Source: an uncultured Pseudobdellovibrionaceae bacterium (GTDB taxonomy: Bacteria > Bdellovibrionota > Bdellovibrionia > Bdellovibrionales > UBA1609). From it: DNA of 64,000 nt. Of the stretch, positions 1 through 64,000 are shown one piece after another. Location: contig CAYMDP010000008.1 of the NCBI GenBank assembly GCA_964389375.1, positions 17,985 to 81,984 on the forward strand, in the 5' to 3' direction. Under the pieces are notes generated by a model that was not told the origin of the DNA, searched no databases, and saw nothing but the letters and a program-made list of their open reading frames with translations. Each line of letters opens with the position of its first letter. Within the stretch, counting starts at the first letter, position 1. The position numbers and the translations under genes were made by a program.

Positions 1-894
1 TACAAAGTCCACGGCCGAAACTTGAGATTGACTAAAGTAGGCTAAAATTGGAAGGCCTCTTTGCTTGGCCCATTCTTCGGATGCCAGCAATACACAGGCC
101 GATCCATCCGTTAGGGGAGAGGCATTGCCAGCAGTGATCGTTCCCTTTTGGCTGCGTTCAAAAGCAGGCGGTAGCTTCGCCATTTTCTCTAGAGTTGAAT
201 CCTTTCGAACATTGTTGTCCTTATCCAGGCCCTTAAAGGGAACCAACAAATCCTTATAAAATCCTTCTTCCTGAGCTCGGCTCGCGTTCAAATGACTTTG
301 TAAAGCCAATTGATCTTGGGCGGATCGAGAAATCTTCCATTGTTGAGCCATCAGTTCGCAACTTTGTCCCATACTTAAATTTGTTCTAGGTTCAATGACG
401 GCCGGAGAAATAGGTTTTAAGTCTTTAGGTCGAATACTCAATAAGGGCTTTAGTTTTTCGAGGCTGGTTTTTCCCTTAAAGCTTTTCAACATCTTTTGAC
501 CGAAGCTTCGACTAAAAACAAAAGGAAGATCTGAATTGGTGTCTGTACCACCAGCCACTCCGGCTTCGATCTGGCCCATGGCAATTTTATTGGCAACCAG
601 AATCGCAGCTTCTAAAGAAGTTCCGCAGGCTCTTTGTAAATCAAAAGCCGGTGTCCTCGGGGATAAAGAAGTCCCAAGCGTCACTTCGCGGGCCATATTC
701 CAATCCGAGGAGTGTTTCATCACCGCACCAAGAACGACATCGCCTAGCTCGACCCCTTTTAAATTAAAGCGATCCACTAGGGCTTGCAGAGAGAAAGTCA
801 TCAGATCCTGATTACTCACTCCCATGTAGGCTCCCATCGAGCGACTAAATGGAATGCGAACGCCTCCGACAATTGCGACTTTTCTAATAGACAT
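1..894 (-). CDS. Thiolase-family acetyl-CoA C-acyl/acetyltransferase, N-terminal part only (runs off the left edge of the window)
   Basis: Absent from the ORF track because it is truncated. The reverse complement from ATG (894-892) reads MSIRKVAIVGGVRIPFSRSMGAYMG...PRTPAFDLQRACGTSLEAAI, a thiolase N-domain with the active-site Cys context. The frame stays open to position 1. Confidence 0.85.
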   Translation of the reverse strand, partial: MSIRKVAIVGGVRIPFSRSMGAYMGVSNQDLMTFSLQALVDRFNLKGVELGDVVLGAVMKHSSDWNMAREVTLGTSLSPRTPAFDLQRACGTSLEAAILVANKIAMGQIEAGVAGGTDTNSDLPFVFSRSFGQKMLKSFKGKTSLEKLKPLLSIRPKDLKPISPAVIEPRTNLSMGQSCELMAQQWKISRSAQDQLALQSHLNASRAQEEGFYKDLLVPFKGLDKDNNVRKDSTLEKMAKLPPAFERSQKGTITAGNASPLTDGSACVLLASEEWAKQRGLPILAYFSQSQVSAVDFV

Positions 895-905
895 GATGTT
901 CTCCT

Positions 906-1355
906 TTAACTTTTAAATGCTACAATAAGAGCGCCAAGCATAGCGAGCAAGGTTCCGCCCACTCTCCAGGCCGAGGGACTAATGTCTTCAGCGAAATGAT
1001 CCCACAGCAGACTCGCAATCAGCTGAGCTGCCACCAATCCTACAAAAACCTGAAGGGCTCCTTTTTTTGCCAGAACAAAAGGAATTCCAAAGATAAATAA
1101 AAATCCAAAAAGTCCAGGGAGGATACTTTTCCAGGACAAGGCTTTGACTAACTCAGTGCTTGAATGAATTTTGATGTCCTGAGGAGCCAACAGATATGCA
1201 AGGCCGAGGTATACACAGGAAAAGGCTAAAACAAAAAACGAGTTCACAACAAGCGTCAGAGGGAGGCCCCAAGCTTCTGCAAGTTGACGGTTAAAGCCAC
1301 CTTGCAAGACCGTTGCAAAACCCAAAGAAAGAATAATGAGAGGAATCCAAGACAT
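906..1355 (-). CDS. Small polytopic membrane protein, DMT-superfamily DUF606/YdcZ-like
   Basis: 149 aa with about 5 hydrophobic helices. The N-terminal LQGGFNRQLAEAWGLPL resembles the YdcZ G-x-N-x-Q-L motif. It ends 11 nt upstream of the thiolase start, so the two are probably co-transcribed. Confidence 0.55.
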   Translation of the reverse strand: MSWIPLIILSLGFATVLQGGFNRQLAEAWGLPLTLVVNSFFVLAFSCVYLGLAYLLAPQDIKIHSSTELVKALSWKSILPGLFGFLFIFGIPFVLAKKGALQVFVGLVAAQLIASLLWDHFAEDISPSAWRVGGTLLAMLGALIVAFKS

Positions 1356-1442
1356 TTACTTACACCTAAACTTCACGTACCATTAAACACCTCTAGTTAG
1401 GGTCCTGCAAATGCAAAACTGTTTTGTTTGAAGGAATAATCC

Positions 1443-2966
1443 ATGACGACTCAAGACAAAGCCCAAGCCTTTCTTGAAAAGGCCTCGCTCTATCATCTTG
1501 GCGCATTGGTGACGGAACAAGCTCATCCTTTAACCCAGGATTTATCTCGACTTGCACAAGAAGACTTGCTTGAGGCCTACTCCGTTTTGCGAAAGGTCGA
1601 TGTTCTGGCTCTTACGCACTTTGAGGCCTTTTTGCCTCAATTAAAGGGGCTCGAGCGGGCTGTGCAATCGACCCTCAAAGAGGGTGGGCGCATTTTTATT
1701 TGTGGCTGCGGCGCTACGGGTCGCTTGGCGCTTAATTTAGAGTATCTATGGAATCAGTCTCATCCGGGCTCAACTTCAGTGATTTCATTTATGGCCGGTG
1801 GAGATGTGGCCTTAGTGCATGCGCTCGAGGGCTTTGAGGATTTTCCCGATTATGGCGCTCGTCATTTAAAAGAGCTCGGATTTCGCGAAGGTGATCTTTT
1901 AATTAGTTCCACAGAAGGCGGAGAAACCCCTTTTGTCATCGGTGCAACCGAAGAGGCCGCAAGAATCTCTTCAGTAAAACCCTTCTTCCTTTATTGTAAC
2001 CCCTCCGAAATATTGATCGAAAAAGTTGAGCGTTCAAAAAGAGTTCTGCAAAACCCGAGGATCGAGTCGATTTGTCTTTTTGTGGGCCCCATGGCCATCG
2101 CCGGAAGTACGCGGATGCAGGCCTCGACAGTTTTGATGTTGGGAATTGGTTTGGCGCTATTGAAACAAGGCCAAGACTGGGCTCAAATTTTAGATCAATT
2201 GAAAAGCCATTTGCTAAATTTAGACTTAAATCCCTGGACAAGTTTAACAGAAGCCGAAGCAAAAATTTACCAAAATGGGGATCACAGTCTTTATCAAGCC
2301 GACGAGTTTGCGATGACGGTGATGACGGATACGACGGAAAGGGCGCCCACATTTAGCTTCTCCGCCTTTGATAATCAAAAATTTCCAAAGACGAAGGCCT
2401 CTTTAACTTACCTTTACATGCCTCATTGTCAGGGGACGGATGAGGCCTGGACGGCTTTGCTGGGCAGAAGACCGCGTCCTCTTGAATGGCCAGAAATTCA
2501 CGTGAAGGCCTCAAAAGAGTATCTTCAAGGATTTGATTTCGGAAAAGGGGCTTTAGGATTTCGTAAAAACCTTTTGCCGCAAAAATCCCATCATGTGATT
2601 GAAGTGCTCAGTGATAGAGATCGAGTTGAAGTCAGGCTTGAATCCTTAAAGACTGAATTCAAGCGAGCAGATCAAGGGCTAATAGATCATCTTCTACTAA
2701 AGATGATGCTAAATGCTCACTCCACTCTAGTGATGGGAAGGCTTGGTCGTTACCAAGGAAACTTGATGACCTATGTCGTGCCCACAAACGGAAAACTGAT
2801 TGATCGGGCCACTCGCTACGTGCAAATTCTTTTAGAGCGAGAAGGGCTTAAAGACAAATTCTCCTACGCAGAAATCCTAAAAGTTTTATTTACTGAATTT
2901 GAAAACCTAAAAGAAGACGAGCCAATAGTGCTGAAGACCCTCGCAGCATTACTAAAACACCCATAA
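1443..2966 (+). CDS. SIS-domain protein, MurQ etherase / glucokinase-regulatory-protein (GCKR)-like, long form
   Basis: GRIFICGCGATGRLA, STEGGETPFVIGA and GSTRMQASTVLML match the MurQ/GCKR SIS motifs. At 507 aa it is much longer than a ~300-aa MurQ. Confidence 0.6.
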   Translation: MTTQDKAQAFLEKASLYHLGALVTEQAHPLTQDLSRLAQEDLLEAYSVLRKVDVLALTHFEAFLPQLKGLERAVQSTLKEGGRIFICGCGATGRLALNLEYLWNQSHPGSTSVISFMAGGDVALVHALEGFEDFPDYGARHLKELGFREGDLLISSTEGGETPFVIGATEEAARISSVKPFFLYCNPSEILIEKVERSKRVLQNPRIESICLFVGPMAIAGSTRMQASTVLMLGIGLALLKQGQDWAQILDQLKSHLLNLDLNPWTSLTEAEAKIYQNGDHSLYQADEFAMTVMTDTTERAPTFSFSAFDNQKFPKTKASLTYLYMPHCQGTDEAWTALLGRRPRPLEWPEIHVKASKEYLQGFDFGKGALGFRKNLLPQKSHHVIEVLSDRDRVEVRLESLKTEFKRADQGLIDHLLLKMMLNAHSTLVMGRLGRYQGNLMTYVVPTNGKLIDRATRYVQILLEREGLKDKFSYAEILKVLFTEFENLKEDEPIVLKTLAALLKHP

Positions 2967-3002
2967 AGCGAATTTTTTGATCCACCTCTGAATCAAACTC
3001 CT

Positions 3003-3167
3003 GGCAAGTCGCACTTTTCCAATCTCAAAAAAGTGTCCGCCGAAGACTAGTTTCGCAGGGCGGCCCAAATTTAAACCTGGTTATCATGTGTAATCTCAAG
3101 GGCCGACCGAGAATGTCCGACGGCTGAGGCGGAGCACTTTTTTGAGATTGGAAAAGTGCGGCTTGCC
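3003..3167. repeat. Long imperfect palindrome (element A): 33-bp terminal inverted repeats around a ~99-bp partly self-complementary core
   Basis: Left arm 3003-3035 is ggcaagtcgcacttttccaatctcaaaaaagtg. Right arm 3135-3167 is its reverse complement with 1 mismatch. Pairing continues inward (tccgcc / ggcgga). It lies between convergent genes. Confidence 0.8.
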
Positions 3168-3193
3168 AATGAAATCTGGTGGTGGGATCAAAA

Positions 3194-4759
3194 CTATTTC
3201 GCGAATTCGACGGCTTGGGTTTCGCGAACAACGGTGACCTTAATAAGGCCTGGATAAGAACATTCTTCTTCGATTTTTTGCGCAATTTTTTTACTAAGCT
3301 TTAAAGCTTCCATATCATCGCAACGACGGCTGTCGACGATGATGCGGACTTCGCGTCCGGCACTGAGGATATAAGTCGCCATCACTCCATCAAAGCTGTT
3401 TCCGATTTTCTCAAGGTCAGCCATTTTCTGAGAATAAGAGTCAATGGTAGATCGTCTGGCCCCAGGGCGGGCTCCAGAAATCGCATCCGCGGCGATTACA
3501 AGGTAGGCCAGATCCGTCGAAGGTTGTTCATCGTAGTGATGAGCTCTGACCGCATGAACAATTTGTGGAGCTTCGTTGTGGCGCTCGATAAAATCGGCTC
3601 CGATTACTGCATGTCCACCATCTTTACTGTGATCCATGGCTTTTCCGATATCGTGCAAAAGGCCAGAGCGTCGTCCATCCGTTGTGTTGACTCCAAGTTC
3701 TGAGCTTAATAATCCGCAAAGCCAGCCGACTTCAGAGCAATGGAAGTACTGGTTTTGTGCGAAAGAATAGCGGTATCTTAAGGCTCCCATCATGTTGACT
3801 ACTTCTTCGTGCATTCCGGTAAGCTTTAGTTCGCGGGTCAATTTTTGGCCGTCCGAGGCAATTTTGCGAAAGAGATCTCTTTTGATCCGCTCAAAATTTT
3901 GTTGGATCGAACTTTCAGTAATATTTCGCTCTTTAGACATGCGCTCAAGGCAGGCTCTTCCAAGCTCTCTTCGGACGGGATCAAAACCCAAGACTGAGGC
4001 GCTATGATATTCTTCGTTGATCGAAATATCTACGCCGCAGATTTTTTCGATCAGGTTTAAATTCTTTCGATCAGGTCCGACAACTCGTTTAAGTTCTTCG
4101 AGGCTCGAAAAGCTGACGTTTCCGATCCCGCGCTCTGGACAATAGGCTCTTGCAAAACGATTTAAGACCACGTGAAGAAGTCGCTTCGCTTCGCGCTCTA
4201 AATTATACTGGTGCTCTTCTTCAAAGGCTTGGGCTGCGCGGGTGGCAAGGGTTGAGCTTTCTTCTTCGAGTTTTAGGATCATCTGAGATTTTAGCTCATC
4301 CAACTGAACTTGAGAGGCGGGCACAAGAGCCGACTTAAGTTGCTCCCGAATCTCTGCAGTTCGCTTTTTAAGGTCGTCAAATCTTTGCTGCAGTCCTTGA
4401 ATCATTTTATCTCGAGACTGAATGGCGCTATGCCGGCTTTGAACTTTTTGATCCATAGATCGAATGCGCTCTTGAATCAGCTCTTCTTTTTCTGCAAGAC
4501 GACTTTGCGCCTGATGAATCTCTTGGACTTTTCGTTTGGTGTCTCGCTCAAATTGTTTTTCCGCTTCTTCTTTAAGATCCTCAAGTTGTTCGTTGAGCTC
4601 TTGATCTAAAATGCGGGCTTGGTCTTCGGCATGGGATAGGATTTCTTGGGCTTCTTCTTGGGCCTCAGAAAGAAGCTTTCTACGATGAACATAGGAGCCG
4701 ACCCAGGCTATTGCCAGACCAGAGAATAAACCAACAAATCCGACCAGGGCCCAAATCAC
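3194..4759 (-). CDS. rny: Ribonuclease Y
   Basis: N-terminal TM helix, long coiled-coil, KH region, and an HD domain (LLHDIGKAMDH...GHAVIGADFIERH...AVRAHH). GTG start preceded by AAGGAG. Confidence 0.9.
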   Translation of the reverse strand: MIWALVGFVGLFSGLAIAWVGSYVHRRKLLSEAQEEAQEILSHAEDQARILDQELNEQLEDLKEEAEKQFERDTKRKVQEIHQAQSRLAEKEELIQERIRSMDQKVQSRHSAIQSRDKMIQGLQQRFDDLKKRTAEIREQLKSALVPASQVQLDELKSQMILKLEEESSTLATRAAQAFEEEHQYNLEREAKRLLHVVLNRFARAYCPERGIGNVSFSSLEELKRVVGPDRKNLNLIEKICGVDISINEEYHSASVLGFDPVRRELGRACLERMSKERNITESSIQQNFERIKRDLFRKIASDGQKLTRELKLTGMHEEVVNMMGALRYRYSFAQNQYFHCSEVGWLCGLLSSELGVNTTDGRRSGLLHDIGKAMDHSKDGGHAVIGADFIERHNEAPQIVHAVRAHHYDEQPSTDLAYLVIAADAISGARPGARRSTIDSYSQKMADLEKIGNSFDGVMATYILSAGREVRIIVDSRRCDDMEALKLSKKIAQKIEEECSYPGLIKVTVVRETQAVEFAK

Positions 4760-4818
4760 AAGATTCTCCTTAAGTGCATCAGACGTTTATAGCAGGTCCG
4801 CGTCCTCTAAACCAGGTC

Positions 4819-4847
4819 TTGACCCTGCGCAATAGAGCCTTCAGAAT
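4819..4847 (+). promoter_or_regulatory. Candidate sigma70-type promoter: TTGACC-N17-CAGAAT
   Basis: -35 TTGACC at 4819-4824, a 17-nt spacer, and -10 CAGAAT at 4842-4847. The ATG at 4855 lies 7 nt after the -10 and has no SD, so the transcript may be leaderless. Confidence 0.3.
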
Positions 4848-4854
4848 TAAGCCA

Positions 4855-5247
4855 ATGAAGACATATGAATACCCCATTCAAATAAAAGAGCATCACTTAG
4901 ATACCTTTGGCCACGTCAATAATGCCACCTACTTAAGCCTCTTTGAGGAGGCCCGCTGGGAGCTAATCACCGAGAAGGGGATCACCCTGGAGTCCATTCA
5001 CCACAAGGCCCAGGGGCCAGTGATTTTAGAGGTCTCTTTAAAATTCATGAGGGAGCTTAGAAATCGAGAGTGGATTAAGATCGAATCTCGGTTTTTGGGC
5101 TTTAAAGGCAAGGTTGGAAAAATCGAGCAGGTGATGAAGAACGCTGATGGGGCCGACTGTTGTCGAGCCGAATTTGTTTTTGGCGTGTTTGATACAAAGG
5201 CCCGAAAACTGATCACTCCGCCTTCTGAATGGACTGGACTCTCTTAA
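4855..5247 (+). CDS. 4HBT/YbgC-type acyl-CoA thioesterase (hotdog fold)
   Basis: MKTYEYPIQIKEHHLDTFGHVNNATYLSLFEEARWE is the typical 4HBT N-terminus. The track ORF starts at GTG 4774, but the 130-aa form from ATG 4855 fits the domain length. Confidence 0.7.
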   Translation: MKTYEYPIQIKEHHLDTFGHVNNATYLSLFEEARWELITEKGITLESIHHKAQGPVILEVSLKFMRELRNREWIKIESRFLGFKGKVGKIEQVMKNADGADCCRAEFVFGVFDTKARKLITPPSEWTGLS

Positions 5248-5350
5248 AGTCTAGGCCGAGCAAAAATTTTAAAAAGCTAAATGCAATTGTAGCCTTAACT
5301 TGTGCCCCAGAGATCCGAAAAGAGATTGAAGCACGAAGAAGGATCTTAAG

Positions 5351-6487
5351 TTGAATAATATCAAGCGATATAAAAAAGGCGACTACCTATTTAAAGAGGG
5401 CGAAAACGTCCAAACGCTTTTTATTATCCAATCAGGAAAAGTCGCTCTGAACGTTGAAAGATCGGGTCGAAAGATCGAAGTCGTGACTCTTGGTGCGAAT
5501 CAAGTCCTCGGAGAGCAGGGACTCTTCGCCAATACCAGACATACTTTTTGTGCTGAAGCCTTACAAGAAACCAAAGTGATGGAAGTGGGAATGGAAGTCA
5601 TCAAGGGCCAGATGAATTCCTCAGCACCTGGTGTAAAGCTTTTGTTAAAGAGCATGGTGGATGAATCTAAGATCTCGCGCAAAGCTCTACAGGCCTTTAA
5701 GATGGAACAAGATAAGGCTCCTTGTCCGCAGGTTTCAATTCCTAGGGTCTTTAGTTTGTTAAATCTTGTTTCTCGTCATACTGGCAAAGTGCAAGGTGAG
5801 AATCCAAAACATATCATTGTCGATTGGGGCATTTTAAAGCTTTACGCCTCTCGTATGTTTAGCGAATCCTTTCAAAGAATGCGAGGCGTTTTAGATCTGT
5901 TAAAGAAGCTTGGTTATGGGGACTTGGTCATAGAAAAAAATGAAGAAGGTATCGAAGAACTGATTCGAGCAGAGATTTTTGATATTCAGATGATTGAAGA
6001 TTTCGCTGAATTTTATCAGTACAATTATTATAAAGGCAGTCGTGCGGAAGTCATTTATGTAGATCCTTTGGCCCTAAAAGTCGCATCAGCCCTTTGTGAA
6101 GTGGCTGAGCCTGTAGAGCCAGATCGAAAAGGTGTCGTCAGCGTAGATTTTAAACTTCTATTAGATGAGTTAAAGACCAAGTACCGTATCGATCTAAAGA
6201 ATACCCATATGGACAGTCTTGAGCGTAAGGGCTTATTTGTAAAGCGGACTACGCTTGACGATGGGACTAGTTTTTTAAGCTTTGACAAGATGGAGTTCAA
6301 AAAAACGACCACTTTTTGGAAGATTATTTTTGAAATCGACAAATGGAACGAGCGAGGCTTTGTGAACATGAAAGAGAAAGAAGAAGTCGCCGAGGAATCT
6401 GGCGAGGCTTGCCCAGATTGCAAAGGGGTCATTTCGAGTGAACACAAGTTTTGCCCTCATTGCGGGTTTAAGATTAAAGCGGCCTAG
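5351..6487 (+). CDS. Cyclic-nucleotide-binding domain protein with a C-terminal zinc ribbon
   Basis: The N-terminus YKKGDYLFKEGENVQTLFIIQSGKVAL...GEQGLF is CAP_ED-like. The C-terminus is CPDCKGVISSEHKFCPHCG (CxxC-x10-CxxC). Confidence 0.7.
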   Translation: MNNIKRYKKGDYLFKEGENVQTLFIIQSGKVALNVERSGRKIEVVTLGANQVLGEQGLFANTRHTFCAEALQETKVMEVGMEVIKGQMNSSAPGVKLLLKSMVDESKISRKALQAFKMEQDKAPCPQVSIPRVFSLLNLVSRHTGKVQGENPKHIIVDWGILKLYASRMFSESFQRMRGVLDLLKKLGYGDLVIEKNEEGIEELIRAEIFDIQMIEDFAEFYQYNYYKGSRAEVIYVDPLALKVASALCEVAEPVEPDRKGVVSVDFKLLLDELKTKYRIDLKNTHMDSLERKGLFVKRTTLDDGTSFLSFDKMEFKKTTTFWKIIFEIDKWNERGFVNMKEKEEVAEESGEACPDCKGVISSEHKFCPHCGFKIKAA

Positions 6488-6639
6488 GGCCTAGACCAAA
6501 ATTCTGTTAAATTTTGATCCGTATCAATTCGAGAAGCACACCCACCCAACCACGTAAGCTGCGATCTAATCTGAGAAGTTTTAAATCGAGGGAGTTCTTA
6601 TTTGCTGCAACAATCTGAGCGGCGTATACTAAGGAGACT

Positions 6640-7113
6640 TTGTTGTACGTTTTTGTTGGAAGGGGATTCACATTGAAGACCGTATTAGACATATTGACCG
6701 AAACTAAGCAAGACCTTACCTCCGTAAAACCCACAGACTCTGTACTGACCGCCATTAAGCTGATGTCCGAGCGCGATCTTGGAGCCTTGCCCGTATTGTC
6801 GGGAACTCAGTTGGTGGGAGTGATTTCCGAAAGAGATTATACTCGGAAAGTGACCTTAAAAAATCGAACGGCTGATAAAACTTTGGTGCGCGATGTGATG
6901 ACCTCAGATGTGTACTGGATATCGGCCACTCGAACCCTAGAGGATTGTCTGAAATTGATGAAGGACCGTCAGGTTCGTCACATGCCGGTGATGCACGATA
7001 ATAAGATTATTGGCTTTGTATCTGTTTTGGATGTTGTTCAAAGTATGATGAATGAGCATTCAAAAGTTGTTTCGGACCTTCAGGAATACGTCTCTAAGAC
7101 CTGGCCCTTTTAA
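6640..7113 (+). CDS. CBS-pair domain protein
   Basis: Two CBS repeats (VKPTDSVLTAIKLMSERDLGALPV; ATRTLEDCLKLMKDRQVRHMPV). The true start may be TTG 6673 (LKTVLDIL), which is preceded by GGAAGGGGA. Confidence 0.75.
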   Translation: MLYVFVGRGFTLKTVLDILTETKQDLTSVKPTDSVLTAIKLMSERDLGALPVLSGTQLVGVISERDYTRKVTLKNRTADKTLVRDVMTSDVYWISATRTLEDCLKLMKDRQVRHMPVMHDNKIIGFVSVLDVVQSMMNEHSKVVSDLQEYVSKTWPF

Positions 7114-7120
7114 TCCGTCT

Positions 7121-9595
7121 TTAGCTTGAGGACTCTTCCTTTTTCGAGGCCGCATAGGTTTCTCGAAACCACGCTCTTGCGTGCTTCATAAAGCCATCTC
7201 CAATCCCGTAGTAGAGCATCGAACAGAAGTAGCCGTTTTCACCCGAGGGATCTTCTTCGCAGTGATAAAAGCGAGCACACAGATTTCTGTTCGGCGCGCT
7301 GTCAAATATTCCACCTCGAAGAAATAAAACAGTTCCCGGAACAATCGGCCTTGGGTGAGCAATGGCCGCTCCGAATTCTCCAATTTGAACCAACTTTGCC
7401 GGTTTTGCGACGTGGATCGGAAAAAGACTTGAAAGCCATCCCATATTCTCGAAGTGATATAGGCTATGCTTGAGTCCCGTCGCTTGGGATATCAAAAATA
7501 AAAATAAACGATTATCAATGGGCCGTGGAAGAAGGCCGATGACTTCAGGTCTTGAGTATTTGCGAATATCAGGTGGTCGATTTGGATCGTAAGTCAGAAT
7601 CAATTTTATAGATGTTCCACCAGCTAGCAGGTTTTTGGATTGGGCAATAGAGTTTAAGCCATCCAGCCAAGAGTCGAAGGTTTCACCAGGAACCAGATCA
7701 ATATTGGCCACGATTGCATCGAGGCTTGTGAGTTGTTGCTCGGTGCGAAAGCGGATCGCAATATCCTGCATCTCGGCCGGCTTAAAGCGAACTTTTAAAT
7801 GTTCAGAGTCTTTTTCAGAAAACTGAATCGTGAGGGCCCGAAATCCACCTTCGCTATTTTTTGCTAAAATCCTTTTTTCGATCGTTTGACCAGTGCTGGC
7901 AAGCTTTAGGGCATCTTCAAAAACCAGTAGGTTTTCTTCTGTATCGAAAGGTTTACGCCAAGCTTGGGGGCTACCGCCTAGTTCGCCCAGGTCAAAACCT
8001 AAGAACTTTTCTTCAGGCTTAACAGTTACACCAAAACTCTTAAAATCAAAATTTTCTTTGGACAGAATAAATGCAAGTTGATCCGAGTGAAGATCTTCTT
8101 TGCTCGCCAAGGTGACTTCCCCTTCGCTGGGTCCAGAGGCGATCTCTTGAGCCATATATTTTTTAATAAATAAGGACATGCTCCCTTCAGGAATACTTCG
8201 GATCAAGTCAAAGTCCGAGCGCAAGCTTGTGGCCATGTTCTGCGAGATGGATTCATCCATTTCTATGATTGCAACCGATCGCACACGCTTTTCTTGTTCA
8301 CTTAAAAAAACATCGTCAGGGTTAAACCGAAAGGCTTCGCGATCATCTTTGACAAAACTAGAGTAGTTCGAACTTTTTGATAAGAACTGCCGGATCGCAG
8401 TGATTTGAGTACGACTGACCCCAAAGAAAGAAAAATAAACGACGTAGGTTTTTTCCATTTCTGGATGTGGATCGGAGCGGATGACTTTGGCGAAGACATC
8501 AAAGTTATCTTTTTGACCTGGCAGAGTGAAGAAAAAATGCCCAATCAAGCCTTCCTTTAAGGGAATTGGATTTCGGATGGCCAGGCCAATATCGGATAAT
8601 CTTTCGATCTTCGTAATTTTTGAGATCTCAATTTGAAGATCGACTTGCTGAAAGTATAAAAAGCGGGGAGAGGGCTTTTCGGGAAGTGACAGAAGAATAT
8701 CTAGTTTTTGTAGGAAAATTAGCCGATCTAGCGGCAAGTAGACTAAATCGTCGATGTCCGGATCGATTAAATCTAATTTTGAAATGTTATCGTCTTCGTA
8801 CTTGGTTAAGACAACTTGGGTTTTGCCTTCTGCGGGGAGGTAATTAAATTCGGCCAGTTTTTTTCGCAAAGATTTTACCCAATCGATGGGCTTGCCTTTG
8901 ACACTGGTCAGTTTAAAAACGACCAGGTGTATTTCTTTAACAAGCTGAAGACTTTCGAGATCAGTTTTGACCTTTTCTCGACGCTCTTGTTCCTTTTTGA
9001 AGATGGGCTTCAGGCGTGAGGTTTGATCCTCAAGCTCGATTAAGATATCGGCTCCCGCCGAATACTTGAAGTTTAACTTAATCAGGTGAAGACCTTTTCC
9101 TGGATTATTAAAAATCAGGGTCGCCTGGCCCCGATTTTTTTCGACGGCATTTTTGATCTCAGCCTCAAATTGACTGATCGAATTGTCGCTGATCAAAGAA
9201 AGTATTTTCCTAGGCTCCTTCATCAGCTCGGAATAGGGAAGACCTAAAAATGTGGCGTCTGCCCCTTGGCTGGGCTGAACTTGACTGACCTGAAGATTCG
9301 AAAGTGATAAGGTTAAACTTAATCGTGTCGCCGAAAAGGCCAGCTCATCGGACAGATTTTGATCCACGAGCCAGTTTAATGTTTCTGAAGAAATGCCCTC
9401 TAAGAGAGGGTGCTGAAAAGTGACTTGAGTTTTAACTTCGCTGACTTTTAAGTTTGGATTAAAGTAAGTGCTTTCGAACTCTTTGGTCGAAGAAAAGCTA
9501 CGTACCGAGTATTCTTCATCACCCATCTCTCGGATGAACATCTCCATCTGGCGGAGAACCCTGGGGTCGTCTTCAATTAAAATAATATTTGGCAT
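7121..9595 (-). CDS. Large cytoplasmic signalling protein: truncated receiver-like N-terminus plus two PilZ-like segments
   Basis: MPNIILIEDDPRVLRQMEMFIREMG looks like REC beta1-alpha1, but no phospho-acceptor block follows. The mid segment (ISKITKIERLSDIGLAIRNPIPLKEGL...VVYFSFFGV) and the C-terminal segment (VQIGEFGAAIAHPRPIVPGTVLFL) look like PilZ beta-barrel cores. Confidence 0.45.
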   Translation of the reverse strand: MPNIILIEDDPRVLRQMEMFIREMGDEEYSVRSFSSTKEFESTYFNPNLKVSEVKTQVTFQHPLLEGISSETLNWLVDQNLSDELAFSATRLSLTLSLSNLQVSQVQPSQGADATFLGLPYSELMKEPRKILSLISDNSISQFEAEIKNAVEKNRGQATLIFNNPGKGLHLIKLNFKYSAGADILIELEDQTSRLKPIFKKEQERREKVKTDLESLQLVKEIHLVVFKLTSVKGKPIDWVKSLRKKLAEFNYLPAEGKTQVVLTKYEDDNISKLDLIDPDIDDLVYLPLDRLIFLQKLDILLSLPEKPSPRFLYFQQVDLQIEISKITKIERLSDIGLAIRNPIPLKEGLIGHFFFTLPGQKDNFDVFAKVIRSDPHPEMEKTYVVYFSFFGVSRTQITAIRQFLSKSSNYSSFVKDDREAFRFNPDDVFLSEQEKRVRSVAIIEMDESISQNMATSLRSDFDLIRSIPEGSMSLFIKKYMAQEIASGPSEGEVTLASKEDLHSDQLAFILSKENFDFKSFGVTVKPEEKFLGFDLGELGGSPQAWRKPFDTEENLLVFEDALKLASTGQTIEKRILAKNSEGGFRALTIQFSEKDSEHLKVRFKPAEMQDIAIRFRTEQQLTSLDAIVANIDLVPGETFDSWLDGLNSIAQSKNLLAGGTSIKLILTYDPNRPPDIRKYSRPEVIGLLPRPIDNRLFLFLISQATGLKHSLYHFENMGWLSSLFPIHVAKPAKLVQIGEFGAAIAHPRPIVPGTVLFLRGGIFDSAPNRNLCARFYHCEEDPSGENGYFCSMLYYGIGDGFMKHARAWFRETYAASKKEESSS

Positions 9596-9689
9596 GACCT
9601 TAATATTAGGCCCTATTTCGAGGGCTTAGACAATGGACCAAGGTCTATACTAGACTGTGTCCAGCAAAACTAATTTTGCCGGGTACAGC

Positions 9690-10316
9690 CTAAGGAAAGA
9701 GTCTTTGGGATTTCCAAACTTCCTGTTGTTTTAAAAATACAAAGCGATCATGAAGGCGATTGTCTTGGCCAATCCAAAACTCAATTTTATCGGGCCGAAT
9801 TTGATAGCCGCCCCAATGTTCGGGGCAGGGGATGGGTTTACCATCGAAGTCCTTTCGGGCCTGATCGACTAGGTTCTTTAGTTCAAAGCGATCTTTGGCG
9901 GGGCGAGATTGGTTCGAAATCCATTGGCTTAACTGACTCTCTCTAGGGCGAGAGTTCCAGTATTTTTCGGATTGCTGCCTAGAGCTTTGCTTGACGCTTC
10001 CTTCGAATCGGACTTGGCGAAATAAAGGGTCCCAGTAGAACAAGGCCGCAATTTTGGGATTCAATTTTAGGTCTTCCCCCTTGGGGCTAAGATAGTTTGT
10101 GTAAAAGACCAAGTCTTCGTTTTGGATCTCTTTCAGAAGTACAATTCGAGATGAGATCACACCTGAAGCTCCGAGGGTCGAGATGCTCATCGCCGTGGGT
10201 TCTTTGACCCGCGCATCCGCTCGCGCTTCCTCTATCCATGCCTCAAGAATCTTAAGAGGGGCAGTTTGACTTGAAAAAAACTTATCAAAATCCACTTGAA
10301 CTTCCTTTATAAGCAA
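9690..10316 (-). CDS. pdxH: Pyridoxamine 5'-phosphate oxidase
   Basis: RIVLLKEIQNEDLVFYTNYLSPKG, SRPRESQLSQWISNQS and HWGGYQIRPDKIEFWIGQDNRLHDRFVF match PdxH end to end. An alternative GTG start lies at 10295 after AAGGAAG. Confidence 0.9.
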   Translation of the reverse strand: MLIKEVQVDFDKFFSSQTAPLKILEAWIEEARADARVKEPTAMSISTLGASGVISSRIVLLKEIQNEDLVFYTNYLSPKGEDLKLNPKIAALFYWDPLFRQVRFEGSVKQSSRQQSEKYWNSRPRESQLSQWISNQSRPAKDRFELKNLVDQARKDFDGKPIPCPEHWGGYQIRPDKIEFWIGQDNRLHDRFVFLKQQEVWKSQRLFP

Positions 10317-10432
10317 ATTTGCATTCGGTATAGCACGCCTTATGCTGGTTGGTCCAACAATGGTGTTTCTTCGATCTTGACAGCGGGGCTTAAGCCCACT
10401 CTGATTGAGTGGTGTTCAATAAGGAGTTAGCT

Positions 10433-11407
10433 GTGCAAAAGGTCCTTTGTTTCGACCTCGGTGGAACAAAACTCGCATCGGCCTTAGTCGATGACCGTGG
10501 GGAGTACTCCGAGCTTCGCAAAACTTTAGCACCTATCGAAGGTGGCCCTGAGGAGTTGCTTGTTCAAATGGAGGAGGTCTACTCGGACCTTTTGTCCCGT
10601 GGTTTCAAAATTCGGTCTGTTGGAATTTCCTCTGCGGGGCCTTTAGACCCACAGGCTGGTATTTTGTTGGACCCAACAAACTTTCGTTTTTCTAATGGCA
10701 AAACCTGGGGCGTTTTTCCTTTAGTGGAGGCTTTGTCTAAAAAAATTCCAGTTCCAATTCATATGGATAATGATGCCGTTGCGGCGCTTCTTGCCGAGAA
10801 CTGGATCGGCGCTGGAAAGTCTTGTGATAATTTGGTCGTAATGACCTTGGGCACAGGAGTTGGGGTCGCAGCACTAGCGGGTGGAAAAATTGTTCGGGCC
10901 GGTCGGGGTCTTCATCCCGAGGTTAGCCACACACCCTTGTTTGTCAAAGGCGAAGCCCCCTTGTGTGAATGCGGAATGAAAGCTTGTATGGAGGCTTTTT
11001 TGTCAGCCAACCATTTTGTCGCTCAGCTAAGAACTCTTTGGAATGAGCCAAGCTTGACCGGAGAAAATTTGGTCTTAAGAGCAAAAAATAAAGATCCAAA
11101 AGCGCTTCAAGCCTTCGATGATTACAGCGAAAAAATGGCCTTAGCTCTGGCTAGTCTTGTGGTGCTGTTTGCTCCGGAAAAGATATTGATCGGCGGTGGA
11201 TTTAGCTCGGCCTTTCCGCACTTTGCAAGTCGCGCAAAAATTCGTCTTGCGAAGCTCATCGAGCGCCGAAGAAAAGGAATCGATTTAATGCCCTCTGTAG
11301 AGCTTTGTGCTTTGGGTTGGGAGGCCGGACTTGTTGGGGCCGCTCGTTTGTCTTTAGGCTCTGGTCAGGGCCTTGCCAAATCAAAGGAACAAAAAAAGAC
11401 GACCTAG
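10433..11407 (+). CDS. ROK-family sugar kinase (glucokinase-like, no N-terminal HTH)
   Basis: LCFDLGGTKLA phosphate-1 motif, DNDAVAALLAE, and the ROK zinc motif HTPLF...CECGMKACMEAF. The start was moved to GTG 10433, 6 nt after AAGGAG; the track ORF starts at 10409. Confidence 0.8.
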   Translation: MQKVLCFDLGGTKLASALVDDRGEYSELRKTLAPIEGGPEELLVQMEEVYSDLLSRGFKIRSVGISSAGPLDPQAGILLDPTNFRFSNGKTWGVFPLVEALSKKIPVPIHMDNDAVAALLAENWIGAGKSCDNLVVMTLGTGVGVAALAGGKIVRAGRGLHPEVSHTPLFVKGEAPLCECGMKACMEAFLSANHFVAQLRTLWNEPSLTGENLVLRAKNKDPKALQAFDDYSEKMALALASLVVLFAPEKILIGGGFSSAFPHFASRAKIRLAKLIERRRKGIDLMPSVELCALGWEAGLVGAARLSLGSGQGLAKSKEQKKTT

Positions 11408-11426
11408 TTTTTTCAAACTAGGTCGT
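11399..11426 (-). terminator. Hairpin terminator between convergent genes
   Basis: 10-bp perfect stem acgacctagt / actaggtcgt with an 8-nt loop. On the minus strand it is followed by CTTTTTTTG. It sits 23 nt downstream of the stop of the 1327-aa gene. Confidence 0.55.
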
Positions 11427-11448
11427 AATCAAACTGAGAGTCTCTCGG

Positions 11449-14400
11449 TTACTTTAAAGCCCCTTCACATCGGGCAGCGGCACCTAAATTAGAAATTGGG
11501 TTCCCACCTTGGCGGCCAAATTCGTTTTGGCTCACTTTGTCGGGTGCTGCTTGGCTGAAAAGGTCTGAGTAGACCACAAGATCTGAACTCAGTTTGATAT
11601 CTTGAATTTGATTTGTCTTTCGACTTTGAACTAGGGCTTGAATATCAGCGGTGGCTTGGGGTCTTGAAATGCTATCAAGGATCTCAGCATCACGGCTTGT
11701 TTTCATAATCTCTAGGGCTTTGTCGGAAGAACTTTTTGGGGAACTCCAAAACTGAGAAGCCCAGGATTGAACTCGATCCAAAATCCCCGGACTTTCTTTT
11801 GTTTGTCCGGTGATCTTAGCTTTGTCATAGCGCTTTCGAAAATCAGAATGCTTTTCGCCAATCACAGGGTGTTTAGAGTAGAAGGCCTCAAGAGCTTCAA
11901 CTTGCATATCTCCCAGTTGTGCCAACTGAAGTCCCAAGGGAATAAAGCTTGAGCTATAGTTTGCAAGCAGGGCGTGTTCAGCAAGGGCTATTCCTTCTTG
12001 AATTAAGCGGTCGACTTCTTGGTTCACCACATCTCTTTGGCTGGCACTTAAGGTTGACAGGTATTGCTCAGGGCTGAGACCTTCAGGTGCGGCAGAGACT
12101 CCGAATTTTTCAGAAAGTCCCAAACGCAACACCGAGTCTAAAGCCAGACGTGTGGCCCGCTTCATATCATCGGACTTTCCAGCATCATGACGTGCACCCT
12201 TAGTCACCAAAGTCTGAGCAATAAAGCCCGCAACATAGACGGCAATCTGACGTGAAATGAGTTCAGGTGTATACACCATACTTTCTTCAAAATTATAAAT
12301 GGCAATACCCGCATACGAAACCCACTCATCCCCGCGAGGAGTGACTCCCGGAATAATTGAGATTCGGGTGGATTTGGTCTTGTCGCTAAAGTAGGCCTTG
12401 CGAACTAAATCATGTCCTGCTTCGTGGAAGGCCGTCAGCAATTGGTCCTCGTCGCGAATCTTAAGCGACTCTTGATCTTCTTTGCCTTTAATCTCAAGAA
12501 CCAAGGGTTTTTCATAGCCCTCGATATGCAGGGCCAGCTTTAGATCGCGTCGAATCAGGCCGTCTTTTTTCTGTGAACGAAGCTGATCCCCCTTTTCTAA
12601 AACCTCAATTGCGATTCTTTTCCCACTAGGAATTTTTTCTCGAAGCAAAAGATTACGAAGACCGTTTTCAAAGCTTTGTTTAACAAAGCGATCGATCGAG
12701 GCTCCTTGCTCCCGCAAGACGAATCCTGCGTTCTCGATTCCTTCGATCAAATGAAGAATCTGATTTTTATCAGTGAAGCCGACATTCCATCCGCGTTTGC
12801 CTTTAGACTCTTTAAGTTTTTTAATGGATTCGACTAAATTTAACTGAGTCAATTGGCGAATGGCCTGAAACGAAAGCGGACCAAAGACGTAGATATTGTT
12901 TTCGCCGACTCGATTGATCATCGCCGAGCTGAAGTGCCGCTCGAGCATGGCGCGTCTCATTTGACGATTCTTTTGTACTTCTTCGTGGATAATTTCCATA
13001 GCCGCGAGTTGTTGAACCTCTGGGATATCTTTTGGAACTTGATTAAACCAATCTTCCCCAGCATTGCCAGTCATGATCAAAGTTACACCATTCATCGGCC
13101 GGGCAATCCCGTCAGAAAAGGTTGTGACAATCGGTTCTCTTAAAACATCGTAAAGCGCTTTTAGAACGTCTCGAGGGGCATTTGCAACTTCATCAAGCAC
13201 GACCAGCATTTGTCCGTTCGTTCGATCGTACTCTTTCATAAAGTCAGAGTGAACCGGATTTCCTTGAAGGTCTCGAGTGCCTAAGACCTTTTCTTTAAGG
13301 TCGCGAACACTTTGCACCTGGCTGAAATCCATTAACTTAAGTGCACTTTTATTTCCGTATCGGGCTTCTGCGAGACGTTTTGCAGTCTCTGTTTTACCGG
13401 TCGACGACATTCCTAGGAACATATAAGACTTTGCTGCCCCTTTTGGAACTTTTGAGGTCAAATCCTGGGCCCTGCGATCTTCTTCGCTGAGCAGTGTATC
13501 TTGAGTTAGTTGAGCGATAATCTTATCAACACCAAAAACTTTTTCTTGCATTGAAGATCCGGTCGCCAAGATCTGATCAATTTTTTCATCCTCAATTTTT
13601 GGTTTTTCACGGTCTTGCTCGGTGATTGCGATCGGAAGACGCAAGACTTCGCGGGTGCGATTACTGGTCACGATCAAAACCGAAGGTCCCTCATTTAGAG
13701 TTTCGATACTGACTTTAAGGGACTGACCATTTGGAGCCCTTGGGATCAATCCTTCGTGGATGGCTTTAAGCAAAGGAATTTCGGTGATGGCCTCAACTCG
13801 AGTTTCGATGGGCCTTGCATTTTCTTCTGGCTCGTAGTGATAGCTCTGAATGAAATCAACAAGCTCCTTGGACCATTCGACTGTTAAGGGGCCGAGCAGA
13901 TGAGAAGCCTGAGAAATTTTTCCAGCAAGTTCAGCAAGGCGCATTTCGGTAATTCGCTTTAGGGCCTCAGGGGATAGGGGGCGAAGAAGGATCAAGTGCT
14001 CATCGTGAAGGCGGTTTAAAAGTTCTTCAGAAATACCGGGCTCGTCTCGAGAGCCTCTGGTATTCACGCCACCATTTGTCGCTTGCATGGCATTTTTTAG
14101 CGCCCGGTGGTTTTTGTGATTGAGGGTCCAATTTTCCATAAGCTTTTCGAAACTCAAAGTTTCTCCATAGCGCTGTCCATTCAACTCTCTTGGGGCCAAT
14201 AGATTAATTCCCTCATTCGTTGCGATCACGAAGGTGACTGGGACTTCAATATGGGTCAACCCGCCGTTCGGGTTGTTGACTTCAAAAATGCCCTTCTCGA
14301 GCGCTTGTTTGATAAAGATATCCTTCATCTCTTTGGACCAATTGTGGAATTCATTTAAAAAGATGACCGCATGTTCTGGTCCATCCATGTCTGGCAAAGA

Positions 14401-15432
14401 TTTTCGTCCGCCAACAATCCATTCTGGATTTTCTTCAATGGCATAGGTGGTTTTATCTCCAGGGGACTTCACTTCTTTCAGGACATAGCGCCCACCAGAA
14501 TGCTCAACCAGAAACTTCAGCAAACTCGGAAAATTTCCCGAACCGATATAGCCGGTGGCTGAACCTAAGACTTTCCATAAGTCCGATTCTTTACGAACCA
14601 CGGGCATCCGGAACATATGTTCAGAGTGGGCTCCGACCTTTCCGTTGATCGCATCTACATAATTTTCAGCAGTCGTGTCTTTACCGTTTCCTGGAAGCCC
14701 CATCAAGACGCGAACAGCGGGCTTGCTTATACCGAATAAAAACTTTGAGCGTTCAAGATTGACAAGACTTTCGATGACCTCGGGTTGCCCAATAATTCGC
14801 GACTCAAGATAGTTTCGGATCTCACTAATTCGTTTTGATCCCCAATCCCAAAGTTGATCTCCGGATTGCACTCCCGATGGGGGAGATTTCGCAGGAGGCT
14901 TTGGGCCGACTTTGGAATTCGGCAGACGAAGAGTGCCCGATTGCTTTGGTTTTTGCTCTAGGAGTTCGGCATAGCCTTCGAGAGTGTAAATGGGACGTTC
15001 ATCTTCGGCCGCAGCATTGCCCAGGTCTTCAATTAATTTTCGGTATTCTGGGAGGGCAGGGTTGTTTGCAAGCTGCTCGGATACGTAATGCATTAAATAA
15101 ATCAATGCGTCCACGCTACTTTTATTCGTGATTTTTCCAATTGCCCGGATGGACTCTCGAATCAGGATATCTTGAAACTCATCTGGAGGAGTGGATTTGC
15201 CTTTTAAGGGGAGGATATTTTCGATTAAGTACTGAACCAGTTTTTCGAAAGACTTGTCGATACGGTACTGACTGAGGAGCTCCATATTTTCAATGTCATC
15301 TTGAAATCTTCCGGAAGGCGGACTGTTTAAGAGCTCAAAGAATTTTTTGGGTGGCTTCTCAATGACCACCGAGTGAGCCAAGCCGCTCTGCAAAAATAAA
15401 AGCGAAATAAAGACGCAAAAAATAGATTTCAA
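11449..15432 (-). CDS. Multidomain protein: signal-like N-terminus, HEAT-like repeats, two Clp-D2-type AAA+ modules, FtsH-type M41 metallopeptidase domain
   Basis: N-terminus MKSIFCVFISLLFLQSGLAHS. AAA-1 has GLPGNGKD (Walker A Thr to Asp) and IFLNEF (Walker B Asp to Asn). AAA-2 has GMSSTGKTETA and VVLDEV, both intact. The C-terminus LLTAFHEAGHDLV...IIPG...HDAGKSDDMKRAT matches the FtsH HEXXH and downstream Asp region. TTG start after GAGGGGGG. Confidence 0.7.
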   Translation of the reverse strand: MKSIFCVFISLLFLQSGLAHSVVIEKPPKKFFELLNSPPSGRFQDDIENMELLSQYRIDKSFEKLVQYLIENILPLKGKSTPPDEFQDILIRESIRAIGKITNKSSVDALIYLMHYVSEQLANNPALPEYRKLIEDLGNAAAEDERPIYTLEGYAELLEQKPKQSGTLRLPNSKVGPKPPAKSPPSGVQSGDQLWDWGSKRISEIRNYLESRIIGQPEVIESLVNLERSKFLFGISKPAVRVLMGLPGNGKDTTAENYVDAINGKVGAHSEHMFRMPVVRKESDLWKVLGSATGYIGSGNFPSLLKFLVEHSGGRYVLKEVKSPGDKTTYAIEENPEWIVGGRKSLPDMDGPEHAVIFLNEFHNWSKEMKDIFIKQALEKGIFEVNNPNGGLTHIEVPVTFVIATNEGINLLAPRELNGQRYGETLSFEKLMENWTLNHKNHRALKNAMQATNGGVNTRGSRDEPGISEELLNRLHDEHLILLRPLSPEALKRITEMRLAELAGKISQASHLLGPLTVEWSKELVDFIQSYHYEPEENARPIETRVEAITEIPLLKAIHEGLIPRAPNGQSLKVSIETLNEGPSVLIVTSNRTREVLRLPIAITEQDREKPKIEDEKIDQILATGSSMQEKVFGVDKIIAQLTQDTLLSEEDRRAQDLTSKVPKGAAKSYMFLGMSSTGKTETAKRLAEARYGNKSALKLMDFSQVQSVRDLKEKVLGTRDLQGNPVHSDFMKEYDRTNGQMLVVLDEVANAPRDVLKALYDVLREPIVTTFSDGIARPMNGVTLIMTGNAGEDWFNQVPKDIPEVQQLAAMEIIHEEVQKNRQMRRAMLERHFSSAMINRVGENNIYVFGPLSFQAIRQLTQLNLVESIKKLKESKGKRGWNVGFTDKNQILHLIEGIENAGFVLREQGASIDRFVKQSFENGLRNLLLREKIPSGKRIAIEVLEKGDQLRSQKKDGLIRRDLKLALHIEGYEKPLVLEIKGKEDQESLKIRDEDQLLTAFHEAGHDLVRKAYFSDKTKSTRISIIPGVTPRGDEWVSYAGIAIYNFEESMVYTPELISRQIAVYVAGFIAQTLVTKGARHDAGKSDDMKRATRLALDSVLRLGLSEKFGVSAAPEGLSPEQYLSTLSASQRDVVNQEVDRLIQEGIALAEHALLANYSSSFIPLGLQLAQLGDMQVEALEAFYSKHPVIGEKHSDFRKRYDKAKITGQTKESPGILDRVQSWASQFWSSPKSSSDKALEIMKTSRDAEILDSISRPQATADIQALVQSRKTNQIQDIKLSSDLVVYSDLFSQAAPDKVSQNEFGRQGGNPISNLGAAARCEGALK

Positions 15433-15749
15433 AATGGATCCCCCCTCAGAGATGAATGAGACATCAGCAATGGGGATGCCAAATTGGGAGTAAACTTATC
15501 CACATTGTAGAGAATTCTAAAATTTGATCTGTCGCAAAATTGCAGCGCCGCGCAAGACTTGAGTTATCAGCAATCACGGATACTTAGTTTTCAGAAGCGA
15601 AGCTTCTAGCTAATATTAATATGCCTTATGCTTAAGCGGCGGGCATTTACTGAAGGGAAAAAGTTGTAGCGCTTTCACAAACTTGAAACTTTTTCTTCAC
15701 TCGAAGTCTCAAGTTAGCACCACAAAAATGTTTCACATTTAAGATCAAT

Positions 15750-17396
15750 TTACATTTGAGAGTAGTTCGGACCGCTTCCACCTTCACGCGGATTCCAGCG
15801 AGGTCCAAGCACATCTGTAGCTTTGCAATCTACACAGTTTGGAGAATTTACGATCAGTTTATCCCCTTGGCGCTCATAGACTCCGGCTGGACACATTGCT
15901 GCGTAAAAATCTGCGATCTCAGGAGATACATCTTTTCCAACAGTGAGATGTTGAGGAACGTCATCTCGAGTTTTATTTCCTGAAAGATAAACCGCGTCGA
16001 CTTTACTTAATCCGACTTTTTGTTCAGAGACGGGTGGAGTCACAAATTTTGGATCTTCCGCATCTTCTTGACCGTGATTCGAGTCTCCCGGAAAAGCTCC
16101 TCCAGTTAAAGTCATAAATACAGATTTTACGCCGCCAGTGTAAAAGCCATCCTTAAAGGCGTGGCGCATGTTTCTGACTTTATAAAGATCTTTATAGACG
16201 TAAGATTCTTTAAGTTCATCCTGGTAAGATTTTAGAGCTGCAGCAGACGTATCTTGCGCTTTTAACGCTTTATAAATAGCGCGCGCCGCGAGCATTCCCG
16301 ATTTCATCGCATAATGAATTCCCTTAAGTGCAGGGACATTTACAAGTCCTGCAGAATCCCCAAGGATCATCACGCCATCACCGACTAAACTTTCGGGAAT
16401 GGAATGATAGCCTCCCTCGGGAATCGTTTTTGCTCCCCATTCAAGGCATTCTCCTCCCTCGAGGATTTTTTTGAAATAAGGATGTTCTTTCATTTTCTGC
16501 AACATCTTGTGCACATCCGTTTGATGATCGCGGTAGTCCAGTCCGACGACGAGGCCCAGTGCGATGGTGTCGTCCGACAGGGGATAAAGAAAAGATCCAC
16601 CGAAGGCCTCTTTTGCTAAAGGCCAGCCCAGGGTGTGAATGATTTCTTTTGGAGATTGTTTGACCTTCCAGATTTCTTTCACTCCCAGTGCGTAGATTTG
16701 TTTAAAGCGAGAATTAACTTTTTGCCAAGACAAGTAGGCTTGAGACAAAGTTCCTCGACTTCCCTCTGAAAGGACGGTCACTCGAGAGCTGATTTGGGTT
16801 GGGGGCATATATTGACCACCAGGAGATCCGTCTCGGTTGAGTCCCGCGGCCGTGGTCTTCACTCCAACAATTTTATTGCCTTCTGCATATAAAGATTCTG
16901 CCGGAAAGCTTGTAAAAATATTCACGCCAAGGCCTTCCGCCTTTTCACCAAGCCAACGAACCATTTCGCAAAGAGAGCCGATTTGGTTTCCAGAGTTTTT
17001 CATGGTTGGAGGTGTGGGGATTTGGATGGATCCGGATTCGGTTAATAAGATGACCTTTTCGTGATGTACGGCTCTTCGAAATGGAAAATCTGAATCTTTT
17101 AGCTCGGGGAAAAGTTCACGAAAGGCGACCGGATTGACGACGGCTCCGGACAAAGTGTGGCCACCAAGATGAGAGGCTTTCTCGAGAACGCCGATTTCGA
17201 TGGGTCCTAGATCAGGATCTGCTTTGACTAACTTTGCAAGTTCGATAGCTCCTGCAAGACCCGCGGGGCCGGCCCCAACAAAAACAACATCAAGGGGGAC
17301 TACGTCTTCTCCAGAAGGAGTTTCTTTTAGAATCAGTTTATCTATTGGCAGAGGTGCTTGGTGATTTAAGGGTGTGAATTGCTTAGATCCAGTCAT
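15750..17396 (-). CDS. Electron-transfer flavoprotein:ubiquinone oxidoreductase (ETF-QO)
   Basis: FAD motif VVFVGAGPAGLAGA and C-terminal 4Fe-4S region CPAGVYE...NCVDCKATDV...GGSGPNYSQM. The start was set at ATG 17396 (AAGGA upstream) rather than the 33-codon extension in the track. Confidence 0.9.
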   Translation of the reverse strand: MTGSKQFTPLNHQAPLPIDKLILKETPSGEDVVPLDVVFVGAGPAGLAGAIELAKLVKADPDLGPIEIGVLEKASHLGGHTLSGAVVNPVAFRELFPELKDSDFPFRRAVHHEKVILLTESGSIQIPTPPTMKNSGNQIGSLCEMVRWLGEKAEGLGVNIFTSFPAESLYAEGNKIVGVKTTAAGLNRDGSPGGQYMPPTQISSRVTVLSEGSRGTLSQAYLSWQKVNSRFKQIYALGVKEIWKVKQSPKEIIHTLGWPLAKEAFGGSFLYPLSDDTIALGLVVGLDYRDHQTDVHKMLQKMKEHPYFKKILEGGECLEWGAKTIPEGGYHSIPESLVGDGVMILGDSAGLVNVPALKGIHYAMKSGMLAARAIYKALKAQDTSAAALKSYQDELKESYVYKDLYKVRNMRHAFKDGFYTGGVKSVFMTLTGGAFPGDSNHGQEDAEDPKFVTPPVSEQKVGLSKVDAVYLSGNKTRDDVPQHLTVGKDVSPEIADFYAAMCPAGVYERQGDKLIVNSPNCVDCKATDVLGPRWNPREGGSGPNYSQM

Positions 17397-17543
17397 GATG
17401 GCTGTCCTTAAAAGTATGTGAGTGGATGAAGTGAAGCTGGTCAAAACTGTAAAGGATAGAGGCAGGATTTGTCTAGATACTTGTGTCTCGACCACAGTCG
17501 GATTTTTTCGGTGAGGCTTATGAGCGGTGGCTTCTGCGAGGCA

Positions 17544-18524
17544 TCAATTTTTGGGGCGAAGCTGCATCATCTCTAAAAGTAGGCCCGTAGATGAAGGGGG
17601 CAGGGGATCAACGTACTTTTGATCTTCTTTGCCCCCACTCCAGGCATGATCTAGGCCTTCAATTAAAAGCATTTTAAACTTACATTTTTCAGCATCAAAA
17701 TCGAGACACAGTTGTTGGAATGAGCGTTTTCCCTCGCGCTTAGTTTCGGATTTAACGGGCGTCAAAATTTGTTTCCGGGCCAATCTTTCTGCCAGCAAGG
17801 TGTGATGTTCAAAAAGGTGTTGGGCATTTGAGGGATGAACAACCTGATCGGCTAATCCTTGGATGACTGTCAGAGATGGGGGACGAAAGGCTTTTTTATC
17901 TTCGGCTCGCGAACAAAAATAGGCCTGCTTCGAGGTCTCTTCACTGCTGCGCTTAGGCCCATCTTTCATCACTTTCGGGCCTTCAACAATATTTTGGGCA
18001 GCTGAAAAGCTAACGCCCGCATGAATCAAGCCCCCTTGAAATCTTTCAGGGTAACAACTCAGCAATACAGAGGCCTCAGCCCCTCCGGCAGAAAGTCCAG
18101 TCACAAAGCTGTCCTTTCTTGGGACATTCAAATTGAGTGAGTCCATAAGGCCAATAATCCATCCGGCTTCGCTCATGTCTCGATGTTGTTGAATCGGGTA
18201 AAACCAATTCCAACAAGATAGACTATTAAAAAATGATGATTGGTATGGAGCCAAAATATAAAATCCGTATTTCGTCGCCGCCTCAGTCAGCGCAATTCCT
18301 TCCGAAAACTCGATCCCATTTTGAAGGCAGCCATGAAGTGCCACGACAAGCTTTGGATTTTTACTTAAAGTGCTAGGAACAAATAGCGAATAAGAGCGGG
18401 AGCCCGAGAAGTCGGCATACTGTCCCTCTTGCCACTCTGAATATGCAAATTCTGCGAAGGTGAAGTTTAGTAGAAGGACCAAACTGATCAAAGGTAGAAG
18501 AAGCGTATGACTTGCTGTTTTCAT
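17544..18524 (-). CDS. Secreted esterase, PHB-depolymerase/LpqC family
   Basis: Signal peptide, LVVALHGCLQNG, SCWNWF, and nucleophile elbow GLSAGG. Confidence 0.7.
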   Translation of the reverse strand: MKTASHTLLLPLISLVLLLNFTFAEFAYSEWQEGQYADFSGSRSYSLFVPSTLSKNPKLVVALHGCLQNGIEFSEGIALTEAATKYGFYILAPYQSSFFNSLSCWNWFYPIQQHRDMSEAGWIIGLMDSLNLNVPRKDSFVTGLSAGGAEASVLLSCYPERFQGGLIHAGVSFSAAQNIVEGPKVMKDGPKRSSEETSKQAYFCSRAEDKKAFRPPSLTVIQGLADQVVHPSNAQHLFEHHTLLAERLARKQILTPVKSETKREGKRSFQQLCLDFDAEKCKFKMLLIEGLDHAWSGGKEDQKYVDPLPPSSTGLLLEMMQLRPKN

Positions 18525-18597
18525 GGTGAGAGAGGCTAACTAAAATTAGGTTCATTTTAAAGGTCAATTGTGGGATGCTCTTGTTTCAAGGGGCTTC

Positions 18598-19407
18598 ATG
18601 GCAATTTTTCATTTTAAAGATCTGAACCTAGCCTACCGTCTTTTACCTCGGGCCTTCCCGAATGATCTGTTGTTGCTTCAGGGGCCATTTGTGACCGCGG
18701 ACTGGTGGGAGCCATTCTTGACGGAAGTGGGACAGGTGGGGGTCGGCAAAAAATGGACCGGGAAGATTGCATTGATTGACTGGCCCGGTTTTGGGCAAAG
18801 CTTTCCTCCAAAATCAAACTTGGATCTTTCGCTTGAGACTTTGGCTCCGGCATTACTGGCTTTGTGTAAGGGCTTAGGACTTAGTGAGATCCGTATGCTT
18901 GGACATTCTTTGGGCAGTTTGATTGGTTTGAAGGCTATTTTAAAATCACCAGATCTTTTTCAGTCGGCAACACTGTTAAACCCTTTTCCGATGTCTGGAG
19001 GCTTGAAGCTTGCCCCAGTGAATGAACTTTTCCAAAGACTTTCCAAAGATTCCAGCGAGTTGACTCAGATCCTTCAAGCGATGCTGTATGGGGTGAAAGT
19101 TTCGGACGAGTTAAAGAACAAGCTGTTTCAATCCGCAGAAGCAATTCATCCACAGGTTTGGAAGTTGATGCCTCCGGTAGAGGATTTGAATTCTTTTAAA
19201 TCTCAGCTTCGGGGCCTGGACAAGCCAGTCAGTATTATTCAAGGCGAGTTTGATACCTTTCATCCTAAAACTTCTGCGAAAGAGTGGCAGGCCTTGTTTT
19301 TAGATGTTCAATACCGCGAGCTGCAAGTTTTAGGACATTGCCCCCATATCGAGAACCCAGCTTTGCTGGTTAAAACTTATTTCGAACTTCAGGGGATCAC
19401 TTTTTGA
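18598..19407 (+). CDS. Alpha/beta-fold hydrolase
   Basis: GHSLGSLIG nucleophile elbow and a C-terminal GHCPHIENP histidine motif. ATG 18598 follows AAGGGG. Confidence 0.7.
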   Translation: MAIFHFKDLNLAYRLLPRAFPNDLLLLQGPFVTADWWEPFLTEVGQVGVGKKWTGKIALIDWPGFGQSFPPKSNLDLSLETLAPALLALCKGLGLSEIRMLGHSLGSLIGLKAILKSPDLFQSATLLNPFPMSGGLKLAPVNELFQRLSKDSSELTQILQAMLYGVKVSDELKNKLFQSAEAIHPQVWKLMPPVEDLNSFKSQLRGLDKPVSIIQGEFDTFHPKTSAKEWQALFLDVQYRELQVLGHCPHIENPALLVKTYFELQGITF

Positions 19408-21512
19408 CCGAAGGCCTGTTTTGCAAGCTGAGCAATATCTGCGGCTCGCTTGGCCAGAAGATCTTGAGAGCTCAAATTTTGTTCTTCCGTTTGAGGTGTT
19501 CTTAAGTGGTAATTCCCCTCTTGATCCATGTCCCAGGCTGAGCGCTGATCTTGAAGCAGAGTATTCAGGGTCTCCCATATTTTCATTCTGTTGGCAGCTT
19601 CCTCAACAGGAGTGACCACTTCAACACGGGCTTCAAGATTTCGTCTCATCCAGTCCGCAGAGCCGATAAAAAATCTTCCGTCTGTCTCGTCGGCTGCAGC
19701 ATTGCGAAAATAAAAAACTCTCGAATGTTCAAGAAAGGGACCAATGACCGAAATCAGACGAATATTCTCACTTAAACCTTGAAGTTGGGGACGTAAGCAA
19801 GAAAAACCGCGGATGATTAAATCCACTTGAACCCCATTTCGAGAGGCCTCATACAAAGCTTCAATCATGTCTTTATCTCCAAGGTTGTTGCACTTGGCGA
19901 TGATTCTTGCGGGACGCTGTTGTTTTGCATTTTCAATTTCATTCTGAATCAAATTTAAGAAACTACTTTTTAGATTAATTGGAGAGACCAAAAGCTCTTT
20001 GTAATCTGTTTTTAAAGATCGTCCAGTGAGGTAATGAAAAACTTCGACGACTTCTCGACTGATTTGGGGCTTACAGGTCAGTAGACCGAAGTCGGTGTAG
20101 AGTTTGGCGGTCTGAGGATGATAATTTCCCGTTCCAATATGAACGTAAGATCTAAACTCATCTTTTTCACGGCGCACGACGAGAGCAAGCTTTGAGTGTG
20201 TCTTTAATCCGATAATTCCGTAGACCACATGCACGCCGGCTTTCTCCATGGCCTGTGCCCAATAGATGTTCCGCTCTTCGTCAAAGCGCGCTTTTAATTC
20301 GACCAGACAGACCACTTGCTTTCCCTCTTCGGCCGCTTTGATCAAAGAGGCCACGATGGGACTTTCTTCGCTGGTCCGGTACAAGGTCATTTTAATAGCA
20401 ACAACATCCGGGTCGGAAGCCGCCGTTCGAATAAAGCGTTCAATGCTTGTCGTAAAGCTTTCGAAAGGGTGGTGGATCAGGAGGTCTGAGTTTCGAATCG
20501 CCTGAAAGATATTTAAATTTTCATCGTGCAGGGGTGGCAGAGTGACGGGTGTCCAAGGCCGACTACGAAGATGAGCAAGGCTTAAACTTGCGATAGGCTG
20601 AAGCTGTTTAAACTCTAAGGGCAAAGGAGAGGAGAAAATATCTTCAGGGGTCAGATTCAGCTCGTCGACTAAAAAATCTAAAAGCCAAGGGTTGGCGTCG
20701 GGACCATGCTCAAGACGGACGATCTCGGCAAAACGCCTTTGTTTTACTTCTTCTTCGATCATCTCCAGAAGGTCTTCGGCACCCTCGTCATCGGTCTCGA
20801 TATCCACATTGCGGGTCACTCGAAAAGCCATCGAATTTTGAATTTGCATCTTTGGAAATAGATCCGCAAGATGTGCTCGCACTAAGGTCAGGCAGCTGAT
20901 CATCCTAAATTCAGTGTCGGGCCCAGGGATCTTAATCCAGCTTGGAAAAAATTCTGGGATTTTGATTCGAGCAAACAGAAGATCCTCTTCATTTGGAACC
21001 TTCAGCGAAACTGCTAACGACATCGAAAGATTTGAGATCAATGGGAAGGGGTGACCAATATCCACAGCCATGGGGGTCAAAACGGGGAATATCTTTTCCG
21101 AGAAGGTTTGTTTTGCCCAAACTTTTTCTTCTTCAGTGAGTTCGTTCCAGTCTAAAAGAAAAATTCCCGATTTGGCGAGCTCTGGGATCAGGTGATTTTC
21201 ACACAGGGCTTCGACATCTTCGTTAAGGGACAAAACTTTGGTGCGGATCAGGGACAGCTGCTCGGTGGGATTAAGCCCATCCAAAGAATGGGCAGAAACT
21301 CCTGCAAGGGCTTGACGTTTAAGGCCGCCTACTCGCTTCATAAAAAATTCGTCTAAATTGGAATGGAAAATATTAAAAAATCGGACCCGGTCTAAAATGG
21401 GATTTCGATCGTCGGTGGATTGATAAAGAACGCGCTTGTTGAATTTCAACAGACCAATTTCGCGATTCAAATATTTTTGCGTACTAGTGCTCTGATCCAA
21501 GGTGTTCCTCAA
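19389..21512 (-). CDS. ppk: Polyphosphate kinase 1
   Basis: YLNREIGLLKFNKRVL, FFNIFHSNLDEFFMKRV, HSKLALVVRRE and two PLD-like C-terminal domains. 707 aa. Confidence 0.95.
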   Translation of the reverse strand: MRNTLDQSTSTQKYLNREIGLLKFNKRVLYQSTDDRNPILDRVRFFNIFHSNLDEFFMKRVGGLKRQALAGVSAHSLDGLNPTEQLSLIRTKVLSLNEDVEALCENHLIPELAKSGIFLLDWNELTEEEKVWAKQTFSEKIFPVLTPMAVDIGHPFPLISNLSMSLAVSLKVPNEEDLLFARIKIPEFFPSWIKIPGPDTEFRMISCLTLVRAHLADLFPKMQIQNSMAFRVTRNVDIETDDEGAEDLLEMIEEEVKQRRFAEIVRLEHGPDANPWLLDFLVDELNLTPEDIFSSPLPLEFKQLQPIASLSLAHLRSRPWTPVTLPPLHDENLNIFQAIRNSDLLIHHPFESFTTSIERFIRTAASDPDVVAIKMTLYRTSEESPIVASLIKAAEEGKQVVCLVELKARFDEERNIYWAQAMEKAGVHVVYGIIGLKTHSKLALVVRREKDEFRSYVHIGTGNYHPQTAKLYTDFGLLTCKPQISREVVEVFHYLTGRSLKTDYKELLVSPINLKSSFLNLIQNEIENAKQQRPARIIAKCNNLGDKDMIEALYEASRNGVQVDLIIRGFSCLRPQLQGLSENIRLISVIGPFLEHSRVFYFRNAAADETDGRFFIGSADWMRRNLEARVEVVTPVEEAANRMKIWETLNTLLQDQRSAWDMDQEGNYHLRTPQTEEQNLSSQDLLAKRAADIAQLAKQAFGQKVIP

Positions 21513-21556
21513 TTGGACACAGTTTATATCATAGCTTTGAGTCTAGTGAGTCAGGA

Positions 21557-22726
21557 TTAGGTCTGGATGGAAGGCGCTTCACTCTGGTCTAAAAAAGTTT
21601 CAATTTCGGCCCGGCGATCCATCGCGTCTTTGTAGCCTAAATCGACCAATGTGGAGCAATATCCGGGTTCAAATAAAAGGTAGCTTAAAAGCTCAGCAGT
21701 TTCTTCTGAAGTCCCAAGGCCCTGAAGTAAGAAGCGGATAATCTTGGGTAGATCGTCTTCGCGGCTTTGGGCAAGGGCAGCAAGACTTTTTGAGGGGTGG
21801 ATATAAAGGGCCCGGATCGGTTGATAGCGAGTTTCAAGGCCTGCACTCTTCATCTGCTCGACCGTCTGATTTATGATCGTCAGTCGCTCCAGATCAATTT
21901 CTACAGCATCCATAAAGATCGAGTTGATTAAAACGGATAGCACTCGGCCCAAAGAAGGCTGAAGAATTTTTCCATTAGTCAGGTCCATCTCTGTCCGTCT
22001 ACGCACCCCAACGATCAACATATTTTTTGCGCCCATATGAATGGCGGGACTTAAAGGGGCCATATTTCTAAGGCAGCCATCTCCGAAGTGTCGATCCTCA
22101 ATAGGCCAGGGCGGAAAAAATATGGGAATCGAGCTTGAGGCCATGACATGGTCAACATTGATTTTTGCTTCAAGACTGATGCGATTTGCACTTTTCCACA
22201 TTGGGAATGACTGTGCGCTTTCAACAAAGGTGACTCCCAGAGACGTCGAATAATCCGTTGCAGAGATCGCAACAGCATTAAGACGTCCTGCCGAAATATT
22301 GCCGCGGATTTTATCAAATGAGATCGATTTTAATAGAAGGTTTCGAAGGGGACTTGTGTTTAGTAATCCAACAGTTAAAGGTCGAAGCCGAGAGTTTAGA
22401 CCGCCAAGACTGACGCCGCGAACCAGTTTAAGAGCGTTTCTGGTAACACTTCCATAATCCGTCTCAAAAACATCTTCGGCTCGAATGTTTCTCCAAACTT
22501 CACAAAGTTCTTTCGTTGTCGAATCTAAATCTTCGATTCCAGAAGCCAGGTGAGAGACATTGATTGCGCCAGCACTGACTCCTGCTAGGGTTCTAAAAAC
22601 TCGCAGTTGATTTTTTTTAGCCGCAAGTTCATAGATTGCGCGAATCACGCCGGCCTGAAAGGCCCCGCGTGCACCACCGCCGGATAAAACCAAGCAGCTT
22701 TGATCTGGATTAGACTGATCGGCCAT
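21557..22726 (-). CDS. Patatin-like phospholipase
   Basis: LVLSGGGARGAFQAGV oxyanion motif, GVSAGAIN (GxSxG) and DGC(L) catalytic Asp motif. Confidence 0.85.
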   Translation of the reverse strand: MADQSNPDQSCLVLSGGGARGAFQAGVIRAIYELAAKKNQLRVFRTLAGVSAGAINVSHLASGIEDLDSTTKELCEVWRNIRAEDVFETDYGSVTRNALKLVRGVSLGGLNSRLRPLTVGLLNTSPLRNLLLKSISFDKIRGNISAGRLNAVAISATDYSTSLGVTFVESAQSFPMWKSANRISLEAKINVDHVMASSSIPIFFPPWPIEDRHFGDGCLRNMAPLSPAIHMGAKNMLIVGVRRRTEMDLTNGKILQPSLGRVLSVLINSIFMDAVEIDLERLTIINQTVEQMKSAGLETRYQPIRALYIHPSKSLAALAQSREDDLPKIIRFLLQGLGTSEETAELLSYLLFEPGYCSTLVDLGYKDAMDRRAEIETFLDQSEAPSIQT

Positions 22727-22776
22727 GAAGCTTTAGGCCCTCCAGTCTTCAAGCATGGGGTAAAAAAAATGGAGTG

Positions 22777-23652
22777 TCAAAAGTCCTGAATATGCTGGAC
22801 TAGGTCTGGATGGTCGATGAAGGGGTTACGAACTTGCTGCACTCTAAAAATCTCTTCGTGGCGCGTTCTTTCATACTCGTCTACTGGATCGATTTTATGC
22901 CACTCTCTTAGCTCTTCTTCTTCCCCATCTTCGATTTCGAGTTGATATCGAGTGGCGAAGTAGAAAATGGCTCGAGCGACATTTCCTTTATGGCTTCGCG
23001 GGGGTTCAAAGACAAGGCTGCTTGGGTCCCTGCGTGCAAGGCCTCGTTTCGAATCGGGGCAAGTCGATGTTCTGGAAGTTTGAACGACTCCGAAAGGCAA
23101 GTTTCCCCTTTGGGTGTTGGTGCTTGCCGTCGTTGGAAAGAGGGCATGAAGATCTGATTTTTGTAAGCCCGTCTCGTAGTTACGATTGAATCGACTCTGG
23201 GGCCAAGTGTGCTCAGCATTGATGACTCGTGGGTCAGGTGTGCGACCAGGTCCTGGGCCTTGGTTTTTTGGAAAATCAGCAGAACTGTATTCGATGTTGC
23301 AATAGACACAGCTGATAAAATACTTGGAGCCTTTTTTATTTAAGTGAAGAGTGCCAAACAATTCTTTTCGGGCAGAGTTATAAGAAAAATATTGGTGAGA
23401 GACGCAGTCTTGATTTGCGGGGCAGCGCTCAAGAATCAAATCGCCTTTTCCATTCTGCGGTATATGAAAGCGCGAAAGAATCCGGTAGAGCTTGTCTTTT
23501 AGTACTTCGTCCAAGGCTTCATTTTGATTTTGAGTCTGAAGTAAAGAAAACTCGGAATAAAATTCGTCACCGTAATAGGGGATTTTTGGATTGAGGCCCG
23601 CAAAGCTAGTGCTAGTCCACAGAAACAGAGCAATAAGCAGGTGAAGTCTCAT
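22777..23652 (-). CDS. Secreted endonuclease I family DNase
   Basis: Signal peptide, EHTWPQS, NTQRGNLPFG and C-terminal VRNPFIDHPDL, all typical of EndA/Vvn-type endonuclease I. Confidence 0.8.
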   Translation of the reverse strand: MRLHLLIALFLWTSTSFAGLNPKIPYYGDEFYSEFSLLQTQNQNEALDEVLKDKLYRILSRFHIPQNGKGDLILERCPANQDCVSHQYFSYNSARKELFGTLHLNKKGSKYFISCVYCNIEYSSADFPKNQGPGPGRTPDPRVINAEHTWPQSRFNRNYETGLQKSDLHALFPTTASTNTQRGNLPFGVVQTSRTSTCPDSKRGLARRDPSSLVFEPPRSHKGNVARAIFYFATRYQLEIEDGEEEELREWHKIDPVDEYERTRHEEIFRVQQVRNPFIDHPDLVQHIQDF

Positions 23653-23753
23653 GAACCCTCCATAGTTTTCAGAGATTCCTGAGCTTCAGTTTATGCAGTT
23701 TTGTTATGTTGGCGGCAATTCACGTACAATACAGACCAAATCTTGACCTAAAA

Positions 23754-24056
23754 CTAGACTTTAGTCCTTGGATTGTGGATATCTTGAATCAAAACAAAGG
23801 GGCTGATGATTAAAAAATAGAACTTAGGAGATCGAGCTTCAAAGTCTTCGACATCTTCTAGCCCTGGCTTTTTAATCCAATTTTTTTGAATCAATTTTTC
23901 GACCTCTTCTTTTTTGTCTTCGGCTAAAAGAAGACCCACATCGACCATGTCGAGGTTGTGGTCGACCAGGACAAGAGATCCTCTTGTCAAGTGGGTTTTC
24001 AAGTCTGCCCAGTCCACTTCGCACAGTTCTTCAGCAAGCTTCTTTTTTAAGTCCAT
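23754..24056 (-). CDS. Small cytoplasmic protein, DUF2288-like
   Basis: 100 aa. The pattern W..L..H..RG.L..V...LD.V.VG...A.D......W.....I.KP......F...IISPFVLIQ is recalled from the DUF2288 family. Confidence 0.45.
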   Translation of the reverse strand: MDLKKKLAEELCEVDWADLKTHLTRGSLVLVDHNLDMVDVGLLLAEDKKEEVEKLIQKNWIKKPGLEDVEDFEARSPKFYFLIISPFVLIQDIHNPRTKV

Positions 24057-24059
24057 TTA

Positions 24060-24217
24060 GGATCTGTCCTCATTTCGCCGTACCTCTAATTCGTTTAATT
24101 TTGAGTCGGAGCTTCGTTGCTCCTCCTCGAATTGCCCGAGGGCAGTCCTTCGTCGTCGCGCCTCGCTCCACCTCAAACTAAAACAAATTAGAGGCACGGC
24201 GAAATGAGGACAGACCC
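24060..24217. repeat. Long imperfect palindrome (element B): 32-bp terminal inverted repeats around a ~94-bp self-complementary core
   Basis: Left arm 24060-24091 is ggatctgtcctcatttcgccgtacctctaatt. Right arm 24186-24217 is its reverse complement with 2 mismatches. Pairing continues into the core. A 13-nt direct repeat taggatctgtcct occurs at 24058-24070 and 24218-24230. Confidence 0.8.
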
Positions 24218-24235
24218 TAGGATCTGTCCTTTTTT
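24208..24235 (+). terminator. Intrinsic-terminator-like hairpin with a T6 tract
   Basis: Stem ggacaga (24208-24214) / tctgtcc (24223-24229), loop ccctagga, then TTTTTT (24230-24235). The 5' half of the stem is also the end of the element B right arm. Confidence 0.45.
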
Positions 24236-24265
24236 GAGTCTGGCGCCCTTGCGCATTTTAAATTT

Positions 24266-24295
24266 TTAACGGCATATTTTCTTTTTGGGTAGAAT
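24266..24295 (+). promoter_or_regulatory. Candidate sigma70-type promoter upstream of the helicase gene
   Basis: TTAACG (24266-24271), an 18-nt spacer, and TAGAAT (24290-24295), 38 nt upstream of the 24333 start. Confidence 0.3.
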
Positions 24296-24332
24296 ATTAT
24301 TTACTTGTTCGAGCTCAGCTGGTTAAGGTTCA

Positions 24333-26399
24333 TTGGCAAACCCTACTTCCAAAAAAGACATCATGAACTGGCTGAATGGTCTAAATCCCGAACAACAAGA
24401 AGCCGTGCTTCATAATGAAGGGCCGATGCTGATCCTTGCCGGAGCGGGTTCAGGTAAAACTACGGTTTTGGTTTCGCGCACAGGGCGCTTGGTCGAAGAG
24501 GGGCTTGCTCGGGCTTCCGAAATAAAAGTCATGACCTTTACAAATAAAGCCGCCCGCGAACTCAAAGAGCGTGTGTCTAAACGTCTTGGTAAGGCCGGCA
24601 AAGATCTGTGGGCGGGGACCTTTCATTCCTTTGGCCTTGAGTTTTTAAAGCTCCATGCAAAGCATACAGGGCTTCCCGCAAGGTTTGGTGTCATCGATCA
24701 AGCCGATGCTGGCGGAATTTTAAAAGAGCTTCTTCGGGATATTACCCACTCTGAAAAAGACGCCTTTGATTTGGATCGTCTTTTAAAAATGATGAGCCAA
24801 TGGCGAGAAGATGGACAGACGAAGGCAAAAACCGAAGAGCCTTACGAACAGGTCCTCGAAATTCTTTTGCCAAAATATTTAAAAAAAATGCGCCAATTGG
24901 GCGTGGTCGATTTTGACGACTTGATTCTTTGGCCACGCAGGCTGTTAAAAGAAAATGAAGAACTAAAAAGCCAAACACTCGAGACCTTGAAGTTTTTGAT
25001 GGTCGACGAGTTTCAGGATACAAACCGGGCCCAAATGGACCTAGTGCGAGAGCTTTTAGGTCCAGAGCATAACCTCACCGTCGTCGGCGATGATGATCAG
25101 GCCATTTATGGTTGGAGGGGTGCAAAAATTGAAAACATTTTGCATTTTCCAAGAAATTTTAAAAAATGTCGTGTCGTTCGTCTTGAAAGAAATTATCGCT
25201 CAACTCAAGAAATTCTAAACCTTGCAAATGCGATTATTTGTAAGAATGAAAACCGCCATGGAAAAACTCTGCGGCCTCACGCCACTCAGGCTGGAAGTTT
25301 GCCAGAGCTTTTTGTTTATCAGTCCGAAGAAGAAGAAGCGGATGAGGTGCCTCAACAGGTTCGGCATTTTCAGCGGATGGGGTACCAGCTGTCGGATATG
25401 GCGATTTTATATCGATCAAATACTCAAGGGGGCTTGATCGAAGGCTCTTTAAGACGAAATCAAGTGCCCTACCTGATCTCGGGTGGTTTTCAGATCTTTG
25501 ATCGAAAAGAGGCCCGGGATGTTATGGCCTATCTTCGAGCCGCTCTTTACTACGATGAGTTGTCTTTGCGCCGAGTGATTCAAGTCCCTGCGCGTGGGAT
25601 CGGGGATGTGAGTCTTGATGTCATTCAGAAATCACAAACTGCAGGTAAAATTTCTTTCTGGGCGGCATTGGGCCAGGCTTCGAGCATCGGGGTCGGTGAA
25701 AAGCAGCAAGAGTCCATTCGCGCCTTTATTTTGGATCTTGAGAAGTTAAAGACCAAACTTATTTCTGGCAAGGGAAGCATCCAAGAAGAATGGAACGAGT
25801 TCTTTCGAGAGATCGGCTATTGGGATTATCTTCGCACGCTTCATAAAAAAGCCGATTCGATTGGAAAGCATTGGGAGGTTGTCGAAATCGTCGGAAGGAT
25901 TTTAGCCTCTTTTACTGAGCAGGGTGGACGCAGCCTTGAATCCCTGAAGGATTTTTTGGACAAGATGAGTCTGCGTGACGCGGACTCAGAGAAGGAGAGC
26001 GAGAACTCTCTTCAGATGATGACTCTTCACGCAAGTAAGGGTTTAGAGTTTCCAGTGGTGATCTTGGTCGGAGTGGATGAGGATGTTTTACCCCATCGAC
26101 GCTTAGGACTTGATATCTCAGAAGAGCGTAGGCTTTTTTATGTTGGGGTGACTCGTGCTAAAGAGAAACTGCTTATGACAAGGTCTCGCCAGCGGCGTCG
26201 GCATGGACGGCCTCAACCGGCTGTGGCCTCAAGATTTATTCTCGAAATTGATCGCAAACTATTAGATGTCAACGAGACCGGGTTTCGAGCCGTAGCGGAA
26301 GATGACCGTAAAGCGATGTTGAGCGGATTGTTGAAGAAGCTTAATGATAAGTCAGACAAGCAGAAGGTCGAAGAGGATCAGTGGGGTGAAGGGGTCTGA
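24333..26399 (+). CDS. UvrD/PcrA/Rep-family ATP-dependent DNA helicase
   Basis: LNPEQQEAV, ILAGAGSGKTTVL (Walker A), MVDEFQDTN, YRS..EIL, MTLHASKGLEFPVV and YVGVTRAK. The start may be TTG 24333 or ATG 24363. Confidence 0.9.
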   Translation: MANPTSKKDIMNWLNGLNPEQQEAVLHNEGPMLILAGAGSGKTTVLVSRTGRLVEEGLARASEIKVMTFTNKAARELKERVSKRLGKAGKDLWAGTFHSFGLEFLKLHAKHTGLPARFGVIDQADAGGILKELLRDITHSEKDAFDLDRLLKMMSQWREDGQTKAKTEEPYEQVLEILLPKYLKKMRQLGVVDFDDLILWPRRLLKENEELKSQTLETLKFLMVDEFQDTNRAQMDLVRELLGPEHNLTVVGDDDQAIYGWRGAKIENILHFPRNFKKCRVVRLERNYRSTQEILNLANAIICKNENRHGKTLRPHATQAGSLPELFVYQSEEEEADEVPQQVRHFQRMGYQLSDMAILYRSNTQGGLIEGSLRRNQVPYLISGGFQIFDRKEARDVMAYLRAALYYDELSLRRVIQVPARGIGDVSLDVIQKSQTAGKISFWAALGQASSIGVGEKQQESIRAFILDLEKLKTKLISGKGSIQEEWNEFFREIGYWDYLRTLHKKADSIGKHWEVVEIVGRILASFTEQGGRSLESLKDFLDKMSLRDADSEKESENSLQMMTLHASKGLEFPVVILVGVDEDVLPHRRLGLDISEERRLFYVGVTRAKEKLLMTRSRQRRRHGRPQPAVASRFILEIDRKLLDVNETGFRAVAEDDRKAMLSGLLKKLNDKSDKQKVEEDQWGEGV

Positions 26400-26409
26400 C
26401 GAAGACCCC
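26391..26409. terminator. Short GC hairpin between convergent genes
   Basis: ggggtc-tgacgaa-gacccc overlaps the helicase stop codon. There is no U-tract on either strand, so support is weak. Confidence 0.3.
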
Positions 26410-26426
26410 TCACACTTGGGCAAAGC

Positions 26427-26804
26427 TTATTTACAGCTAAATCCTGCGGACTCAAGATTTTTGACGATTCGTTCTTGAACGCGATTGCAATGATCCATTC
26501 CGTTCATTCCACTCGCAACAACTTCCTCATTTCCCATTTTTGTATAGGCGACTTCACAGCCAGAGTCTTTTGAATTCACTGCAATGGTTCGAGCGTCAGA
26601 GCCAGAAGTGCAGGCCATAGAAGCTGCGTTTGTTTTTGCAGCATCTTTTTTTGCATCGGCCTTCTTGGCAGCCTTGTCGACCTGGGCCTCAGCAGTTTTA
26701 GCGGCTTTATCACCCTCGGCTGCTTTTTTGCCTTTAGAGGCACAAGAGATACTCATTGAAAGTGTTAAGGCCACCGCAAGTGGAAATACAAGTTTGCGAA
26801 TCAT
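26427..26804 (-). CDS. Small exported (probable lipo)protein with a Lys/Ala-rich linker and a 4-Cys C-terminal domain
   Basis: Signal sequence MIRKLVFPLAVALTLSMSISC, a KAAEGDKAAKTAEAQVDKAAKKADAKKDAAK low-complexity stretch, and AAGGAG 7 nt before the ATG. Confidence 0.6.
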   Translation of the reverse strand: MIRKLVFPLAVALTLSMSISCASKGKKAAEGDKAAKTAEAQVDKAAKKADAKKDAAKTNAASMACTSGSDARTIAVNSKDSGCEVAYTKMGNEEVVASGMNGMDHCNRVQERIVKNLESAGFSCK

Positions 26805-26973
26805 AGTTGCTCCTTTTTCGATTGAAGTTCAAAAGTTAGCAGACTTAAGAGGGAGTTCCAAGTTGTATGGGCTCAAATTAAAAAAAAAGTGCGAGTGCCT
26901 ATACAGAGGTCTGTGTGTCAGTGATTGACCTTCAATCGCGAAAGTGGAAATCTGTCAGCCTTTGGAGGTCCGA

Positions 26974-27339
26974 ATGAAAATCTCTCTTCTTGGAGCTTGT
27001 TTGGCGTTTTTTGTGAGTTCTTGCGCGCTTCAGCATAAGCGGGGGACCAGCGCCGATCCTTATATCGAAATTTATCGCTCAGAATTGAGTGTCGCCGAGG
27101 CTTGCTACGCGACAGCACTTAAATCGGATCAAAGCCTGTCAGGATCACTGAGTCTGATTTGGACTGTCGATGATAAGGGCCAAGTTTTAGACCCCCGCAT
27201 TCAGGATAGTGAATTACCAAATTCATCCTTAGAAAATTGCCTATTGAATCATCTTAGGCAGATGAAGTTTCCTCCGACAAAAAAATGGAGCAAGGTCACC
27301 GTCGACTATCGCTTGAATCTGGTCAAGCGAACGCGTTAA
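26974..27339 (+). CDS. Lipoprotein with a TonB-C / AgmX-PglI C-terminal-like domain
   Basis: MKISLLGACLAFFVSSC lipobox, GGAGG SD, and C-terminal GSLSLIWTVDDKGQVLDPRIQDSELPNSSLENCLLNHLRQMKFPP. Confidence 0.45.
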   Translation: MKISLLGACLAFFVSSCALQHKRGTSADPYIEIYRSELSVAEACYATALKSDQSLSGSLSLIWTVDDKGQVLDPRIQDSELPNSSLENCLLNHLRQMKFPPTKKWSKVTVDYRLNLVKRTR

Positions 27340-27348
27340 GACAAAGTC

Positions 27349-28368
27349 ATGGCGAAGTATTTGATCCTACGCTTTTCGAGTATCGGAGATGTCTTGCAGT
27401 GCCTTAGCGTTGCGGGGGCAATTCTTGACTCAGATCCTAGTGCCGAAATTCATTGGGTGACCCGAGAGGATATGAAGCCTTTAATCCAGGGTCATCCTGC
27501 TGTGAAGAAGGTTTGGTCACTCAGTAAGGGCCAAGGTTTTAAATCGATGCGCGACTTGGCCCGAGACCTTCGCGCTGAGAACTTTGACTTTATCTACGAT
27601 GCTCACAACAACTTAAGATCTCATGTCTTGTCGTTTTTATTGAATGGACTTTTTTCTTGGAGAAGACTTTTTTCTAAAACTCGGTTTTTAAGACGAAGCC
27701 AAAAACGCTGGAAACGCTTCTTTTTGTTTCGCTTTGGATGGAACCTTTATCCAAAACCCTTTAGTGGGCAAAGAGCTTTGCTAGAGCCCCTTGCGAAGTG
27801 GGGCCTTTCAGTTCAGGCGCCGGCGGCTCCTCAATTATTTTTGAATCCACAAGTATTTGAAAGTCTAAGACTCAAAGTTGGTGCCTGGAATTTAGAAAAT
27901 TCTTTGGCCCTGGCCCCTTCCGCAGCTTACCCATTGAAGCGCTGGCCCTTGACGCATTGGAAGGCCTTAATCGAAGAAATGCCGCAACAAAAATTCGTAG
28001 TCCTCGGAGGCCCTGGGGATAATTTTTTGTCAGAATTAGTCGCAGTAGATCCCAGCCGTGTTTTGAATTTGGCGGGCCACTTGTCCTTGCTTGAAAGTGC
28101 GGCCGTGGTTTCTTTAAGTCAGGCTTTGGTGGCCAACGATACGGGTCTTTTGCACGTGGCAGAGCAATTGGGGAAGACTTGTGTTGCCCTGATGGGTCCA
28201 GCGCCCTTTGGATTTCCATCAAGGCCCAAAACAAAGATTCTTGAGATCGATCTTCCCTGTCGACCCTGCAGTAAGCATGGTCAAGGTCCATGCGTGAATA
28301 AAGAATTTCAGAAGTGCCTTGTCGATATCCGACCTCAAGAAGTTGTTAAAGCCCTTAAAGGGATTTAG
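27349..28368 (+). CDS. Glycosyltransferase family 9 (heptosyltransferase-like)
   Basis: YLILRFSSIGDVLQ N-terminus, a C-terminal Rossmann domain with VANDTGLLHVAEQLG, 339 aa. Confidence 0.8.
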   Translation: MAKYLILRFSSIGDVLQCLSVAGAILDSDPSAEIHWVTREDMKPLIQGHPAVKKVWSLSKGQGFKSMRDLARDLRAENFDFIYDAHNNLRSHVLSFLLNGLFSWRRLFSKTRFLRRSQKRWKRFFLFRFGWNLYPKPFSGQRALLEPLAKWGLSVQAPAAPQLFLNPQVFESLRLKVGAWNLENSLALAPSAAYPLKRWPLTHWKALIEEMPQQKFVVLGGPGDNFLSELVAVDPSRVLNLAGHLSLLESAAVVSLSQALVANDTGLLHVAEQLGKTCVALMGPAPFGFPSRPKTKILEIDLPCRPCSKHGQGPCVNKEFQKCLVDIRPQEVVKALKGI

Positions 28369-28388
28369 TTTGATCCAAGGAGATTTGA

Positions 28389-28985
28389 GTGGAGTCTTTT
28401 ATTTTTAGCTTAGACCAAATAGACCGCAGTCTTTTTTTACTGATCAATCAGAGCTTAAGCCACGAGCTATTGGACCCAGTTATGGTGTTTGCCAGTGATC
28501 TTTTAAAGTTAAAGGTATTTCAGTTTGGAATTTTGCCTCTCAGTTTGGCCTTCTGGTACTTTAAAAAACGAAATTCAATATTTAAAGTGCTTTTGGCCTT
28601 GGTCTTATGTATTGGGCTTACGGACCTATTTTGTTACCGGGTCTTAAAGCCATTCTTCGAAAGACCGCGACCGAATTTAGTTCCCGAGATTGCAGCTGTC
28701 CTTCGAACACCTGGCCAAGGACATGGTTTTGGATTTCCGTCCAACCATGCCGCAAACTCTTTTGCTATGGCCACGGTCCTGTCGACCTTTTATCCTCCTT
28801 ATCGCGTGGCCTATTATAGTTACGCGGGCTTGGTGTCTTACAGTCGAAGCTATGTTGGGGTTCATTATCCGGGAGACATTTTATTCGGTGCCTTTGTGGG
28901 CAGTTTGATCGCTTTTTTGTTTCGCATTTTTGTATTTTCTCGCCTTAAGTTTTTTTCGATTCTTATTGCAAAGAAGAAAAAATGA
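28389..28985 (+). CDS. PAP2-family lipid phosphatase
   Basis: All three acid-phosphatase motifs are present: KPFFERPRP, PSNHA and SRSYVGVHYPGD. About 6 TM helices. Confidence 0.85.
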   Translation: MESFIFSLDQIDRSLFLLINQSLSHELLDPVMVFASDLLKLKVFQFGILPLSLAFWYFKKRNSIFKVLLALVLCIGLTDLFCYRVLKPFFERPRPNLVPEIAAVLRTPGQGHGFGFPSNHAANSFAMATVLSTFYPPYRVAYYSYAGLVSYSRSYVGVHYPGDILFGAFVGSLIAFLFRIFVFSRLKFFSILIAKKKK

Positions 28986-29923
28986 GAGGGATCGGTTTTC
29001 TTGTCATTCTGCTAATTGGGGCCGGCTTTTATTGGTCGAAGTTAAAACAAGTTGAAGTTGTCCTTGAATCCGAGCCAAGTCCCACTGTGACTAAAGATTT
29101 AGAATCTCGTCTAACCCTTAAAAAAAATGAACCCGCAATTCAGATTCAAGCCCGTCCCCTCGAACCAATAAAAGTCGAGGCGTCTCAGAACGCGCAGCCA
29201 AATTTTAATCAATACCCCTTCAAATTAAAAGATAAAGATGCTGTTGAGTTTAGAGTTTCAAAGTCTGGTTATGCGGTGGCTTTTGGTGATGTGTTGTTGG
29301 GGCGAACTCCGGACGAGCATAAATCGAAAGAAGGAATATATGAACCCACTCGTTCGAAGCTTTGGCCCTCTCCTGTCATAGCCTATGCGATTCAACCTGA
29401 GGTTCAAAACAGCCAAGTGATCCATGAGGCGATTGAGTACTTAAATAAAAACACACCGATTCGTCTTGTGCCCTTTAAGGATGAAGAAGATGTTTTGGTC
29501 TTCGTGGCTGACGAAGAGCTTTGTGCCTCTTACCTGGGGCGAGTTGGGGGACAGCAGCCGATCCTTATTGCGAAGCACTGCCGCTCGGGAGACGTACTTC
29601 ACGAGATCATGCATGCTCTTGGTTTTGTCCATGAGCATTCTCGTCAGGATCGAGATCAATATATAGAGGTGTTGTGGCCCAACATCAAAGAGGATTTCTA
29701 CCTTCAGTTTCATATTGTGCCGGACTCTCTTGTCCACGAGTATCGGGGCTCGGTTTTTGATTTTGATTTTAACTCCATTATGCTTTATTCGGGCCAGGCC
29801 TTTCAAAAGGCTTCCGGGCTTGAGACTCTTCGTTCTAAAGGACGAGGTGAGATCCGACCTAGCAAGGATGTTTTAAGCCCCATTGATCGGGAGCGCCTCT
29901 ATTATTTGTACTCTGGCTATTAG
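28982..29923 (+). CDS. Astacin-family (M12A) zinc metalloprotease with an N-terminal membrane anchor or signal
   Basis: HEIMHALGFVHEHSRQDRD extended zinc motif and the Met-turn NSIMLY. The start overlaps the PAP2 stop (ATGA). Confidence 0.85.
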   Translation: MRGIGFLVILLIGAGFYWSKLKQVEVVLESEPSPTVTKDLESRLTLKKNEPAIQIQARPLEPIKVEASQNAQPNFNQYPFKLKDKDAVEFRVSKSGYAVAFGDVLLGRTPDEHKSKEGIYEPTRSKLWPSPVIAYAIQPEVQNSQVIHEAIEYLNKNTPIRLVPFKDEEDVLVFVADEELCASYLGRVGGQQPILIAKHCRSGDVLHEIMHALGFVHEHSRQDRDQYIEVLWPNIKEDFYLQFHIVPDSLVHEYRGSVFDFDFNSIMLYSGQAFQKASGLETLRSKGRGEIRPSKDVLSPIDRERLYYLYSGY

Positions 29924-30351
29924 GTTTTTAAGTAAGACCTAAGCTCAAAATGAAACACGGCAAGAATTTTTTAGCTTCCGAGTTTTTGCAAAGTGACTTG
30001 CGAAAAATTTTTTGACTGCGAATTTCTTAAACGTTTTATTGTGAACTCCTCGAGCTTTGTCCAGGTAAACTTGATTTTGATCGCCTCGAAGTCGTCCAAA
30101 AGCTGCCGCTTGTTTTAGAATGAACCACTTATCTTGGATATCTAGCTTCGGTTTGTTCCATTCTGCGAAAAATCGGGGCCGCGTCAAACTGAAGAAATAG
30201 ATAAATATTTTTTCACTCGAGAGAGTTTAAACACAAAGAGAAAGTTTCTTCAGGCTAGTTTGGCCTAGATCTCTCCGTAGGTCTGGCTTCGAGCTTGCAG
30301 ACATTAGTCTTGGGTAGAGATTTACAACACTTTGAGCGATCCGGGGGATTT

Positions 30352-31032
30352 ATGAAACAACTCAAGAACGAAAAAATGTGGCTTGTGGGTTTAGTCGCAT
30401 CAGCATTATTTTTGACAGCATGCGGAGGGGGCGGATTACAGCCTTCATCTTTTGCGGGTTCGTCGGCGGTTCGCGGTGATTCGGCCTCAGAGCTTCCGGC
30501 TCCTCAAATTGACCTTCAAAAAATTGAACAAGATGCTGCGGCAGCTGAATCCGCTTTGATTGAAGCCGAAGCCGCAATTGCAGAAATTTTGGATGAAAAC
30601 GGAGAAGTTCGACTGAATTTCTTCTCTGGAAATCAAAGCAGCTCCCAGTTTGATTTTGGTGCAGCAGGAATCTTTTCGAAAGCCTTAGAGCCACTTCTTA
30701 ATAAAATTGCAGAAGCCGTTGAAAAAGGATTGGGTGGGTATAAAGAAGGTCGTTTGAAGCTGATCGAAGCCATTGCTAAGCTTGATTCTTCGAATCCTGC
30801 CCATGCACTTTTACTTCAGCAACTGATGGAGCAGATGGAGAAGTTTGACGTGATCGAATCTAGCCTGCAGACGGTTCTACGCGGCGTCAGCTCGAAGATT
30901 AACCTGGTCGTAGATCGTCTAGATTTGCTGATCTCAGGCTGGAATCCAATTGTAGGGCTTTTGCTGGCTGGTGAGATCCGAGACGTGAAGGAAGTGATCC
31001 GTAAGTTTAGTGAGCGGATCGGAACTCTTTAA
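30352..31032 (+). CDS. Lipoprotein of unknown function (helical, Ala/Glu/Leu-rich)
   Basis: MKQLKNEKMWLVGLVASALFLTACGGG lipobox, GGGGGA SD, followed by a clean terminator. Confidence 0.55.
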   Translation: MKQLKNEKMWLVGLVASALFLTACGGGGLQPSSFAGSSAVRGDSASELPAPQIDLQKIEQDAAAAESALIEAEAAIAEILDENGEVRLNFFSGNQSSSQFDFGAAGIFSKALEPLLNKIAEAVEKGLGGYKEGRLKLIEAIAKLDSSNPAHALLLQQLMEQMEKFDVIESSLQTVLRGVSSKINLVVDRLDLLISGWNPIVGLLLAGEIRDVKEVIRKFSERIGTL

Positions 31033-31062
31033 AAAGGCCTCCAAATCTCAATAAATCACAGA

Positions 31063-31094
31063 AGACGTCTCAAACTGAGGCGTCTTTTAATTTT
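31063..31094 (+). terminator. Rho-independent terminator
   Basis: 9-bp stem agacgtctc / gaggcgtct (one G-U pair), loop aaact, followed by TTTAATTTT. Confidence 0.6.
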
Positions 31095-31175
31095 GGGCTT
31101 GGACTAAGGGGACCTGGACTTGCGGGACCTTGAATTTAGAGAGAAAATAATAAGAGAGGCGTTTTACAAGGAGTT

Positions 31176-31712
31176 TTGGCTTTCAATCAAGCTCTGGCTG
31201 CTGCCCTTATTCTGAATTCTGGATATGAGCCAATCAAAATTGTGAACTGGCAAAAGGCCATGATTTTGTGGTTACAAGGAAAAGTCGAGATCCTCGAGTA
31301 CCATCCTGTTTATGTCAGTAGTCCTTCAAAGTCCTTTCAGCTTCCCAGTGTTTTAAGATTAAAGACTTATATTCGACCTTATTTCGGTCTAGCAGTTAGG
31401 ATGAACCGGCAGAATATCTTTATTCGGGACAACTTTACTTGTCAGTACTGTCGTAAGAAATTAAGCGAAAAAAAGCTGACTTTAGATCATGTGATGCCTC
31501 TGTCGCGAAGTGGTCCTCATGATTGGCAGAATGTCGTTGCGGCCTGTTCGTCCTGCAATAACAAAAAGGGGAATCGGACTCCTGATGAAGCCGGAATGAA
31601 GCTTTTGACCAAGCCCGTAAAGCCTAAATGGCTACCAAGTCGAGGTCTTGATGTCGCTGAAGCTAGCATCCCTCCGGCCTGGAGAAGTTTTCTTCGATTT
31701 CGGGCTTCTTAA
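31176..31712 (+). CDS. Stand-alone HNH endonuclease (McrA/COG1403-like)
   Basis: CQYCRKKLSEKKLTLDHVMPLSRSGPHDWQNVVAACSSCNNKKGNRTP is a complete HNH/zinc motif. TTG start after AAGGAG. Confidence 0.8.
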   Translation: MAFNQALAAALILNSGYEPIKIVNWQKAMILWLQGKVEILEYHPVYVSSPSKSFQLPSVLRLKTYIRPYFGLAVRMNRQNIFIRDNFTCQYCRKKLSEKKLTLDHVMPLSRSGPHDWQNVVAACSSCNNKKGNRTPDEAGMKLLTKPVKPKWLPSRGLDVAEASIPPAWRSFLRFRAS

Positions 31713-31720
31713 AAAAAGAA

Positions 31721-31744
31721 AAGCCCGGATTTTAAACCGGGCTT
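31721..31744 (-). terminator. Rho-independent terminator of the 1067-aa protease gene
   Basis: 8-bp stem aagcccgg / ccgggctt. On the minus strand it is followed by TTCTTTTTTT. Confidence 0.6.
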
Positions 31745-31787
31745 CTTCAAAAATTCTATCCAATTTATTGGGACGAGAACTAAAAAA

Positions 31788-34700
31788 CTAGAACTTAAAT
31801 TTTGGCTGAAGGATGACTCCTTGAGAATCCATTTGGTTTTTGCTTTTCACAAATCCATTTTGTGGAGTCAAAACCAAGAGTGCTTCGTGGCCTTCTCCTT
31901 TAGTGAACTTAAGAAGACCCTGCTGGCCGCCAGCAACGCGGATGACTTCTGGCATTCCGTAAAACGCGGCACCCTTCGGGCTTGGATCGATTTCAGTCCA
32001 GCGCTGAAGTTGATCCTGCAGAAAATCATCAGCTTCGATACCGTCGCTGTCCTGAAGAAGAGTGGCAACTTTTACGGCCAGCTCTCCAGTAGGGCGAAGT
32101 TTCAATGCGGACAACCGAGCCTCGAGGATAGCCACGGTCGAGCCTTGGTAAGCGAGCATCGGAAGCGCGTCTTCAACGGCTTCTCCGAAATTAAATTCCG
32201 CAGGCTTTCCTTCGGCAAGATCCGTTTCGTACTTCTTCCTCAATTCTCTCATCTTATTTGCGTTCAATAGAGCGCTTGCAAAAAGCATCGGCTGTCCATC
32301 TCCGCCGCCGGCAAAGATTCCACCCAGTTCTTGATCGGCAAGATCATCTCCATCCACATCAAACTGTACGGAAACCTCACAATAGTGCCAAGTCGTCATT
32401 GGGTTAAAGAGCTTGATTCCAATTTGTAAAACCGTGGTGTTTTCACCTTCGATATTTTTTTGGATGACTCGGTATCCAGCCGCTTGAAGATCACAATCTC
32501 TGCTGCGGAAGGAATTCTCTTCACCTCCGGTTACCTTGCGTTGATCGGCTCCGATCAAGTTAAACAAGAAGACCTCGCCGGCGTGCTCGGATTGATTGCG
32601 CAGGCTGAGTTCGGCCGCAGCATCGCTTCCGTCCTCAGGGCCACTTGCAAAAACATTTAGATCAGTGGCCTGGATTTTGGACAAGCGAGAAGCCAGAGCT
32701 AAAACGGGAAGCCTTGCGACTTCGACTTTTCCGGACTTAAGAAATACAAAGCCATCAATTTCTTGAAAGGGCTGGTCACTGTCCGGAACAGTTAACAAAA
32801 TGTCTAGGCTTAGGTTCTTTATCTCTCCGGGTTGAAGAGTTAGAGTCGGTGTGCCGGAGATATGTAAATTTGGATGACTTGAGCTATCCAAACTTAAAGT
32901 TAAGACTTGTTGAGAAATGTTCTTCACGCCAACGACTTTTCGGATCAACTTTTTGGTGTTGAGCTGTTGCAAACCCAATGACAAGCCGACTTCACTTAAG
33001 ACCACTGGAGTCGTTGCAGCTTTAAAAGTTTGAACGCGACCAGCGCCTTGTCGGCTGACCGGATAAAGCTTTCCGTCTTTTTCGTGGATGGATTTTGCAC
33101 TATTCATCAACATCGACTTCAGTTCGTGAGAGTTCAGGTCTCGGCGGTACTGCTTTAACAAAGCCATAACTCCAGCCACGTGAGGGCCTGACATTGAAGT
33201 TCCGCTAAGGGCGACGCCTTTGTTTCCGCTTCCCATCATCGCTGAAATGATATTGTTTCCAGGGCCAGTGATCTCAGGCTTAATCAATGCATCTTGTGAG
33301 CGTGGCCCTTTGGACGAAAAGTCCGTCAGTGTATCAATAAGCTCTGGCTCTTCGATCAGTTCACCTGTTGTCAGGTTCACAGTGACGGGGCCCGCAAGAA
33401 GGTCTTCTTTGATGGCTTGACCAAGATCCTGAGTGATCATGCTGGCCGGAATCTGTGCAGTTCCATCTCCACCCATTGGAAAGGCATCGCCGGGCTGATT
33501 ATTAGCGACGATGGCGCCGATAGCCCCGCTGCTTTCTGCACGCTTTAATTTTTCAACGAAGGGATTCACTCCGCGGTCGATTAAAGCGATGTTTCCTTTT
33601 AATTCTTTTTTCAAAACATCTGAGAGTTCTTTATCCGCAAGGCCAATGTACACCAATTTACCTTCTACATTTGAAGATTCGGCAATCGGCTTTGAAGCCG
33701 GGCCTTCAACGGCTTTCACCATCAAAGAGGGATGTTTTGCGCTTGAGAATCGAATGGCCCCAAAGCGCCAGTTGCGAGGCATATCGTCGATCGCAGCGGC
33801 GACAGAGATCGCTTCGTTCGAAGTTGAAGGGGCGCCGACAATAAAGTCTTCGGCTCCAGAGTTTCCAGCAGAAGCGACAACGACCGTTCCTCCTTCAGAG
33901 AGATTTTTTACGGCCTCTTGGTAAAGGATCTGAGGCTGTCCGAAGTTTCCACCTAAAGATAAGTTCACAACCTCAAGTTGGTCTGCAAGGTCTAAATCTC
34001 CATTTGGGTCAGCGGCATATTCAAGACCGGCGATCACTACGATGTCACTGGTTGAGCCTCCAGCGCCGAAAACCTTAATCGCATGAAGCTTGGCTTGAGG
34101 GGCCACTCCAGAGTAGGTGCCAATGCCATCGCCAATTCCAGCGACCGAGCCTGCAACGTGAGTCCCGTGGCCGGACTCATCAATTGGATTAGCGTCAGGT
34201 TTCGGCACAGTTTCTTCGAAGTTTTCAGATGCAGAATTAAAAGCAGAGCCGGTCAAGTCAATCCCGCCAACCACCTTTTGGTTGGGGAAAAGTTCGGAGG
34301 CCTCAGATGGATTGATTTTCTCAAATAGACCCGCGTCTCCGGGGCCGCCCATCATTGTATGAGTGTAATCAATCCCAGTATCTAAGATGCCGACCTGGGT
34401 TCCGGTTCCATCAACAGGGACCTGTTCGCCATCTTTGTTTAAGGCAAATAGTTCACGATGAACTTGATCCGCTCCAATAAAAGAGACGGAATTGTTTTTG
34501 CTAAGATCTTGATTTGAAGTGGCCTTCAGATTTGAGGTCTGAACCTGAGGGCGAGCAAATGATGTCGATGATTCAAAGCTTCGAACCGAAGGAAGGTTCG
34601 GGATTTGATTTTTTACCGATTCTGGAACAACAAGTGCTAGTCCATTTAAAATCATTTTGTAGCGAAACACGATTCGAATTTCTGGTGAAATGCTTTGAAG

Positions 34701-34991
34701 CTGGCGTATGACTTCGGCCTGCTCTAACTCTATGGCGGCTTTTGCTTCATCCGGGATCAAGCGATCTCCGTTTGGTAAGTGCACAGCCTGAGACAGTAAG
34801 GCGGGCTGAGAGAGTTTTACGATCGCCAAAAACTTATCGCGGTTTTGTGGACGGTCACTGATGAGGGCCTCGTCTCCTGAAGAGGTCGTCGCCGGGTGAC
34901 GGCTTTGGCTTGATTCAAGAAAATTCGAGCAAGCCATTAAGCTCGAATTCAATACAACGACAGCGACCAGTGGAAGGTACTTCCCCAACAT
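31788..34991 (-). CDS. Large subtilisin-family (S8) serine protease lipoprotein with an inserted PA domain
   Basis: Lipobox LMAC. Catalytic motifs VGILDTGIDYTH, GHGTHVAGS and SGTSMSGPHVAG. A PA-like insert is present (GNIALIDRGVNPFVEKLKRAESSGAIGAIVANN). Confidence 0.9.
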   Translation of the reverse strand: MLGKYLPLVAVVVLNSSLMACSNFLESSQSRHPATTSSGDEALISDRPQNRDKFLAIVKLSQPALLSQAVHLPNGDRLIPDEAKAAIELEQAEVIRQLQSISPEIRIVFRYKMILNGLALVVPESVKNQIPNLPSVRSFESSTSFARPQVQTSNLKATSNQDLSKNNSVSFIGADQVHRELFALNKDGEQVPVDGTGTQVGILDTGIDYTHTMMGGPGDAGLFEKINPSEASELFPNQKVVGGIDLTGSAFNSASENFEETVPKPDANPIDESGHGTHVAGSVAGIGDGIGTYSGVAPQAKLHAIKVFGAGGSTSDIVVIAGLEYAADPNGDLDLADQLEVVNLSLGGNFGQPQILYQEAVKNLSEGGTVVVASAGNSGAEDFIVGAPSTSNEAISVAAAIDDMPRNWRFGAIRFSSAKHPSLMVKAVEGPASKPIAESSNVEGKLVYIGLADKELSDVLKKELKGNIALIDRGVNPFVEKLKRAESSGAIGAIVANNQPGDAFPMGGDGTAQIPASMITQDLGQAIKEDLLAGPVTVNLTTGELIEEPELIDTLTDFSSKGPRSQDALIKPEITGPGNNIISAMMGSGNKGVALSGTSMSGPHVAGVMALLKQYRRDLNSHELKSMLMNSAKSIHEKDGKLYPVSRQGAGRVQTFKAATTPVVLSEVGLSLGLQQLNTKKLIRKVVGVKNISQQVLTLSLDSSSHPNLHISGTPTLTLQPGEIKNLSLDILLTVPDSDQPFQEIDGFVFLKSGKVEVARLPVLALASRLSKIQATDLNVFASGPEDGSDAAAELSLRNQSEHAGEVFLFNLIGADQRKVTGGEENSFRSRDCDLQAAGYRVIQKNIEGENTTVLQIGIKLFNPMTTWHYCEVSVQFDVDGDDLADQELGGIFAGGGDGQPMLFASALLNANKMRELRKKYETDLAEGKPAEFNFGEAVEDALPMLAYQGSTVAILEARLSALKLRPTGELAVKVATLLQDSDGIEADDFLQDQLQRWTEIDPSPKGAAFYGMPEVIRVAGGQQGLLKFTKGEGHEALLVLTPQNGFVKSKNQMDSQGVILQPKFKF

Positions 34992-35330
34992 AAAATCCCC
35001 CTTTAACGAACATCCCGAGCGAGACCTTAGTTGAGGGGTCCGAGCCTTGTAAAATTAATATTGTAAATAACACCCATAGAAATTTAATATGGCTGAGTCT
35101 GACAGAAATTGGGGCAGGGTAAAGCAGCATGCCCTTCCTGCGCAAAGACTAAATTTTTAATAAATTCAATTACTTATACGGTCCCCTCGGATGGCCTGAG
35201 AAATCCACCTCGAGGAAAGCTTAGTTTTAAGCTTAAGCAGAGGGCAGATTTCTATAGAATGTTTACATCCCGTATCAAAACTGAGATTGTAATTAACGGA
35301 CCGCAAAATGAATTAATTAGGGAGATTCTG

Positions 35331-36155
35331 ATGTTTAAGACTGTAATTGCGACAAGCCTCTTACTGCTGACTTTGCTTTTGAATTCGACTGCGACGCAAG
35401 CTCAGTCTTTGGGCTTTGATAATGTCAGTGAGGATGACCTTAAAAAAATTGTTTCCGATCTGTCTTCAAATTTTACCCACACATCTGTGTCCGGTGCGGG
35501 AGCACTAGGTACAATCTTTGGGTTTGAATTAGGAGTTGTGGGTGGAATGACCAGCACTTCGGAGTTGGATAAACTTGTTAAAAGTTATGATGCGAGTGCA
35601 AGTGCCGATCAGGCGATTCATGGTGGGATTTTAGGTATGTTGTCCGTTCCCCTTGGACTGACTGCAGAGGCCCTGTTTGTTCCAGCAGTTGGATCTGAGG
35701 ACTTCAAGTTTAACACTCTCAGTTTAGCTCTAAAGTGGACGATGACTGATACGGTTTTAAGTGGTTTGCCAGTTGATCTTGCGGTGAAATTTCATATGAA
35801 TCAAACCGGATTAAAGTTTAAACAAGTGATCTCTCCGGATCCATATGAAACAGAATTGGAGTTTAAGAATCAAATTTTGGGGGCGCAGCTTCTTGTTAGT
35901 AAGAGTCTAGTTCTGGTGACACCCTATGCTGGACTTGGAATGCTTCAATCCGAAGGGGAGTTGTCCTTCTCGGGCTCTTCGGGAAATATCTTTGATTCGA
36001 CCTATACGACCTCGACTTCTGCAAAGGTCAAAGCCTCCAGTAGTCAGTTTTTAGCTGGAGTTGAATTGAATCTGCTCCTTCTTAAAGCAGGCCTTGAGAT
36101 CTCGAGACAGTTTTCTGCAGATCGGATCACCGGAAAGATCGCTTTCTCATTCTAA
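35331..36155 (+). CDS. Putative outer-membrane beta-barrel protein
   Basis: Signal peptide MFKTVIATSLLLLTLLLNSTATQAQS, AGGGAG SD, alternating-hydrophobic strands, and C-terminal ...GKIAFSF ending in Phe. Confidence 0.5.
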   Translation: MFKTVIATSLLLLTLLLNSTATQAQSLGFDNVSEDDLKKIVSDLSSNFTHTSVSGAGALGTIFGFELGVVGGMTSTSELDKLVKSYDASASADQAIHGGILGMLSVPLGLTAEALFVPAVGSEDFKFNTLSLALKWTMTDTVLSGLPVDLAVKFHMNQTGLKFKQVISPDPYETELEFKNQILGAQLLVSKSLVLVTPYAGLGMLQSEGELSFSGSSGNIFDSTYTTSTSAKVKASSSQFLAGVELNLLLLKAGLEISRQFSADRITGKIAFSF

Positions 36156-36217
36156 AGAGGGTCGATTGAGGGTCTTCGCTCTTGTCCATGGGGCCGAATC
36201 TGTGAGAGGATAAGAGT

Positions 36218-37015
36218 GTGAATACCCAAGAACAAAGCCAAAATAAAAAGACCGAACTTGAAAGCGAAATTTCTAGGCTTGAGGCCCTGGCTGAACCCAC
36301 ACCGGAAGATGTCGAAAAAGTTGAAAAGCTAAAAGACCAGCTTGCAGAAATTCAAGCCATAGATTTGACTGTCGCAGAATCTTCAGGGGTTCACTTTCGC
36401 TCGCTGACTGAAATCGAGTTAAAACGTTTGGCCGAATTCGCCGCTCGTTCCCCAGGTTTTGCTAAGCTAAAGGTCGAAGAAAAAGTGGATCGATTGGCAT
36501 TGGCAGTCACTCAAGGCTTTGGATTTGGGTCTTTTAATGCAAACCTCTTGGGCCAAGGTGCTAAAGCCTTTTCGATTCCCGAGGATTTTCCTTTTGAAAA
36601 TTATCTTGAGAGTTCGACTTATGGATCGGGAGATCAAAAACATAAATATTCTGATGTTGGACAAAAAAGTTTTAAAATTGATCGTCTGTACTTAGCCGAA
36701 CTTTTGGGATCGGGTCCAGAGCCGCAAGCTCAGGCTGAAGAACCCATTCGAAAAAAAGTACAAGCCAGTCACCCAAGCCCTCAGCCTGTAGTTTCTAAGG
36801 CCGCGGTGAAAGCGGCTCCAGTTAGAACTGCGGCTGCTCCAAAGTCTCAAGCCTCTGTACCCGCACAAAAACCAAAGATTCAAGAGGGGCCTAAACCACT
36901 GGCTTCCAAAGTAGAAGGGTCGAATGTAGAAAGGGCCAAAAAACCTTGGCTGATTCCGGCTGTAGCAATTGGAGTCGTCGCGGTATTAAGCGCACTGTTT
37001 TTTGTCTTAGCTTAA
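36218..37015 (+). CDS. Hypothetical tail-anchored protein (coiled-coil N-terminus, Pro/Ala/Lys-rich linker, single C-terminal TM)
   Basis: No signal peptide. The C-terminal WLIPAVAIGVVAVLSALFFVLA is the only hydrophobic helix. Confidence 0.5.
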   Translation: MNTQEQSQNKKTELESEISRLEALAEPTPEDVEKVEKLKDQLAEIQAIDLTVAESSGVHFRSLTEIELKRLAEFAARSPGFAKLKVEEKVDRLALAVTQGFGFGSFNANLLGQGAKAFSIPEDFPFENYLESSTYGSGDQKHKYSDVGQKSFKIDRLYLAELLGSGPEPQAQAEEPIRKKVQASHPSPQPVVSKAAVKAAPVRTAAAPKSQASVPAQKPKIQEGPKPLASKVEGSNVERAKKPWLIPAVAIGVVAVLSALFFVLA

Positions 37016-37395
37016 GAATCCCGAAAACAAGATTTGTGAACGAAGCTATTTTCAGATTGTTGTTCGATCCGAAACCACTCTCCACCATTGTCCCGAGTCG
37101 GAAGGCGTTCTCCGGAGCTTGTTCGTCTTAATATTTCGGCCTGATCATTTGGCGCTTTGCGGACGGGGCATTCGCCCACAACCGATCGAAGTCCTGCAGT
37201 CAAGGTCAGCTCTTTCATCGTTGCAAGCTTTCTATCGCTTTCGCTAAAGTCGTCTTCGAAGTTTTGATTCTGTAATGAATAAGTTCGTTTAGAACTTTTA
37301 TACCAATCCGCATTTTTATAATCGTACTTATTTGAGCTTGAGCAGGCGATTTGAAAGTGACTCAATATAAGACAAGTAGCTAAAAGACTTCGCAT
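37012..37395 (-). CDS. Lipoprotein with a bacterial SH3-like domain
   Basis: MRSLLATCLILSHFQIAC lipobox, GGAGGA SD, and C-terminal VRKAPNDQAEILRRTSSGERLPTRDNGGEWFRIE (SH3b-like). Confidence 0.5.
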   Translation of the reverse strand: MRSLLATCLILSHFQIACSSSNKYDYKNADWYKSSKRTYSLQNQNFEDDFSESDRKLATMKELTLTAGLRSVVGECPVRKAPNDQAEILRRTSSGERLPTRDNGGEWFRIEQQSENSFVHKSCFRDS

Positions 37396-37613
37396 AAACG
37401 TCCTCCACGAATTTTGGCTATGTTTGATTATTCGTCGATTCACTTCACTTTGCCATGAGATGTTGGTCTGTTTTACACTTTGAGACAAATTCCTTCGTTT
37501 CAATTTGAGTAAATGAAAGACAATGCCTTAGGGCCGCAGCTTTTGCTTAAGACTTATTCAATTTTTTAGAGATTCTAAATGGCCTTGGAAGTATCGCGAA
37601 ATGAGAAGGCAGC

Positions 37614-38090
37614 CTAGTAGCACTTATAATCGAGGGTGCCCCCGATATGATCTCCCGCTTTAAAGACATAGTGAGCCTGGGAGAAGTCGTTCTTTAGGAT
37701 AAAGCTGCCCCACATCCCCCCGCCATCGTGGCTATTGGATTTGGCTGAGTTAAATTGGGCGAACTGAATATGGTCCAAATAGATTCTTGGTCGATAGTTC
37801 TTATTCTGAAGGATTTCTTTAAACTGAAACAGAGAGTAATAGCCTTCGGCAAGTTGATCGAGGTGGGGTTGGGTCAAATAGACGTGGCCGATCAAATTGC
37901 GCAAAGATTTTTCCTGAGCCTGCTGAAAGATGTCGAATTCAATTCGAGAGTGAACTTCACTGGTCATATTGGCGCGGACCGAATCCGCGATGCAAACTTT
38001 GCTGGCAATTCGCCGGGCTCTTTGGTCCGAATTTGCGAATGAACTATGAACAAGCCCGAGAAGAATTATGCAGAGCGACAAACGTTTCAT
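37614..38090 (-). CDS. Small secreted protein of unknown function
   Basis: Signal peptide MKRLSLCIILLGLVHSSFA. 158 aa. No recognisable motif. Confidence 0.5.
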   Translation of the reverse strand: MKRLSLCIILLGLVHSSFANSDQRARRIASKVCIADSVRANMTSEVHSRIEFDIFQQAQEKSLRNLIGHVYLTQPHLDQLAEGYYSLFQFKEILQNKNYRPRIYLDHIQFAQFNSAKSNSHDGGGMWGSFILKNDFSQAHYVFKAGDHIGGTLDYKCY

Positions 38091-38391
38091 GTCTTAATCC
38101 CTCGATTGAAGTTGACTGGGTATTTAGAGTTGAAGATCCAAAAGTGCAAGTCAGGATCGGAGAGTTTTTTTTAAAGTAAAAGCGCGCTCAGATATGACGC
38201 GCTTTGCATATGAATTGTTTTTAAAGCTGCTGTGAAAGCTCGTAAATATTACTGAAAGCATTTCCAATGGGAGCCATTAGAACCCGTTTTAGTATTTGAA
38301 ATAACTTAGAAAAATAGACCTCTTCCTTCTGGTTCCAAAGTGGAACGTGTCTTGCTCAATCAGAGACTCAAAACTCGGGAGGGTCGACAAG

Positions 38392-39147
38392 ATGAAGGGG
38401 ATAACGGGGATACTTTTAGGAAGTTTACTTGCTGCGCAAAGTGCCTTTGGCCAAGTCGCAACAAACTACAATATTCAGTCGAACTCGGCTGGAGCGACAT
38501 CAGAAATCGTCAATAGCAACCAGTCCCAAGATAAGATCTTGAGTGGTTTTTTACTGGAAAAACTAAAGCCCATCCTGATGAAGAATCCTTACGTAGCGGG
38601 AGTTGACTTTGCCCCAGGCGCCGTAAAAGACGAGCTTGGCAGTTCGTGGACGGACTATAATTCGAAGAATCGAGTCTCCCATGTTTTTGTGCAACTTAGT
38701 TTGCCGACCCGTGTGGGGATGATGTTTGAAGTGACGGAATCCTACCGGGTGTGTAAGCCGCCTGCTGCCGGGGCAGTTGTGGTTTATGATGAAAGCTCTG
38801 GAGCGCAAATCGGGGGCGGGGGAGATTGTGCCCTAGAGTCAGACCTTAAAGTTCGCGGTCCGATTGCTGTCTATGGAAGCTTTTCGAGTGCCGAGAATGT
38901 CGACGCGCTTTTAAGAGATAAGCAAACCTTTCGCATAAGTGCTTCAAAATCCTATGACAAAAAAAATCTGGAGGTGACGAGTCGTCTGACTTTGGAGTCG
39001 AACCTCTTCGAGAAAAATTTCGTGAAGTTTTTAAAGATCTTCAGAGTTCAGACCGCTGAAAACTTTGAGCAGTTCGTTTCTCGTCAGGTGTTCTTAGTTG
39101 GAGTGGCGCGCTTAGAAAGACAGATCAATGAGGAGTTATTGCGATGA
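38392..39147 (+). CDS. Secreted protein of unknown function, first gene of the subtilase operon
   Basis: Signal peptide MKGITGILLGSLLAAQSAFG and GGGAGG SD. The stop overlaps the start of the next gene (ATGA, 39144-39147). Confidence 0.5.
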   Translation: MKGITGILLGSLLAAQSAFGQVATNYNIQSNSAGATSEIVNSNQSQDKILSGFLLEKLKPILMKNPYVAGVDFAPGAVKDELGSSWTDYNSKNRVSHVFVQLSLPTRVGMMFEVTESYRVCKPPAAGAVVVYDESSGAQIGGGGDCALESDLKVRGPIAVYGSFSSAENVDALLRDKQTFRISASKSYDKKNLEVTSRLTLESNLFEKNFVKFLKIFRVQTAENFEQFVSRQVFLVGVARLERQINEELLR

Positions 39148-41075
39148 TGGCAAAATTAAGCTTAAGTTTAGTGGTCCTTCTCCTTCTTGGAGCCTGCACC
39201 AAGCAAGCCCCCGAACAAAAGGCTGCGGCACATAAATCTTCTGATGTTGTAGAAAACGAAATGGTCGTCAAGGGGGACAAACAAGCGATCGAGTCGGTTT
39301 TGGCAAAGGCGGGAAGCTCTGCAGATCTTTACGCATTGATTCCAGGCCAGGATATCTATCAGGTCCGAATCCATTCTAAAAAATGGGACATGGACCAAGC
39401 TTTAGCCGAGCTTAACAAGACAGCGGGTGTTGAGTATGCCGAGCCGAATTTTCGGGTTCACTTGGTTTCAAATTTAAATCTTCACGAGTGGCCCAAAGAT
39501 CAAATGTTCTTTAAGCAATGGGCGCTGAATAACGTTGGACAAAGTCCTCCCTTCGGGATTCCCGGAGAGCGTGGGGCGGATATGGATGTCATGAAGGTTT
39601 GGCAGACGGTCACAAAAGGTTCGGACCAAGTCGTCGTGGCTGTTATCGATACAGGCGTTGATTATTCACATCCCGACTTAAAAGACAATATGTGGATCAA
39701 CGAAAAGGAATCCCCACTTCACGGCGGACTTCCTGGAGTTGATGACGACAAAAACGGCTATTATGATGACGTTTACGGATATGACTTCACCTCAATGGAT
39801 CGCAAGGCACTTCACTACGGGCAACTTGGTGATCCTGATCCAATGGATGAAGATGGACACGGGACCCACTGCGCCGGAAGTATAGGGGCGACTGCCAATA
39901 ATGACCGTGGAATCACGGGTCTAAATTGGAATGTTCAAATCATGGCTTTAAAAGGATTGTCTGGAGCAGGGGGAAGCTCTGCCGATCTTGCACGTGCGAT
40001 TTATTACGCGGCAAACAAGAATGTCGACATTATGTCGAACTCCTGGGGGGGAGGGAACGAGTCTCAGCTCATAAAAGGGGCCATTGCTGAGGCTCAAAAG
40101 AAGGGCATCTTGTTTGTCGCGGCTTCCGGAAATGACGGAAAAAATAACGACGTCGAAAAGAGCTATCCTGCAGGCTACAAGACAGATCACAAAAATCAGC
40201 CTTTAGAAAATATCTTAAGTGTCGGAGCGAGCGACAATCAAGACAACGCGGCGGATTTTTCGAACTACGGACATCAAAGTGTTCACGTCTTTGCGCCTGG
40301 GGTTGAGATCATCAGCACATATCCAGTTGCTAAGACTCCGGAAGGACGTCAACCCTATGCAGTGATGTCTGGGACTTCGATGGCCACGCCCTATGTTTCG
40401 GGAATTGCGGCTTTGATGCTTGCAGCTGACCCCAGTCTTAAAAAGCGTCCGGACTTGATGAAGCAAATCTTAATTCAGTCTTCGGACCAAAAGCCTGGTC
40501 TTTTAGGAAAAAGTGAATCCAATGGTCGGGTGAATGCCTATAAGGCCGTGACGATGAAAGCCTCTGGACAAAGTGCAAAACCGCAATGGATCGAAAAGAG
40601 TCTTTCGATCAACCAGCGTGGATACACTCAAGAGCTTGTCGACATTCAAAAAGAAATCTCAATTCCTGAAGCGAAAGCGATTCGCGTTCACTTTGATTTT
40701 GTTCAGATTCAAGAGCCCTTCGATAGCCTTTACATCTACGATCAAAATCATCGCTTGATTTCTAAAGTTGAAAGCACTGAAGACCTAGATCATTGGTCTG
40801 CAGCGATTCCAGGAAACAAAGTCTATGTGCGCTTTGTGAACTCTAAGGTTCGGCAGTTCACTGCCGGTCTTCAGCTGACAGAATCTAGCGAAAGTTCATG
40901 CCTAACTAAGGGAGCCCTAGAGGTTGTGCAGATGGGCGCTGATAAATTCAGTTGTTCTATTGATGCGCCGACGTCGACCGGTTCTGGAGAAACGATTTAC
41001 AACAACTTTGGATCTCAGGGTTACAGTATCGACCGAGTGGCTTACCTTTTAGATGATAAAGCGAAGAAAGAATAG
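39144..41075 (+). CDS. Subtilisin-family (S8) serine protease lipoprotein with a C-terminal CUB-like beta-sandwich
   Basis: Lipobox LLGAC. Complete catalytic set: VAVIDTGVDYSHPDL, DGHGTHCAGS, ASGNDG and SGTSMATPYVSG. Confidence 0.9.
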   Translation: MMAKLSLSLVVLLLLGACTKQAPEQKAAAHKSSDVVENEMVVKGDKQAIESVLAKAGSSADLYALIPGQDIYQVRIHSKKWDMDQALAELNKTAGVEYAEPNFRVHLVSNLNLHEWPKDQMFFKQWALNNVGQSPPFGIPGERGADMDVMKVWQTVTKGSDQVVVAVIDTGVDYSHPDLKDNMWINEKESPLHGGLPGVDDDKNGYYDDVYGYDFTSMDRKALHYGQLGDPDPMDEDGHGTHCAGSIGATANNDRGITGLNWNVQIMALKGLSGAGGSSADLARAIYYAANKNVDIMSNSWGGGNESQLIKGAIAEAQKKGILFVAASGNDGKNNDVEKSYPAGYKTDHKNQPLENILSVGASDNQDNAADFSNYGHQSVHVFAPGVEIISTYPVAKTPEGRQPYAVMSGTSMATPYVSGIAALMLAADPSLKKRPDLMKQILIQSSDQKPGLLGKSESNGRVNAYKAVTMKASGQSAKPQWIEKSLSINQRGYTQELVDIQKEISIPEAKAIRVHFDFVQIQEPFDSLYIYDQNHRLISKVESTEDLDHWSAAIPGNKVYVRFVNSKVRQFTAGLQLTESSESSCLTKGALEVVQMGADKFSCSIDAPTSTGSGETIYNNFGSQGYSIDRVAYLLDDKAKKE

Positions 41076-41086
41076 TGGGGACGAAT

Positions 41087-42262
41087 ATGAAAAACACGAG
41101 CAATAAAATCACAAGTCAAAGGGTCCTGGGCTTCGGAGGACTTTTGTTCAGTTTAGTTTTTTCGGTGGCCTGTACGCAGACCTTAATTTTATTTAAGCCA
41201 AGTCCCTATATTGACCCGATGCCCGTCGATCAAAATCCGGTGGGCCAGGGGGCTGATCCGATGTTGGACAAACAATGGAGTCTTGCAAAAGTCGGATTAA
41301 GCAAAGAAACTTTTTCGGACTTAAAGTTTCAAGGCAACTACAACGTTAAGGTTGCAATTCTGTCGACTGGGATTGATTACAATCATGAAGACCTAGTGGG
41401 TCAGATTCATGTCAATCGCGCCGAGATTTCTCACAGTGCTGCGGGTGAAAAGCCTGGAGTGAATCAAAAGGACGAGGATGGAAATGGACTCGTCGATGAC
41501 GTCGTCGGATACGATGTCGTGGATGGTGATGGCTTTGCTTACGATCGTCATGGAGCTGGAACGGCCGTTGCTGGAATTATCGCAGCAAAACGCAACAACG
41601 GAGTTGGGATTGCGGGTTTAATGGGCCAAGTGTCTTTGTATCCGATTCGCTATATCAATGATAACGGCCAAACCTCAATTGGAAATCTAGTCTCTGCTTT
41701 GGAGGTCGCAAAGAAGGTAAAGCCTGATGTTATATTTATCCAGAATACCCAATTTCGCATTGGGGGCTACGAAATGAATCCTCAAGTCGCCAGCGCAGAA
41801 CTTTCGATCCTAACTGCGAATCTTCAAGAGCTTCAAAAGCTTAAGATCCCCGTTGTGGTTGGAGCTGGAGACGAACTAGGAACCTTTGGCGACAACGAAC
41901 TCGAAAAGATGCTGAGAAGTTTTGATAACATTGTGATCGTAGCCTCGACGACGAGCAAAGATAAAAAGGCTTTGCTGTCTAACTTCAGTCACCAAAATGT
42001 TTTGACGGCGGCTCCTGGTGAAGAAATTTTGACCACGAAGCCATTAAATAAATACGGTGTGGTCAGTGGAACGGCCTACGCTGCAGCTCACGTCACGGCC
42101 GCCTTGGCTTTGGCAAAGTCTGCCAAAGGTGAAAAGTTGTCTTATGATGAGGTTATCCCAAAACTGATTTCCAAAGATGGAAGTGATCAGCTTGAAGACT
42201 TGATGACAATGTCTCGTGGTGGAAATCGTCTTCAGATTTCGAAATTTTTAGAATCTTTGTAA
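41087..42262 (+). CDS. Catalytically degenerate subtilase paralog (pseudo-protease) lipoprotein
   Basis: It aligns with the upstream S8 gene, but the motifs are VAILSTGIDYNHEDL (Asp to Ser), VVGAGDELG (Asn to Asp) and SGTAYAAAHVTA (Ser to Ala); only His (DRHGAG) is kept. Lipobox FSVAC. A GTG at 41075 overlapping the upstream stop is an alternative start. Confidence 0.8.
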   Translation: MKNTSNKITSQRVLGFGGLLFSLVFSVACTQTLILFKPSPYIDPMPVDQNPVGQGADPMLDKQWSLAKVGLSKETFSDLKFQGNYNVKVAILSTGIDYNHEDLVGQIHVNRAEISHSAAGEKPGVNQKDEDGNGLVDDVVGYDVVDGDGFAYDRHGAGTAVAGIIAAKRNNGVGIAGLMGQVSLYPIRYINDNGQTSIGNLVSALEVAKKVKPDVIFIQNTQFRIGGYEMNPQVASAELSILTANLQELQKLKIPVVVGAGDELGTFGDNELEKMLRSFDNIVIVASTTSKDKKALLSNFSHQNVLTAAPGEEILTTKPLNKYGVVSGTAYAAAHVTAALALAKSAKGEKLSYDEVIPKLISKDGSDQLEDLMTMSRGGNRLQISKFLESL

Positions 42263-42545
42263 GGACCAGTACGGGCTGCACCATTGCTCTAATTCATTTA
42301 TTTGTGGGGAGAGTCCTTCTCCTCAATTCTTTACCGCAACATTTTTGAACCTCGATATCTGGAACCTCTGTGAGGCTCTGGCATTGATGAAGCCAGTTTT
42401 ATGAGATTTTATGTCTCTTCTGGTGCGTCTTTTGTCCGGACACCGCCCGACCTAAATCTAGATTCAATGCCTTGCTTCAGTTTGTCGCCTCAGGACTTGA
42501 GGGGTCTGGGCTTAAGATCTTTTGAGGGGAATTGGGGAGGACAGG

Positions 42546-43754
42546 ATGTTGTCGTTAATTTTAAGTTTATTTGTTTCTGTTGGTGTTTACGCAAAGCCCT
42601 CTGGGCAAAAGGTCCTTGGTGATCTTTCATTACTAAAAAAAGTCGGCGCAAAAATCTTGGATCAGGACTCTGAGATTCAAGTGGGTTTTGCCGAAGTCAA
42701 CTCAAGTCAAATGGAGCAAATTTCTGAAGCCAATCATCAGCTCGGACGCTGTGCAGGTTTTGAGTTAATTGAAAGTGAGCCGGCTCTGCAGTCCACCAAA
42801 GTTTCCTCTCCCTTAAAAGCCTTGCGGCAAAGATACGAACAGGACCGAAAGTTTAAAAGTTTAAGCCAACTGACAAGCCAAATTCAAAAGCGTCCTGAAA
42901 TTGAAGAAGCTCTTGGGAAAATTGATCCATCACAAATTCGCTCTAAGGTCGATTGGCTTTCTTCGTACCCTTCCAGAGACCATAGAAGTCAGGATCCGAA
43001 TATTCATGTTCGAGATTTCGAAACCAGTTTAAAAAATCAGTTTAAAGACATCTCCTGGGCGAGTGTTCAACAAGTTCCTCACTCACGAACAAAACAGAAT
43101 TCTTTAAAAGTGCGACTTGAGGGCAAATCATTTCCAAGCGAGATCATTGTCATGGGTGGACATTTAGATTCTATCACCCAGGGTTTTGGCGGTGGGGCGA
43201 GTCGGAATGCACCGGGCGCTGATGATAATGCCTCCGGTTCTGCCGCATTGGCTGAAGCACTGCGGATATTAATGGGGCTTGGCCAACCAGAGCGAAGCAT
43301 CGAAGTGTTTTGGTATGCGGGCGAAGAGGGCGGCCTGATTGGCTCTGGAGAGATTGCGGCCTCCTATAAGCGAGAGAGCAAAGATGTGATTGCAGTTCTT
43401 CAACTGGACATGGTTCTTCATGCGGGATCTGGTGAATTGACCATTGCAAATATCACGGATTTTACGAGTCCCTGGCTTAGAGAGGTCCTTATCCAATTAA
43501 ATAGCCACTACATTGGCGCACGTCTTGTCGAGGATCGCTGTGGTTATGCTTGTAGTGATCATGCCTCTTGGTATCGTCAGGGCTTTCCAACGGCGATGCC
43601 CTTTGAAGCCATGACCAGAAATATGAATGACGATATTCACACTCCGCAGGATAAAATCTCGGCGAGCTCTAATTTTACCCATGCAGCGGCCTTTTCAAAA
43701 ATGGCCCTGGCTTTGGCGATGGAGCTTGGGAACAGTCGGATACGGCAGCCTTAG
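42546..43754 (+). CDS. Secreted M28-family aminopeptidase
   Basis: GGHLDS, PGADDNASGSAALAE, AGEEGGLIGS and LQLDMV metal-ligand motifs. GGAGGA SD before ATG 42546. Confidence 0.85.
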   Translation: MLSLILSLFVSVGVYAKPSGQKVLGDLSLLKKVGAKILDQDSEIQVGFAEVNSSQMEQISEANHQLGRCAGFELIESEPALQSTKVSSPLKALRQRYEQDRKFKSLSQLTSQIQKRPEIEEALGKIDPSQIRSKVDWLSSYPSRDHRSQDPNIHVRDFETSLKNQFKDISWASVQQVPHSRTKQNSLKVRLEGKSFPSEIIVMGGHLDSITQGFGGGASRNAPGADDNASGSAALAEALRILMGLGQPERSIEVFWYAGEEGGLIGSGEIAASYKRESKDVIAVLQLDMVLHAGSGELTIANITDFTSPWLREVLIQLNSHYIGARLVEDRCGYACSDHASWYRQGFPTAMPFEAMTRNMNDDIHTPQDKISASSNFTHAAAFSKMALALAMELGNSRIRQP

Positions 43755-43907
43755 GCTATTAGTTGTGGCCTCTTCGATTTGATTAAATTTCATAGTCATG
43801 AACTTGATTTCAGAACTGCCTGAAGTCTTGGCAGCGCAAGTTTGCTTTAGGCCAAAACAATGGGCTTTGACCTGAGATAAGCTGGCCCCACGATTGCTTG
43901 AATAGAA

Positions 43908-45089
43908 GTGATGCCTAAGTTTTTTTATATCCTACCCCTTCTTTGCCTTGTCCTGGGATTCTCCTTTGTTGCTTCGGCTCGAGGTCAAAAAGGACGCATT
44001 CTATATTTAGAAGAACCAACTCCCTTGATCGAAGAGGCCAGACTCTTTCGCTTTCAAGCTGAAGGTCTGGATGTTGTTGGGGCTGATATCGGACCCGAGC
44101 AAGGTGTTCCGGTTGTTTTGGTCGGTGGCTATACTTATTCCTTTCCCTACTTACGTAAATTTATTCGAGCGCTAAATGACAAGGGCTTTCGGGTTTTCGT
44201 TTATAACCCTCCCGGTCAGGGTTTGGGTGTTTTAGAAAGTGGAGTGGGATCGAGTTCGGATCAATTAGGCATCGATGGGATGTTAAAGATTCTTCCGGCC
44301 ATTCGCCATCACGCATTTGCCGCAACAGGAGGCCAGCAAGTCGTGGTGATCGGTCATTCACTCGGAGGGCTTCAGGTTCGGGCGGGATCTTTGGGGATTC
44401 GGTTTAACCAAAAGGGTGAAGCCTATTTCTCGAAGGCCGCATATATTCAGTCACAAAGAGAAACGGCCTTGATCGTTCCGATGTTTTCTTTGCCGATGAT
44501 CGGCGATGAGATGTGGAGCGAGGCGGAAAGCAAAAAGGTCTTGTTTATGAAGGACATGGTTCCGGCCCTGACCTCTTGCTTTCAAGGCTTGAACTGTATG
44601 CTTCCAAATTCGATAGGCCAAATTCAAGATAGGTTGATTGCAAGCTACCTAAAACAAGTTCAAGGAAATTTACATCGAGGTCTTTTTGGAAGTCGGGATC
44701 TTGATGAAAACGAGATTGAAGCCATTAGTCGATATTTAATGCCCCATAAAGTCTCTCGGCAAATTCGGGAGGATATGACGAGGTGGGTGGATTCAAAATC
44801 CTTATCGACCAGTTCCGGCTTTGACTTTGGAAAGCTTTGGTTTGCAGTTCAGACGGGCAGCATGGCGTTTGAAACGCTTTACATCGCAGGCGAAGATGAT
44901 TCTTTGACCGAGATGAAGCCCTTTGCGGATGAAGCGAAACGACTTCCCAGCGCAAAGTTAAAAATTGTTCCCTCAGGGCATGTTGGAGCTTTTATTAGCC
45001 AAAAGCTCCCGGACCAATTGGCAAAATGGATCCGAGAGCATAAAAAACAGATTCAAGTGAAATCCTGTGGGAATATTTTAGTACTTTAG
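43908..45089 (+). CDS. Secreted alpha/beta-fold hydrolase (lipase/esterase-like)
   Basis: Signal peptide MMPKFFYILPLLCLVLGFSFVASA, VVIGHSLGG nucleophile elbow and C-terminal PSGHVG. Confidence 0.65.
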   Translation: MMPKFFYILPLLCLVLGFSFVASARGQKGRILYLEEPTPLIEEARLFRFQAEGLDVVGADIGPEQGVPVVLVGGYTYSFPYLRKFIRALNDKGFRVFVYNPPGQGLGVLESGVGSSSDQLGIDGMLKILPAIRHHAFAATGGQQVVVIGHSLGGLQVRAGSLGIRFNQKGEAYFSKAAYIQSQRETALIVPMFSLPMIGDEMWSEAESKKVLFMKDMVPALTSCFQGLNCMLPNSIGQIQDRLIASYLKQVQGNLHRGLFGSRDLDENEIEAISRYLMPHKVSRQIREDMTRWVDSKSLSTSSGFDFGKLWFAVQTGSMAFETLYIAGEDDSLTEMKPFADEAKRLPSAKLKIVPSGHVGAFISQKLPDQLAKWIREHKKQIQVKSCGNILVL

Positions 45090-45220
45090 ATCTTTGGCCT
45101 TTTGTCTTCCCGGGCTTCGTTTTCTTCTTTGTCCTCTAGGCTTTCGAAGAATTTTTTTAAAAATATTGTGATTGGGATCATGGAGAGAATCAACAGGACA
45201 GTAAGTATATTGTCTGACAT
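45086..45220 (-). CDS. Candidate 44-aa single-TM small protein (below the ORF-track size cutoff)
   Basis: The reverse complement reads MSDNILTVLLILSMIPITIFLKKFFESLEDKEENEAREDKRPKI, preceded by AAAGGAAA 8 nt upstream. One TM helix followed by a charged tail. Confidence 0.3.
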   Translation of the reverse strand: MSDNILTVLLILSMIPITIFLKKFFESLEDKEENEAREDKRPKI

Positions 45221-45910
45221 AGAATATTTCCTTTAGCACATCGTCTAAAATGAGTTGAGGCACAGAAAAAATTTAAATAGGGAAATAAATTTGCACGAGG
45301 CTATTAGGCTAGACCGATAGGTTTTTGTCTTAGAATACTATTGGTTTATAGCCTAGTTCCTAAAGGATCAAGACTCATAGAAGGTAAGAGCAAAGCAAAA
45401 TAAAAAGTGGTCGAAAGAAGGCTTTGCGCAAGTGATCTGTTTTTAAAGAGGCCAGAATTTTAGAAAGGTAGACTTCTAAATTAAAAATGGGGGAGGGGGA
45501 GAATCCGCTTTTTAATTGGCTTTGCAGCTTTGTCTGCGCAAAAATATCCGAGGGTTTAATGCCCATCCACTTTAAAGAATGCTTGGGGGATTTTAAGTTT
45601 AGGCTTGAGGTCCCGAGGCCTTCAAAATTGAATGACTGAAGTCCCTGTGCGGTCAATCCAAGAACTAAAATTAGGCTTGCGAGGAAGGCCTTCATAGAGA
45701 GCCAGTCTAGCATTGAGGCCTTGTTTTGCAACCGGACATTTCGAATTGAGGACAGGCCCGAGTCTCATTATAAGATGTTCATAAGAAAATTCTGACGAAT
45801 AGGGGCCTGTCTGGGCCTGCAAGACTTCAGTCACAATTCGAAAAAGCCGATGAAAACTAAAGGGATTAAAGAGCCTTAAGTCTAATTTTGAGACAAGACG
45901 GAGTGATAAA

Positions 45911-46675
45911 GTGGCCCAAGACAAGCGCCAAACATTTTTAGTAATCAGTGGCGATAAGTCGCGGATTCAGCGCTGCACTGAAATCATCTCTAAGAATTTT
46001 CAGAGCATTTCTGTTTTTCACGCGGGTGACTGGTATCAAGCGAAGGATAAAATCGATAACCTTTCTCCGAAGATAATCTTTGTAGACGAGTACCTTCCAA
46101 AAGGCTCGGGATTTGAGATTGTTCAAAAGATTCTAAAAAGCAATAAGAACAAAGACTGTTCAATAATCATTATGGCCTATGTGGCCGACCACGATAAATT
46201 TTCTTCGGAAGTCGCCTCGGGCCGAGTTCAGTTTTTAACTGAGCCGGACAAAGAACATTCTGTCGTAGAGTGTGTTTCAAAAATTGTATCTCCAAATAAA
46301 AATGGCGGAGTGGACGCTCAAGAACAATACGAGCTGCGAAGACTTGCTCCCGGAGACTTCTTGTTTAAAGAAGGGGATCACACAGAGATTGCCTATATTG
46401 TTAAAAAGGGAAGCTTAAGGGCCTACTCCGAATCCCCAGATGGCGAAAAGGTCATGCTTGGAGAAATCGTTCCTGGAGAGTTTGTTGGGGAAATGGGTCA
46501 TTTTAATCATGAGCCCAGATCCGCAACCGTTCAGGCGATTACCGAGGTCGAGTTGATTGCAATTCCGAATGGTGCCTTGGATGAAGTGATTTTCACGCGC
46601 CCCTCATGGGCAAAAGCCTTGGTAAAAACCCTCTCTATGAGACTTAAGAAGGCCAACAAAGCCCTTGCTGGCTAG
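45911..46675 (+). CDS. Degenerate receiver domain fused to a cyclic-nucleotide-binding domain (no DNA-binding domain)
   Basis: REC-like TFLVISGD...KIIFVDEYLPKGSGFEIV...SIIIMAY, but the conserved Thr and Lys-Pro are absent. A CAP_ED follows: FLFKEGDHTEIAYIVKKGSLRAY...GEMGHFNHEPRSATVQA. Confidence 0.7.
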   Translation: MAQDKRQTFLVISGDKSRIQRCTEIISKNFQSISVFHAGDWYQAKDKIDNLSPKIIFVDEYLPKGSGFEIVQKILKSNKNKDCSIIIMAYVADHDKFSSEVASGRVQFLTEPDKEHSVVECVSKIVSPNKNGGVDAQEQYELRRLAPGDFLFKEGDHTEIAYIVKKGSLRAYSESPDGEKVMLGEIVPGEFVGEMGHFNHEPRSATVQAITEVELIAIPNGALDEVIFTRPSWAKALVKTLSMRLKKANKALAG

Positions 46676-46686
46676 CTGACCCAATT

Positions 46687-46712
46687 GGGCCTGTCGAACT
46701 GAAGACAGGTCC
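46687..46712. terminator. Hairpin between convergent genes
   Basis: gggcctgtc-gaactgaa-gacaggtcc (8 of 9 bp paired). No clear U-tract. Confidence 0.3.
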
Positions 46713-46728
46713 AAGCTAACTTTAAAAA

Positions 46729-47067
46729 TTAAAGGGCGTTTTTGTCTTTCAGGTGGTTATGCATCTGAACGCCGTGAACTAGATCAATTCCTGCGGACAT
46801 TGCAGCGGCCACATGAAGGGCTTCTGTCATTTGCTCGGGATCAGAACCGGTCTCTAGGCATTGGGTCGTATAGGCATCGATGCAATAGGGGCACTGTTTT
46901 GCAAAGGATACGGCCAAAGCAATCAGAGCTTTTTCTTTTTTGCTAAGGGCTCCGTCTTCTCCAGTCACTGCTCCGTAGTAGGCAAAAAACTTTTCTGCCA
47001 GGTGGGGGGCGAATTTTCCGATTTCTCCGAAGCGACCTAGGTCGTCGTTTTTATAGTACTTGCTCAT
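46729..47067 (-). CDS. AhpD/carboxymuconolactone-decarboxylase-fold peroxidase-like protein (the type found next to ArsS-family radical SAM genes)
   Basis: 112 aa with a CPYCIDAY CxxC motif. It lies 21 nt downstream of the radical SAM gene on the same strand. Confidence 0.7.
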   Translation of the reverse strand: MSKYYKNDDLGRFGEIGKFAPHLAEKFFAYYGAVTGEDGALSKKEKALIALAVSFAKQCPYCIDAYTTQCLETGSDPEQMTEALHVAAAMSAGIDLVHGVQMHNHLKDKNAL

Positions 47068-47088
47068 AGTCTTCTCCTTAAGAGGGGT

Positions 47089-48069
47089 TTAAGTCGTGGT
47101 CCCACCGCAACTGCTTCCAGCTCCTGCGGTACAACCAAAACAATGTTCATCAAAAATTAGGTCTCGTTTTAGAAAATCATCCTGATTAAAATCCCGAATA
47201 TGAAAAGCTTGGCCCGAATCTTTAGAGCACTTTAGATCAAGCATCTGATTAAAGTCGCAGTCGTAAATATAGCCTTCATGGGACACGCTGAGCATGGACC
47301 GGCACATTACGCCCTCTGCGGCGGATGGGTTAAAGGAAGAAATTAACTTTTGCATATAATCTTCAAGTTGTCCGGATTTAGCCAGGCTTGTTTTAAAACG
47401 ATGAATCGGCAGATTTGTCATAACAAAAAGTTGATTAAATTGAACCTTGTGCTCTCGATCAAAGGTCTCTTTATATTGTTTTTCCAGTTCCACTTGGCCT
47501 GGAGGTAAATAAGGACCTACGGGATTATAGACCAGGTGAATCTGAAGAGGGCTTGAGCTTTGTGCGTAGCCGACTTGGTTCAGGCGTCTTAAGCTTTCGA
47601 TGCTTTTTTCGAAGACTTGGTTTCCTCTTTGTTTGTTTGTAAGGTAGGGGCGAAAGTGAGGCAAAGAAGAAACCAGCTCAATTTGATTTTCTGCGAAGAA
47701 TTCAGGAAGCCAAGACATCTCGGCCTTAGTCTGCGGATGTGGATCTAAGGTGACAGTCAGGTTGTGACGAACCATCACTTTTTTGTTTAATTTTCGAGCC
47801 TGAGAAACAAAATTTCGAAACTCTGGATGAAGCTCTGGAGCCCCACCGGTAATGTCTAAAGTGTGAATTCCTTGATTGCTTTCAAGCGCAGTCAGGCAGG
47901 CGGATAAGACTTCGTCTGAGGCCATCTCGGTGCGTTTTGGAGAAGAGTCCACATGACAATGTTGACAGGCTTGATTGCATAATTTTGTAATATTCAACTG
48001 CAAAGTTTCGGTCGAGAGTGGCGGAAGTTGAACTTTGTTTTGTTTCAAAATACTTTCAAAGCGGTTCAA
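47089..48069 (-). CDS. Radical SAM / Cys-rich-domain protein, ArsS (arsenosugar biosynthesis) family-like
   Basis: CNQACQHC (CX3CX2C) near the N-terminus and the characteristic C-terminal CFGCTAGAGSSCGG tail. Confidence 0.75.
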   Translation of the reverse strand: MNRFESILKQNKVQLPPLSTETLQLNITKLCNQACQHCHVDSSPKRTEMASDEVLSACLTALESNQGIHTLDITGGAPELHPEFRNFVSQARKLNKKVMVRHNLTVTLDPHPQTKAEMSWLPEFFAENQIELVSSLPHFRPYLTNKQRGNQVFEKSIESLRRLNQVGYAQSSSPLQIHLVYNPVGPYLPPGQVELEKQYKETFDREHKVQFNQLFVMTNLPIHRFKTSLAKSGQLEDYMQKLISSFNPSAAEGVMCRSMLSVSHEGYIYDCDFNQMLDLKCSKDSGQAFHIRDFNQDDFLKRDLIFDEHCFGCTAGAGSSCGGTTT

Positions 48070-48143
48070 GAATACTCCTTAAGATTAGAGTGGAAAAAGG
48101 CTAGCATTGGAGCCATACTTTCGCAAGAGGGGAATGTTTTTGC

Positions 48144-48854
48144 ATGTCTATTCAACTCAGTATTATTATTCCAACATACAATGAAATCCAGTTTGGTTTT
48201 TTGCGAGAGATCCTCACTGTGACTCGGGGTCTTCCTAATTGTGAAGTCGTTCTTGTGGATGGTGGAAGCCAAGATGGCAGCTTAGAGCTGGCTCGGGAGT
48301 TTGGAATTCAGCCGATTCATCTATTTAATTCCAATCGCGCACAGCGTTTAAATGTCGGAGCCAAGCAGGCAAAGGGCAAGCTCTTATTTTTTCAACATCC
48401 TCGAAGCCTTGTGCCTCGTGAGGCTTACGAATTTTTGGCCTCTCATTCGGATGACCTTAGATGGGGAGCCTTAACTCACGCCTTTGATCATTCCCACTTC
48501 TTGCTTAAGTTTACGAGTTGGTATTCAAACTTTGTCCGCGGCGATTTGCGTTCAATCTATTATTTGGATCATTGTCTTTTTGCCAGCAAGGCCTTGTTTT
48601 CTGATGGGGAGCTGCCTTTTCCGGAGGTGCCAATTTTTGAGGACACTTTGTTTTGTCAGCAGCTTCGCAAAAAAATGCCTCCTCAGCGTTTAAATTATGT
48701 CGTTTGGACTTCGAGCATTCGATTTACAAAAAACGGAATCTTTCGTCAGGCCTTTTTGAATCAAATGATGAAGATCGGATTTTATTTTAAAATCTCAAAG
48801 TCCAAACTAGATCGAATCTACGAAAAAGGAATTCACTTGAATTCGAAGAGCTAA
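48144..48854 (+). CDS. Family 2 glycosyltransferase
   Basis: LSIIIPTYNE and VDGGSQDGS motifs. Divergent from the radical SAM gene. Confidence 0.7.
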   Translation: MSIQLSIIIPTYNEIQFGFLREILTVTRGLPNCEVVLVDGGSQDGSLELAREFGIQPIHLFNSNRAQRLNVGAKQAKGKLLFFQHPRSLVPREAYEFLASHSDDLRWGALTHAFDHSHFLLKFTSWYSNFVRGDLRSIYYLDHCLFASKALFSDGELPFPEVPIFEDTLFCQQLRKKMPPQRLNYVVWTSSIRFTKNGIFRQAFLNQMMKIGFYFKISKSKLDRIYEKGIHLNSKS

Positions 48855-49055
48855 CTTTTCGTGCGGCCCTTGGAGTCTTAAATCCATTGAGTCGCTCAGA
48901 TTTGGCGAAAGGCCAGAGTCAGTTTTCCTCGCTCCCTTTTGATTTAGGTCCCCTTTAACTTCTGTTTATCTTCAAGCAGAGGCCGTTTTTTGTGTGTAGA
49001 TCCATTGGGCGGGAAGGCTGAGGGATTGTTCTAGTTATTTTCGTCTCTTTGACGT

Positions 49056-50564
49056 ATGAATTGTCGAATGGATCAGATCAAGTGGAACAATTCTTATTCT
49101 CAACTTCCCTCTGCTTTTTACAAAGATCAGGATCTGGCACCTGTTCGTGATCCAAAATTGATCCAATTTAACCATGAGCTTTCAAAGAGTCTTGGTTTAA
49201 GTTTTACAGAGACCTCTGAACATGAATTGGCGCAGATCTTTTCGGGCAGTCAGCTTCTAGAGGGTTCTAAGCCGATTGCGATGGCCTATGCAGGTCATCA
49301 GTTTGGCAACTTCGTGCCGCAGCTTGGGGACGGTCGGGCTCTTTTATTAGGTGAGGTTCAAGATGCCTCGGGAAAAAATTGGGATATTCAACTTAAAGGT
49401 TCGGGGCCGACGGTATTTTCTAGACGAGGTGATGGTCGCTCTGCCTTGGGTCCAGTGATCAGAGAGTATGTCCTGAGTGAGGCGATGTGGGCTTTGGGTG
49501 TGCCCACAACCAGAAGTCTTGCCGCCGTCTTAACAGGAGAATCCGTCCAGCGAGAAGAGTTAAGGCCGGGCGGAGTCTTAACCCGAGTGGCTTCAAGTCA
49601 TCTTCGGGTGGGCACCTTCGAGTATTTTGCGGCTCGAGGCGATCATGAGTCCTTAAAACTTCTTTTGAATTATGCATTAAAACGTCATTTTCCTGAGGCC
49701 TTGAATCTGTCTCTGTCCGAGCAAGCAGAACAGTTATTAAAGTCCGTTTTAAAAGTTCAATCCCAGCTTGTCGCCCAGTGGATGAGTCTAGGATTTATTC
49801 ATGGGGTAATGAATACGGATAACTTTAGTATTTCAGGCGAAACTATTGATTACGGCCCCTGTGCCTTTATGGATCATTTTGATTTTAACAAGGTTTATAG
49901 TTCGATTGATGTTCGGGGACGTTATGCTTACTCGAATCAGCCAGGCATAGCCCATTGGAATTTAACTCGGCTGGCAGAGGCTTTGTTGCCCTTGTTGTCA
50001 GAAGATGAATCTGCGGGTGTACAGAAGGCCGAATCCATTTTGAATTTGTTCCCCGAGCAGTTTGAAAGTGAATGGCTTCGATGGATGAAATTGAAATTAG
50101 GTCTTCAAAAAGGTTTTGCTGAGGATCGGCTTTTGATTCAAGAGCTTCTCGACTTAATGCATCGACGAGGTTTGGATTTTACCAATACCTTTTTAGTTCT
50201 TGGTGGGACCTTAAGTGCAGCTTATAGCGATCAGATAAAGACCCTTACTGTTGATTTTAATGAAGTGATGGAGTCCAGTGACTTTAAGACCTGGCTTTCG
50301 AAGTGGCAGCTAAGACTTAAAGACGAAGGCTTAAGTGAAGATCAGCTCTTTACAAGAATGAAAGCCGCGAATCCGGTTTTGATTCCAAGAAATCATTTAG
50401 TGGAAGAGGCCATTCGAGCCGGAGAAGATCAGCTCGATTTTTCTAAAATGATCGAATTAATTGAGTCTTTCAAGACGCCATATGAACTTAGTATGGAAAA
50501 ACTTAAGTATATGACTCCGCCTCGCCCAGAACAAGTGGTTCACAAAACATTCTGCGGAACTTAA
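49056..50564 (+). CDS. selO: Protein adenylyltransferase/AMPylase SelO (YdiU, UPF0061)
   Basis: AYAGHQFGNFVPQLGDGRALLLGE, LKGSGPTVFSRRGDGRSALGP and HGVMNTDNFSISGETIDYGP. Confidence 0.9.
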   Translation: MNCRMDQIKWNNSYSQLPSAFYKDQDLAPVRDPKLIQFNHELSKSLGLSFTETSEHELAQIFSGSQLLEGSKPIAMAYAGHQFGNFVPQLGDGRALLLGEVQDASGKNWDIQLKGSGPTVFSRRGDGRSALGPVIREYVLSEAMWALGVPTTRSLAAVLTGESVQREELRPGGVLTRVASSHLRVGTFEYFAARGDHESLKLLLNYALKRHFPEALNLSLSEQAEQLLKSVLKVQSQLVAQWMSLGFIHGVMNTDNFSISGETIDYGPCAFMDHFDFNKVYSSIDVRGRYAYSNQPGIAHWNLTRLAEALLPLLSEDESAGVQKAESILNLFPEQFESEWLRWMKLKLGLQKGFAEDRLLIQELLDLMHRRGLDFTNTFLVLGGTLSAAYSDQIKTLTVDFNEVMESSDFKTWLSKWQLRLKDEGLSEDQLFTRMKAANPVLIPRNHLVEEAIRAGEDQLDFSKMIELIESFKTPYELSMEKLKYMTPPRPEQVVHKTFCGT

Positions 50565-50575
50565 GTCTGTAGGGT

Positions 50576-51232
50576 TTAGGGATCCATCCCGCATCGGCAT
50601 CCGATCGAATAGTCTGAATATCCTGGTCCATGAGCCGTTGTAGTATACTGACACGAGGATCTCGGCATTGGATAAAGTCCGCCGTTAAATGTTCCAGATG
50701 GGGAGTTCACCCATTCCCCAAGATTTCCAACCATGTCATAGACGCCAAATCGAGAAACACAGCCCTCAAATTCTCCTGGCTGGGACAAACTGTCTGGTAG
50801 TTGATTTAGTCTGGGGTCGTTCATACAAGTCCGACTCCAGCGATTTTCTCCCTGCTTGCAATCCACACCTTGAAATATCCATGGATCGGGAGCTCGATAC
50901 ATTCTTACAACAGGGCTTTCACGATAGATGTTACAGGCTTGTGGAGGAGTTCCCTCACAGGCTAAGGCCCATTCGGAATTTGTTAGAAGGCGTTTGTTCT
51001 GGTTGAGGCAGATGTCCTCACAGGAAAATCTATTCATATATCCAAGTGGTTGAATATTATGGTTATCGTAGACCTCAAATCGGTCTACGCAAATCTGAAT
51101 ATTTTTAGAGCACACTGGGACCATGTCGGCCGGACAAGAATATGAGCATTGCGTAGGTTCTGCCCATCCCTGGTTAAAGAAAAATAATACAAAGCCGGCA
51201 ATTGCCAGAGCGCCGATCCATGACACTCGCAT
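50576..51232 (-). CDS. Exported FGE-sulfatase (SUMF1) domain protein, short paralog
   Basis: Signal/TM N-terminus, RLLTNSEWALACEG, FGVYDMVGNLGEWV and IGCRCG. Cys-rich. Confidence 0.75.
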   Translation of the reverse strand: MRVSWIGALAIAGFVLFFFNQGWAEPTQCSYSCPADMVPVCSKNIQICVDRFEVYDNHNIQPLGYMNRFSCEDICLNQNKRLLTNSEWALACEGTPPQACNIYRESPVVRMYRAPDPWIFQGVDCKQGENRWSRTCMNDPRLNQLPDSLSQPGEFEGCVSRFGVYDMVGNLGEWVNSPSGTFNGGLYPMPRSSCQYTTTAHGPGYSDYSIGCRCGMDP

Positions 51233-51235
51233 CTG

Positions 51236-51269
51236 CTAAAACCCTCAAAAGTAAAATTCTGATTGAGGG
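51236..51269 (-). terminator. Hairpin with a short U-tract between the two FGE-domain genes
   Basis: 7-bp stem ccctcaa / ttgaggg with a 14-nt loop. On the minus strand it is followed by TTTTAG. Confidence 0.4.
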
Positions 51270-51312
51270 ATTATTTTCTGGCAAATGAATTATGACTTAA
51301 GTCCGAACGAAG

Positions 51313-52416
51313 TTACTGGGGAACAACATCCTTGCAGCAGCGAAAGCCCTCTTGATAATAGGAGTGCTGTGTGTCGGTCGTAACATCTTTAAAATGTTCA
51401 TAGGGTTGGCGAACTAGACAATCGTCGGGGTAGGTTTTGTTATCTCGGACTACAAAAAATGAGCCCTTTCTTTCGGTTTTAGCACTTACGGATTCGGCAA
51501 TACCACTTGAGCTGACAGACAAAGTTTGCGCCAGTTCGCTTGGACCCGTTGGAAAGCTAACAACCTCCGCAACATTTCCATGTAGATCGTAAATATTTGT
51601 AGCCGATCGACAATCATGCTTCATTCCAGACGGCCAGGTGTTTGTACCACATGAACGAAAATCAGATGGACCCTGATGACATGAGGCCGATTTTCCGTTT
51701 GAGGCATAAATCTCATGAATGCGTCCAAGGATCTGAGGAGAAAAATCCGGATCGTTTCGATCAAAAATTCCACATAAGCCGCCACCGGTATCTTTCTGAT
51801 GGGCCAATTGATTTTGCCATTGAAAGGCCCATACTTTTTCGCGAGTCGAATTTATAACCGACCGCCGGTCCCGAAGGCTCGGAAGGTCAAAGCGATAAGA
51901 ATCCTTATTTTTTTTGCCCCCGGCGCAAGCGGTTTCCCATTCATGAGAATTACAGAGTCTTTTTCCCATGCTTTCACAGATTTGTTTGGCCGTTGCGGAA
52001 GGAACCCAAACGACAGGATACTCGCAGGGAATATTAGGAAACTCAAATTGATCCACACAAACTTTTGTATCGCGTGGATCCCCACCAACCGAATTCGGAA
52101 TTGGCGCCATCCATTTTGCGGAACAAATTTTTTCATAATCCTGATCTTGGCGAATTTTTCCTGTATCCAATACTTTCATTCGACATTCGGTGCGCGTGGC
52201 CGGATGCCATGAATTGTTTGGTCCCTTTAATACCTCAGGGTCTTCCGTGCCGATGTTGCGAGTTAAAGAGCTGTTTCGGGTCAGAATATTTTTAAGCCTT
52301 TGTGCCGCCTCTCCTTGCAAACCGTGTTCTTGGATGACCTTGTTTGCAAATTCCGGGGACTCGGCGGCAAGCGAAATAGAAGGAGTGAGTAGAGTTAAAA
52401 AAATAATCAATCGCAT
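51313..52416 (-). CDS. Exported FGE-sulfatase (SUMF1) domain protein, long paralog
   Basis: Signal peptide MRLIIFLTLLTPSISLAA, CVDQFEFPN, KRLCNSHEWETACAG, IYDLHGNVAEVV and GFRCC. Confidence 0.75.
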   Translation of the reverse strand: MRLIIFLTLLTPSISLAAESPEFANKVIQEHGLQGEAAQRLKNILTRNSSLTRNIGTEDPEVLKGPNNSWHPATRTECRMKVLDTGKIRQDQDYEKICSAKWMAPIPNSVGGDPRDTKVCVDQFEFPNIPCEYPVVWVPSATAKQICESMGKRLCNSHEWETACAGGKKNKDSYRFDLPSLRDRRSVINSTREKVWAFQWQNQLAHQKDTGGGLCGIFDRNDPDFSPQILGRIHEIYASNGKSASCHQGPSDFRSCGTNTWPSGMKHDCRSATNIYDLHGNVAEVVSFPTGPSELAQTLSVSSSGIAESVSAKTERKGSFFVVRDNKTYPDDCLVRQPYEHFKDVTTDTQHSYYQEGFRCCKDVVPQ

Positions 52417-52417
52417 A

Positions 52418-53308
52418 TTAAGGCCTTTTTTCTAAGTTTTGACTTACAATTTTATTTACCCGCAATAGATCTAAAAACATTTTCATCGGGTCTAAAATTG
52501 GATTCACTGTCGAATCACCATCATTAAACCAGTGAACATCTTGACTTTTAATTCGGTAGTTTAGTCGTTGAGCCATCATTAAGAGTTCAATATCGAAAGA
52601 AAATCCATCTATGGTTTCTCTTTGAAATAGGTTCTGAGCGGCCTCACATTTAAAGCCCTTGAATCCACACTGGGTATCCCACTCTCCCGGTAAGCCAACC
52701 ATCCAACCGACAAGTCCATGGAAGGTTCTTCCCATCAGTTTTCGTAAAGAGGATTGATCCGAATCTCGAATACGTTTTCCAATCACAAGATCCTGGTCCG
52801 GGTTTTCGATGAATATCTTCATAAAATAAAATATTTCTGCGAGAGGGGTGGCTAAGTCCAGATCTGTATAAAAAACGAAATCCCCTTGAGCCTGCAAAAT
52901 TCCAGATTTTACGGCATAACCCTTTCCGCGATGAACCTCGTTGTCTGTCACTTTGATGAAGTCAGTCCCACTAGCCGCCTGACGGGCGAGTTCTAAGCTG
53001 CGATCGGGAGAGGTCTCAATCCTTATCAGTACTTCGATCGGAACAGGATATCGTTGAAAAAACTCTTGAATTCGATCAATAGAAGCCGCAATTCGACGCT
53101 CCTCGCGATAGGCCGGTATGACTAAGCTTAGCTTCTGATTTGTGCGGTTCAGGTATTCCGCAACTTCTTGATGGGTTCGGTCGAGATCGGAGTATTGGGC
53201 AAGCAGGGACTCACAATAATGTCTATCTTTGGCCCAAGCTAAAGAGCTAAAAAGAATTATTGCAATAGAGGAAAGCAGCCCCAATTTCAGCCCGAAGCCT
53301 CGCCCCAT
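52418..53308 (-). CDS. Membrane-anchored family 2 glycosyltransferase (Dpm1 / dolichyl-P-glucosyltransferase-like)
   Basis: N-terminal hydrophobic anchor, LSLVIPAYREERRI, RGKGYAVKSG and FYTDLDLATP. The stop is 1 nt before the FGE gene start. Confidence 0.75.
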   Translation of the reverse strand: MGRGFGLKLGLLSSIAIILFSSLAWAKDRHYCESLLAQYSDLDRTHQEVAEYLNRTNQKLSLVIPAYREERRIAASIDRIQEFFQRYPVPIEVLIRIETSPDRSLELARQAASGTDFIKVTDNEVHRGKGYAVKSGILQAQGDFVFYTDLDLATPLAEIFYFMKIFIENPDQDLVIGKRIRDSDQSSLRKLMGRTFHGLVGWMVGLPGEWDTQCGFKGFKCEAAQNLFQRETIDGFSFDIELLMMAQRLNYRIKSQDVHWFNDGDSTVNPILDPMKMFLDLLRVNKIVSQNLEKRP

Positions 53309-53465
53309 AGAATTCTCCTTCTAGTTCAAAAAAATGAATACTTAGTGGCTTAGTAGATTCATTTGGATCTTTGTTTAGGTCTTTTACAGCCCTGCTTGAC
53401 TCCACGCAACACAAATGTTACGCATCACGTCACATTTATATCTACCCCCAGATTTGAGGTCCTTA

Positions 53466-55109
53466 ATGAATAAGCGCATCTGCTTTTTTGCTTTAACCCT
53501 GTTCCTTTGTGTTTCTTCAGCGCGGGCTCAGGATTTCACTCAAATTCAAACCTCCCTGAATAAGATGACGGCGCCTCAGTTTCAGCTTTTAGATCTACAT
53601 TCTGGCTATGGATCCGAATACATTTTGCAGTTCTCCGCAGGGCGAAGCTTTCACCTTAGTTCAGCTGAAGACCACTTCCTAAGAATCAACCCAAGCGGCC
53701 AAATTGTAGTTCTTAGAGCCGATAAAAAGTCAGAAGAGATTCGTTGTGCAGACCTAGAGAGCAGTCAAATAATCCAGAAACTTGTCAGTCAATCTCGAAG
53801 CCTTCCTTTTTTTGGTGTGTGTGGTGGCCGAGTGTTTATTCGGAACAAAACCAACGGATACCAGAGTCGCGTAGAGTGGGGGAGTAGTGTTCTTCGAGAT
53901 AACTTTGGAGAGCTCGGAGAGCGCCTCGTGGATGCGGTTAAATTATTTCGCCCAGACCGAGGTTCCGCTGCGGAGGTGACCGGTCACGGTCGTGCAGGCT
54001 CTGGCGCAGGTCCGGAGGGGCTCCTTCCGGCCAAAATCTCTGCCCAATATAAAGATGCAAAACTCCGACCTGGGGACTTGGGAATTCAAGTCGCTGGGGA
54101 GGCCGAGGGCATGCTAAATCCCGGACATTGGTATCAGGCCAAAAACTTTCCGGATTTTGCTGTGAGTATTATTTCGGCCTCAATGATCGATGAAAATCTT
54201 CTCAAAACCCACAAGGACCGCGTCGGGGAATTGGATAGTGCAGAACAAAGTAACCTCGTCTACCTCGTTGCCTGGGATGCCGACAGATTTGGTCTTGGAT
54301 GGGTCCACGGCACGCAACACCCCGGTGTCGAATGGTCTCCGCGTGCAGAACATGTTGACCGGAATCCCCCACAGGGCCCCGATGGTTTTGGAAGTTTAGA
54401 TCCATTTGTTGGGGTGGGTGCTGTTCGTCCGGACATTGTCCCCAAAGTTGTGGCTACATTTTCTGGCGGATTTCAAAGACGTCACAGCGCTTTTAAGTTC
54501 GGCGAACTGAGCCAAGCCAACAAAGGCCACCACTATGGATTTATTGAGGATGGTGTTGTTTTAAGTCGCCTACAGCCTTCATTGGCGACGATCTATGTAG
54601 ACCAAAATGGCAAGGTGGATCTTCGCACCTGGCAGGCCGGGCTTGCCAACGAAAATTCGCTTAAATTCGCTAGGCAAAATGGTGTGCCACTGATCGAAGG
54701 GGGCACGAACACCACCTCGGGAGTGCCCGGTCGATTCGTTAATAGTTGGGGCGCTGGAAACTGGTCCGGAAGTGTCGATTCAAAGCTTCGAACTCCCCGT
54801 GCAGCGGCTTGCCTCGTCCGTGAGGGGCAAAAGTCCTACTTTATCTACGCGTACTTCAGTAGCGCGACCCCCAACTCGATGGCTCGAGTTTTTCAAGCCT
54901 ACCAATGTGATGAAGCGATTCACCTTGATATGAATAGTGCAGGACAATCCTATTTTAGTATTTTTAAGCAAACGGGCCCGCTGAAATTTGAGATTGAACA
55001 TTTGGTTAAAGAAATGGCGGGCGTTGACTCCAACGTGAATGGAAAAGCCACACCTCGATATCTTCTGAAATCGGACTATCGTGATTTCTTTTACTTAAGA
55101 GAACAGTAA
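53466..55109 (+). CDS. Secreted protein, distantly phosphodiester-glycosidase (NAGPA/DUF2233)-like
   Basis: Signal peptide MNKRICFFALTLFLCVSSARA. The C-terminal half shows the pattern FSGGF...RTPRAAACL...AIHLDMNSAGQS, resembling GGFF...RTAIG...ALNLDGGGS. Confidence 0.4.
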   Translation: MNKRICFFALTLFLCVSSARAQDFTQIQTSLNKMTAPQFQLLDLHSGYGSEYILQFSAGRSFHLSSAEDHFLRINPSGQIVVLRADKKSEEIRCADLESSQIIQKLVSQSRSLPFFGVCGGRVFIRNKTNGYQSRVEWGSSVLRDNFGELGERLVDAVKLFRPDRGSAAEVTGHGRAGSGAGPEGLLPAKISAQYKDAKLRPGDLGIQVAGEAEGMLNPGHWYQAKNFPDFAVSIISASMIDENLLKTHKDRVGELDSAEQSNLVYLVAWDADRFGLGWVHGTQHPGVEWSPRAEHVDRNPPQGPDGFGSLDPFVGVGAVRPDIVPKVVATFSGGFQRRHSAFKFGELSQANKGHHYGFIEDGVVLSRLQPSLATIYVDQNGKVDLRTWQAGLANENSLKFARQNGVPLIEGGTNTTSGVPGRFVNSWGAGNWSGSVDSKLRTPRAAACLVREGQKSYFIYAYFSSATPNSMARVFQAYQCDEAIHLDMNSAGQSYFSIFKQTGPLKFEIEHLVKEMAGVDSNVNGKATPRYLLKSDYRDFFYLREQ

Positions 55110-55113
55110 GCAA

Positions 55114-55383
55114 GTGCTTCAGAGGATCACGGGCTGTTTTTTGTCCATTGCGCTCCTATTGCCAATCGGTGCTGGGAGTACCTTGCCTACTCCTGAAGAG
55201 ACATTCCTTCGACGTAAAACTGAGATTCTGGCGAATATGGAGAAAGCCCTGTTCGCACATAGAAAAAAATCGGATGTTTTCTTTATCTACAGAAAAAAGC
55301 CGGCCGCATCTTCAATCGTGAAAATTCGTCTTGTCCTCTCGAAGTCCAAGAGACTCTTGGTGAATTGGGGGAAAGGGGCATAA
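55114..55383 (+). CDS. Small exported hypothetical protein (or the N-terminal part of a frameshifted gene)
   Basis: Signal-like MLQRITGCFLSIALLLPIGAGS. Contains agA_AAA_AAA at 55263-55269. Overlaps the next ORF by 19 nt. Confidence 0.35.
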   Translation: MLQRITGCFLSIALLLPIGAGSTLPTPEETFLRRKTEILANMEKALFAHRKKSDVFFIYRKKPAASSIVKIRLVLSKSKRLLVNWGKGA

Positions 55384-55910
55384 AGGCGGTGCTTTTATCG
55401 ACTTCGGCTGAACTAGATTTAAAAAGGGCTCTTATTGAAAAGCCTACGAAGGAAAGTGTTTTAATTGCTGGAAGTCTTGTTGCATTTACCGGTTGGCCGG
55501 AAAGCTGGAGCCCTCTTGGTTTGAATATCGGTGATCCCAGCTTGGGTTTGGTCTTAAGTTTTGGCTTGCTTCTTCGTGACGAGGGCTCTGGCTACAGGGC
55601 GAGTCACCTGGTTTTTGACGTTGAGCTCGCGGACCGCGCCGTCTTTCCAACGCTTATTGCTTCTGCAAATGTTCGAGTCGTATATCTTATTGAAAGCCCC
55701 GAATTCCAAGGACTGTCACGACAGCAGTATGATTCTTGGTATCTTCCCGGAGGTCCAACCATAACTTCAACTATGGAACAATTAGGCCTTGGATTCTCCC
55801 TTGGTGCGAGCATTCCACCTATAGTGACGATGTCGGCCAATTTTAGAACAAAGGGATCGCGACTTAAGATTCCAATTCGACGCGAAAATAAGTGTTCTGC
55901 GGTACTTTAA
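55365..55910 (+). CDS. Hypothetical protein
   Basis: 181-aa ORF with a TTG start and no clear SD. Its frame is open upstream to 55263. Confidence 0.4.
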   Translation: MGERGIKAVLLSTSAELDLKRALIEKPTKESVLIAGSLVAFTGWPESWSPLGLNIGDPSLGLVLSFGLLLRDEGSGYRASHLVFDVELADRAVFPTLIASANVRVVYLIESPEFQGLSRQQYDSWYLPGGPTITSTMEQLGLGFSLGASIPPIVTMSANFRTKGSRLKIPIRRENKCSAVL

Positions 55911-56029
55911 AAAATATCTAAAACTTAAGTTGTGTTGGGCATTGTCGGAGCCAAGCGCCCCAGATCTGTCCCTCAGTTAGAGACTAAGGTGCCCTAGGGC
56001 AAGGCGCGAGTTCATCCCTTTTGTGAAGA

Positions 56030-57313
56030 TCAGCGCCGTGGGCTGCCAGAGGAGCCTTTTTTCTTGGCACCCCAAGAGCCTCTTCGAGGAGGTCTTCGTC
56101 CTTGAGGTTTTCTGCTTTGCCCTTCGATCATGGCTTTGGCTTTTCCAACACCGATTACACGAGCTTGAAAGGCATTTTCGGAGTGGTAGGGCTGATCCCG
56201 AATGACTTCGATTTGTTGCTTAGTCACTTTTTCGATATTGGCCAGGTATGATTTTTCTTCCCCTGTGACCAGAGATATCGCAATTCCATCAGCGCCGGCT
56301 CGAGCGGTTCGACCAATGCGGTGAACATAGGACTCGGCCAGATTGGGTAGATCAAAATTTATGACGTGACTAATGCCATCGATATCAATTCCGCGTGAAG
56401 CAATGTCGGTCGCAACCAAAACTCGCACTTTGCCCTGAGTAAATGCTTGTAGGGCTTTCTGACGGGCTCCTTGAGTTTTATTTCCATGAATGGCCTGTGC
56501 GCTGATGCCATTTTTTTCTAATTTTTCTGTCACACGATTGGCAACATGTTTCATTCCTACAAAAACAAGAGTCTTTGTTAAATTTTTACTTTTAAGTAAG
56601 TGAACCAAAAGATCCATTTTATTTTTCTTTTCAACGTACATCACCAGCTGCTGAATGCGCTCGACGGTCGTTGCCGGCGGAGTGACTTCGACTTTTTTGG
56701 GTTGGACCAAAATTTTCGAAGCCAAAGCCTGAATCTCTGGAGGCATAGTTGCTGAAAAAAACAAATTGTGTCGCTTCGAAGGAAGCAGAGGCAAAATCTT
56801 TTGGATATCGCGCATAAATCCCATATCCAGCATGCGATCAGCTTCGTCTAGGACGAAGATCTCAACTTTATTTAATCGCAAATGCTTTTGCTGGATCAGA
56901 TCTAAGAGTCTTCCAGGAGTTGCGACAAGGACGTCGACGCCGTTTCGAAGACTTTGTACCTGTGGATTTTGCCCAACTCCACCAAAGATGACCGAGTACC
57001 TTTGACTTAAGAATTGACCATAGGTCTGCAGACTTTCATGAATCTGAATGGCGAGCTCTCGAGTGGGAGTAAGAATTAAAGCCCGTGGACAGCGAGGCTC
57101 TCGATTTATTTTTTTTAAAGACAGATGATTCAGGATCGGCAGACAAAAGGCAGCTGTTTTTCCGGTCCCTGTTTGTGCGATTCCTAAAAGGTCTGATCCC
57201 TCAAGTACCAATGGAATAGCCTGAGATTGAATCGGTGTGGGTGTGTCGTAGCCAACTTTGATTAAGGCTTTTTGAAGTGGGTCGATCAGGTCGAGGTCTT
57301 TAAATAGGGTCAT
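56030..57313 (-). CDS. rhlE: DEAD-box ATP-dependent RNA helicase, RhlE-like
   Basis: Q-motif GYDTPTPIQ, AQTGTGKTAAF, PTRELA, VLDEADRMLDMGF, SAT, HRIGRTARAG and a basic RG-rich tail. The start was set at ATG 57313 (MTLFKDL). Confidence 0.9.
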   Translation of the reverse strand: MTLFKDLDLIDPLQKALIKVGYDTPTPIQSQAIPLVLEGSDLLGIAQTGTGKTAAFCLPILNHLSLKKINREPRCPRALILTPTRELAIQIHESLQTYGQFLSQRYSVIFGGVGQNPQVQSLRNGVDVLVATPGRLLDLIQQKHLRLNKVEIFVLDEADRMLDMGFMRDIQKILPLLPSKRHNLFFSATMPPEIQALASKILVQPKKVEVTPPATTVERIQQLVMYVEKKNKMDLLVHLLKSKNLTKTLVFVGMKHVANRVTEKLEKNGISAQAIHGNKTQGARQKALQAFTQGKVRVLVATDIASRGIDIDGISHVINFDLPNLAESYVHRIGRTARAGADGIAISLVTGEEKSYLANIEKVTKQQIEVIRDQPYHSENAFQARVIGVGKAKAMIEGQSRKPQGRRPPRRGSWGAKKKGSSGSPRR

Positions 57314-57786
57314 TTTAGTTTTGCTGGCACCGCAGAGCCGCTCCATATGTTTTTTGAGTAACTTCCGCCCATTTTTTGTTTCTGGGCCCTAATATCAGTA
57401 TCCAGTAATGTATCGAAGCCTTTTTTTGCCGCCAAAAAAGCCAGATGCAATTGAGCTTCGTCGCGGCTCCCGGCACCTTCAATTTTATAGGGCTTTTCTC
57501 CTCGTCGCATCAGCCGGGTCTCTTTGCTTTGGCCGATTTCGTAGATATCAATGTTTTTTGCCTGGACTAGAATGGCTTCAAGTTCTTCAAGCTGTGGATG
57601 GACCTTTTGGTTGTAACAACTGGGACAAAAGGTTTTATGCATTAAGCTTTCTGGCATCATAAAGGAGTATTCAACGGCGCCTTCGTCAATAAAGTGAGAG
57701 CATTCTTTGCAGGTGATTTCGAGGCAGGTCTCGCACCGAATGGCGGTTTTATTTTTTGCGCAAAAGCTACAGCTTAGAACTTCCAA
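57310..57786 (-). CDS. Zinc-ribbon protein with a YbjQ/UPF0145-like C-terminal region
   Basis: Four CxxC pairs (CSFC, CETC, CKEC, CPSC). The C-terminus AQLHLAFLAAKKGFDTLLDTDI resembles the YbjQ core. The stop overlaps the rhlE start (ATGA). Confidence 0.4.
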   Translation of the reverse strand: MEVLSCSFCAKNKTAIRCETCLEITCKECSHFIDEGAVEYSFMMPESLMHKTFCPSCYNQKVHPQLEELEAILVQAKNIDIYEIGQSKETRLMRRGEKPYKIEGAGSRDEAQLHLAFLAAKKGFDTLLDTDIRAQKQKMGGSYSKNIWSGSAVPAKLK

Positions 57787-57939
57787 CTTAAGACAATCCT
57801 TATTGAGATTTTAATGCTGAGCTGAAAGCGGGTGACCGACTGGATCGAGCTCGTGATTAGGCCCAATAGGTACACCAATTTTATGACAAACGACATCAAT
57901 TATTCAGAAATGTCCGCCAAATGGAGGGCGTTTAGTGCC

Positions 57940-59019
57940 TTAGGGGCTTCGAGGGCTTGGAACTTCATATTCCACAGCCTCTATGGATCCGACCTGTTCT
58001 ATATAGGCCTCGCGAAGTGGAGCGATGGCTTCTTCCATGAATTCAGGATCCAAGGCCAGATAAATCAGTGAACTTGGGCGCAATTGGCCGGGTTTTCGTG
58101 AATAAAAGTCACGGGTGCTTTGGTCAATGTCGGCAGAGTTTAGAAATTGTCTAGCGATTTGACTGATCGTTTTATTGAACTCAATGAGGGCACTAAAATA
58201 GCCGTTATAAAAATCACTCTTTATTTGAGCCTGCACATGGCGACCTAGTGGCGCTTCCGAAACTCCAGAGGGGTCGAAGCGTCCGCTTCGGGTGAAGAAG
58301 ACTCGAAGATGCTGGGGGGCTTGATGATATTTGGCTTCTTGCATGGCGGCCTCATTGGCTTGCCACATGTTTTCGACCCAATTTGCAATTGGGACAACAT
58401 CATTATAGATGGGGTCAATTGCAAGCCATCCAAATTCTTTAGAGAAAACAAGACTTGTGACATGCCAGCCCCACTCGGAAGTTCCAAGTTTCATGGGGCC
58501 CACCGCCCAGGCTTTACCGATTGAATTTCGATCAAGCCCCCGAAAGCGAGCCTCAAGATCCACCGACATGGCCCTGCCAAAACAAAATCCAATTTTTCCT
58601 TCCGGATCCCAGTTCGCAACCATATAGGGACTAGAAATGGGGTGAAATTGGGCAAGTTGAAGAAGCTCCCGGGCCTCTAAAAAAGAAACCGAGCCTGCCA
58701 AGGTAGAATGTCTTCCTGAATTTAAGCGCGGTTGGTAGGCCATTAATGCATAAAGGTCAGAATGGTTGGCATCGATATAGGCCTGCTTCTTGGCCTGAAG
58801 ATTTGGCAGCTGATCGAAGACTTGTTTTTGATAAGCCCACAGATCAAAAAGGTTTACTTCTTCATCAATAAAAATGTCTTTAGGCTCGGCCCGGAGGCTT
58901 TCGAATTTTAAAGGGTCTTGCTGCTCAAACGCAAATTGAAGGGAGTAAGAACTTTGTCCCAATAAGAATAGGAAGAAGCAAAAAAATTCTAGCCTTTTAC
59001 TCACCGAAACAACCCCCAT
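57940..59019 (-). CDS. Secreted transglutaminase-core-like (papain-fold Cys-His-Asp) protein
   Basis: Signal peptide FFCFFLFLLGQSSYS. GFCFGRAMSVDLEARFRGL...WGWHVTSLVF...GWLAIDPIY matches the TGase-core spacing G-x-C...R..G....HxW/WH....GW..DP. Confidence 0.45.
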   Translation of the reverse strand: MGVVSVSKRLEFFCFFLFLLGQSSYSLQFAFEQQDPLKFESLRAEPKDIFIDEEVNLFDLWAYQKQVFDQLPNLQAKKQAYIDANHSDLYALMAYQPRLNSGRHSTLAGSVSFLEARELLQLAQFHPISSPYMVANWDPEGKIGFCFGRAMSVDLEARFRGLDRNSIGKAWAVGPMKLGTSEWGWHVTSLVFSKEFGWLAIDPIYNDVVPIANWVENMWQANEAAMQEAKYHQAPQHLRVFFTRSGRFDPSGVSEAPLGRHVQAQIKSDFYNGYFSALIEFNKTISQIARQFLNSADIDQSTRDFYSRKPGQLRPSSLIYLALDPEFMEEAIAPLREAYIEQVGSIEAVEYEVPSPRSP

Positions 59020-59085
59020 TTTCGCCGATCTTATCGGGACGAAAAATAGAACTCTCTAAGCCTCAAGTCATGTTCAACCTGAGAG

Positions 59086-59775
59086 TTGACCCCTTATGAA
59101 AATATTTCTGGTGAAGATCTAGAGGCGGAGCTTATTTTGGACATGTTTTTCAAATCCAAGGCAGCGCTTATCCCAGGCGCCGGAGTTCGGAGGGCAAATT
59201 CAAGCTCAATCAGATTTGTTCTCTTTACAGAGTCAAATCAAGAGGCTAGAGGTGCATGGATGGAAATTCAGTTCTTGGCCTCAAGCCCTCAATATGCCGA
59301 ACTATTCTTCGAATACAGAAATGATCCTGTGACGAGACAATTTAATCCCTTACTGAATCAATCTTTAGAGGATCTTAAGAAGCGTCTCGCAGAGGCGGGT
59401 TCTGATTGGGCAGACTTTGACAAGAAGGACGCATTCTTATGGTTTGTGTCGCTTAATGACAAAGTCGTCGGGACCGCAAGCGTGCAGAATATTAACCGAA
59501 GCATGTTAACCGCTGAAATTGGGTATGGTGTGTTTCCCGAGAGCAGGGGGCAGGGGCTCTCAAGTAAAATTATTAAGAAGCTTACCGCAGACGCCTTTGA
59601 GTTTACAAATTTAAGAAAGCTTATTGCCTTTGTTCATGAGCAAAATCTTTTTTCCAAAAGAGCCCTCGAGAAAAGCGGCTATATTAAAGAAGGTCTTCTT
59701 CGTGAACATTACTTAGTCAACGGATCACCCGTAGATGAGGCAATCTATGGAATCCTTCGCAGAGAGCTTAGCTAA
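59086..59775 (+). CDS. GNAT-family N-acetyltransferase (RimJ/RimL-like)
   Basis: GTASVQNINRSMLTAEIGYGVFPESRGQGLSSKIIKKL...NLFSKRALEKSGYIKEG is the acetyl-CoA-binding core. The N-terminal extent is uncertain (TTG start). Confidence 0.75.
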   Translation: MTPYENISGEDLEAELILDMFFKSKAALIPGAGVRRANSSSIRFVLFTESNQEARGAWMEIQFLASSPQYAELFFEYRNDPVTRQFNPLLNQSLEDLKKRLAEAGSDWADFDKKDAFLWFVSLNDKVVGTASVQNINRSMLTAEIGYGVFPESRGQGLSSKIIKKLTADAFEFTNLRKLIAFVHEQNLFSKRALEKSGYIKEGLLREHYLVNGSPVDEAIYGILRRELS

Positions 59776-59778
59776 AAG

Positions 59779-60912
59779 ATGGAATCACTCTCTCGTAAAG
59801 ATGCAGGTCATATCATTTTTTCCAGCCAAAAACTGGGCGGCTCAGCGCTGTCTCCATTGGAAATTATCGAGCATTTAGGTTACGTACAGATTGATACGAT
59901 CTCGGTGGTCGAAAGAGCGCACCATCATGTGTTTTGGGCGCGCAATCAAGATTACCGGCCTCAAGCATTGGCAGACCTAGTCAAAAAGCGCAAAGTTTTT
60001 GAATACTGGTCCCATGCGGCTTCATTTTTGCCAATGAAGGACTATCGCTACACCTTGCCGATGAAAGAAGCTTTTCGAAAAAAAGAAAGCAACTGGTTTC
60101 CTCGAGATCCCAAACTGATGTCAGAGGTCTTAAAACGTATTCGCCAAGATGGCCCTCTGCAATCCAAAGATTTCGAGAACAATAAAAAGAAGGGGACGGG
60201 TTGGTGGGATTGGAAGCCCGCAAAAAAAGCCTTGGAACGTTTGTTTATGGAAGGCCACTTAGAAATTAGTCGGCGTGAAGGCTTTCAAAAAGTCTATGAT
60301 CTTCCGGAGCGAGTGATTCCGGATTGGGTGGATACGTCAATGCCTTCAGAAAAAGAAAGCACTCGGTTTTTGATTCATCGAACTCTAAGGCACCACGGAT
60401 TAGCCAATGCTGCAGAAGTCGCATATCTGTGCCGCAACAATGTCAAAGTCCGCGTTGAGAAAGAATTAAAATCCATGCTGGCCGATGGAGAGCTTCAGCA
60501 AGTTAAAATCGAAGGGCTGTCCGAGCCTTACTTCGCAAGTCCCAAGACTTTAAAAAACCAAACAAAATTGGATTCGAAAGTTTCTATTCTTTCGCCCTTC
60601 GACAATCTGATTATTCAAAGGAAAAAACTAAAAACCTTCTTTGATTTTGACTATCAAATCGAGTGCTATGTGCCCGAGAAAAAACGAAAACACGGTTATT
60701 TTTGTTTGCCTGTTTTCAGGGGAAGCCAAGCGATTGGTCGCATCGACTGCAAAGCGGACCGCAAAAACAAAACCTTAATTCTTAATTCAATGCATCTAGA
60801 AAATGGCCGAAAGCTGCCTTCGGGGTTTAAGGCAGAATTGAAAAGATTCGCCGAATTTAACGACTGTGAAGCGGTAATCGCGCGGTCGAATCCTGACAAG
60901 GGCTTGCGATAA
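59779..60912 (+). CDS. Winged-helix DNA glycosylase YcaQ/AlkZ family (DUF1006)
   Basis: LGYVQIDTISVVERAHHHVFWAR, FEYWSHAASFLP and C-terminal YFCLPVF...IGRIDCKADRK. Confidence 0.75.
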   Translation: MESLSRKDAGHIIFSSQKLGGSALSPLEIIEHLGYVQIDTISVVERAHHHVFWARNQDYRPQALADLVKKRKVFEYWSHAASFLPMKDYRYTLPMKEAFRKKESNWFPRDPKLMSEVLKRIRQDGPLQSKDFENNKKKGTGWWDWKPAKKALERLFMEGHLEISRREGFQKVYDLPERVIPDWVDTSMPSEKESTRFLIHRTLRHHGLANAAEVAYLCRNNVKVRVEKELKSMLADGELQQVKIEGLSEPYFASPKTLKNQTKLDSKVSILSPFDNLIIQRKKLKTFFDFDYQIECYVPEKKRKHGYFCLPVFRGSQAIGRIDCKADRKNKTLILNSMHLENGRKLPSGFKAELKRFAEFNDCEAVIARSNPDKGLR

Positions 60913-61105
60913 AAACGAATTCTTTTCCGGGCCGATCGGTAGCTTCTCGGAGACTCAAAATCTCGTCGACCGACATTCGAACTCTTCTATTTTTGACTTT
61001 TTAATTTCGATTTTCGTTTTTGCGCGGCGAAAGATTGTCCTTTAGCGCTGGCCTTTTGGGCGAAAATCGATAATGGAAAATAGAGGATTTTTGCTTGCGC
61101 AAAAA

Positions 61106-61181
61106 TGGAGCGGGAGACGGGATTCAAACCCGCGACCTTTGCCTTGGCAAGGCAACGCTCTATCAACTGAGCTACTCCCGC
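61106..61181 (-). tRNA. tRNA-Gly (anticodon GCC)
   Basis: The reverse complement folds as a cloverleaf: GCGGGAG-TA-GCTC-AGTTGATA-GAGC-G-TTGCC-TTGCCAA-GGCAA-AGGTC-GCGGG-TTTGAAT-CCCGT-CTCCCGC-T-CCA. 76 nt with an encoded CCA. Confidence 0.9.
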
Positions 61182-61284
61182 GCTTAAGAAGTTCATATTT
61201 TTAATCCTGGGCCGGGGGGCTTGTCAAATGCCTTTCCCAGAGAAGGGCCGAAGTCCGCGTAGGTGCTCAATTCGAGGGCTGATT

Positions 61285-62778
61285 TTAACCCTTCTGAGAG
61301 GCAGATTCACGCTCCGCCTTCTCTTTTTCCGCCTTTTCCTGCTTTTTTAGGCGCTCGAAGTCGTCTTCTTCCATGTACTGGGCAATCCGGAAAGTGTCTT
61401 GATCTTTTAGGACCAGATAAAACAGTTTCTCATCAAAATGGGGTTCAGAAACCACTCGGCCCGAGGTCTTGATTTTTTCAATCAGCTGGCCGGTTTCGGG
61501 ATTATGAATACAGATATTTGCTGTGGCACAAGGGACCCAGTAGGTCCAACCCTTGTGATGCCACTTCATTCCAGTCAGCTCAATCATGCGGCCGTTTAAT
61601 CTAGAGGCCCATCCTTCTTTGACTGGATGATCGTTGGTCAAAGTGTAACGATAAACCCGAAGGCCTTTTTTAACATCCACAACCGAAAAGCCACCCTCTT
61701 TGGTCATAATCGCGACGCGGTCAAAAGCCGGCAACAGGGTCGCGGCCCCCAGGATTGGACTTTGTAAGTCCACATCCCAAACCCCAGCGCCTTTTTTAGC
61801 TAGATTTAAAGCCGTCAGATGGCCCGACCTGGTCGGTACAATCAAAAGATCCTCATTGATCAAACCTGATCCCAAGATCTCGTCAGGAAGGATTTGTTGC
61901 CAGTTCAGCTTAAGGCTTTCGAGTTCCATCGAAAGGACTCGATCAATAGAAGTCAGAATCAAGCTTTTCGTTTTATCATCGTAGTTCATCTGCGATGGAG
62001 CCTTGATCGCAAAAAGTTCAGAAAGTTCTTTAAGCTCTCCGGTCGAGCGGTTCAATCTGGCAATGGCGTATTGTTTTTGATCAATAGTTGATTTGGTTTT
62101 CGCGGTTTCTTCTTTTAACTGTTTAAAACGCAAATTAATGGCGGGCTTTATATTTAAGTATAAATGATCTTCAAGAAGTATCGGGCTAGAGATCACTTCT
62201 TGGGCTAACTCTATTTCCCACTTCAGGCGTCCGCTTTCTTTGCTTAAAGCGAGGACTCTTCCGAGTCGGGTGGCAAAATACACCAGGCCATTATCGAGGC
62301 TTGGATTTAAAAATGCGTCTTGATCTTTAAGAAGAATTTTTGCGGTCCACTTTAGACGGCCCTCTAAGTCAGTGGCCCAGATATGTCCTAGCTCAGCCGC
62401 TACAAAATAAATTCCGCTGCCGTCAAAGGCCCAGAAGTCCGGTTTAAAGTCAGGCTGCTCTCCTAAAATCGGCTTGCTCCAACTCTCGACCCATTTGCGA
62501 TCTTTGGTGACGGCGTTGGCTTCGACGGCTGTGCGTTTTAAATCTTGGCGGTAGATGCCCTGCTGATCGCCTAAGGAAGATACAGAAATTTGATTTTCAG
62601 GATCGGGTCGTGGGCTTGGATGATCATCTTTAGCCCCGGCTAACTGTGACCTTAACTGAGAGGTCGAATAAAGATAGGGATTTCCGATCAAAAATAAAAC
62701 AACGACGAGTCCGGTAATATAAAGCAGGAACAAAGTGACCCAATACCAGGGGGCACGTTTTCGATTTTCATAATCCAC
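61285..62778 (-). CDS. Membrane-anchored PQQ-like / BamB-like beta-propeller repeat protein
   Basis: N-terminal TM helix WYWVTLFLLYITGLVVVLFLIG. Repeated G-x-hydrophobic-x-A-x-D/N...G...W blades (GHIWATDLEGRLKWTA, GRVLALSKESGRLKWEI, GHLTALNLAKKGAGVWDV). Confidence 0.6.
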   Translation of the reverse strand: MDYENRKRAPWYWVTLFLLYITGLVVVLFLIGNPYLYSTSQLRSQLAGAKDDHPSPRPDPENQISVSSLGDQQGIYRQDLKRTAVEANAVTKDRKWVESWSKPILGEQPDFKPDFWAFDGSGIYFVAAELGHIWATDLEGRLKWTAKILLKDQDAFLNPSLDNGLVYFATRLGRVLALSKESGRLKWEIELAQEVISSPILLEDHLYLNIKPAINLRFKQLKEETAKTKSTIDQKQYAIARLNRSTGELKELSELFAIKAPSQMNYDDKTKSLILTSIDRVLSMELESLKLNWQQILPDEILGSGLINEDLLIVPTRSGHLTALNLAKKGAGVWDVDLQSPILGAATLLPAFDRVAIMTKEGGFSVVDVKKGLRVYRYTLTNDHPVKEGWASRLNGRMIELTGMKWHHKGWTYWVPCATANICIHNPETGQLIEKIKTSGRVVSEPHFDEKLFYLVLKDQDTFRIAQYMEEDDFERLKKQEKAEKEKAERESASQKG

Positions 62779-63970
62779 TGGTGTTCGCTCCTAGGCTATG
62801 AAAGCTGACTGAGGCCGAGCAAAAATCGGAAATCTCAAAAGCGGTCTTAAACTTGACGTCCTTAATTCCTCGAACCTGCATAGATCCAAATACAGTTTGA
62901 AAGTTCGGGTCAGAAGACTTGTCGGCACAGATAGATTTCAGTTCCAAAAATCGCATATAGGCATCGCAGTTGTTTTCTGAACGGTTCTCAAGAGAGACCT
63001 CTTCGATATGATTCTTGAAGATCAGATGGGTCGATATTCGGCACTCAGAGGTTGCAGCCATGTGATCTAAAGAAAGAATATGCCCAAGGCGATTTAAGAT
63101 CGGGTTTTGAAGAGGAAGAATCGGCATGGCCTGAGCCAACCAAAAGACGAACAAGACTGTGATGACCCACATTTTAGAGGGTTCAGGTCGGATATAGGAT
63201 TGGTAAACAAACTCGGTCTCGGTTTTTCGATCCTCGATGACGATTGCGATAAAATAACTCAACAAAGCGAGCATCAAAACCGGAGAATAAAAGCTGCTCG
63301 TGGTCCATAAAAACACCTGATATGCAATCATCGCTGCAAGACCCGAGAGGAAGTAGCGCGCATCACGAAACAACAAAGCGGCCGGTGCAATGGTTTCGAC
63401 CAGGTAACCCACTGCTGCCAACCATTCTCCAAGTTTAATATGAATCGTCATGCGCTCTTCAAACCAGTTTCCGGTCATCCACTGGGGATAAAGCTTTAAG
63501 AGGCCCGAACAAACGCTGTAAGAGATAATCAAAAATTTGGTTAGAGTCTTTTTATTGGGGATGAAGAGAAAACAAAAATTAAGAATGATCAAAAGGTATT
63601 GCTCGTTCGAGCTTAAACGGAAGTCTTGGAAGTAAAACAAAACATTTAAGCTGAAAGCGAGCATCAAAACAAACCATGCTAGTCCAACCATTCGGGTAAT
63701 CAAAAACAGTGCAAGACTAATTCCCGCTAGGACGACGTAGGTTTGAAATAAAATTTCCATGGCCGCCATCGGAAGAAATCTAACCCACTGGCAGGATTCC
63801 CAAAGGGACCAACACATCGGAGTGCTCTGCGCAAAATATTTAAGCGGAGCACTTCCTTCGGACAGCCAGTTGGCGTAAGTCAGAATGTGCGCCAGCGCTA
63901 AAACGGCGCCAAGGTAGGTCAGTGCTAAAGATTTGCGGATTTCCCACAAATTAGATTTAAAATATTCCAT
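62768..63970 (-). CDS. Polytopic inner-membrane protein (about 9-10 TM; possibly HTTM-like)
   Basis: 400 aa, almost entirely hydrophobic helices with a soluble Cys-containing C-terminal ~90 aa. The 3' end overlaps the beta-propeller gene start by 11 nt. Confidence 0.5.
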   Translation of the reverse strand: MEYFKSNLWEIRKSLALTYLGAVLALAHILTYANWLSEGSAPLKYFAQSTPMCWSLWESCQWVRFLPMAAMEILFQTYVVLAGISLALFLITRMVGLAWFVLMLAFSLNVLFYFQDFRLSSNEQYLLIILNFCFLFIPNKKTLTKFLIISYSVCSGLLKLYPQWMTGNWFEERMTIHIKLGEWLAAVGYLVETIAPAALLFRDARYFLSGLAAMIAYQVFLWTTSSFYSPVLMLALLSYFIAIVIEDRKTETEFVYQSYIRPEPSKMWVITVLFVFWLAQAMPILPLQNPILNRLGHILSLDHMAATSECRISTHLIFKNHIEEVSLENRSENNCDAYMRFLELKSICADKSSDPNFQTVFGSMQVRGIKDVKFKTAFEISDFCSASVSFHSLGANTSGL

Positions 63971-64000
63971 CGTGGGTTCCCATAATTCTTGGATTAAAAG

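What the first reader, a model, noticed from the sequence alone, without database searches (positions are those of the whole stretch)
11449..15432. 1327-aa fusion of two Clp-type AAA+ modules with an FtsH-type M41 protease domain behind a signal-like N-terminus
Reading N- to C-terminus directly from the translation: a cleavable-looking signal or anchor (MKSIFCVFISLLFLQSGLAHS), then about 200 aa of HEAT-like helical repeats. Next is a ClpA/B D2-like AAA+ module whose Walker A (GLPGNGKD) and Walker B (IFLNEF) have both lost canonical residues. A second D2-like module has intact GKT and LDEV. The last ~230 aa carry HEAGH and the SDDMKRAT block of FtsH M41 peptidases. Canonical FtsH has two TM helices, one classic-clade AAA module and M41, so a Clp-D2 x2 plus M41 combination is not a standard architecture. 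If the N-terminus is a true signal peptide, the ATPases would sit in the periplasm, where there is no ATP. The topology therefore needs resolving: it could instead be a reverse signal anchor. The protein could be a new type of membrane-tethered unfoldase-protease.
Basis: partly seen in the sequence, partly recalled or inferred. Interest (0 to 1): 0.7.

Follow-up and report, generated by a model that had tools for sequence, protein, structure and literature searches.

The report
Exported double-Clp ATPase fused to FtsH-type protease
This gene encodes a real, conserved and so far undescribed kind of ATP-driven protein-shredding machine, found only in relatives of the predatory bacterium Bdellovibrio, that carries an export signal and so appears to work outside the cytoplasm, where bacteria are not supposed to have ATP.

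Summary
ORF 11449-15432 (-) encodes 1327 aa. In order: a Sec-type signal peptide, a helical-repeat domain, a disordered linker, two ClpB-D2-type AAA+ modules, an FtsH-type M41 zinc protease, and a 137-aa C-terminal extension.

It is not a one-off. About 100 full-length representatives at 50% identity share the architecture, all from Bdellovibrionota metagenome-assembled genomes wherever they are named. No curated family, solved structure or paper describes them.

- **AAA2:** catalytic residues invariant (138/138).
- **AAA1:** keeps the GY[VI]G pore loop but has a family-wide Walker A GK-D-T and Walker B N-E.
- **M41:** the HExxH motif and third zinc ligand are invariant.
- **Signal peptide:** conserved. 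A positive n-region, short h-region and AxA-type site occur in 72% by a strict rule, against 4% of Clp/FtsH homologues. There is no second membrane helix.
- **New here:** an invariant cysteine 4-22 residues from the C-terminus, usually the only cysteine in the mature protein.
- **New here:** 24-28%-identical relatives with three AAA modules plus M41 carry the same signal peptide and cysteine.

Most likely it is an exported hexameric unfoldase-protease. That it runs on prey-derived ATP is inference. I rate it a new variant of a known kind, interest about 0.7.

The parts
11449..15432 (-). Whole ORF, 1327 aa with a TTG start. It is the precursor of the exported AAA+/M41 protease.
   Evidence: An identical protein, P0001, is on record.
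15440..15447 (-). Shine-Dalgarno-like GAGGGGGG, 7 nt upstream of the TTG start.
15370..15432 (-). Signal peptide, residues 1-21. The n-region is MKS, the h-region is IFCVFISLLFL and the c-region is QSGLAHS. The predicted signal peptidase I site is AHS|VV.
   Evidence: Read from the sequence. It is conserved in the family and modelled as helix 2-16.
14956..15348 (-). N-terminal alpha-helical repeat domain, residues 29-159. It is poorly conserved in sequence and is the presumed substrate or partner recognition domain.
   Evidence: Modelled as seven helices at pLDDT about 95. The best PDB match of its profile is a designed helical-repeat protein, E = 1e-4. Pfam finds nothing.
14866..14952 (-). 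Disordered Pro/Lys-rich linker, residues 161-189.
   Evidence: pLDDT is below 50 over 161-178 and there is no secondary structure.
13633..14835 (-). AAA1, residues 200-600. It is a ClpB-D2-type large plus small subdomain.
   Evidence: Alignment to ClpB D2. ClpB_D2-small Pfam hit at 486-564. Foldseek to ClpB NBD2 gives a target-normalised TM-score of 0.74-0.81.
14674..14700 (-). AAA1 Walker A, GLPGNGKDT. It reads GK-D-T instead of GK-T/S.
   Evidence: K251 is kept in 126 of 138 members, D252 in 123 and T253 in 122.
14539..14565 (-). AAA1 pore loop 1, GSATGYIGS. This is the ClpB-D2 GYVG type.
   Evidence: Tyr or Phe occupies position 295 in 119 of 138 members.
14368..14535 (-). Family-specific insertion after the AAA1 pore loop, residues 300-355. 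It contains the FLVxHSGGRY block and a beta-hairpin at 316-334, and is the most conserved block of the family.
   Evidence: ClpB D2 lacks it. S312, G314 and Y316 are invariant. Strands 316-323 and 327-334 appear in the model.
14350..14367 (-). AAA1 Walker B, VIFLNE. It reads N-E instead of D-E.
   Evidence: N360 is kept in 115 of 138 members and E361 in 116. KDT and NE occur together in 102 of 138.
12553..13599 (-). AAA2, residues 612-960. It is a ClpB-D2-type module with canonical catalytic residues and is the presumed main motor.
   Evidence: AAA_2 Pfam hit. NCBIfam ClpB/ClpV/ClpA hits over 612-946. PDB ClpC/ClpB D2 by sequence. Foldseek rmsd about 4 A over about 340 columns.
13390..13413 (-). 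AAA2 Walker A, GMSSTGKT.
   Evidence: K680 is kept in 138 of 138 members and T/S681 in 136 of 138.
13189..13206 (-). AAA2 Walker B, LVVLDE.
   Evidence: E748 is kept in 138 of 138 members and D747 in 123, with Glu in a further 12.
11863..12459 (-). FtsH-type M41 zinc metalloprotease domain, residues 992-1190.
   Evidence: Pfam PF01434, E = 8.5e-16. All 30 scanned members match it. FtsH structures match by sequence. AFG3L2 matches by fold.
12412..12426 (-). HEAGH zinc-binding and catalytic motif, residues 1003-1007.
   Evidence: H1003, E1004 and H1007 are kept in 138 of 138 members.
12166..12168 (-). D1089, the candidate third zinc ligand.
   Evidence: It aligns with the Asp of ANDIERAT in T. 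maritima FtsH, entries 3kds and 2ce7. It is kept in 137 of 138 members.
11452..11862 (-). C-terminal extension, residues 1191-1327. A confidently modelled conserved segment at about 1240-1290 is followed by a disordered stretch at 1299-1319 and a short terminal helix.
   Evidence: pLDDT profile of model m1fc865fbe6ef. Conserved RDxEL...P...A.I..I motif.
11467..11469 (-). C1322, the invariant C-terminal cysteine in the motif [STD]-C-x-x-[LAIVF]-[LF]. It is the only cysteine of the mature window protein.
   Evidence: 134 of 138 members. It is also present in distant M41-bearing relatives.
11399..11426 (-). Intrinsic-terminator-like hairpin with a 12-bp stem and a T-run, 23 nt after the stop codon.

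Best explanation
The gene encodes a member of an uncharacterised family of Sec-exported, self-compartmentalising ATP-dependent proteases restricted to Bdellovibrionota.

**Shown**
- The precursor has a cleavable-type signal peptide, a variable helical-repeat domain and a flexible linker.
- Two ClpB-D2-type AAA+ modules, an FtsH-type M41 zinc protease and a C-terminal tail with one invariant cysteine follow.

**Inferred from homology to ClpB/ClpC and FtsH**
- The mature protein assembles into a hexamer of stacked rings, in the order AAA1, AAA2, M41.
- The helical-repeat domains on top select substrates.
- The AAA1 ring grips the polypeptide with its GY[VI]G pore loops.
- The AAA2 ring is the obligatory ATP-hydrolysing motor. 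Its Walker A Lys, Walker B Glu, sensor-1 Asn and Arg finger are invariant.
- The unfolded chain is fed into the M41 chamber, where HExxH and Asp-bound zinc cleave it.
- AAA1, with Walker A GK-D-T and Walker B N-E, most likely still binds nucleotide but hydrolyses it slowly or not at all. Its role would be structural or regulatory.

**Inferred from the conserved export signal**
- The machine works outside the producer's cytoplasm.
- Its ATPase site is under strict selection, so it must act where ATP is present.
- In a phylum of bacterial predators, the most economical place is the invaded or attached prey cell: its cytoplasm, or a leaky bdelloplast. There it would unfold and digest folded prey proteins using prey ATP.

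**Open**
The invariant C-terminal cysteine occurs only in relatives that carry the protease domain. It probably regulates or stabilises the protease ring, as a cysteine switch on the zinc or as an inter-subunit disulfide. Which of these applies is unresolved.
For: **Architecture and fold**

**A real family under selection**
- 74 clusters at 90% identity.
- 124 representatives with E <= 1e-30, about 100 of them full length.
- 41 loci in species-representative genomes, all Bdellovibrionota metagenome-assembled genomes.

**Catalytic conservation in 138 full-length members**
- AAA2: K680, E748, N790 and R841 are each kept in 138 of 138.
- M41: H1003, E1004 and H1007 are kept in 138 of 138, and D1089 in 137.
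- AAA1: K251 in 126, pore Tyr/Phe in 119, Arg finger R474 in 122 and sensor-2 R540 in 122.
- AAA1 carries KDT together with NE in 102 of 138 members.

**Export**
- A tripartite signal peptide passes a strict rule in 100 of 138 members. Most of the rest look 5'-truncated or borderline.
- The same rule passes only 6 of 139 ClpA/B/C/FtsH-type homologues.
- The n-region is positive in 105 of 116 members and the charge after the h-region averages -0.85.
- The family has no second hydrophobic segment.
- One cysteine remains in 82 of 138 mature proteins of about 1300 aa.
- Relatives at 24-28% identity with a different module count also carry signal peptides. One has a lipobox-like VGAC.

**Precedent for outward-facing AAA+ or FtsH in bacteria that live inside other cells**
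- Phytoplasma FtsH and AAA+ proteins are predicted to face the host (PMC3984173; PMC6981957).
- An ATP transport system was reported in B. bacteriovorus 109J. The paper is Ruby and McCabe 1986, listed as reference b39 of PMC4834554. I did not read the paper itself.
Against: - There is no experimental localisation. The signal-peptide call rests on my own rule-based analysis, not on SignalP or DeepTMHMM.
- The same rule passes 17 of 47 window ORFs, so it is not very specific.
- No route across the producer's outer membrane or into prey is evident. No secretion system or partner gene is conserved nearby.
- No predation-linked promoter motif was found upstream.
- The family was seen only in metagenome-assembled genomes whose lifestyle is unknown. 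No named hit comes from B. bacteriovorus or any other cultured predator.
- AAA2, the invariant ATPase, lacks an aromatic pore loop. Its loop reads GNP[IV]PS. This is unusual for a translocating ring.
- About 15% of members have a degenerate AAA1 nucleotide site.
- Hexamer formation was not modelled.
Confidence: 0.55

Rival explanations
1. The protein is a cytoplasmic, membrane-associated protease. The N-terminal hydrophobic stretch is not an export signal. It acts as an uncleaved anchor with the bulk of the protein in the cytoplasm, or it is simply buried. The protein would then be an FtsH-like quality-control protease with Clp-type motors, working with ordinary cytoplasmic ATP.
For: - This reading removes the ATP paradox.
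- All characterised bacterial Clp and FtsH ATPase domains are cytoplasmic (established knowledge).
- Topology predictors disagree on unusual FtsH proteins (PMC6981957).
- My rule is only moderately specific, passing 17 of 47 window ORFs.
Against: - The positive-inside rule points the other way. The n-region is positive in 105 of 116 members and the downstream flank is net negative.
- The h-region has a median of 13 residues, too short for a membrane span.
- A small -3/-1 cleavage site is conserved in 109 of 116 members.
- A cytoplasmic protein has no reason to conserve this feature in relatives only 24-28% identical.
- There is no second membrane helix.
Confidence: 0.15
2. The protein is exported but does not depend on ATP. 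In the periplasm or outside the cell it would act as a nucleotide-free or permanently nucleotide-bound scaffold. It would be a cage-forming holdase-protease comparable in logic to DegP, and the AAA+ folds would serve only for ring assembly.
For: - There is no known ATP pool in the bacterial periplasm (established knowledge).
- AAA1 already deviates from the catalytic consensus, and about 15% of members have lost its P-loop altogether.
- AAA2 lacks an aromatic pore loop.
- AAA2 has lost the sensor-2 Arg. Position 912 is Ser in 131 of 138 members.
Against: The Walker A Lys, Walker B Glu, sensor-1 Asn and Arg finger of AAA2 are invariant in 138 of 138 members, although the family has diverged to about 30% identity. 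A ring that never hydrolyses ATP would not be expected to keep them. The AAA1 pore loop, Arg finger and sensor-2 Arg are also largely kept.
Confidence: 0.15
3. The protein is exported and ATP-dependent, but it acts on the producer's own envelope. It would extract and degrade the cell's own periplasmic, outer-membrane or inner-membrane proteins from the periplasmic side. The ATP would reach the periplasm by an unknown route, for example leakage or the ATP released around lysing prey.
For: - The export evidence is the same as for the best explanation.
- FtsH-type proteases dislocate membrane proteins (established knowledge; PMC13039401 listed).
- Housekeeping neighbours and the lack of any predation-island context fit a maintenance role.
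Against: - No ATP source in the periplasm is known.
- The family is confined to one phylum, which is hard to explain if it met a general envelope need.
- The variable N-terminal recognition domain suggests diversifying substrates rather than a conserved self substrate.
Confidence: 0.15

Closest known systems
FtsH / AFG3L2 / YME1 (AAA-M41 proteases, MEROPS M41)
   Same: - It has a C-terminal M41 zinc protease with HExxH and the Asp third ligand, fused in one chain behind an AAA+ motor.
- The AAA2-M41 half aligns structurally with AFG3L2, entry 6nyy, over about 600 columns.
- By homology, it presumably forms a hexameric stacked-ring degradation chamber.
   Different: - The motor is not the classic-clade AAA module with a second region of homology. 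It consists of two HCLR-clade ClpB-D2-type modules.
- There is no pair of membrane helices and no periplasmic domain. A cleavable-type signal peptide takes their place.
- A 137-aa C-terminal extension with an invariant Cys is added.
- The protein scores 58.6 bits against the 600-bit cut-off of TIGR01241.
ClpB / Hsp104 / ClpA / ClpC (Hsp100 two-ring unfoldases)
   Same: - It has two stacked AAA+ modules per chain.
- Both modules have the D2 fold, including the D2-small subdomain.
- AAA1 has a D2-type GY[VI]G pore loop.
- Arg fingers and sensor-1 residues sit at the D2 positions.
   Different: - Both modules are D2-like. There is no D1 module, no Clp_N domain and no middle domain.
- The protease is fused, not a separate ClpP recruited through an IGF/IGL loop.
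- The protein carries a signal peptide.
- AAA1 has Walker A GK-D-T, Walker B N-E and a ~55-residue insertion.
- AAA2 lacks the pore-loop Tyr and the sensor-2 Arg.
- The protein scores 81 bits against the 1232-bit cut-off of TIGR03346.
Torsins (eukaryotic ER/nuclear-envelope lumenal AAA+)
   Same: - Torsins are AAA+ ATPases of the HCLR clade, related to Clp D2, that sit behind a signal sequence outside the cytosol (PMC4999309).
- PMC7175109 calls them the only AAA+ proteins residing in the ER and nuclear envelope (abstract).
- From my own knowledge, torsin has a non-canonical residue after the Walker A Lys (GKN), compared with GKD here.
- 13 of 30 family members give weak Pfam Torsin hits.
   Different: - Torsins have a single AAA module, no pore-loop motif, no Arg finger of their own, a Gly-Cys-Lys sensor-2 and no protease (PMC4999309).
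- This family has two modules, its own Arg fingers, a GY[VI]G pore loop and a fused protease.
- The ER lumen imports ATP. The bacterial periplasm is not known to.
- The window protein itself gives no Torsin hit at E <= 0.01.
Skd3 / human CLPB (mitochondrial intermembrane-space disaggregase)
   Same: A helical-repeat N-terminal domain (ankyrin in Skd3) is followed by a D2-type AAA+ module. Skd3 is among the Foldseek hits for AAA1, with a target-normalised TM-score of 0.60-0.78. It works in a non-cytosolic compartment.
   Different: - Skd3 has a single AAA module and no protease.
- Its repeats are ankyrin repeats, which is not shown for this domain.
- It is targeted by a mitochondrial presequence, not a Sec signal peptide.
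Outward-facing FtsH and AAA+ proteins predicted in phytoplasmas
   Same: Bacteria that live inside other cells are predicted to expose ATP-dependent FtsH or AAA+ domains to the host compartment, where host ATP is available. A role in degrading host proteins has been proposed (PMC3984173; PMC6981957).
   Different: - Those are ordinary FtsH or AAA proteins with altered membrane topology. They remain membrane-anchored, and their topology predictions conflict.
- Here the architecture itself is new and the signal looks cleavable.

Membership tests
FtsH (NCBIfam TIGR01241; MEROPS M41) | Whole-protein score above the curated cut-off of the family model. | tested here: not met
   58.6 bits against a cut-off of 600. 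Only residues 987-1158 match.
FtsH (NCBIfam TIGR01241; MEROPS M41) | Two N-terminal membrane helices that flank a small periplasmic domain, with the catalytic domains in the cytoplasm. | tested here: not met
   The window protein and 29 homologues have a single N-terminal hydrophobic segment and no second one. That segment has signal-peptide features.
FtsH (NCBIfam TIGR01241; MEROPS M41) | One classic-clade AAA module (Pfam PF00004). | tested here: not met
   The best AAA models are AAA_2 and ClpB_D2-small. There are two modules, and both align to ClpB D2.
FtsH (NCBIfam TIGR01241; MEROPS M41) | M41 peptidase domain with HExxH and an Asp third zinc ligand. | tested here: met
   PF01434 scores 58.8 bits against a cut-off of 29.9. 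HEAGH and D1089 align to T. maritima FtsH and are invariant in the family.
ClpB/Hsp104 (NCBIfam TIGR03346) | Whole-protein score above the cut-off, and the architecture Clp_N + D1 + middle domain + D2. | tested here: not met
   81.3 bits against a cut-off of 1232. Only the D2 part of the model matches. There is no Clp_N hit. The N-terminal domain profile matches helical-repeat proteins instead.
ClpB-D2-type AAA+ module (Pfam AAA_2 / ClpB_D2-small; HCLR clade) | The D2 fold with large and small subdomains, and Walker A, Walker B, sensor-1, Arg finger and sensor-2 at the D2 positions. | tested here: met
   AAA_2 scores 46.4 bits against 27, and D2-small scores 22.8 against 21.9. Both modules align end to end with ClpB D2. 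Foldseek gives a target-normalised TM-score of 0.72-0.81 to ClpB NBD2. Individual motifs deviate: GK-D-T and N-E in AAA1, and Ser in place of the sensor-2 Arg in AAA2.
Torsin (Pfam PF06309) | Pfam Torsin match above threshold; a single AAA module; a Gly-Cys-Lys sensor-2; no Arg finger. | tested here: not met
   The window protein gives no Torsin hit at E <= 0.01. Weak hits occur in 13 of 30 relatives. This family has two modules, its own Arg fingers R474 and R841, and NARP or QGAS at the sensor-2 positions.
Sec-exported protein with a cleavable signal peptide | A positive n-region, an h-region of 7-15 residues, small residues at -3 and -1, and experimental cleavage or export. | tested here: inconclusive
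   The sequence features are met in the window protein (MKS / IFCVFISLLFL / AHS|V) and in 100 of 138 members by a strict rule, against 6 of 139 Clp/FtsH homologues. No trained predictor and no experiment were available.
Known anti-phage defence systems (PADLOC) | A specific match to a defence-system protein model. | tested here: not met
   Only weak generic AAA matches were found: DolB at 8.9e-8 and PDC-M37B at 6.5e-7, both over short stretches. No conserved partner genes exist.

The most novel reading that the evidence does not exclude
Bdellovibrionota make a class of secreted, ATP-fuelled unfoldase-proteases, built from two or three Clp-type rings fused to an M41 chamber. These would be delivered into, or work within, the prey cell and would run on the victim's ATP to dismantle folded prey proteins. 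This would be the first extracytoplasmic AAA+ protease of bacteria and a new kind of predatory effector. The invariant C-terminal cysteine would serve as a latency switch on the zinc site, or as a disulfide lock, that keeps the machine off until it is outside the producer's cytoplasm.
Probability: 0.35. Interest if true: 0.9.

Novelty: new variant of a known kind. Interest (0 to 1): 0.72.

Why it matters
**A textbook rule would be broken.** Energy-dependent proteolysis in bacteria is considered strictly cytoplasmic, because the periplasm has no ATP. Envelope proteases such as DegP, Prc and BepA are ATP-independent for that reason. A conserved family with an export signal and an invariant ATPase site contradicts this. 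Resolving it would reveal one of two things:
- a new compartment where bacterial AAA+ machines work, such as prey cells or the bdelloplast;
- a new way of orienting such proteins.

**It bears on an open question in predation.** How periplasmic and epibiotic predators break down the folded proteome of their prey is not known.

**It offers natural experiments for AAA+ mechanism:**
- a Clp-D2 ring coupled directly to an M41 chamber;
- labour split between a ring with a pore loop but a deviant P-loop and a ring with a perfect ATPase site but no aromatic pore loop;
- a conserved Walker A Thr-to-Asp change paired with a Walker B Asp-to-Asn change.

**The cost of being wrong is modest.** If the protein turns out to be cytoplasmic, it is still an undescribed AAA+ protease architecture, but of moderate interest.

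Tried and rejected
1. **Conserved gene neighbourhood.** I called ORFs in 41 related loci plus the window and clustered them by BLASTP. No neighbour family recurs in more than 6 loci, and the top three 'families' are antisense ORFs inside the gene itself. The gene stands alone.
2. **Predation-linked regulation.** I searched 25 upstream regions for a sigma-28-like promoter and for any enriched 7-mer. Only one weak sigma-28-like match and AT-rich 7-mers at background level turned up. The sigma-70 scan found nothing upstream on the gene's strand.
3. **N-terminal domain as a Clp_N domain.** The number of helices suggested this. Neither Pfam nor the PDB profile search supports it, and helical-repeat proteins are the best matches.
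4. **C-terminal Cys as a CaaX prenylation box.** Rejected, because the Cys lies 4-22 residues from the end rather than at a fixed -4.
5. **Lipoprotein.** Rejected for the family, because lipobox-like strings occur in only 2 of 138 members. One distant relative, P0222, does have VGAC.
6. **Walker A Thr-to-Asp and Walker B Asp-to-Asn as a strictly covarying compensatory pair.** Not supported. KDT also occurs with DE in 6 members, and there is no clean Thr/Asp class.
7. **Anti-phage defence system.** Only generic AAA hits were found.
8. **Gene-fusion or assembly artefact.** Rejected, because more than 100 independent full-length representatives exist.
9. **Locating the window's own contig by exact protein look-up.** Nothing is on record, and the cluster carries no name. 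The organism is therefore inferred only from its homologues.
10. **Searching with the three-module relative P0205.** Ordinary ClpA/B/C swamped the search, and it added only three relatives.
11. **Measuring the distance from C1322 to the zinc site.** This was impossible, because model coordinates are not exposed.

Full report
**1. The observation**

ORF 11449..15432 on the minus strand encodes 1327 aa from a TTG start. A GAGGGGGG run lies 7 nt upstream of the start. A strong hairpin with a T-run at 11426..11399 follows the stop codon. A 317-bp intergenic region separates the gene from the upstream ETF-ubiquinone oxidoreductase gene. It therefore looks like a monocistronic unit.

Pfam finds three domains:
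- Peptidase_M41 at 992-1156, E = 8.5e-16;
- AAA_2 at 669-842, E = 5.6e-12;
- ClpB_D2-small at 486-564.

NCBIfam matches the D2 part of the ClpB, ClpV and ClpA models over 612-946 and the protease part of FtsH over 987-1158. All scores are far below the family cut-offs.

**2. Anatomy**

A MAFFT alignment of residues 200-600 and 612-960 with the D2 halves of two ClpB proteins shows that both modules are complete D2-type units. Each has the upstream GQ/G helix, Walker A, pore loop 1, Walker B, sensor 1, Arg finger, the small subdomain and the sensor-2 position.

AAA1 has these features:
- Walker A is GLPGNGK-D-T.
- The pore loop is a canonical D2 type, GSATGYIGS.
- A ~55-residue insertion, absent from ClpB, follows the pore loop.
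- Walker B is VIFL-N-E.
- Sensor 1 is N406, the Arg finger is R474 and sensor 2 is R540 (NARP).

AAA2 has these features:
- Walker A is canonical (GMSSTGKT) and so is Walker B (LVVLDE).
- Sensor 1 is N790 and the Arg finger is R841.
- Ser stands at the sensor-2 Arg position (QGAS).
- GNPVHS stands where ClpB has GYVG.

The AlphaFold2 models used a 56-sequence alignment and are confident. Residues 1-640 have mean pLDDT 90.3. Residues 600-1327 have mean pLDDT 89.2 and pTM 0.86. They show the following:
- a signal-peptide helix at 2-16;
- a seven-helix domain at 29-159 with pLDDT about 95;
- a disordered linker at 161-189;
- AAA1 with a beta-hairpin at 316-334 inside the insertion;
- AAA2;
- the M41 domain;
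- a C-terminal extension. Residues about 1240-1290 of it are confidently placed, 1299-1319 are disordered, and the last helix carries C1322.

Foldseek against the PDB returns ClpC, ClpB, Hsp104 and Skd3. Isolated ClpB NBD2 gives a target-normalised TM-score of 0.74-0.81 for AAA1 and 0.72-0.75 for AAA2. The second model also matches AFG3L2 over about 600 columns.

The M41 region aligns with T. maritima FtsH. AFHEAGH lies on AYHEAGH, and GKSDDMKRAT lies on GAANDIERAT. D1089 therefore corresponds to the Asp that I know as the third zinc ligand of FtsH.

A profile of the N-terminal domain matches a designed helical-repeat protein best (5cwb, E = 1e-4). HEAT and armadillo designs appear further down the list. 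Pfam finds nothing. 'Helical repeat' is reasonable. 'HEAT' is not established.

**3. It is a family, and a tightly defined one**

The word-indexed search of 5.8 billion proteins found the identical protein plus 73 clusters of 1015-1487 aa at 31-51% identity. All share the same Pfam content. Scores then drop from 474 to 51 bits, where ordinary ClpB and FtsH begin.

Where sources give names, they read 'AAA family ATPase' or 'hypothetical protein'. The organisms are Bdellovibrionales, Pseudobdellovibrionaceae, Bdellovibrionaceae or Bdellovibrionota metagenome-assembled genomes.

A scan of one genome per GTDB species found 41 loci. Nearly all are labelled Bdellovibrionota (Bdellovibrionales, Bdellovibrionaceae, Pseudobdellovibrionaceae, Bacteriovoracaceae, Oligoflexia or Bdellovibrio sp.). 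Two carry only a generic label, 'Proteobacteria bacterium' and 'bacterium'. None is from a cultured strain.

An exhaustive HMMER pass over 1.84 billion representatives at 50% identity gave 124 hits at E <= 1e-30. About 100 of them are full length, at 1150-1660 aa.

**4. Conservation in 138 full-length members**

| Element | Conservation |
|---|---|
| AAA2 K680, E748, N790, R841 | 138/138 each |
| AAA2 T/S681 | 136/138 |
| M41 H1003, E1004, H1007 | 138/138 each |
| M41 D1089 | 137/138 |
| AAA1 K251 | 126/138 |
| AAA1 D252 | 123/138 |
| AAA1 N360 | 115/138 |
| AAA1 E361 | 116/138 |
| AAA1 pore Tyr/Phe | 119/138 |
| AAA1 R474 | 122/138 |
| AAA1 R540 | 122/138 |
| AAA1 KDT together with NE | 102/138 |

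About 20 members have a degenerate AAA1 P-loop. The AAA2 pore-loop position reads GNP[IV]PS and has no conserved aromatic residue.

AAA2 is therefore the indispensable ATPase. AAA1 is a conserved but more dispensable nucleotide site that keeps the substrate-gripping loop. The idea that Thr-to-Asp in Walker A and Asp-to-Asn in Walker B form a strictly compensating pair is not borne out, because KDT also occurs with DE.

**5. The N-terminus**

Nearly all members start with a classic tripartite signal. Examples are MKKLALVCLSVWALAFS, MSKGWRFLALVVLMMSMPQAFA|DS and MTILKNLLATLLILSLSFATFA|ND.

I applied an explicit rule to the first 90 residues. It requires an uncharged h-region of at least 8 residues starting within the first 45. 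Of 138 members, 116 have one, with these properties:
- the preceding charge is positive in 105 of 116;
- a small -3/-1 site follows in 109 of 116;
- the median h-length is 13 residues;
- the next 20 residues carry a mean charge of -0.85.

Most exceptions are visibly 5'-truncated gene calls or miss the rule narrowly. The combined rule passes 100 of 138 family members, 6 of 139 ClpA/B/C/FtsH-type homologues and 17 of 47 large ORFs in the window.

No second hydrophobic segment exists in any of 30 members examined. This excludes the FtsH topology. It also makes an N-out/C-in anchor unlikely, because it would go against the positive-inside rule.

**6. New features**

(a) An invariant cysteine lies 4-22 residues (median 7) from the C-terminus in 134 of 138 members. 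Its motif is [STD]-C-x-x-[LAIVF]-[LF]. In 82 of 138 members it is the only cysteine beyond residue 60 of a protein of about 1300 aa. In the window protein it is C1322.

(b) A wider superfamily exists. Proteins only 24-28% identical combine a D1-like module (GEAGVGKT), two D2-like modules and M41. Others have two D2-like modules plus M41. They carry signal peptides wherever the N-terminus is complete, and the same C-terminal Cys motif, for example ...SCEKLLLGNK in P0205. One has a lipobox-like VGAC. The named ones come from Oligoflexia and 'Deltaproteobacteria' metagenome-assembled genomes.

Two further relatives, P0216 and P0220, have a signal peptide and three canonical D2-like modules. They have no HExxH motif and no C-terminal Cys motif. 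The cysteine therefore travels with the protease domain, not with export as such.

One genome, represented by locus L004, encodes a three-module paralogue 3.4 kb from its two-module gene.

**7. Context**

The window neighbours are housekeeping genes:
- pyridoxamine-phosphate oxidase;
- a ROK kinase;
- ETF-ubiquinone oxidoreductase;
- a PHB-depolymerase-type esterase with its own signal peptide;
- an alpha/beta hydrolase;
- polyphosphate kinase.

No neighbour is conserved across 41 loci. No upstream motif is shared. PADLOC gives only generic AAA matches.

**8. Interpretation**

The molecular reading rests on homology and strong purifying selection. It is a hexameric, two-tier Clp-D2-type unfoldase feeding a fused M41 chamber, and I hold it with high confidence.

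Export rests on conserved sequence features only. I put it at about 0.75.

If both are true, the machine needs ATP outside the producer's cytoplasm. The family is confined to a phylum described as obligate predators (abstract of PMC8067016). The simplest reconciliation is action in the prey cell or a leaky bdelloplast, using prey ATP.

Two lines of precedent exist:
- Phytoplasma FtsH and AAA+ proteins are predicted to face the host.
- An ATP transport system was reported in B. bacteriovorus 109J. I know this only as reference b39 of PMC4834554; the paper could not be read.

This last step is inference. The main weaknesses are:
- no delivery route is visible;
- the carriers are uncultured;
- AAA2 lacks an aromatic pore loop.

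**9. Comparison and novelty**

The protein works like FtsH or Lon, with the ATPase and protease in one chain. Its motors are Hsp100 D2 rings. It fails the membership tests of FtsH, ClpB and Torsin (see the membership table).

Torsin is the closest conceptual analogue. It is a Clp-D2-like AAA+ behind a signal sequence, with a deviant residue after the Walker A Lys. Unlike this family, it has a single module, no pore loop and no protease.

Six literature searches were run. The four aimed at finding a description of this architecture found none.

I classify the finding as a new variant of a known kind, the AAA+ proteases. Its predicted localisation would be unprecedented for bacteria if confirmed.

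Noticed in passing
Proteins P0216 and P0220; no window coordinates: These relatives are about 1020 aa long. Each has a clear signal peptide and three canonical GP[ST]GVGKT Clp-D2-like modules, but no HExxH motif and no C-terminal Cys motif. They look like exported AAA+ unfoldases without a protease. Export of Clp-like ATPases in this lineage is therefore not tied to the M41 fusion.
   Followed up: partly
Locus L004, second ORF starting at 14552 (+), 1324 aa; the family gene is at 8001-11105: One Bdellovibrionaceae metagenome-assembled genome encodes a three-module paralogue 3.4 kb downstream of its two-module family gene. The paralogue has GEPGAGKT, GPTGVGKT, GATGAGKS, HEMGH and a C-terminal ...ADCEKDL. 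Another genome, AS-MESO-3CA.42, has two family loci, L026 and L028.
   Followed up: partly
Protein P0074 (1041 aa, on a 422,828-bp contig): This family member ends after AAA2. Query residues up to about 1030 match to the very end of the protein. Only AAA_2 is recorded for it, with no M41 and no C-terminal Cys. It is either a natural protease-less variant or a truncated gene call.
   Followed up: no
window 7121-9595 (-): This 824-aa ORF starts like a response-regulator receiver domain (MPNIILIEDDPRVLRQMEMF...). It gives no Pfam hit at E <= 1e-5 over its whole length. It is a large uncharacterised protein two genes away from the finding.
   Followed up: no
window, whole (47 ORFs of at least 150 aa): 17 of 47 large ORFs pass the same crude signal-peptide rule. 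They include the PHB-depolymerase-type esterase at 17544-18524 (-) and a run of ORFs at 37614-45089 and 50576-55109. This fits a secretome-rich genome, but it also shows that the rule is permissive.
   Followed up: partly
window 14368-14535 (-), residues 300-355: The most strongly conserved block of the whole family is an insertion directly after the AAA1 pore loop. It contains FLVxHSGGRY, with S312, G314 and Y316 invariant, and a modelled beta-hairpin. ClpB D2 has no counterpart. Its function is unknown.
   Followed up: partly
Protein P0201 (2327 aa, partial): This distant relative has three canonical Walker A motifs and HEAGH at residue 1126, followed by about 1200 further residues. NCBI names it 'SUMF1/EgtB/PvdO family nonheme iron enzyme' from a Deltaproteobacteria metagenome-assembled genome. 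It appears to be a Clp-type/M41 core fused to a formylglycine-generating-enzyme-like domain.
   Followed up: no

Follow-up and report, generated by a model that had tools for sequence, protein, structure and literature searches.

The DUF2288 gene of this uncultured Pseudobdellovibrionaceae bacterium is preceded by a hairpin of about 160 nt, which raises the question of whether a structured RNA, a regulatory switch or a mobile element lies in front of the gene. All three had been proposed in an earlier note, made from the letters of the window (the whole stretch of DNA analysed here, 64,000 nt). The MITE-like insertion, whose ends are the same as in an IS5-family insertion sequence (IS), is the candidate that stands, while the sRNA and the switch do not. 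We conclude that positions 24060-24217, together with the flanking TA dinucleotides, very probably represent a non-autonomous MITE carrying the terminal inverted repeats (TIRs) of a small IS5-family IS (IS5_3). As an orphan IS5-family MITE the element is a known kind of object, and it is a new family of this kind; our literature search found no description of it.

The hairpin itself is real. The arms described earlier, 24060-24091 and 24186-24217, pair over 32 bp with two mismatches, and a repeat search of the window lengthened them to 55 nt (24058-24112 and 24165-24219) at 87% complementarity. The postulated rod of about 160 nt corresponds to a 162-nt imperfect palindrome at 24058-24219. Folding of both strands gave energies far better than those of shuffled controls, with -87.7 kcal/mol for the plus strand (z -10.6) and -107.3 kcal/mol for the minus strand (z -14.0). 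The element of ~162 nt contains no credible ORF, and a search of Rfam 15 with window positions 23500-24800 on both strands returned 0 matches at E ≤ 1.

The genome assembly to which the window belongs (G000; 2.96 Mb in 100 contigs, 99.8% complete) contains six full-length copies with 85-89% identity and about 10 decayed copies, which are internally deleted, reduced to mini-hairpins made of the two ends, or left as solo ends. The copies are found on different contigs, at unrelated intergenic sites and next to different neighbours. They form a dispersed family of many copies, the outcome that the earlier note had named as favouring a selfish MITE over a regulatory role. When aligned, the copies end in (C/T)TAGGGCGTGTCCTCATTT ... 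AAATGAGGACACGCCCTA(G), and most of them, including the focal one, are flanked by TA. Relative to the consensus TAGGGCGTGTCCTCATTT, the focal copy shows three differences at its left end and two at its right end.

Alignment of the copies and the TA flanks allowed us to divide the focal element into segments, all read on the plus strand. One copy of the 2-bp target-site duplication, the left TA (24058-24059), is followed by the left TIR GGATCTGTCCTCATTT (24060-24075; family consensus GGGCGTGTCCTCATTT), the left half of a fast-evolving stem segment (24076-24091) and the family-conserved inner left arm (24092-24117). The apex is formed by an asymmetric core at 24118-24165, in which pyrimidine-rich flanks surround a small covarying hairpin and which contains the strict core signature CTCCTCGAATT-N13-AGTCCTTCGTCGTC at 24123-24157. 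The inner right arm (24166-24186), the right half of the fast-evolving segment (24187-24201, complementary to 24076-24091) and the right TIR AAATGAGGACAGACCC (24202-24217) lead down to the right TA (24218-24219), which the element has in common with an abutting solo end.

These segments differ in how strongly they are conserved. Pairwise identity between the six copies is 95% in the central core, 91-93% in the inner arms (left 93%, right 91%) and 82-85% in the TIRs; in the 16-nt stem segment beside the TIR it is 60-63% (left 63%, right 60%). Despite this divergence between copies, the 16-nt segment is complementary at 15-16 of 16 positions within every copy. We infer that in the lineage of active copies the ends, inner arms and core would be needed in sequence, and the rest only for pairing. 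This pattern of constraint points to a folded single-strand step, or to a docking site, during propagation. The variable stem segment was also considered as a guide or as a copy of a target, and was rejected since its matches in the genome are no more frequent than chance.

Further relics of the family were seen in the same genome. At window positions 45741-45761 lies a solo right-end remnant (CGAATTGAGGACAGGCCCGA), close to which no partner end is present. Copies of a sister sub-family that has the same core are found at G000:C10:65130-65300, C40:3670-3840 and C5:42140-42305, in each case inside a small repeat, GGGCCGCCCTGCGAAAC ... GTCTTCGGCGGACAC. As this small repeat also occurs without the element on contigs C2 and C57, the two are nested repeats.

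The 18-mer consensus TAGGGCGTGTCCTCATTT, which includes the TA, is the exact TIR of IS5-family insertion sequences. A scan of metagenome contigs found the exact 18-mer in more than 120 stretches. In 28 metagenome stretches it bounds on both sides an element of 843-902 bp with a transposase inside, encoded in two frames, DUF4096 followed by DDE_Tnp_1. The transposase ORFs pass the curated threshold of NCBIfam NF033580 (IS5_3, 'IS5 family transposase'), and TA flanks were present in 5/5 inspected metagenome IS copies. We take this small two-frame partner IS to be IS427-like in terms of the ISfinder groups. IS5_3-type transposases are also carried by 38 of the 384 genomes of the window's order. 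One of these hosts, G008, belongs to the window's own taxonomic family and contains a 879-bp IS in at least six copies with exactly this TIR and CTAG/TA flanks. Other genomes of the order have close variants of the TIR, and all seven order IS copies with this TIR type (7/7) are flanked by TA. The MITE is thus like an IS5_3-type IS in its identical 18-nt TIR, TA included, and in its TA flanks. Unlike such an IS it measures 158 nt, has no ORF and has an unrelated interior: beyond the TIR it shows no similarity to the IS interiors and is not derivable from them by internal deletion.

The same ends also bound other short elements. Different short elements on these ends were found in 43 further metagenome stretches. 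At L267, L270, L274 and about 30 other metagenome loci, a 172-175-bp non-coding element combines the 18-nt TIR with a different interior; it is frequent in metagenomes of marine and other origin. These data also contain mini-hairpins of 51-63 bp that are built of the two ends.

The window's genome yielded 0 matches each to PF01609 (DDE_Tnp_1), PF13340 (DUF4096) and NF033580 (IS5_3). Orphan MITEs are common, and a partner transposase in the same genome is not a defining requirement. Several potential mobilisers were considered and rejected. An IS630-type transposase does not fit, as G000, G249, G246 and G036 contain no DDE_3, and in G304 and G384, where it does occur, the copies lack matching ends. 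A nearby IS4/5 fragment is bounded by ends of a different kind. An autonomous copy was sought in G000 and in the Polyangia genome G384, and no end pair in either encloses a transposase. Among the genes next to 113 core copies, no transposase family recurred, and the large clusters were frames running through the repeat itself. Plasmids, phages and viral contigs, covered by a vector search, gave no match to the element.

We read the element as an insertion at a TA that lies one base before the start codon of DUF2288. It abuts a mutated solo left end of its own family, and the copies in this genome are probably old orphans that had been mobilised in trans. The rod results from the long complementary arms, the GAGGA in front of DUF2288 from the TIR, and the terminator-like hairpin from the junction of two ends across the TA. 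The element belongs to a wider set of foldback MITEs of ~160-165 nt, which have a common core and arms that differ between families but are internally complementary. What had looked like a riboregulator at this locus would be a false lead, with the rod, the 'terminator' and the buried Shine-Dalgarno (SD) motif representing the anatomy of a transposon relic.

Signs of mobility come from other genomes. A sister family is present in ~105 copies in the Polyangia genome G384, where one CTAG is common to adjacent copies, as would result from repeated insertion into a TA regenerated at the element end. In G249, two genes are separated by a 232-nt spacer that contains a copy with the same ends and core; the corresponding spacer of the congener G246 has 106 nt and no element. 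The two loci are only 73-78% identical, and the exact insertion junction is not readable from their comparison. For the focal copy no empty site was found: the closest DUF2288 homologue in the family shows 42% identity and no synteny, and a metagenome scan returned no close relative. Insertions have no preferred orientation with respect to the genes beside them (19 versus 24).

The DUF2288 gene (23754-24056, minus strand; PF10052, E 4.4e-26, residues 2-92 against profile positions 1-91) has its ATG at 24056-24054, 1 nt from the TA of the element. The endonuclease I gene lies downstream of it on the same strand (22777-23652; PF04231, Endonuclease_1, E 4.3e-36). On the other side of the element, a divergent gene for a UvrD-type helicase (24333-26399, plus strand; assigned by its helicase domains) has a promoter-like site of its own outside the element (TTAACG-18-TAGAAT, 24266-24295, plus strand). 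The GAGGA that had been noticed upstream of DUF2288 is present within the left TIR (24071-24067, minus strand) at a spacing of 10 nt to the ATG. It is the only SD-like motif for DUF2288, and the relic now provides the sole putative ribosome-binding site of this gene. The statement that the rod buries this motif is correct as a folding prediction: with the whole element in the leader, its modelled probability of being unpaired is 0.0. A transcript that begins inside the element is predicted to leave the motif 0.2-0.8 unpaired. With a DUF2288 transcript that begins upstream of the element, the SD would be buried in the rod, which could cut translation or attract a double-strand RNase. We regard the predicted burial as an incidental effect and not as a designed switch.

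An exapted MITE would be the most serious alternative at this locus. The element would then act as a cis-regulator of DUF2288 and endonuclease I, its leader rod hiding the SD until it is opened or cut, e.g., by RNase III. The position of the TIR-derived GAGGA and its predicted full pairing fit this idea. A long leader is plausible because neither the element nor the minus strand between it and the helicase gene yielded a promoter-like site. Two more copies abut start codons. At G000:C12:23438-23600 a response-regulator gene (MARAEKIKVLIADDD...) has an ATG that includes the last base of the element, and the TIR GAGGA lies 9 nt upstream; the second case is the G249 locus L062. However, adjacency to start codons is not enriched overall, with 5/218 TIR ends compared to a control rate of 4.4%, and the arrangement in front of DUF2288 is not conserved in relatives. 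We therefore rejected the TIR as a general portable ribosome-binding site and consider exaptation at this locus rather unlikely. In a further copy, G000:C3:110254-110417, a glycosyltransferase-2-like gene apparently starts at an in-frame ATG of the TIR (MRTRPK-LSLIIPT...), with a GGAGG in the element's stem 9 nt upstream of it. This looks like a chimeric N-terminus made by insertion.

The IS5-family MITE reading leaves the apical core to be accounted for. This asymmetric core of ~45 nt also tops other hairpins of the window's genome that have unrelated arms. The strict 25-base signature occurs in 10 of the 384 genomes of the order, patchily distributed over eight families, whereas a reversed-pattern control gave 0. 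Among species-representative genomes it is present in more than 113 stretches, whose labels include Bdellovibrionia, Pseudobdellovibrionaceae, Polyangia/Myxococcales, Elusimicrobiota, Acidimicrobiales and Longimicrobiales. The elements that bear it are about 160-165 nt long and most are bounded by CTAG. Hairpins of this kind thus far include members from Bdellovibrio-like bacteria, Myxococcota and three more phyla. The MITE lineage is documented only in uncultured Bdellovibrio-like, myxobacterial and other genomes, and its partner IS family was identified via metagenomes. In two Acidimicrobiales MAGs (L113:3001-3151 and L120), a single core-bearing hairpin sits in seemingly the same gene neighbourhood, which could mean that it was fixed long ago and did not insert recently.

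In an alignment of 21 diverse members from five phyla, the core is invariant and the arms covary. Pairing was found at 94% of the stem cells, compared to 70% in shuffles; when the partners were slid, the value was 27-46%. Double-sided changes numbered 158 versus 51. The outer helix shows such changes at 20 of its 21 pairs. This is expected of matched ends for different transposases, because the outer helix is the TIR. The middle arms are on average 74% complementary within elements, compared to 45% between families. Neither the complementarity of the arms over 55-60 nt nor the conservation of a ~45-nt core across phyla is explained by a DDE transposase that binds the termini. Stem pairing is of the Watson-Crick type, with G.U at only ~1% of stem cells. 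In one orientation, A.C mismatches outnumber G.T (26 versus 11; p 0.02, sign test p 0.065), and the mismatches in excess are those that would be potential G.U pairs on the strand opposite to the core orientation. This asymmetry gives a faint hint of a strand-specific single-stranded phase. Selection at the RNA level was rejected, given that the asymmetry is weak and orientation unbiased.

The conserved apex and the compensating arms thus pose the question of whether an IS5-type transposase or a host factor needs the folded form. The observations suggest that core and fold matter for propagation. More specifically, the core, the constant length of ~160-165 nt and the complementary arms could reflect either a folded single-strand step or host-factor docking that is needed for copying, with the module being kept while the ends are swapped to match different IS5-type transposases, or a host-level RNA role of the core. 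We offer this proposal tentatively and consider it less likely than not.

A multi-copy family of structured non-coding RNAs, in which the conserved apical core binds a protein or a target, would account for the retention of the core while the arms covary, for the very low folding z-scores and for the slight excess of mismatches that could be G.U pairs on one strand. It sits poorly with the TA boundaries and IS5-type TIRs of the copies, the sharing of TA between tandem copies, and the existence of truncated and solo-end remnants. Nor is the structured sRNA of the earlier note supported by an Rfam match at E ≤ 1, by an orientation bias, by the share of G.U pairs or by a conserved promoter or terminator across the family. 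We judge this reading to be improbable.

Even less probable is a REPIN-type element for which a RAYT (Y1/HUH) transposase would mobilise the single-stranded hairpin. The hairpin is kept by compensatory changes, as described for REPINs, and the window's genome does contain two RAYT-like genes. Each of them lies between units of a separate REP, of which 20-35 copies are dispersed. Neither REP, however, resembles the arms or the core of the element, no copy brackets a Y1 gene in the genomes searched, and the element shows a TA duplication and TIRs identical to those of a DDE-type IS5 element. At G000:C31:15981-16898 (L081:1142-2059), a RAYT-like Y1 transposase gene of 270 aa lies between inverted 38-nt REP units (GAGGTAACAGTTCCCTTTCCCCGTC), of which about 20 inverted doublets are spread across the genome; this is a classical REPIN-RAYT system. 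The second RAYT-like gene, G000:C11:9529-10319, lies between 26-nt REPs (AGGTGCCCGTCGTATTTTTGCGTAAC), and about 35 further sites of this REP are dispersed and clustered, e.g., on contigs C24 and C16.

The MITE with its abutting solo end also accounts for the direct repeat and for the terminator-like hairpin at the right end of the rod. The 13-mer TAGGATCTGTCCT occurs twice, at 24058-24070 and 24218-24230, as had been reported, and as 18-mers the two copies are 89% identical in the repeat search. It had been read as a possible target-site duplication, which is wrong: the duplication is TA, and the downstream 13-mer belongs to a mutated solo left end that abuts the right end of the element. This remnant, GGATCTGTCCTTTTTT, occupies 24220-24235 on the plus strand and matches the left TIR at 14 of 16 positions. 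A weak continuation of it, corresponding to element positions 42-63, is not significant, with 33 of 500 shuffles reaching the score. The focal end variant TAGGATCTGTCC recurs, with the same ATC variant, in a solo end on another contig (G000:C7:23431-23448), which shows that the 13-mer is part of the element rather than a random target.

The right TIR, the TA and the solo left end together form the terminator-like hairpin (24206-24235, plus strand), a 9-bp stem at 24206-24231 followed by T6. The T-run originated from a CA to TT change in the TCATTT of the TIR, in the solo left end. The hairpin is a by-product of the way in which right and left end meet at the TA they share, because any such junction forms a palindrome of this kind. 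Folded alone, it reaches -14.6 kcal/mol. Of the competing terminator that had been described earlier, the site and the mutually exclusive geometry are confirmed; a balanced alternative to the rod is not. In the plus-strand ensemble the rod has -88.7 kcal/mol compared to -76.8 kcal/mol with the terminator enforced, a cost of 11.9 kcal/mol, and the probability of the terminator pairs is ~0. A locus-specific attenuator, in which rod and terminator hairpin alternate to control transcription, is hence the least probable of all the readings: the two pairings exclude each other and hairpin plus T6 fits the terminator consensus, but the left arm is transcribed first, so that the rod forms before the third copy of the 13-mer exists, neither a gene nor a promoter-like site was found upstream on the plus strand that would need terminating, and two abutted element ends explain the arrangement.

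Several known repeat families resemble the MITE described here. Correia elements (CREE/NEMIS) are associated with a TA duplication and with processing by RNase III. The present family is like them in being a short non-coding MITE with long TIRs that lies beside genes, forms a long hairpin when co-transcribed and can supply expression signals to its neighbours. In Neisseria, Correia elements measure 104-157 bp and carry an IHF site and promoters (PMC3184786). Unlike them, this family has a conserved asymmetric apical core, spans several phyla and has no predicted outward promoter; the likeness is one of description. ERIC is an intergenic imperfect palindrome with TA at its termini that alters mRNA fate when transcribed (PMC3184786). 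The element shares with ERIC/MITEEc1 of enterobacteria the imperfect palindrome of similar size and the TA at both termini. It differs in carrying IS5-family ends, ERIC being assigned to IS630 by the name MITEEc1_IS630 (PMC11602168), and a blastn search of 5,426 E. coli genomes gave no match at E ≤ 0.01 that would make it a member. With REPINs and their RAYTs it has in common dispersed hairpin repeats whose arm complementarity is kept by compensatory change; its terminal sequences differ, it duplicates TA, and it is not associated with a RAYT. Finally, REP2 of Neisseria and inverted repeats of Borrelia carry an RBS and an ATG (PMC3184786). In a similar way the end of the MITE supplies the RBS of an adjacent gene, and at G000:C3:110254 probably also the ATG. 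In contrast to those repeats, this is an occasional accident of insertion and not an enriched arrangement.

The Polyangia genome with the sister family harbours another abundant repeat. This repeat measures at least 900 bp and is present in more than 40 copies (e.g., L230:1-1100, L202 and L204), which cover the upstream region and the 5' part of a gene for a 1078-aa GAF/histidine-kinase protein; many of them lie at contig ends. A long repeat fused to one end of the element had been considered as a candidate for the autonomous partner and was set aside when it proved to represent the 5' part of histidine-kinase genes. Two copies of the repeat of at least 900 bp are fused to a left arm of the MITE.

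Follow-up and report, generated by a model that had tools for sequence, protein, structure and literature searches.

Gene content and layout of the locus

Three closely spaced genes, here called A, B and C, are located on the plus strand of the window, i.e. the whole stretch of 64,000 nucleotides that was analysed from an uncultured Pseudobdellovibrionaceae bacterium. Their features are given below by position in the window, together with the basis of each call; residues of C are counted from the GTG at 41075.

38392 to 39147, plus strand: gene A, secreted protein of 251 aa (ORF and RBS/start read)
39131 to 39147, plus strand: A/B junction, RBS GAGGAG followed by an ATGA start/stop overlap (sequence read)
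39144 to 41075, plus strand: gene B, active-type S8 subtilase, predicted lipoprotein precursor of 643 aa (Pfam and BPN' alignment)
39195 to 39197, plus strand: B putative lipobox Cys18, 5' of the prodomain
39624 to 40493, plus strand: B catalytic domain, residues ~161-450 (BPN' alignment)
39648 to 39650, plus strand: B catalytic D169 (BPN' alignment)
39858 to 39860, plus strand: B catalytic H239 (BPN' alignment)
40131 to 40133, plus strand: B oxyanion N330 (BPN' alignment)
40377 to 40379, plus strand: B catalytic S412 (BPN' alignment)
40566 to 41072, plus strand: B C-terminal domain, residues 475-643, without family match
41073 to 41089, plus strand: B/C junction, B stop TAG, GGGGA RBS-like element and C ATG at 41087 (sequence read)
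41087 to 42262, plus strand: gene C, predicted dead S8-fold lipoprotein without prodomain (Pfam, alignments, AF2)
41171 to 41173, plus strand: C putative lipobox Cys33 (family alignment)
41174 to 41230, plus strand: C conserved tether, residues 34-52 (family conservation)
41363 to 41365, plus strand: C S97, equivalent to BPN' D32 (alignment)
41549 to 41551, plus strand: C His159, equivalent to BPN' N62 (alignment)
41555 to 41557, plus strand: C A161, equivalent to BPN' H64 (alignment)
41870 to 41872, plus strand: C D266, equivalent to BPN' N155 (alignment)
42074 to 42076, plus strand: C A334, equivalent to BPN' S221 (alignment)
42305 to 42325, plus strand: terminator-like hairpin with T-rich tail, 3' of C (consensus scan)

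Reading the ORFs, the ATGA overlap and the B/C junction bears out the preliminary description of the locus as three overlapping or abutting genes. Gene A starts with an ATG preceded by the RBS GGGAGGG. The TAG stop codon of B (41073-41075) lies 11 nt ahead of the ATG of C; the C ORF opens at GTG 41075, which overlaps this stop by 1 nt, and its true start is likely ATG 41087, served by the RBS GGGGA and in agreement with the 391-aa database entry P0001. The hairpin probably represents the operon end, although it is a weak indication by itself (10 such sites were observed in the region versus 5.2 expected). All three proteins are predicted to be exported.

Gene A carries a signal peptide of the signal-peptidase-I type ending near G20/Q21, an invariant cysteine pair, C121 (38752-38754) and C146 (38827-38829), and an invariant G156-P157. 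Searches against Pfam, NCBIfam and PADLOC profiles gave no match, and the family is small, with 46 representative clusters among 1.84 billion proteins. Its AF2 model is confident (pLDDT 89.1, pTM 0.83), and the top Foldseek matches all belong to the Bet v 1/START (SRPBCC) helix-grip fold, although as weak matches (E 6e-4 to 1e-2, target-normalised TM 0.3-0.5, rmsd 9-18 Å).

Gene B matches Peptidase_S8 (PF00082, E = 7.5e-64), preceded by a Fervidolysin-type N-prodomain (PF22148, E = 1.9e-6) at residues 23-102 (39210-39449), while its C-terminal domain had no match in Pfam. The D/H/N/S set ascribed to it earlier is indeed complete in the BPN' alignment, and a profile HMM found this tetrad in 118 of the 120 B orthologs listed, so that B can be classed, on its residues, as a putatively active S8 peptidase. 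At motif level, 98 of 113 full-length orthologs present a lipobox-like motif with a median Cys position of 18, N-terminal to the prodomain. Within B, conservation is lowest in the prodomain (mean identity 24%, versus 55% for the catalytic domain).

Loss of the catalytic residues in C and maintenance of its fold

Profile, model and structure searches all place C in the Peptidase S8 (subtilase) fold family: PF00082 is matched at E = 3.9e-24, the AF2 model reaches a pLDDT of 89.4 and a pTM of 0.86, and the top Foldseek matches are the catalytic domains of deseasin (3vv3) and Plasmodium SUB1, with a probability of 1.00. The motifs quoted earlier for C (VAILSTGIDY, VVGAGDELG and SGTAYAAAHV) were all found in the sequence. 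The loss of catalytic residues that they indicated stands, but its extent had been underestimated as three of four: all four positions are changed (D32S, H64A, N155D, S221A), and the histidine that had been counted as retained is His159, at BPN' position 62. The catalytic His position is occupied by Ala161 according to BPN', to deseasin 3vv3 and to the profile HMM alike (RHG-A-GTAVAG versus xxG-H-GTHVAG). Catalytic residues at shifted positions were looked for in the BPN' and 3vv3 alignments and none was found. The status of active S8 peptidase, under which NCBI lists members of the C family, was therefore rejected for C, as the tetrad is replaced by S97/A161/D266/A334, and the database name “S8 family serine peptidase” is misleading for proteins of this family.

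C was likewise rejected as a prodomain-bearing S8 peptidase, since its signal peptide and lipobox are followed by a tether of ~30 residues and then by the start of the mature domain; no Pfam prodomain was matched and no extra folded domain appeared in the AF2 model. The lipobox noted in the preliminary description is Cys33, invariant in all 37 aligned family sequences, and a lipobox-like motif was found in 99 of 115 orthologs (motif level). Both B and C thus qualify as predicted lipoproteins, with a signal peptide ending in a lipobox Cys, and the absence of a prodomain implies that the lipid anchor of C would be permanent. From the putatively lipidated Cys onwards the tether is conserved (C-T-Q-T-V-I-L-F-K-P-x-P-x-I-D-P-M-P), and its moderate model confidence (pLDDT 76-81 at residues 41-60) suggests that it is not a floppy linker. 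The body retains two surface helices and the cleft glycines, with I96, G100 and G154 conserved at 100% and L107 at 98% in the family.

The ortholog sets consist of the top 120 matches of each family. Among the 120 C orthologs listed, the D32 column contains Ser in 112, Gly in seven and one gap, hence never Asp; H64 is replaced by Ala in 108, N155 by Asp or Glu in 102 and S221 by Ala in 101. The substitutions are consequently shared across relatives, 93 of the 120 reading S-A-D-A (71) or S-A-E-A (22), and the profile HMM recovered a full tetrad in none of them. Deep clades read GYNS, GHNS, SDNF or GYSH at these positions: Asn155 and Ser221 are kept in deep clades, and His64 in one of them, while Asp32 is missing from every one. 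This partial retention makes it appear, from the residues, that the family records a stepwise loss of catalysis.

The ORF is intact in all 120 listed orthologs, down to 38% identity, without frameshifts or stops. In the least saturated pair (dS 1.5), which is the only informative one for omega, the value was 0.019 for C versus 0.029 for B, which points to equally strong purifying selection on both genes; furthermore, dN of C was equal to or lower than that of B in eight of the nine pairs in which the C proteins are at least 50% identical. Conservation also extends to the signal peptide, lipobox and RBS of C, and 102 positions show conservation of 85% or more in the family. Forty-nine positions are conserved at this level in C and differ from the B consensus, many of them at BPN' 31-32, 61-67, 92-101, 107, 152, 217 and 224-225, positions which, judging from the established subtilisin structure, form the walls of the active site and of subsites S1-S4. 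The C-specific conserved residues are clustered around the pseudo-active cleft. The segment matching the S1-pocket loop has been deleted or remodelled in ~90% of the members (BPN' 166 column), which makes canonical substrate binding by C uncertain. Fixed substitutions, undisturbed reading frames, an omega of ~0.02 and a pLDDT of 89 favour the earlier view of C as a maintained pseudo-enzyme over decay, and its lost catalytic residues, intact ORF and purifying selection across species would, at the sequence level, make it a pseudoprotease.

Linkage of the three genes and possible roles of C

All 14 complete loci that were inspected carry the genes in the order A-B-C, with A 5' of B in each and with junctions that overlap or abut; three of these loci were picked from the B side, as no C partner was listed for them. 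The genes flanking the unit differ in every locus, so the B-C pairing expected in relatives is conserved despite unrelated surroundings. In the other loci the spacing ranged from -4 to +61 nt between A and B and from -14 to +14 nt between B and C. Neither a C without B nor a B ortholog without C was found among the loci inspected, and the pairwise distances of B and C are strongly correlated (r = 0.95, 91 pairs). The B and C clades grouped together in none of 100 bootstrap trees, which rules out C as a recent tandem duplicate of B. Among the matches listed, the unit is present both in Bdellovibrionota and in a planctomycete predator, Ca. Uabimicrobium, and the C family is confined to predatory bacteria of these two phyla; this restriction suggests a role in predation. 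Bd2269, a subtilase of Bdellovibrio bacteriovorus that is separate from the C family, is a prey-lytic protease according to a published report (PMC12546842).

We propose, with a probability of roughly 0.45, that C is a non-catalytic, membrane-anchored partner which docks and/or controls B within an A-B-C envelope protease module. B would be the catalytic subunit, a pro-subtilase with its lipid anchor placed ahead of a cleavable prodomain. Subtilases generally remove their prodomain, and B is assumed to do the same and thereby to lose its anchor. As the anchor of C would be permanent and that of B lies upstream of the cleavable prodomain, our best guess is that mature B, having cut off its own lipidated prodomain, is docked or retained at the membrane by C, much as partner lipoproteins do for the subtilase of the dentilisin complex, or is regulated by C in the manner of the Csp pseudoproteases. 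Among the functions listed in the preliminary description, that of an anchor thus gains a structural rationale. Additionally or instead, the cleft of C may bind a peptide ligand, be it a substrate, the tail of the B prodomain or the tether of C, and thereby set the place and time of B activity. C itself would be an ancient pseudo-subtilase with a complete fold, a Pro-rich tether and a remodelled, conserved cleft, predicted to be unable to hydrolyse peptides, and A would be soluble and accessory and might bind a ligand. From these elements we infer physical contact between B and C, possibly including A, the anchoring or regulatory role and the link with predation. Several observations were counted against such a partnership: no B-C fusion protein occurs among the top 120 matches of either family, the S1-pocket segment of C is deleted or remodelled in most members, the B prodomain is poorly conserved, and in the deepest comparisons the subtilase domain of C is ~1.5 times more divergent than that of B (mean distance 0.95 versus 0.63).

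In a bolder version of the partnership, which we consider doubtful, A-B-C would be an unrecognised predator-specific envelope protease machine, shared by Bdellovibrionota and the phagocytic Ca. Uabimicrobium, possibly via horizontal transfer. C would then be an obligatory docking or gating subunit that positions the otherwise releasable subtilase B for attack on prey, while the helix-grip-like protein A would detect or transport a ligand derived from prey. If true, control of an active subtilase by a pseudo-subtilase would have evolved a second time, independently, and with a membrane-anchored, prodomain-free logic unlike that of the Csp proteins.

It is also possible, though unlikely, that C acts as a Csp-like sensor or regulator, its cleft binding a small molecule or peptide (e.g. 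prey-derived) and allosterically licensing B, with no anchoring involved. CspC and CspA provide the precedent, being dead S8 proteins that sense germinants and control active CspB (PMC7200643). The concentration of C-specific conservation at the pseudo-active site agrees with such a role, as do the replacement residues fixed as S/A/D/A, comparable to the strictly conserved pseudo-active residues of CspC, and the weak resemblance of A to a ligand-binding helix-grip fold. However, the pseudo-active site of CspC and CspA is occupied by a prodomain that stays uncleaved, whereas C is devoid of a prodomain, and the differing replacements of the deep clades argue against one conserved ligand chemistry throughout the family.

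We regard as rather improbable that C acts on B through the prodomain or the tether, either by sequestering the cleaved lipidated prodomain, leading to faster activation, or by the tether (…ILF-K-P…) serving as an uncleavable inhibitor in the B cleft that silences B in the predator's own envelope. C does consist of a subtilase body without prodomain, with its surface helices and cleft glycines kept, and its tether is conserved from the lipidated Cys on and modelled with intermediate confidence. X-Pro bonds are poor protease substrates, and short N-terminal extensions are known to block intracellular subtilisins, both of which are compatible with a tethered inhibitor. On the other hand, the low conservation of the B prodomain does not point to any additional constraint imposed by C binding, and the cleft-lining residues differ (S125/W126/A107 in B versus Q125/L126/L107 in C), so a prodomain tail that fits one cleft may not fit the other.

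Less plausible still is a function of C independent of B, as a non-enzymatic surface binder (prey-envelope adhesin or inhibitor decoy) for which the linkage would reflect co-regulation only. Some surface subtilases double as adhesins, and the lipid anchor, the conserved groove and the confinement to predatory lineages (among the matches listed) would suit a binder; yet the strict adjacency, with overlapping junctions, in 14/14 loci of two phyla and the correlation of 0.95 go beyond usual co-regulation, and the two genes were never found apart in the loci inspected. The reading of C as a decaying pseudogene or annotation artefact, to which the absence of every catalytic residue might point, has a negligible probability, being refuted by the intact ORFs of the 120 listed orthologs, the omega of ~0.02, the confident fold, the 102 conserved positions and the conserved signal peptide, lipobox and RBS.

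Comparison with known systems

An assignment to known anti-phage S8 systems (e.g. IetS/IteS) was rejected, since only the generic “subtilase” model was matched; the IetS model scored 24.5 bits, with no stretch above the threshold on its own, and IteS 19.9 bits (cutoff 900). The body of C is most similar to deseasin MCP-01, Plasmodium SUB1 and thermitase-type S8A subtilases (for 3vv3, sequence E = 2.3e-26, Foldseek E = 9.5e-28 and target-normalised TM 0.83), with which it has in common an Asp-rich insertion loop, DEDGNGLVDDVVGYD, presumably a Ca-binding loop. These subtilases are active and have prodomains, whereas C lacks both tetrad and prodomain and is predicted to be lipid-anchored.

Dentilisin of Treponema denticola (prcB-prcA-prtP) resembles the unit as a three-gene operon for a lipoprotein subtilase and two accessory proteins, which together form a membrane-anchored complex. 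On activation PrtP loses its acylated propeptide, so that the anchor is supplied by the partner lipoproteins (PMC8167434), and the lipobox of B is likewise located upstream of the prodomain. With 135.7 bits for the PrtP model NF033595, below the cutoff of 300, B is not a PrtP ortholog (C scored 44.2 bits). PrcB and PrcA are not of the subtilase fold and the gene order differs; A, without family match, and C, with its S8 fold, were rejected as PrcA/PrcB. The complex has been demonstrated for dentilisin, while we infer it for A-B-C.

To our knowledge, few bacterial pseudoproteases have been well studied, and the Csp proteins are the main subtilase example. In the closest precedent, the CspBA-CspC system of Clostridioides difficile, active CspB is co-encoded with the dead regulatory S8 proteins CspA and CspC (PMC7200643), and the likeness to the present locus lies in an active subtilase and a dead subtilase-fold protein in one operon, maintained by selection and with fixed pseudo-active residues. 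Neither B (CspC NF040808, 31.2 bits, cutoff 675; CspBA NF040809, 35.9 bits, cutoff 1250) nor C (CspBA, 21.3 bits, same cutoff; CspC, no match) could be assigned to the Csp subtilases. CspA and CspC keep the Asp and their uncleaved prodomain fills the pseudo-active site (PMC7200643); in C, all four residues are replaced and the prodomain is missing. Soluble and located in spores of Gram-positive Firmicutes, the Csp proteins include no equivalent of A, whereas C is a predicted lipoprotein of diderm predators; CspB and CspA are fused, unlike B and C in the top 120 matches; and the dead Csp proteins regulate the active enzyme rather than cut substrates, a role that by analogy C may have. The C family arose independently of Csp and offers a second pseudo-subtilase case, in which the tetrad and prodomain are gone, the lipid anchor would be permanent, and an active-type partner and a third protein are obligately linked; as a natural series, it could be used to study the conversion of a protease into a pseudoenzyme.

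Organization of the three-gene unit

Three adjacent genes, here called A, B and C, lie on the forward strand of the window:

38392-39147, + strand: gene A, small secreted protein of 251 aa
39144-41075, + strand: gene B, active-type S8 subtilase of 643 aa
41075 (GTG) to 42262, + strand: gene C, S8 paralog with substituted catalytic residues

The ORF listing agrees with the preliminary description of these genes as overlapping or abutting, and has them co-directional. A and B share an ATGA overlap with a GAGGAG ribosome-binding site ahead of it. The database entry for C (P0001, 391 aa) takes ATG 41087 as start codon, with an RBS-like GGGGA element in front, 11 nt downstream of the TAG stop of B (41073-41075). 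Downstream of C a terminator-like hairpin is found at 42305-42325. No regulatory RNA was found in the leader or the operon, and a role of A-B-C in a defence system was discarded after a PADLOC-type defence search gave nothing.

The surroundings of the module are rich in hydrolases, including an M28 metallopeptidase (42522-43754, +), an alpha/beta hydrolase (43908-45089, +) and an S8 protease of 1067 aa (31788-34991, -) that has a PA domain and keeps all of D/H/N/S. The genes flanking A-B-C are unrelated between loci, and these three, which the other loci of the module lack, are therefore placed outside the unit. On its upstream side the module is preceded by a DUF6588 protein (35109-36155, +) and a 265-aa protein (36218-37015, +), the latter with no Pfam match and with a hydrophobic C-terminal stretch that may serve as a membrane anchor; in other loci neither is kept beside the module. 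Elsewhere in the window, a 1327-aa ORF (11449-15432, -) combines AAA_2 and Peptidase_M41 and is FtsH-like at about twice the usual size, and two large ORFs of 824 aa (7121-9595, -) and 564 aa (53415-55109, +) gave no Pfam hit with E <= 1e-5.

Gene A encodes a signal-peptidase-I type leader, an invariant Cys pair and an invariant Gly-Pro, and matched nothing in Pfam, NCBIfam or PADLOC. A word-indexed homology search returned one relative only, whereas exhaustive HMMER searching gave 46 representative clusters, which makes the family a small one. Homology of A is detectable in most loci, weak for L005 (a Bacteriovoracaceae MAG) and the metagenomic L091, and borderline or absent in the Uabimicrobium type and in the metagenomic L086 and L090, in both of which the mid-protein Cys pair is nevertheless present. 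For the Uabimicrobium-type gene A, homology to the Bdellovibrionota type is not demonstrable. The AlphaFold2 model of A is confident (pLDDT 89.1); its Foldseek matches were weak only (E ~1e-3, TM 0.3-0.5), every one of them a ligand-binding protein of the Bet v 1/START helix-grip type, a likeness that may be taken as a lead, short of an assignment. The Foldseek PDB search matched no prodomain or inhibitor fold, and A as an I9-type prodomain acting in trans was rejected.

Catalytic residues and selection in gene C

Pfam assigns Peptidase_S8 to both B (E = 7.5e-64) and C (E = 3.9e-24); residues 23-102 of B are in addition matched as an N-terminal prodomain of the Fervidolysin type. Alignment to subtilisin BPN' gives D169, H239, N330 and S412 as the catalytic set of B. 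C, numbered from GTG 41075, was placed on BPN' numbering by alignment to BPN', by phmmer against deseasin 3vv3 and by a profile HMM, with agreeing results. The preliminary description had three of four catalytic residues lost in C; the loss itself stands but the count does not, since His159, within the stretch DRHGAGTAVAG, pairs with BPN' Asn62 and falls two residues short of the catalytic His position, and all four positions are therefore substituted in all three alignments.

A search of 5.8 billion proteins with C returned 176 relatives at E < 1e-10. The best 120 of these were analysed; they are mostly ~375-415 aa long, with a few of fragment length, and identity goes down to 38%.

Catalytic positions (BPN' numbering) in C of the window and in the best 120 of 176 relatives
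Asp32: Ser97 in C; Ser 112, Gly 7, one gap, Asp 0 among relatives
His64: Ala161 in C; Ala 108 among relatives
Asn155: Asp266 in C; Asp 77, Glu 25 among relatives
Ser221: Ala334 in C; Ala 101 among relatives

Read as tetrads at these positions (hmmalign, n=120), the family comprises SADA (71), SAEA (22) and minor variants. The same substitutions are thus kept in orthologs of C, with DHNS, like Asp32, in 0/120, while 118 of 120 B orthologs carry DHNS, the other two showing gaps in the alignment. Catalytic residues at shifted positions, which the preliminary description had allowed for, were not found in the C family alignments, and no functional triad can be assembled from neighbouring residues: Asp101 corresponds to the structural Asp36, conserved in B too, and Ser331 (BPN' 218) is variable in the family. 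A new Ser97/His159/Asp266 triad is ruled out because His159 is not conserved, being replaced by Q, N, Y, V or others in ~15% of members.

In eight of the nine locus pairs whose C proteins are 50% or more identical, dN of C was equal to or lower than that of B; the exception was L003/L004, the complete chromosomes of Ca. Uabimicrobium amorphum and Ca. Uabimicrobium sp. (0.11 for C, 0.10 for B). Synonymous divergence was saturated in most pairs, making their dN/dS unusable, and L001/L088 (a Bdellovibrionales MAG and a metagenomic locus) was only partly informative. The least saturated and sole informative pair, L003 with the metagenomic L083 (dS ~1.5), gave omega values of 0.019 (C), 0.029 (B) and 0.044 (A). 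The AlphaFold2 model of C (37-sequence alignment; pLDDT 89.4, pTM 0.86), from which a prodomain is absent, matched subtilase catalytic domains in Foldseek with probability 1.00, with deseasin, Plasmodium SUB1 and thermitase on top. Conserved substitutions, low omega and a confident subtilase fold bear out the earlier view of C as a maintained pseudo-enzyme, and decay, for all that the catalytic residues are lost, has a negligible chance of being the explanation.

At least 85% conservation in C was found at 102 positions, 49 of which are unlike the B consensus. Many of these C-specific positions fall at BPN' 31-32, 61-67, 92-101, 107, 152, 217 and 224-225, positions that, going by the established structure of subtilisin, surround the catalytic site and subsites S1-S4. 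The backbone-binding glycines are retained in the family (G100 and G154 100%, G127 89%, G128 84%), I96 (100%) and L107 (98%) are conserved above the level in B, and the region around BPN' 166, the S1 pocket floor, is deleted in ~90% of members. The pseudo-active cleft, around which C-specific conservation is concentrated, is thus remodelled yet under strong constraint, which argues for a kept binding function beyond mere scaffold preservation.

Linkage, phylogeny and order of loss

All 14 complete loci examined carry the genes in the order A-B-C: the window, L001, L003, L004, L005 and the metagenomic L081-L083, L085, L086 and L088-L091. B-C is also present in the contig-limited L002 and L087, and the gene pairing, which the preliminary description proposed to check, is thereby kept in related genomes. 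Three of the 14 had been picked from the B side as B orthologs on long contigs without a listed C partner; all three carried A-B-C, with a dead S8 downstream of B, and B without C was rejected for them. Across loci, the distance from B to C lies between -14 and +14 nt, and the pairwise divergences of B and C are correlated (Pearson r = 0.95, Spearman 0.65; 91 locus pairs), which indicates co-inheritance.

In neighbour-joining trees with outgroup S8 proteins (100 bootstraps), the B clade received 92% and the C clade 98%, and B+C was monophyletic in 0/100. A recent tandem duplication of B is therefore rejected, and C is an old lineage separate from its neighbour.

Deep clades of C differ in their tetrads:

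Uabimicrobium type: GYNS and GYNN
L091: GHNS
L005: SDNF
L090: GYSH
L087: GQAH
L086: GANF

Asp32 is absent in all of them, Asn155 and Ser221 are retained in several and His64 in one, a pattern suggesting that the family began with the loss of Asp32 and that erosion of the remaining residues came later.

Ca. Uabimicrobium, a phagocytosis-like planctomycete predator, carries A-B-C at 3444-7158 of L003 (NZ_AP019860.1) and 3454-7098 of L004 (NZ_CP165719.1), as does L083; its B and C show ~41% identity to the window counterparts. Among the matches listed, the unit is therefore common to two unrelated predatory lineages, either through horizontal transfer or through ancient inheritance. Matches in other phyla (L006-L080, ~30% identity) were rejected as members of the dead family, as they are nearly all triad-intact S8 proteins by hmmalign, mostly DHNS and often very large. 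One Dehalococcoidia MAG (L043, CAZAPT010000015.1) has tandem S8-like ORFs at 5875-7329 and 7614-9155 (tetrads GDNE and SDNE), apparently dead subtilases in another phylum, unrelated to the C family. A B/C pair (P0117/P0239) on a 3950-nt contig labelled Calothrix sp. SM1_5_4, a cyanobacterial MAG, is probably mis-binned and Bdellovibrio-like.

We consider it about 90% probable that C, a pseudo-subtilase lipoprotein, is ancient and kept by selection, and that it is obligately encoded and inherited together with a lipoprotein pro-subtilase of the active type and a secreted protein of small size.

Proposed role and comparison with known systems

A lipobox-like motif was found in 99/115 C sequences, the lipobox Cys33 being invariant in 37/37 aligned sequences, so that C is predicted to be a lipoprotein throughout the family. 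Its lipidated Cys leads straight into a conserved tether (C-T-Q-T-V-I-L-F-K-P-x-P-x-I-D-P-M-P), modelled with moderate AlphaFold2 confidence and without a Pfam match. B, with such a motif in 98/113 (median Cys position 18, N-terminal to the prodomain), is a predicted lipoprotein precursor. Mean identity within B is lowest in the prodomain (24%), against 37% in the C-terminal domain and 55% in the catalytic domain. This family-conserved C-terminal domain of ~170 aa (residues 475-643; 40566-41072) matched nothing in Pfam and is CUB-like by eye, without profile support.

Since prodomain removal in subtilases is generally autocatalytic (PMC7200643), it would cut mature B from its own lipid. C, without a prodomain, would keep its anchor and could act as a non-catalytic membrane partner. 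Docking or retention of mature B at the membrane, or gating of B through the conserved cleft, is tentatively the most likely mechanism. A Csp-like ligand sensor, to which a constrained cleft might equally belong, is unlikely, C having no prodomain of the kind that Csp retains. A prodomain sink or tethered inhibitor is somewhat less probable still, and the prodomain is the least conserved part of B. An independent binding or decoy protein, also in keeping with a binding cleft, is improbable beside the invariable pairing with B.

Members of the C family are labelled 'S8 family serine peptidase' at NCBI, and no published description of the family was found in the literature on pseudo-subtilases and on Bdellovibrio/Uabimicrobium subtilases and proteases. 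In membrane logic the nearest system is dentilisin of Treponema denticola, in which PrtP, a lipoprotein subtilase, no longer has its acylated propeptide in the mature complex and the anchor is supplied by the lipoproteins PrcB and PrcA1 (PMC8167434); an A-B-C complex is suggested by analogy, from the order of lipobox and prodomain in B. However, the accessory proteins of dentilisin are not subtilase folds, whereas C is, and NCBIfam does not place B among the PrtP orthologs.

Among known systems, Csp of C. difficile (CspBA-CspC) comes closest; there, too, dead S8 proteins are co-encoded with an active S8. The dead Csp proteins regulate the active one, while regulation of B by C is a proposal from the genes. 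NCBIfam scores of B and C lie far below the Csp cutoff and, unlike Csp, C has lost all four catalytic residues and would be lipid-anchored, in diderm predators. The C family is thus of the same kind as Csp, yet separate from it; it appears deep and, among the matches listed, predator-specific, with a functional role for C proposed from sequence.
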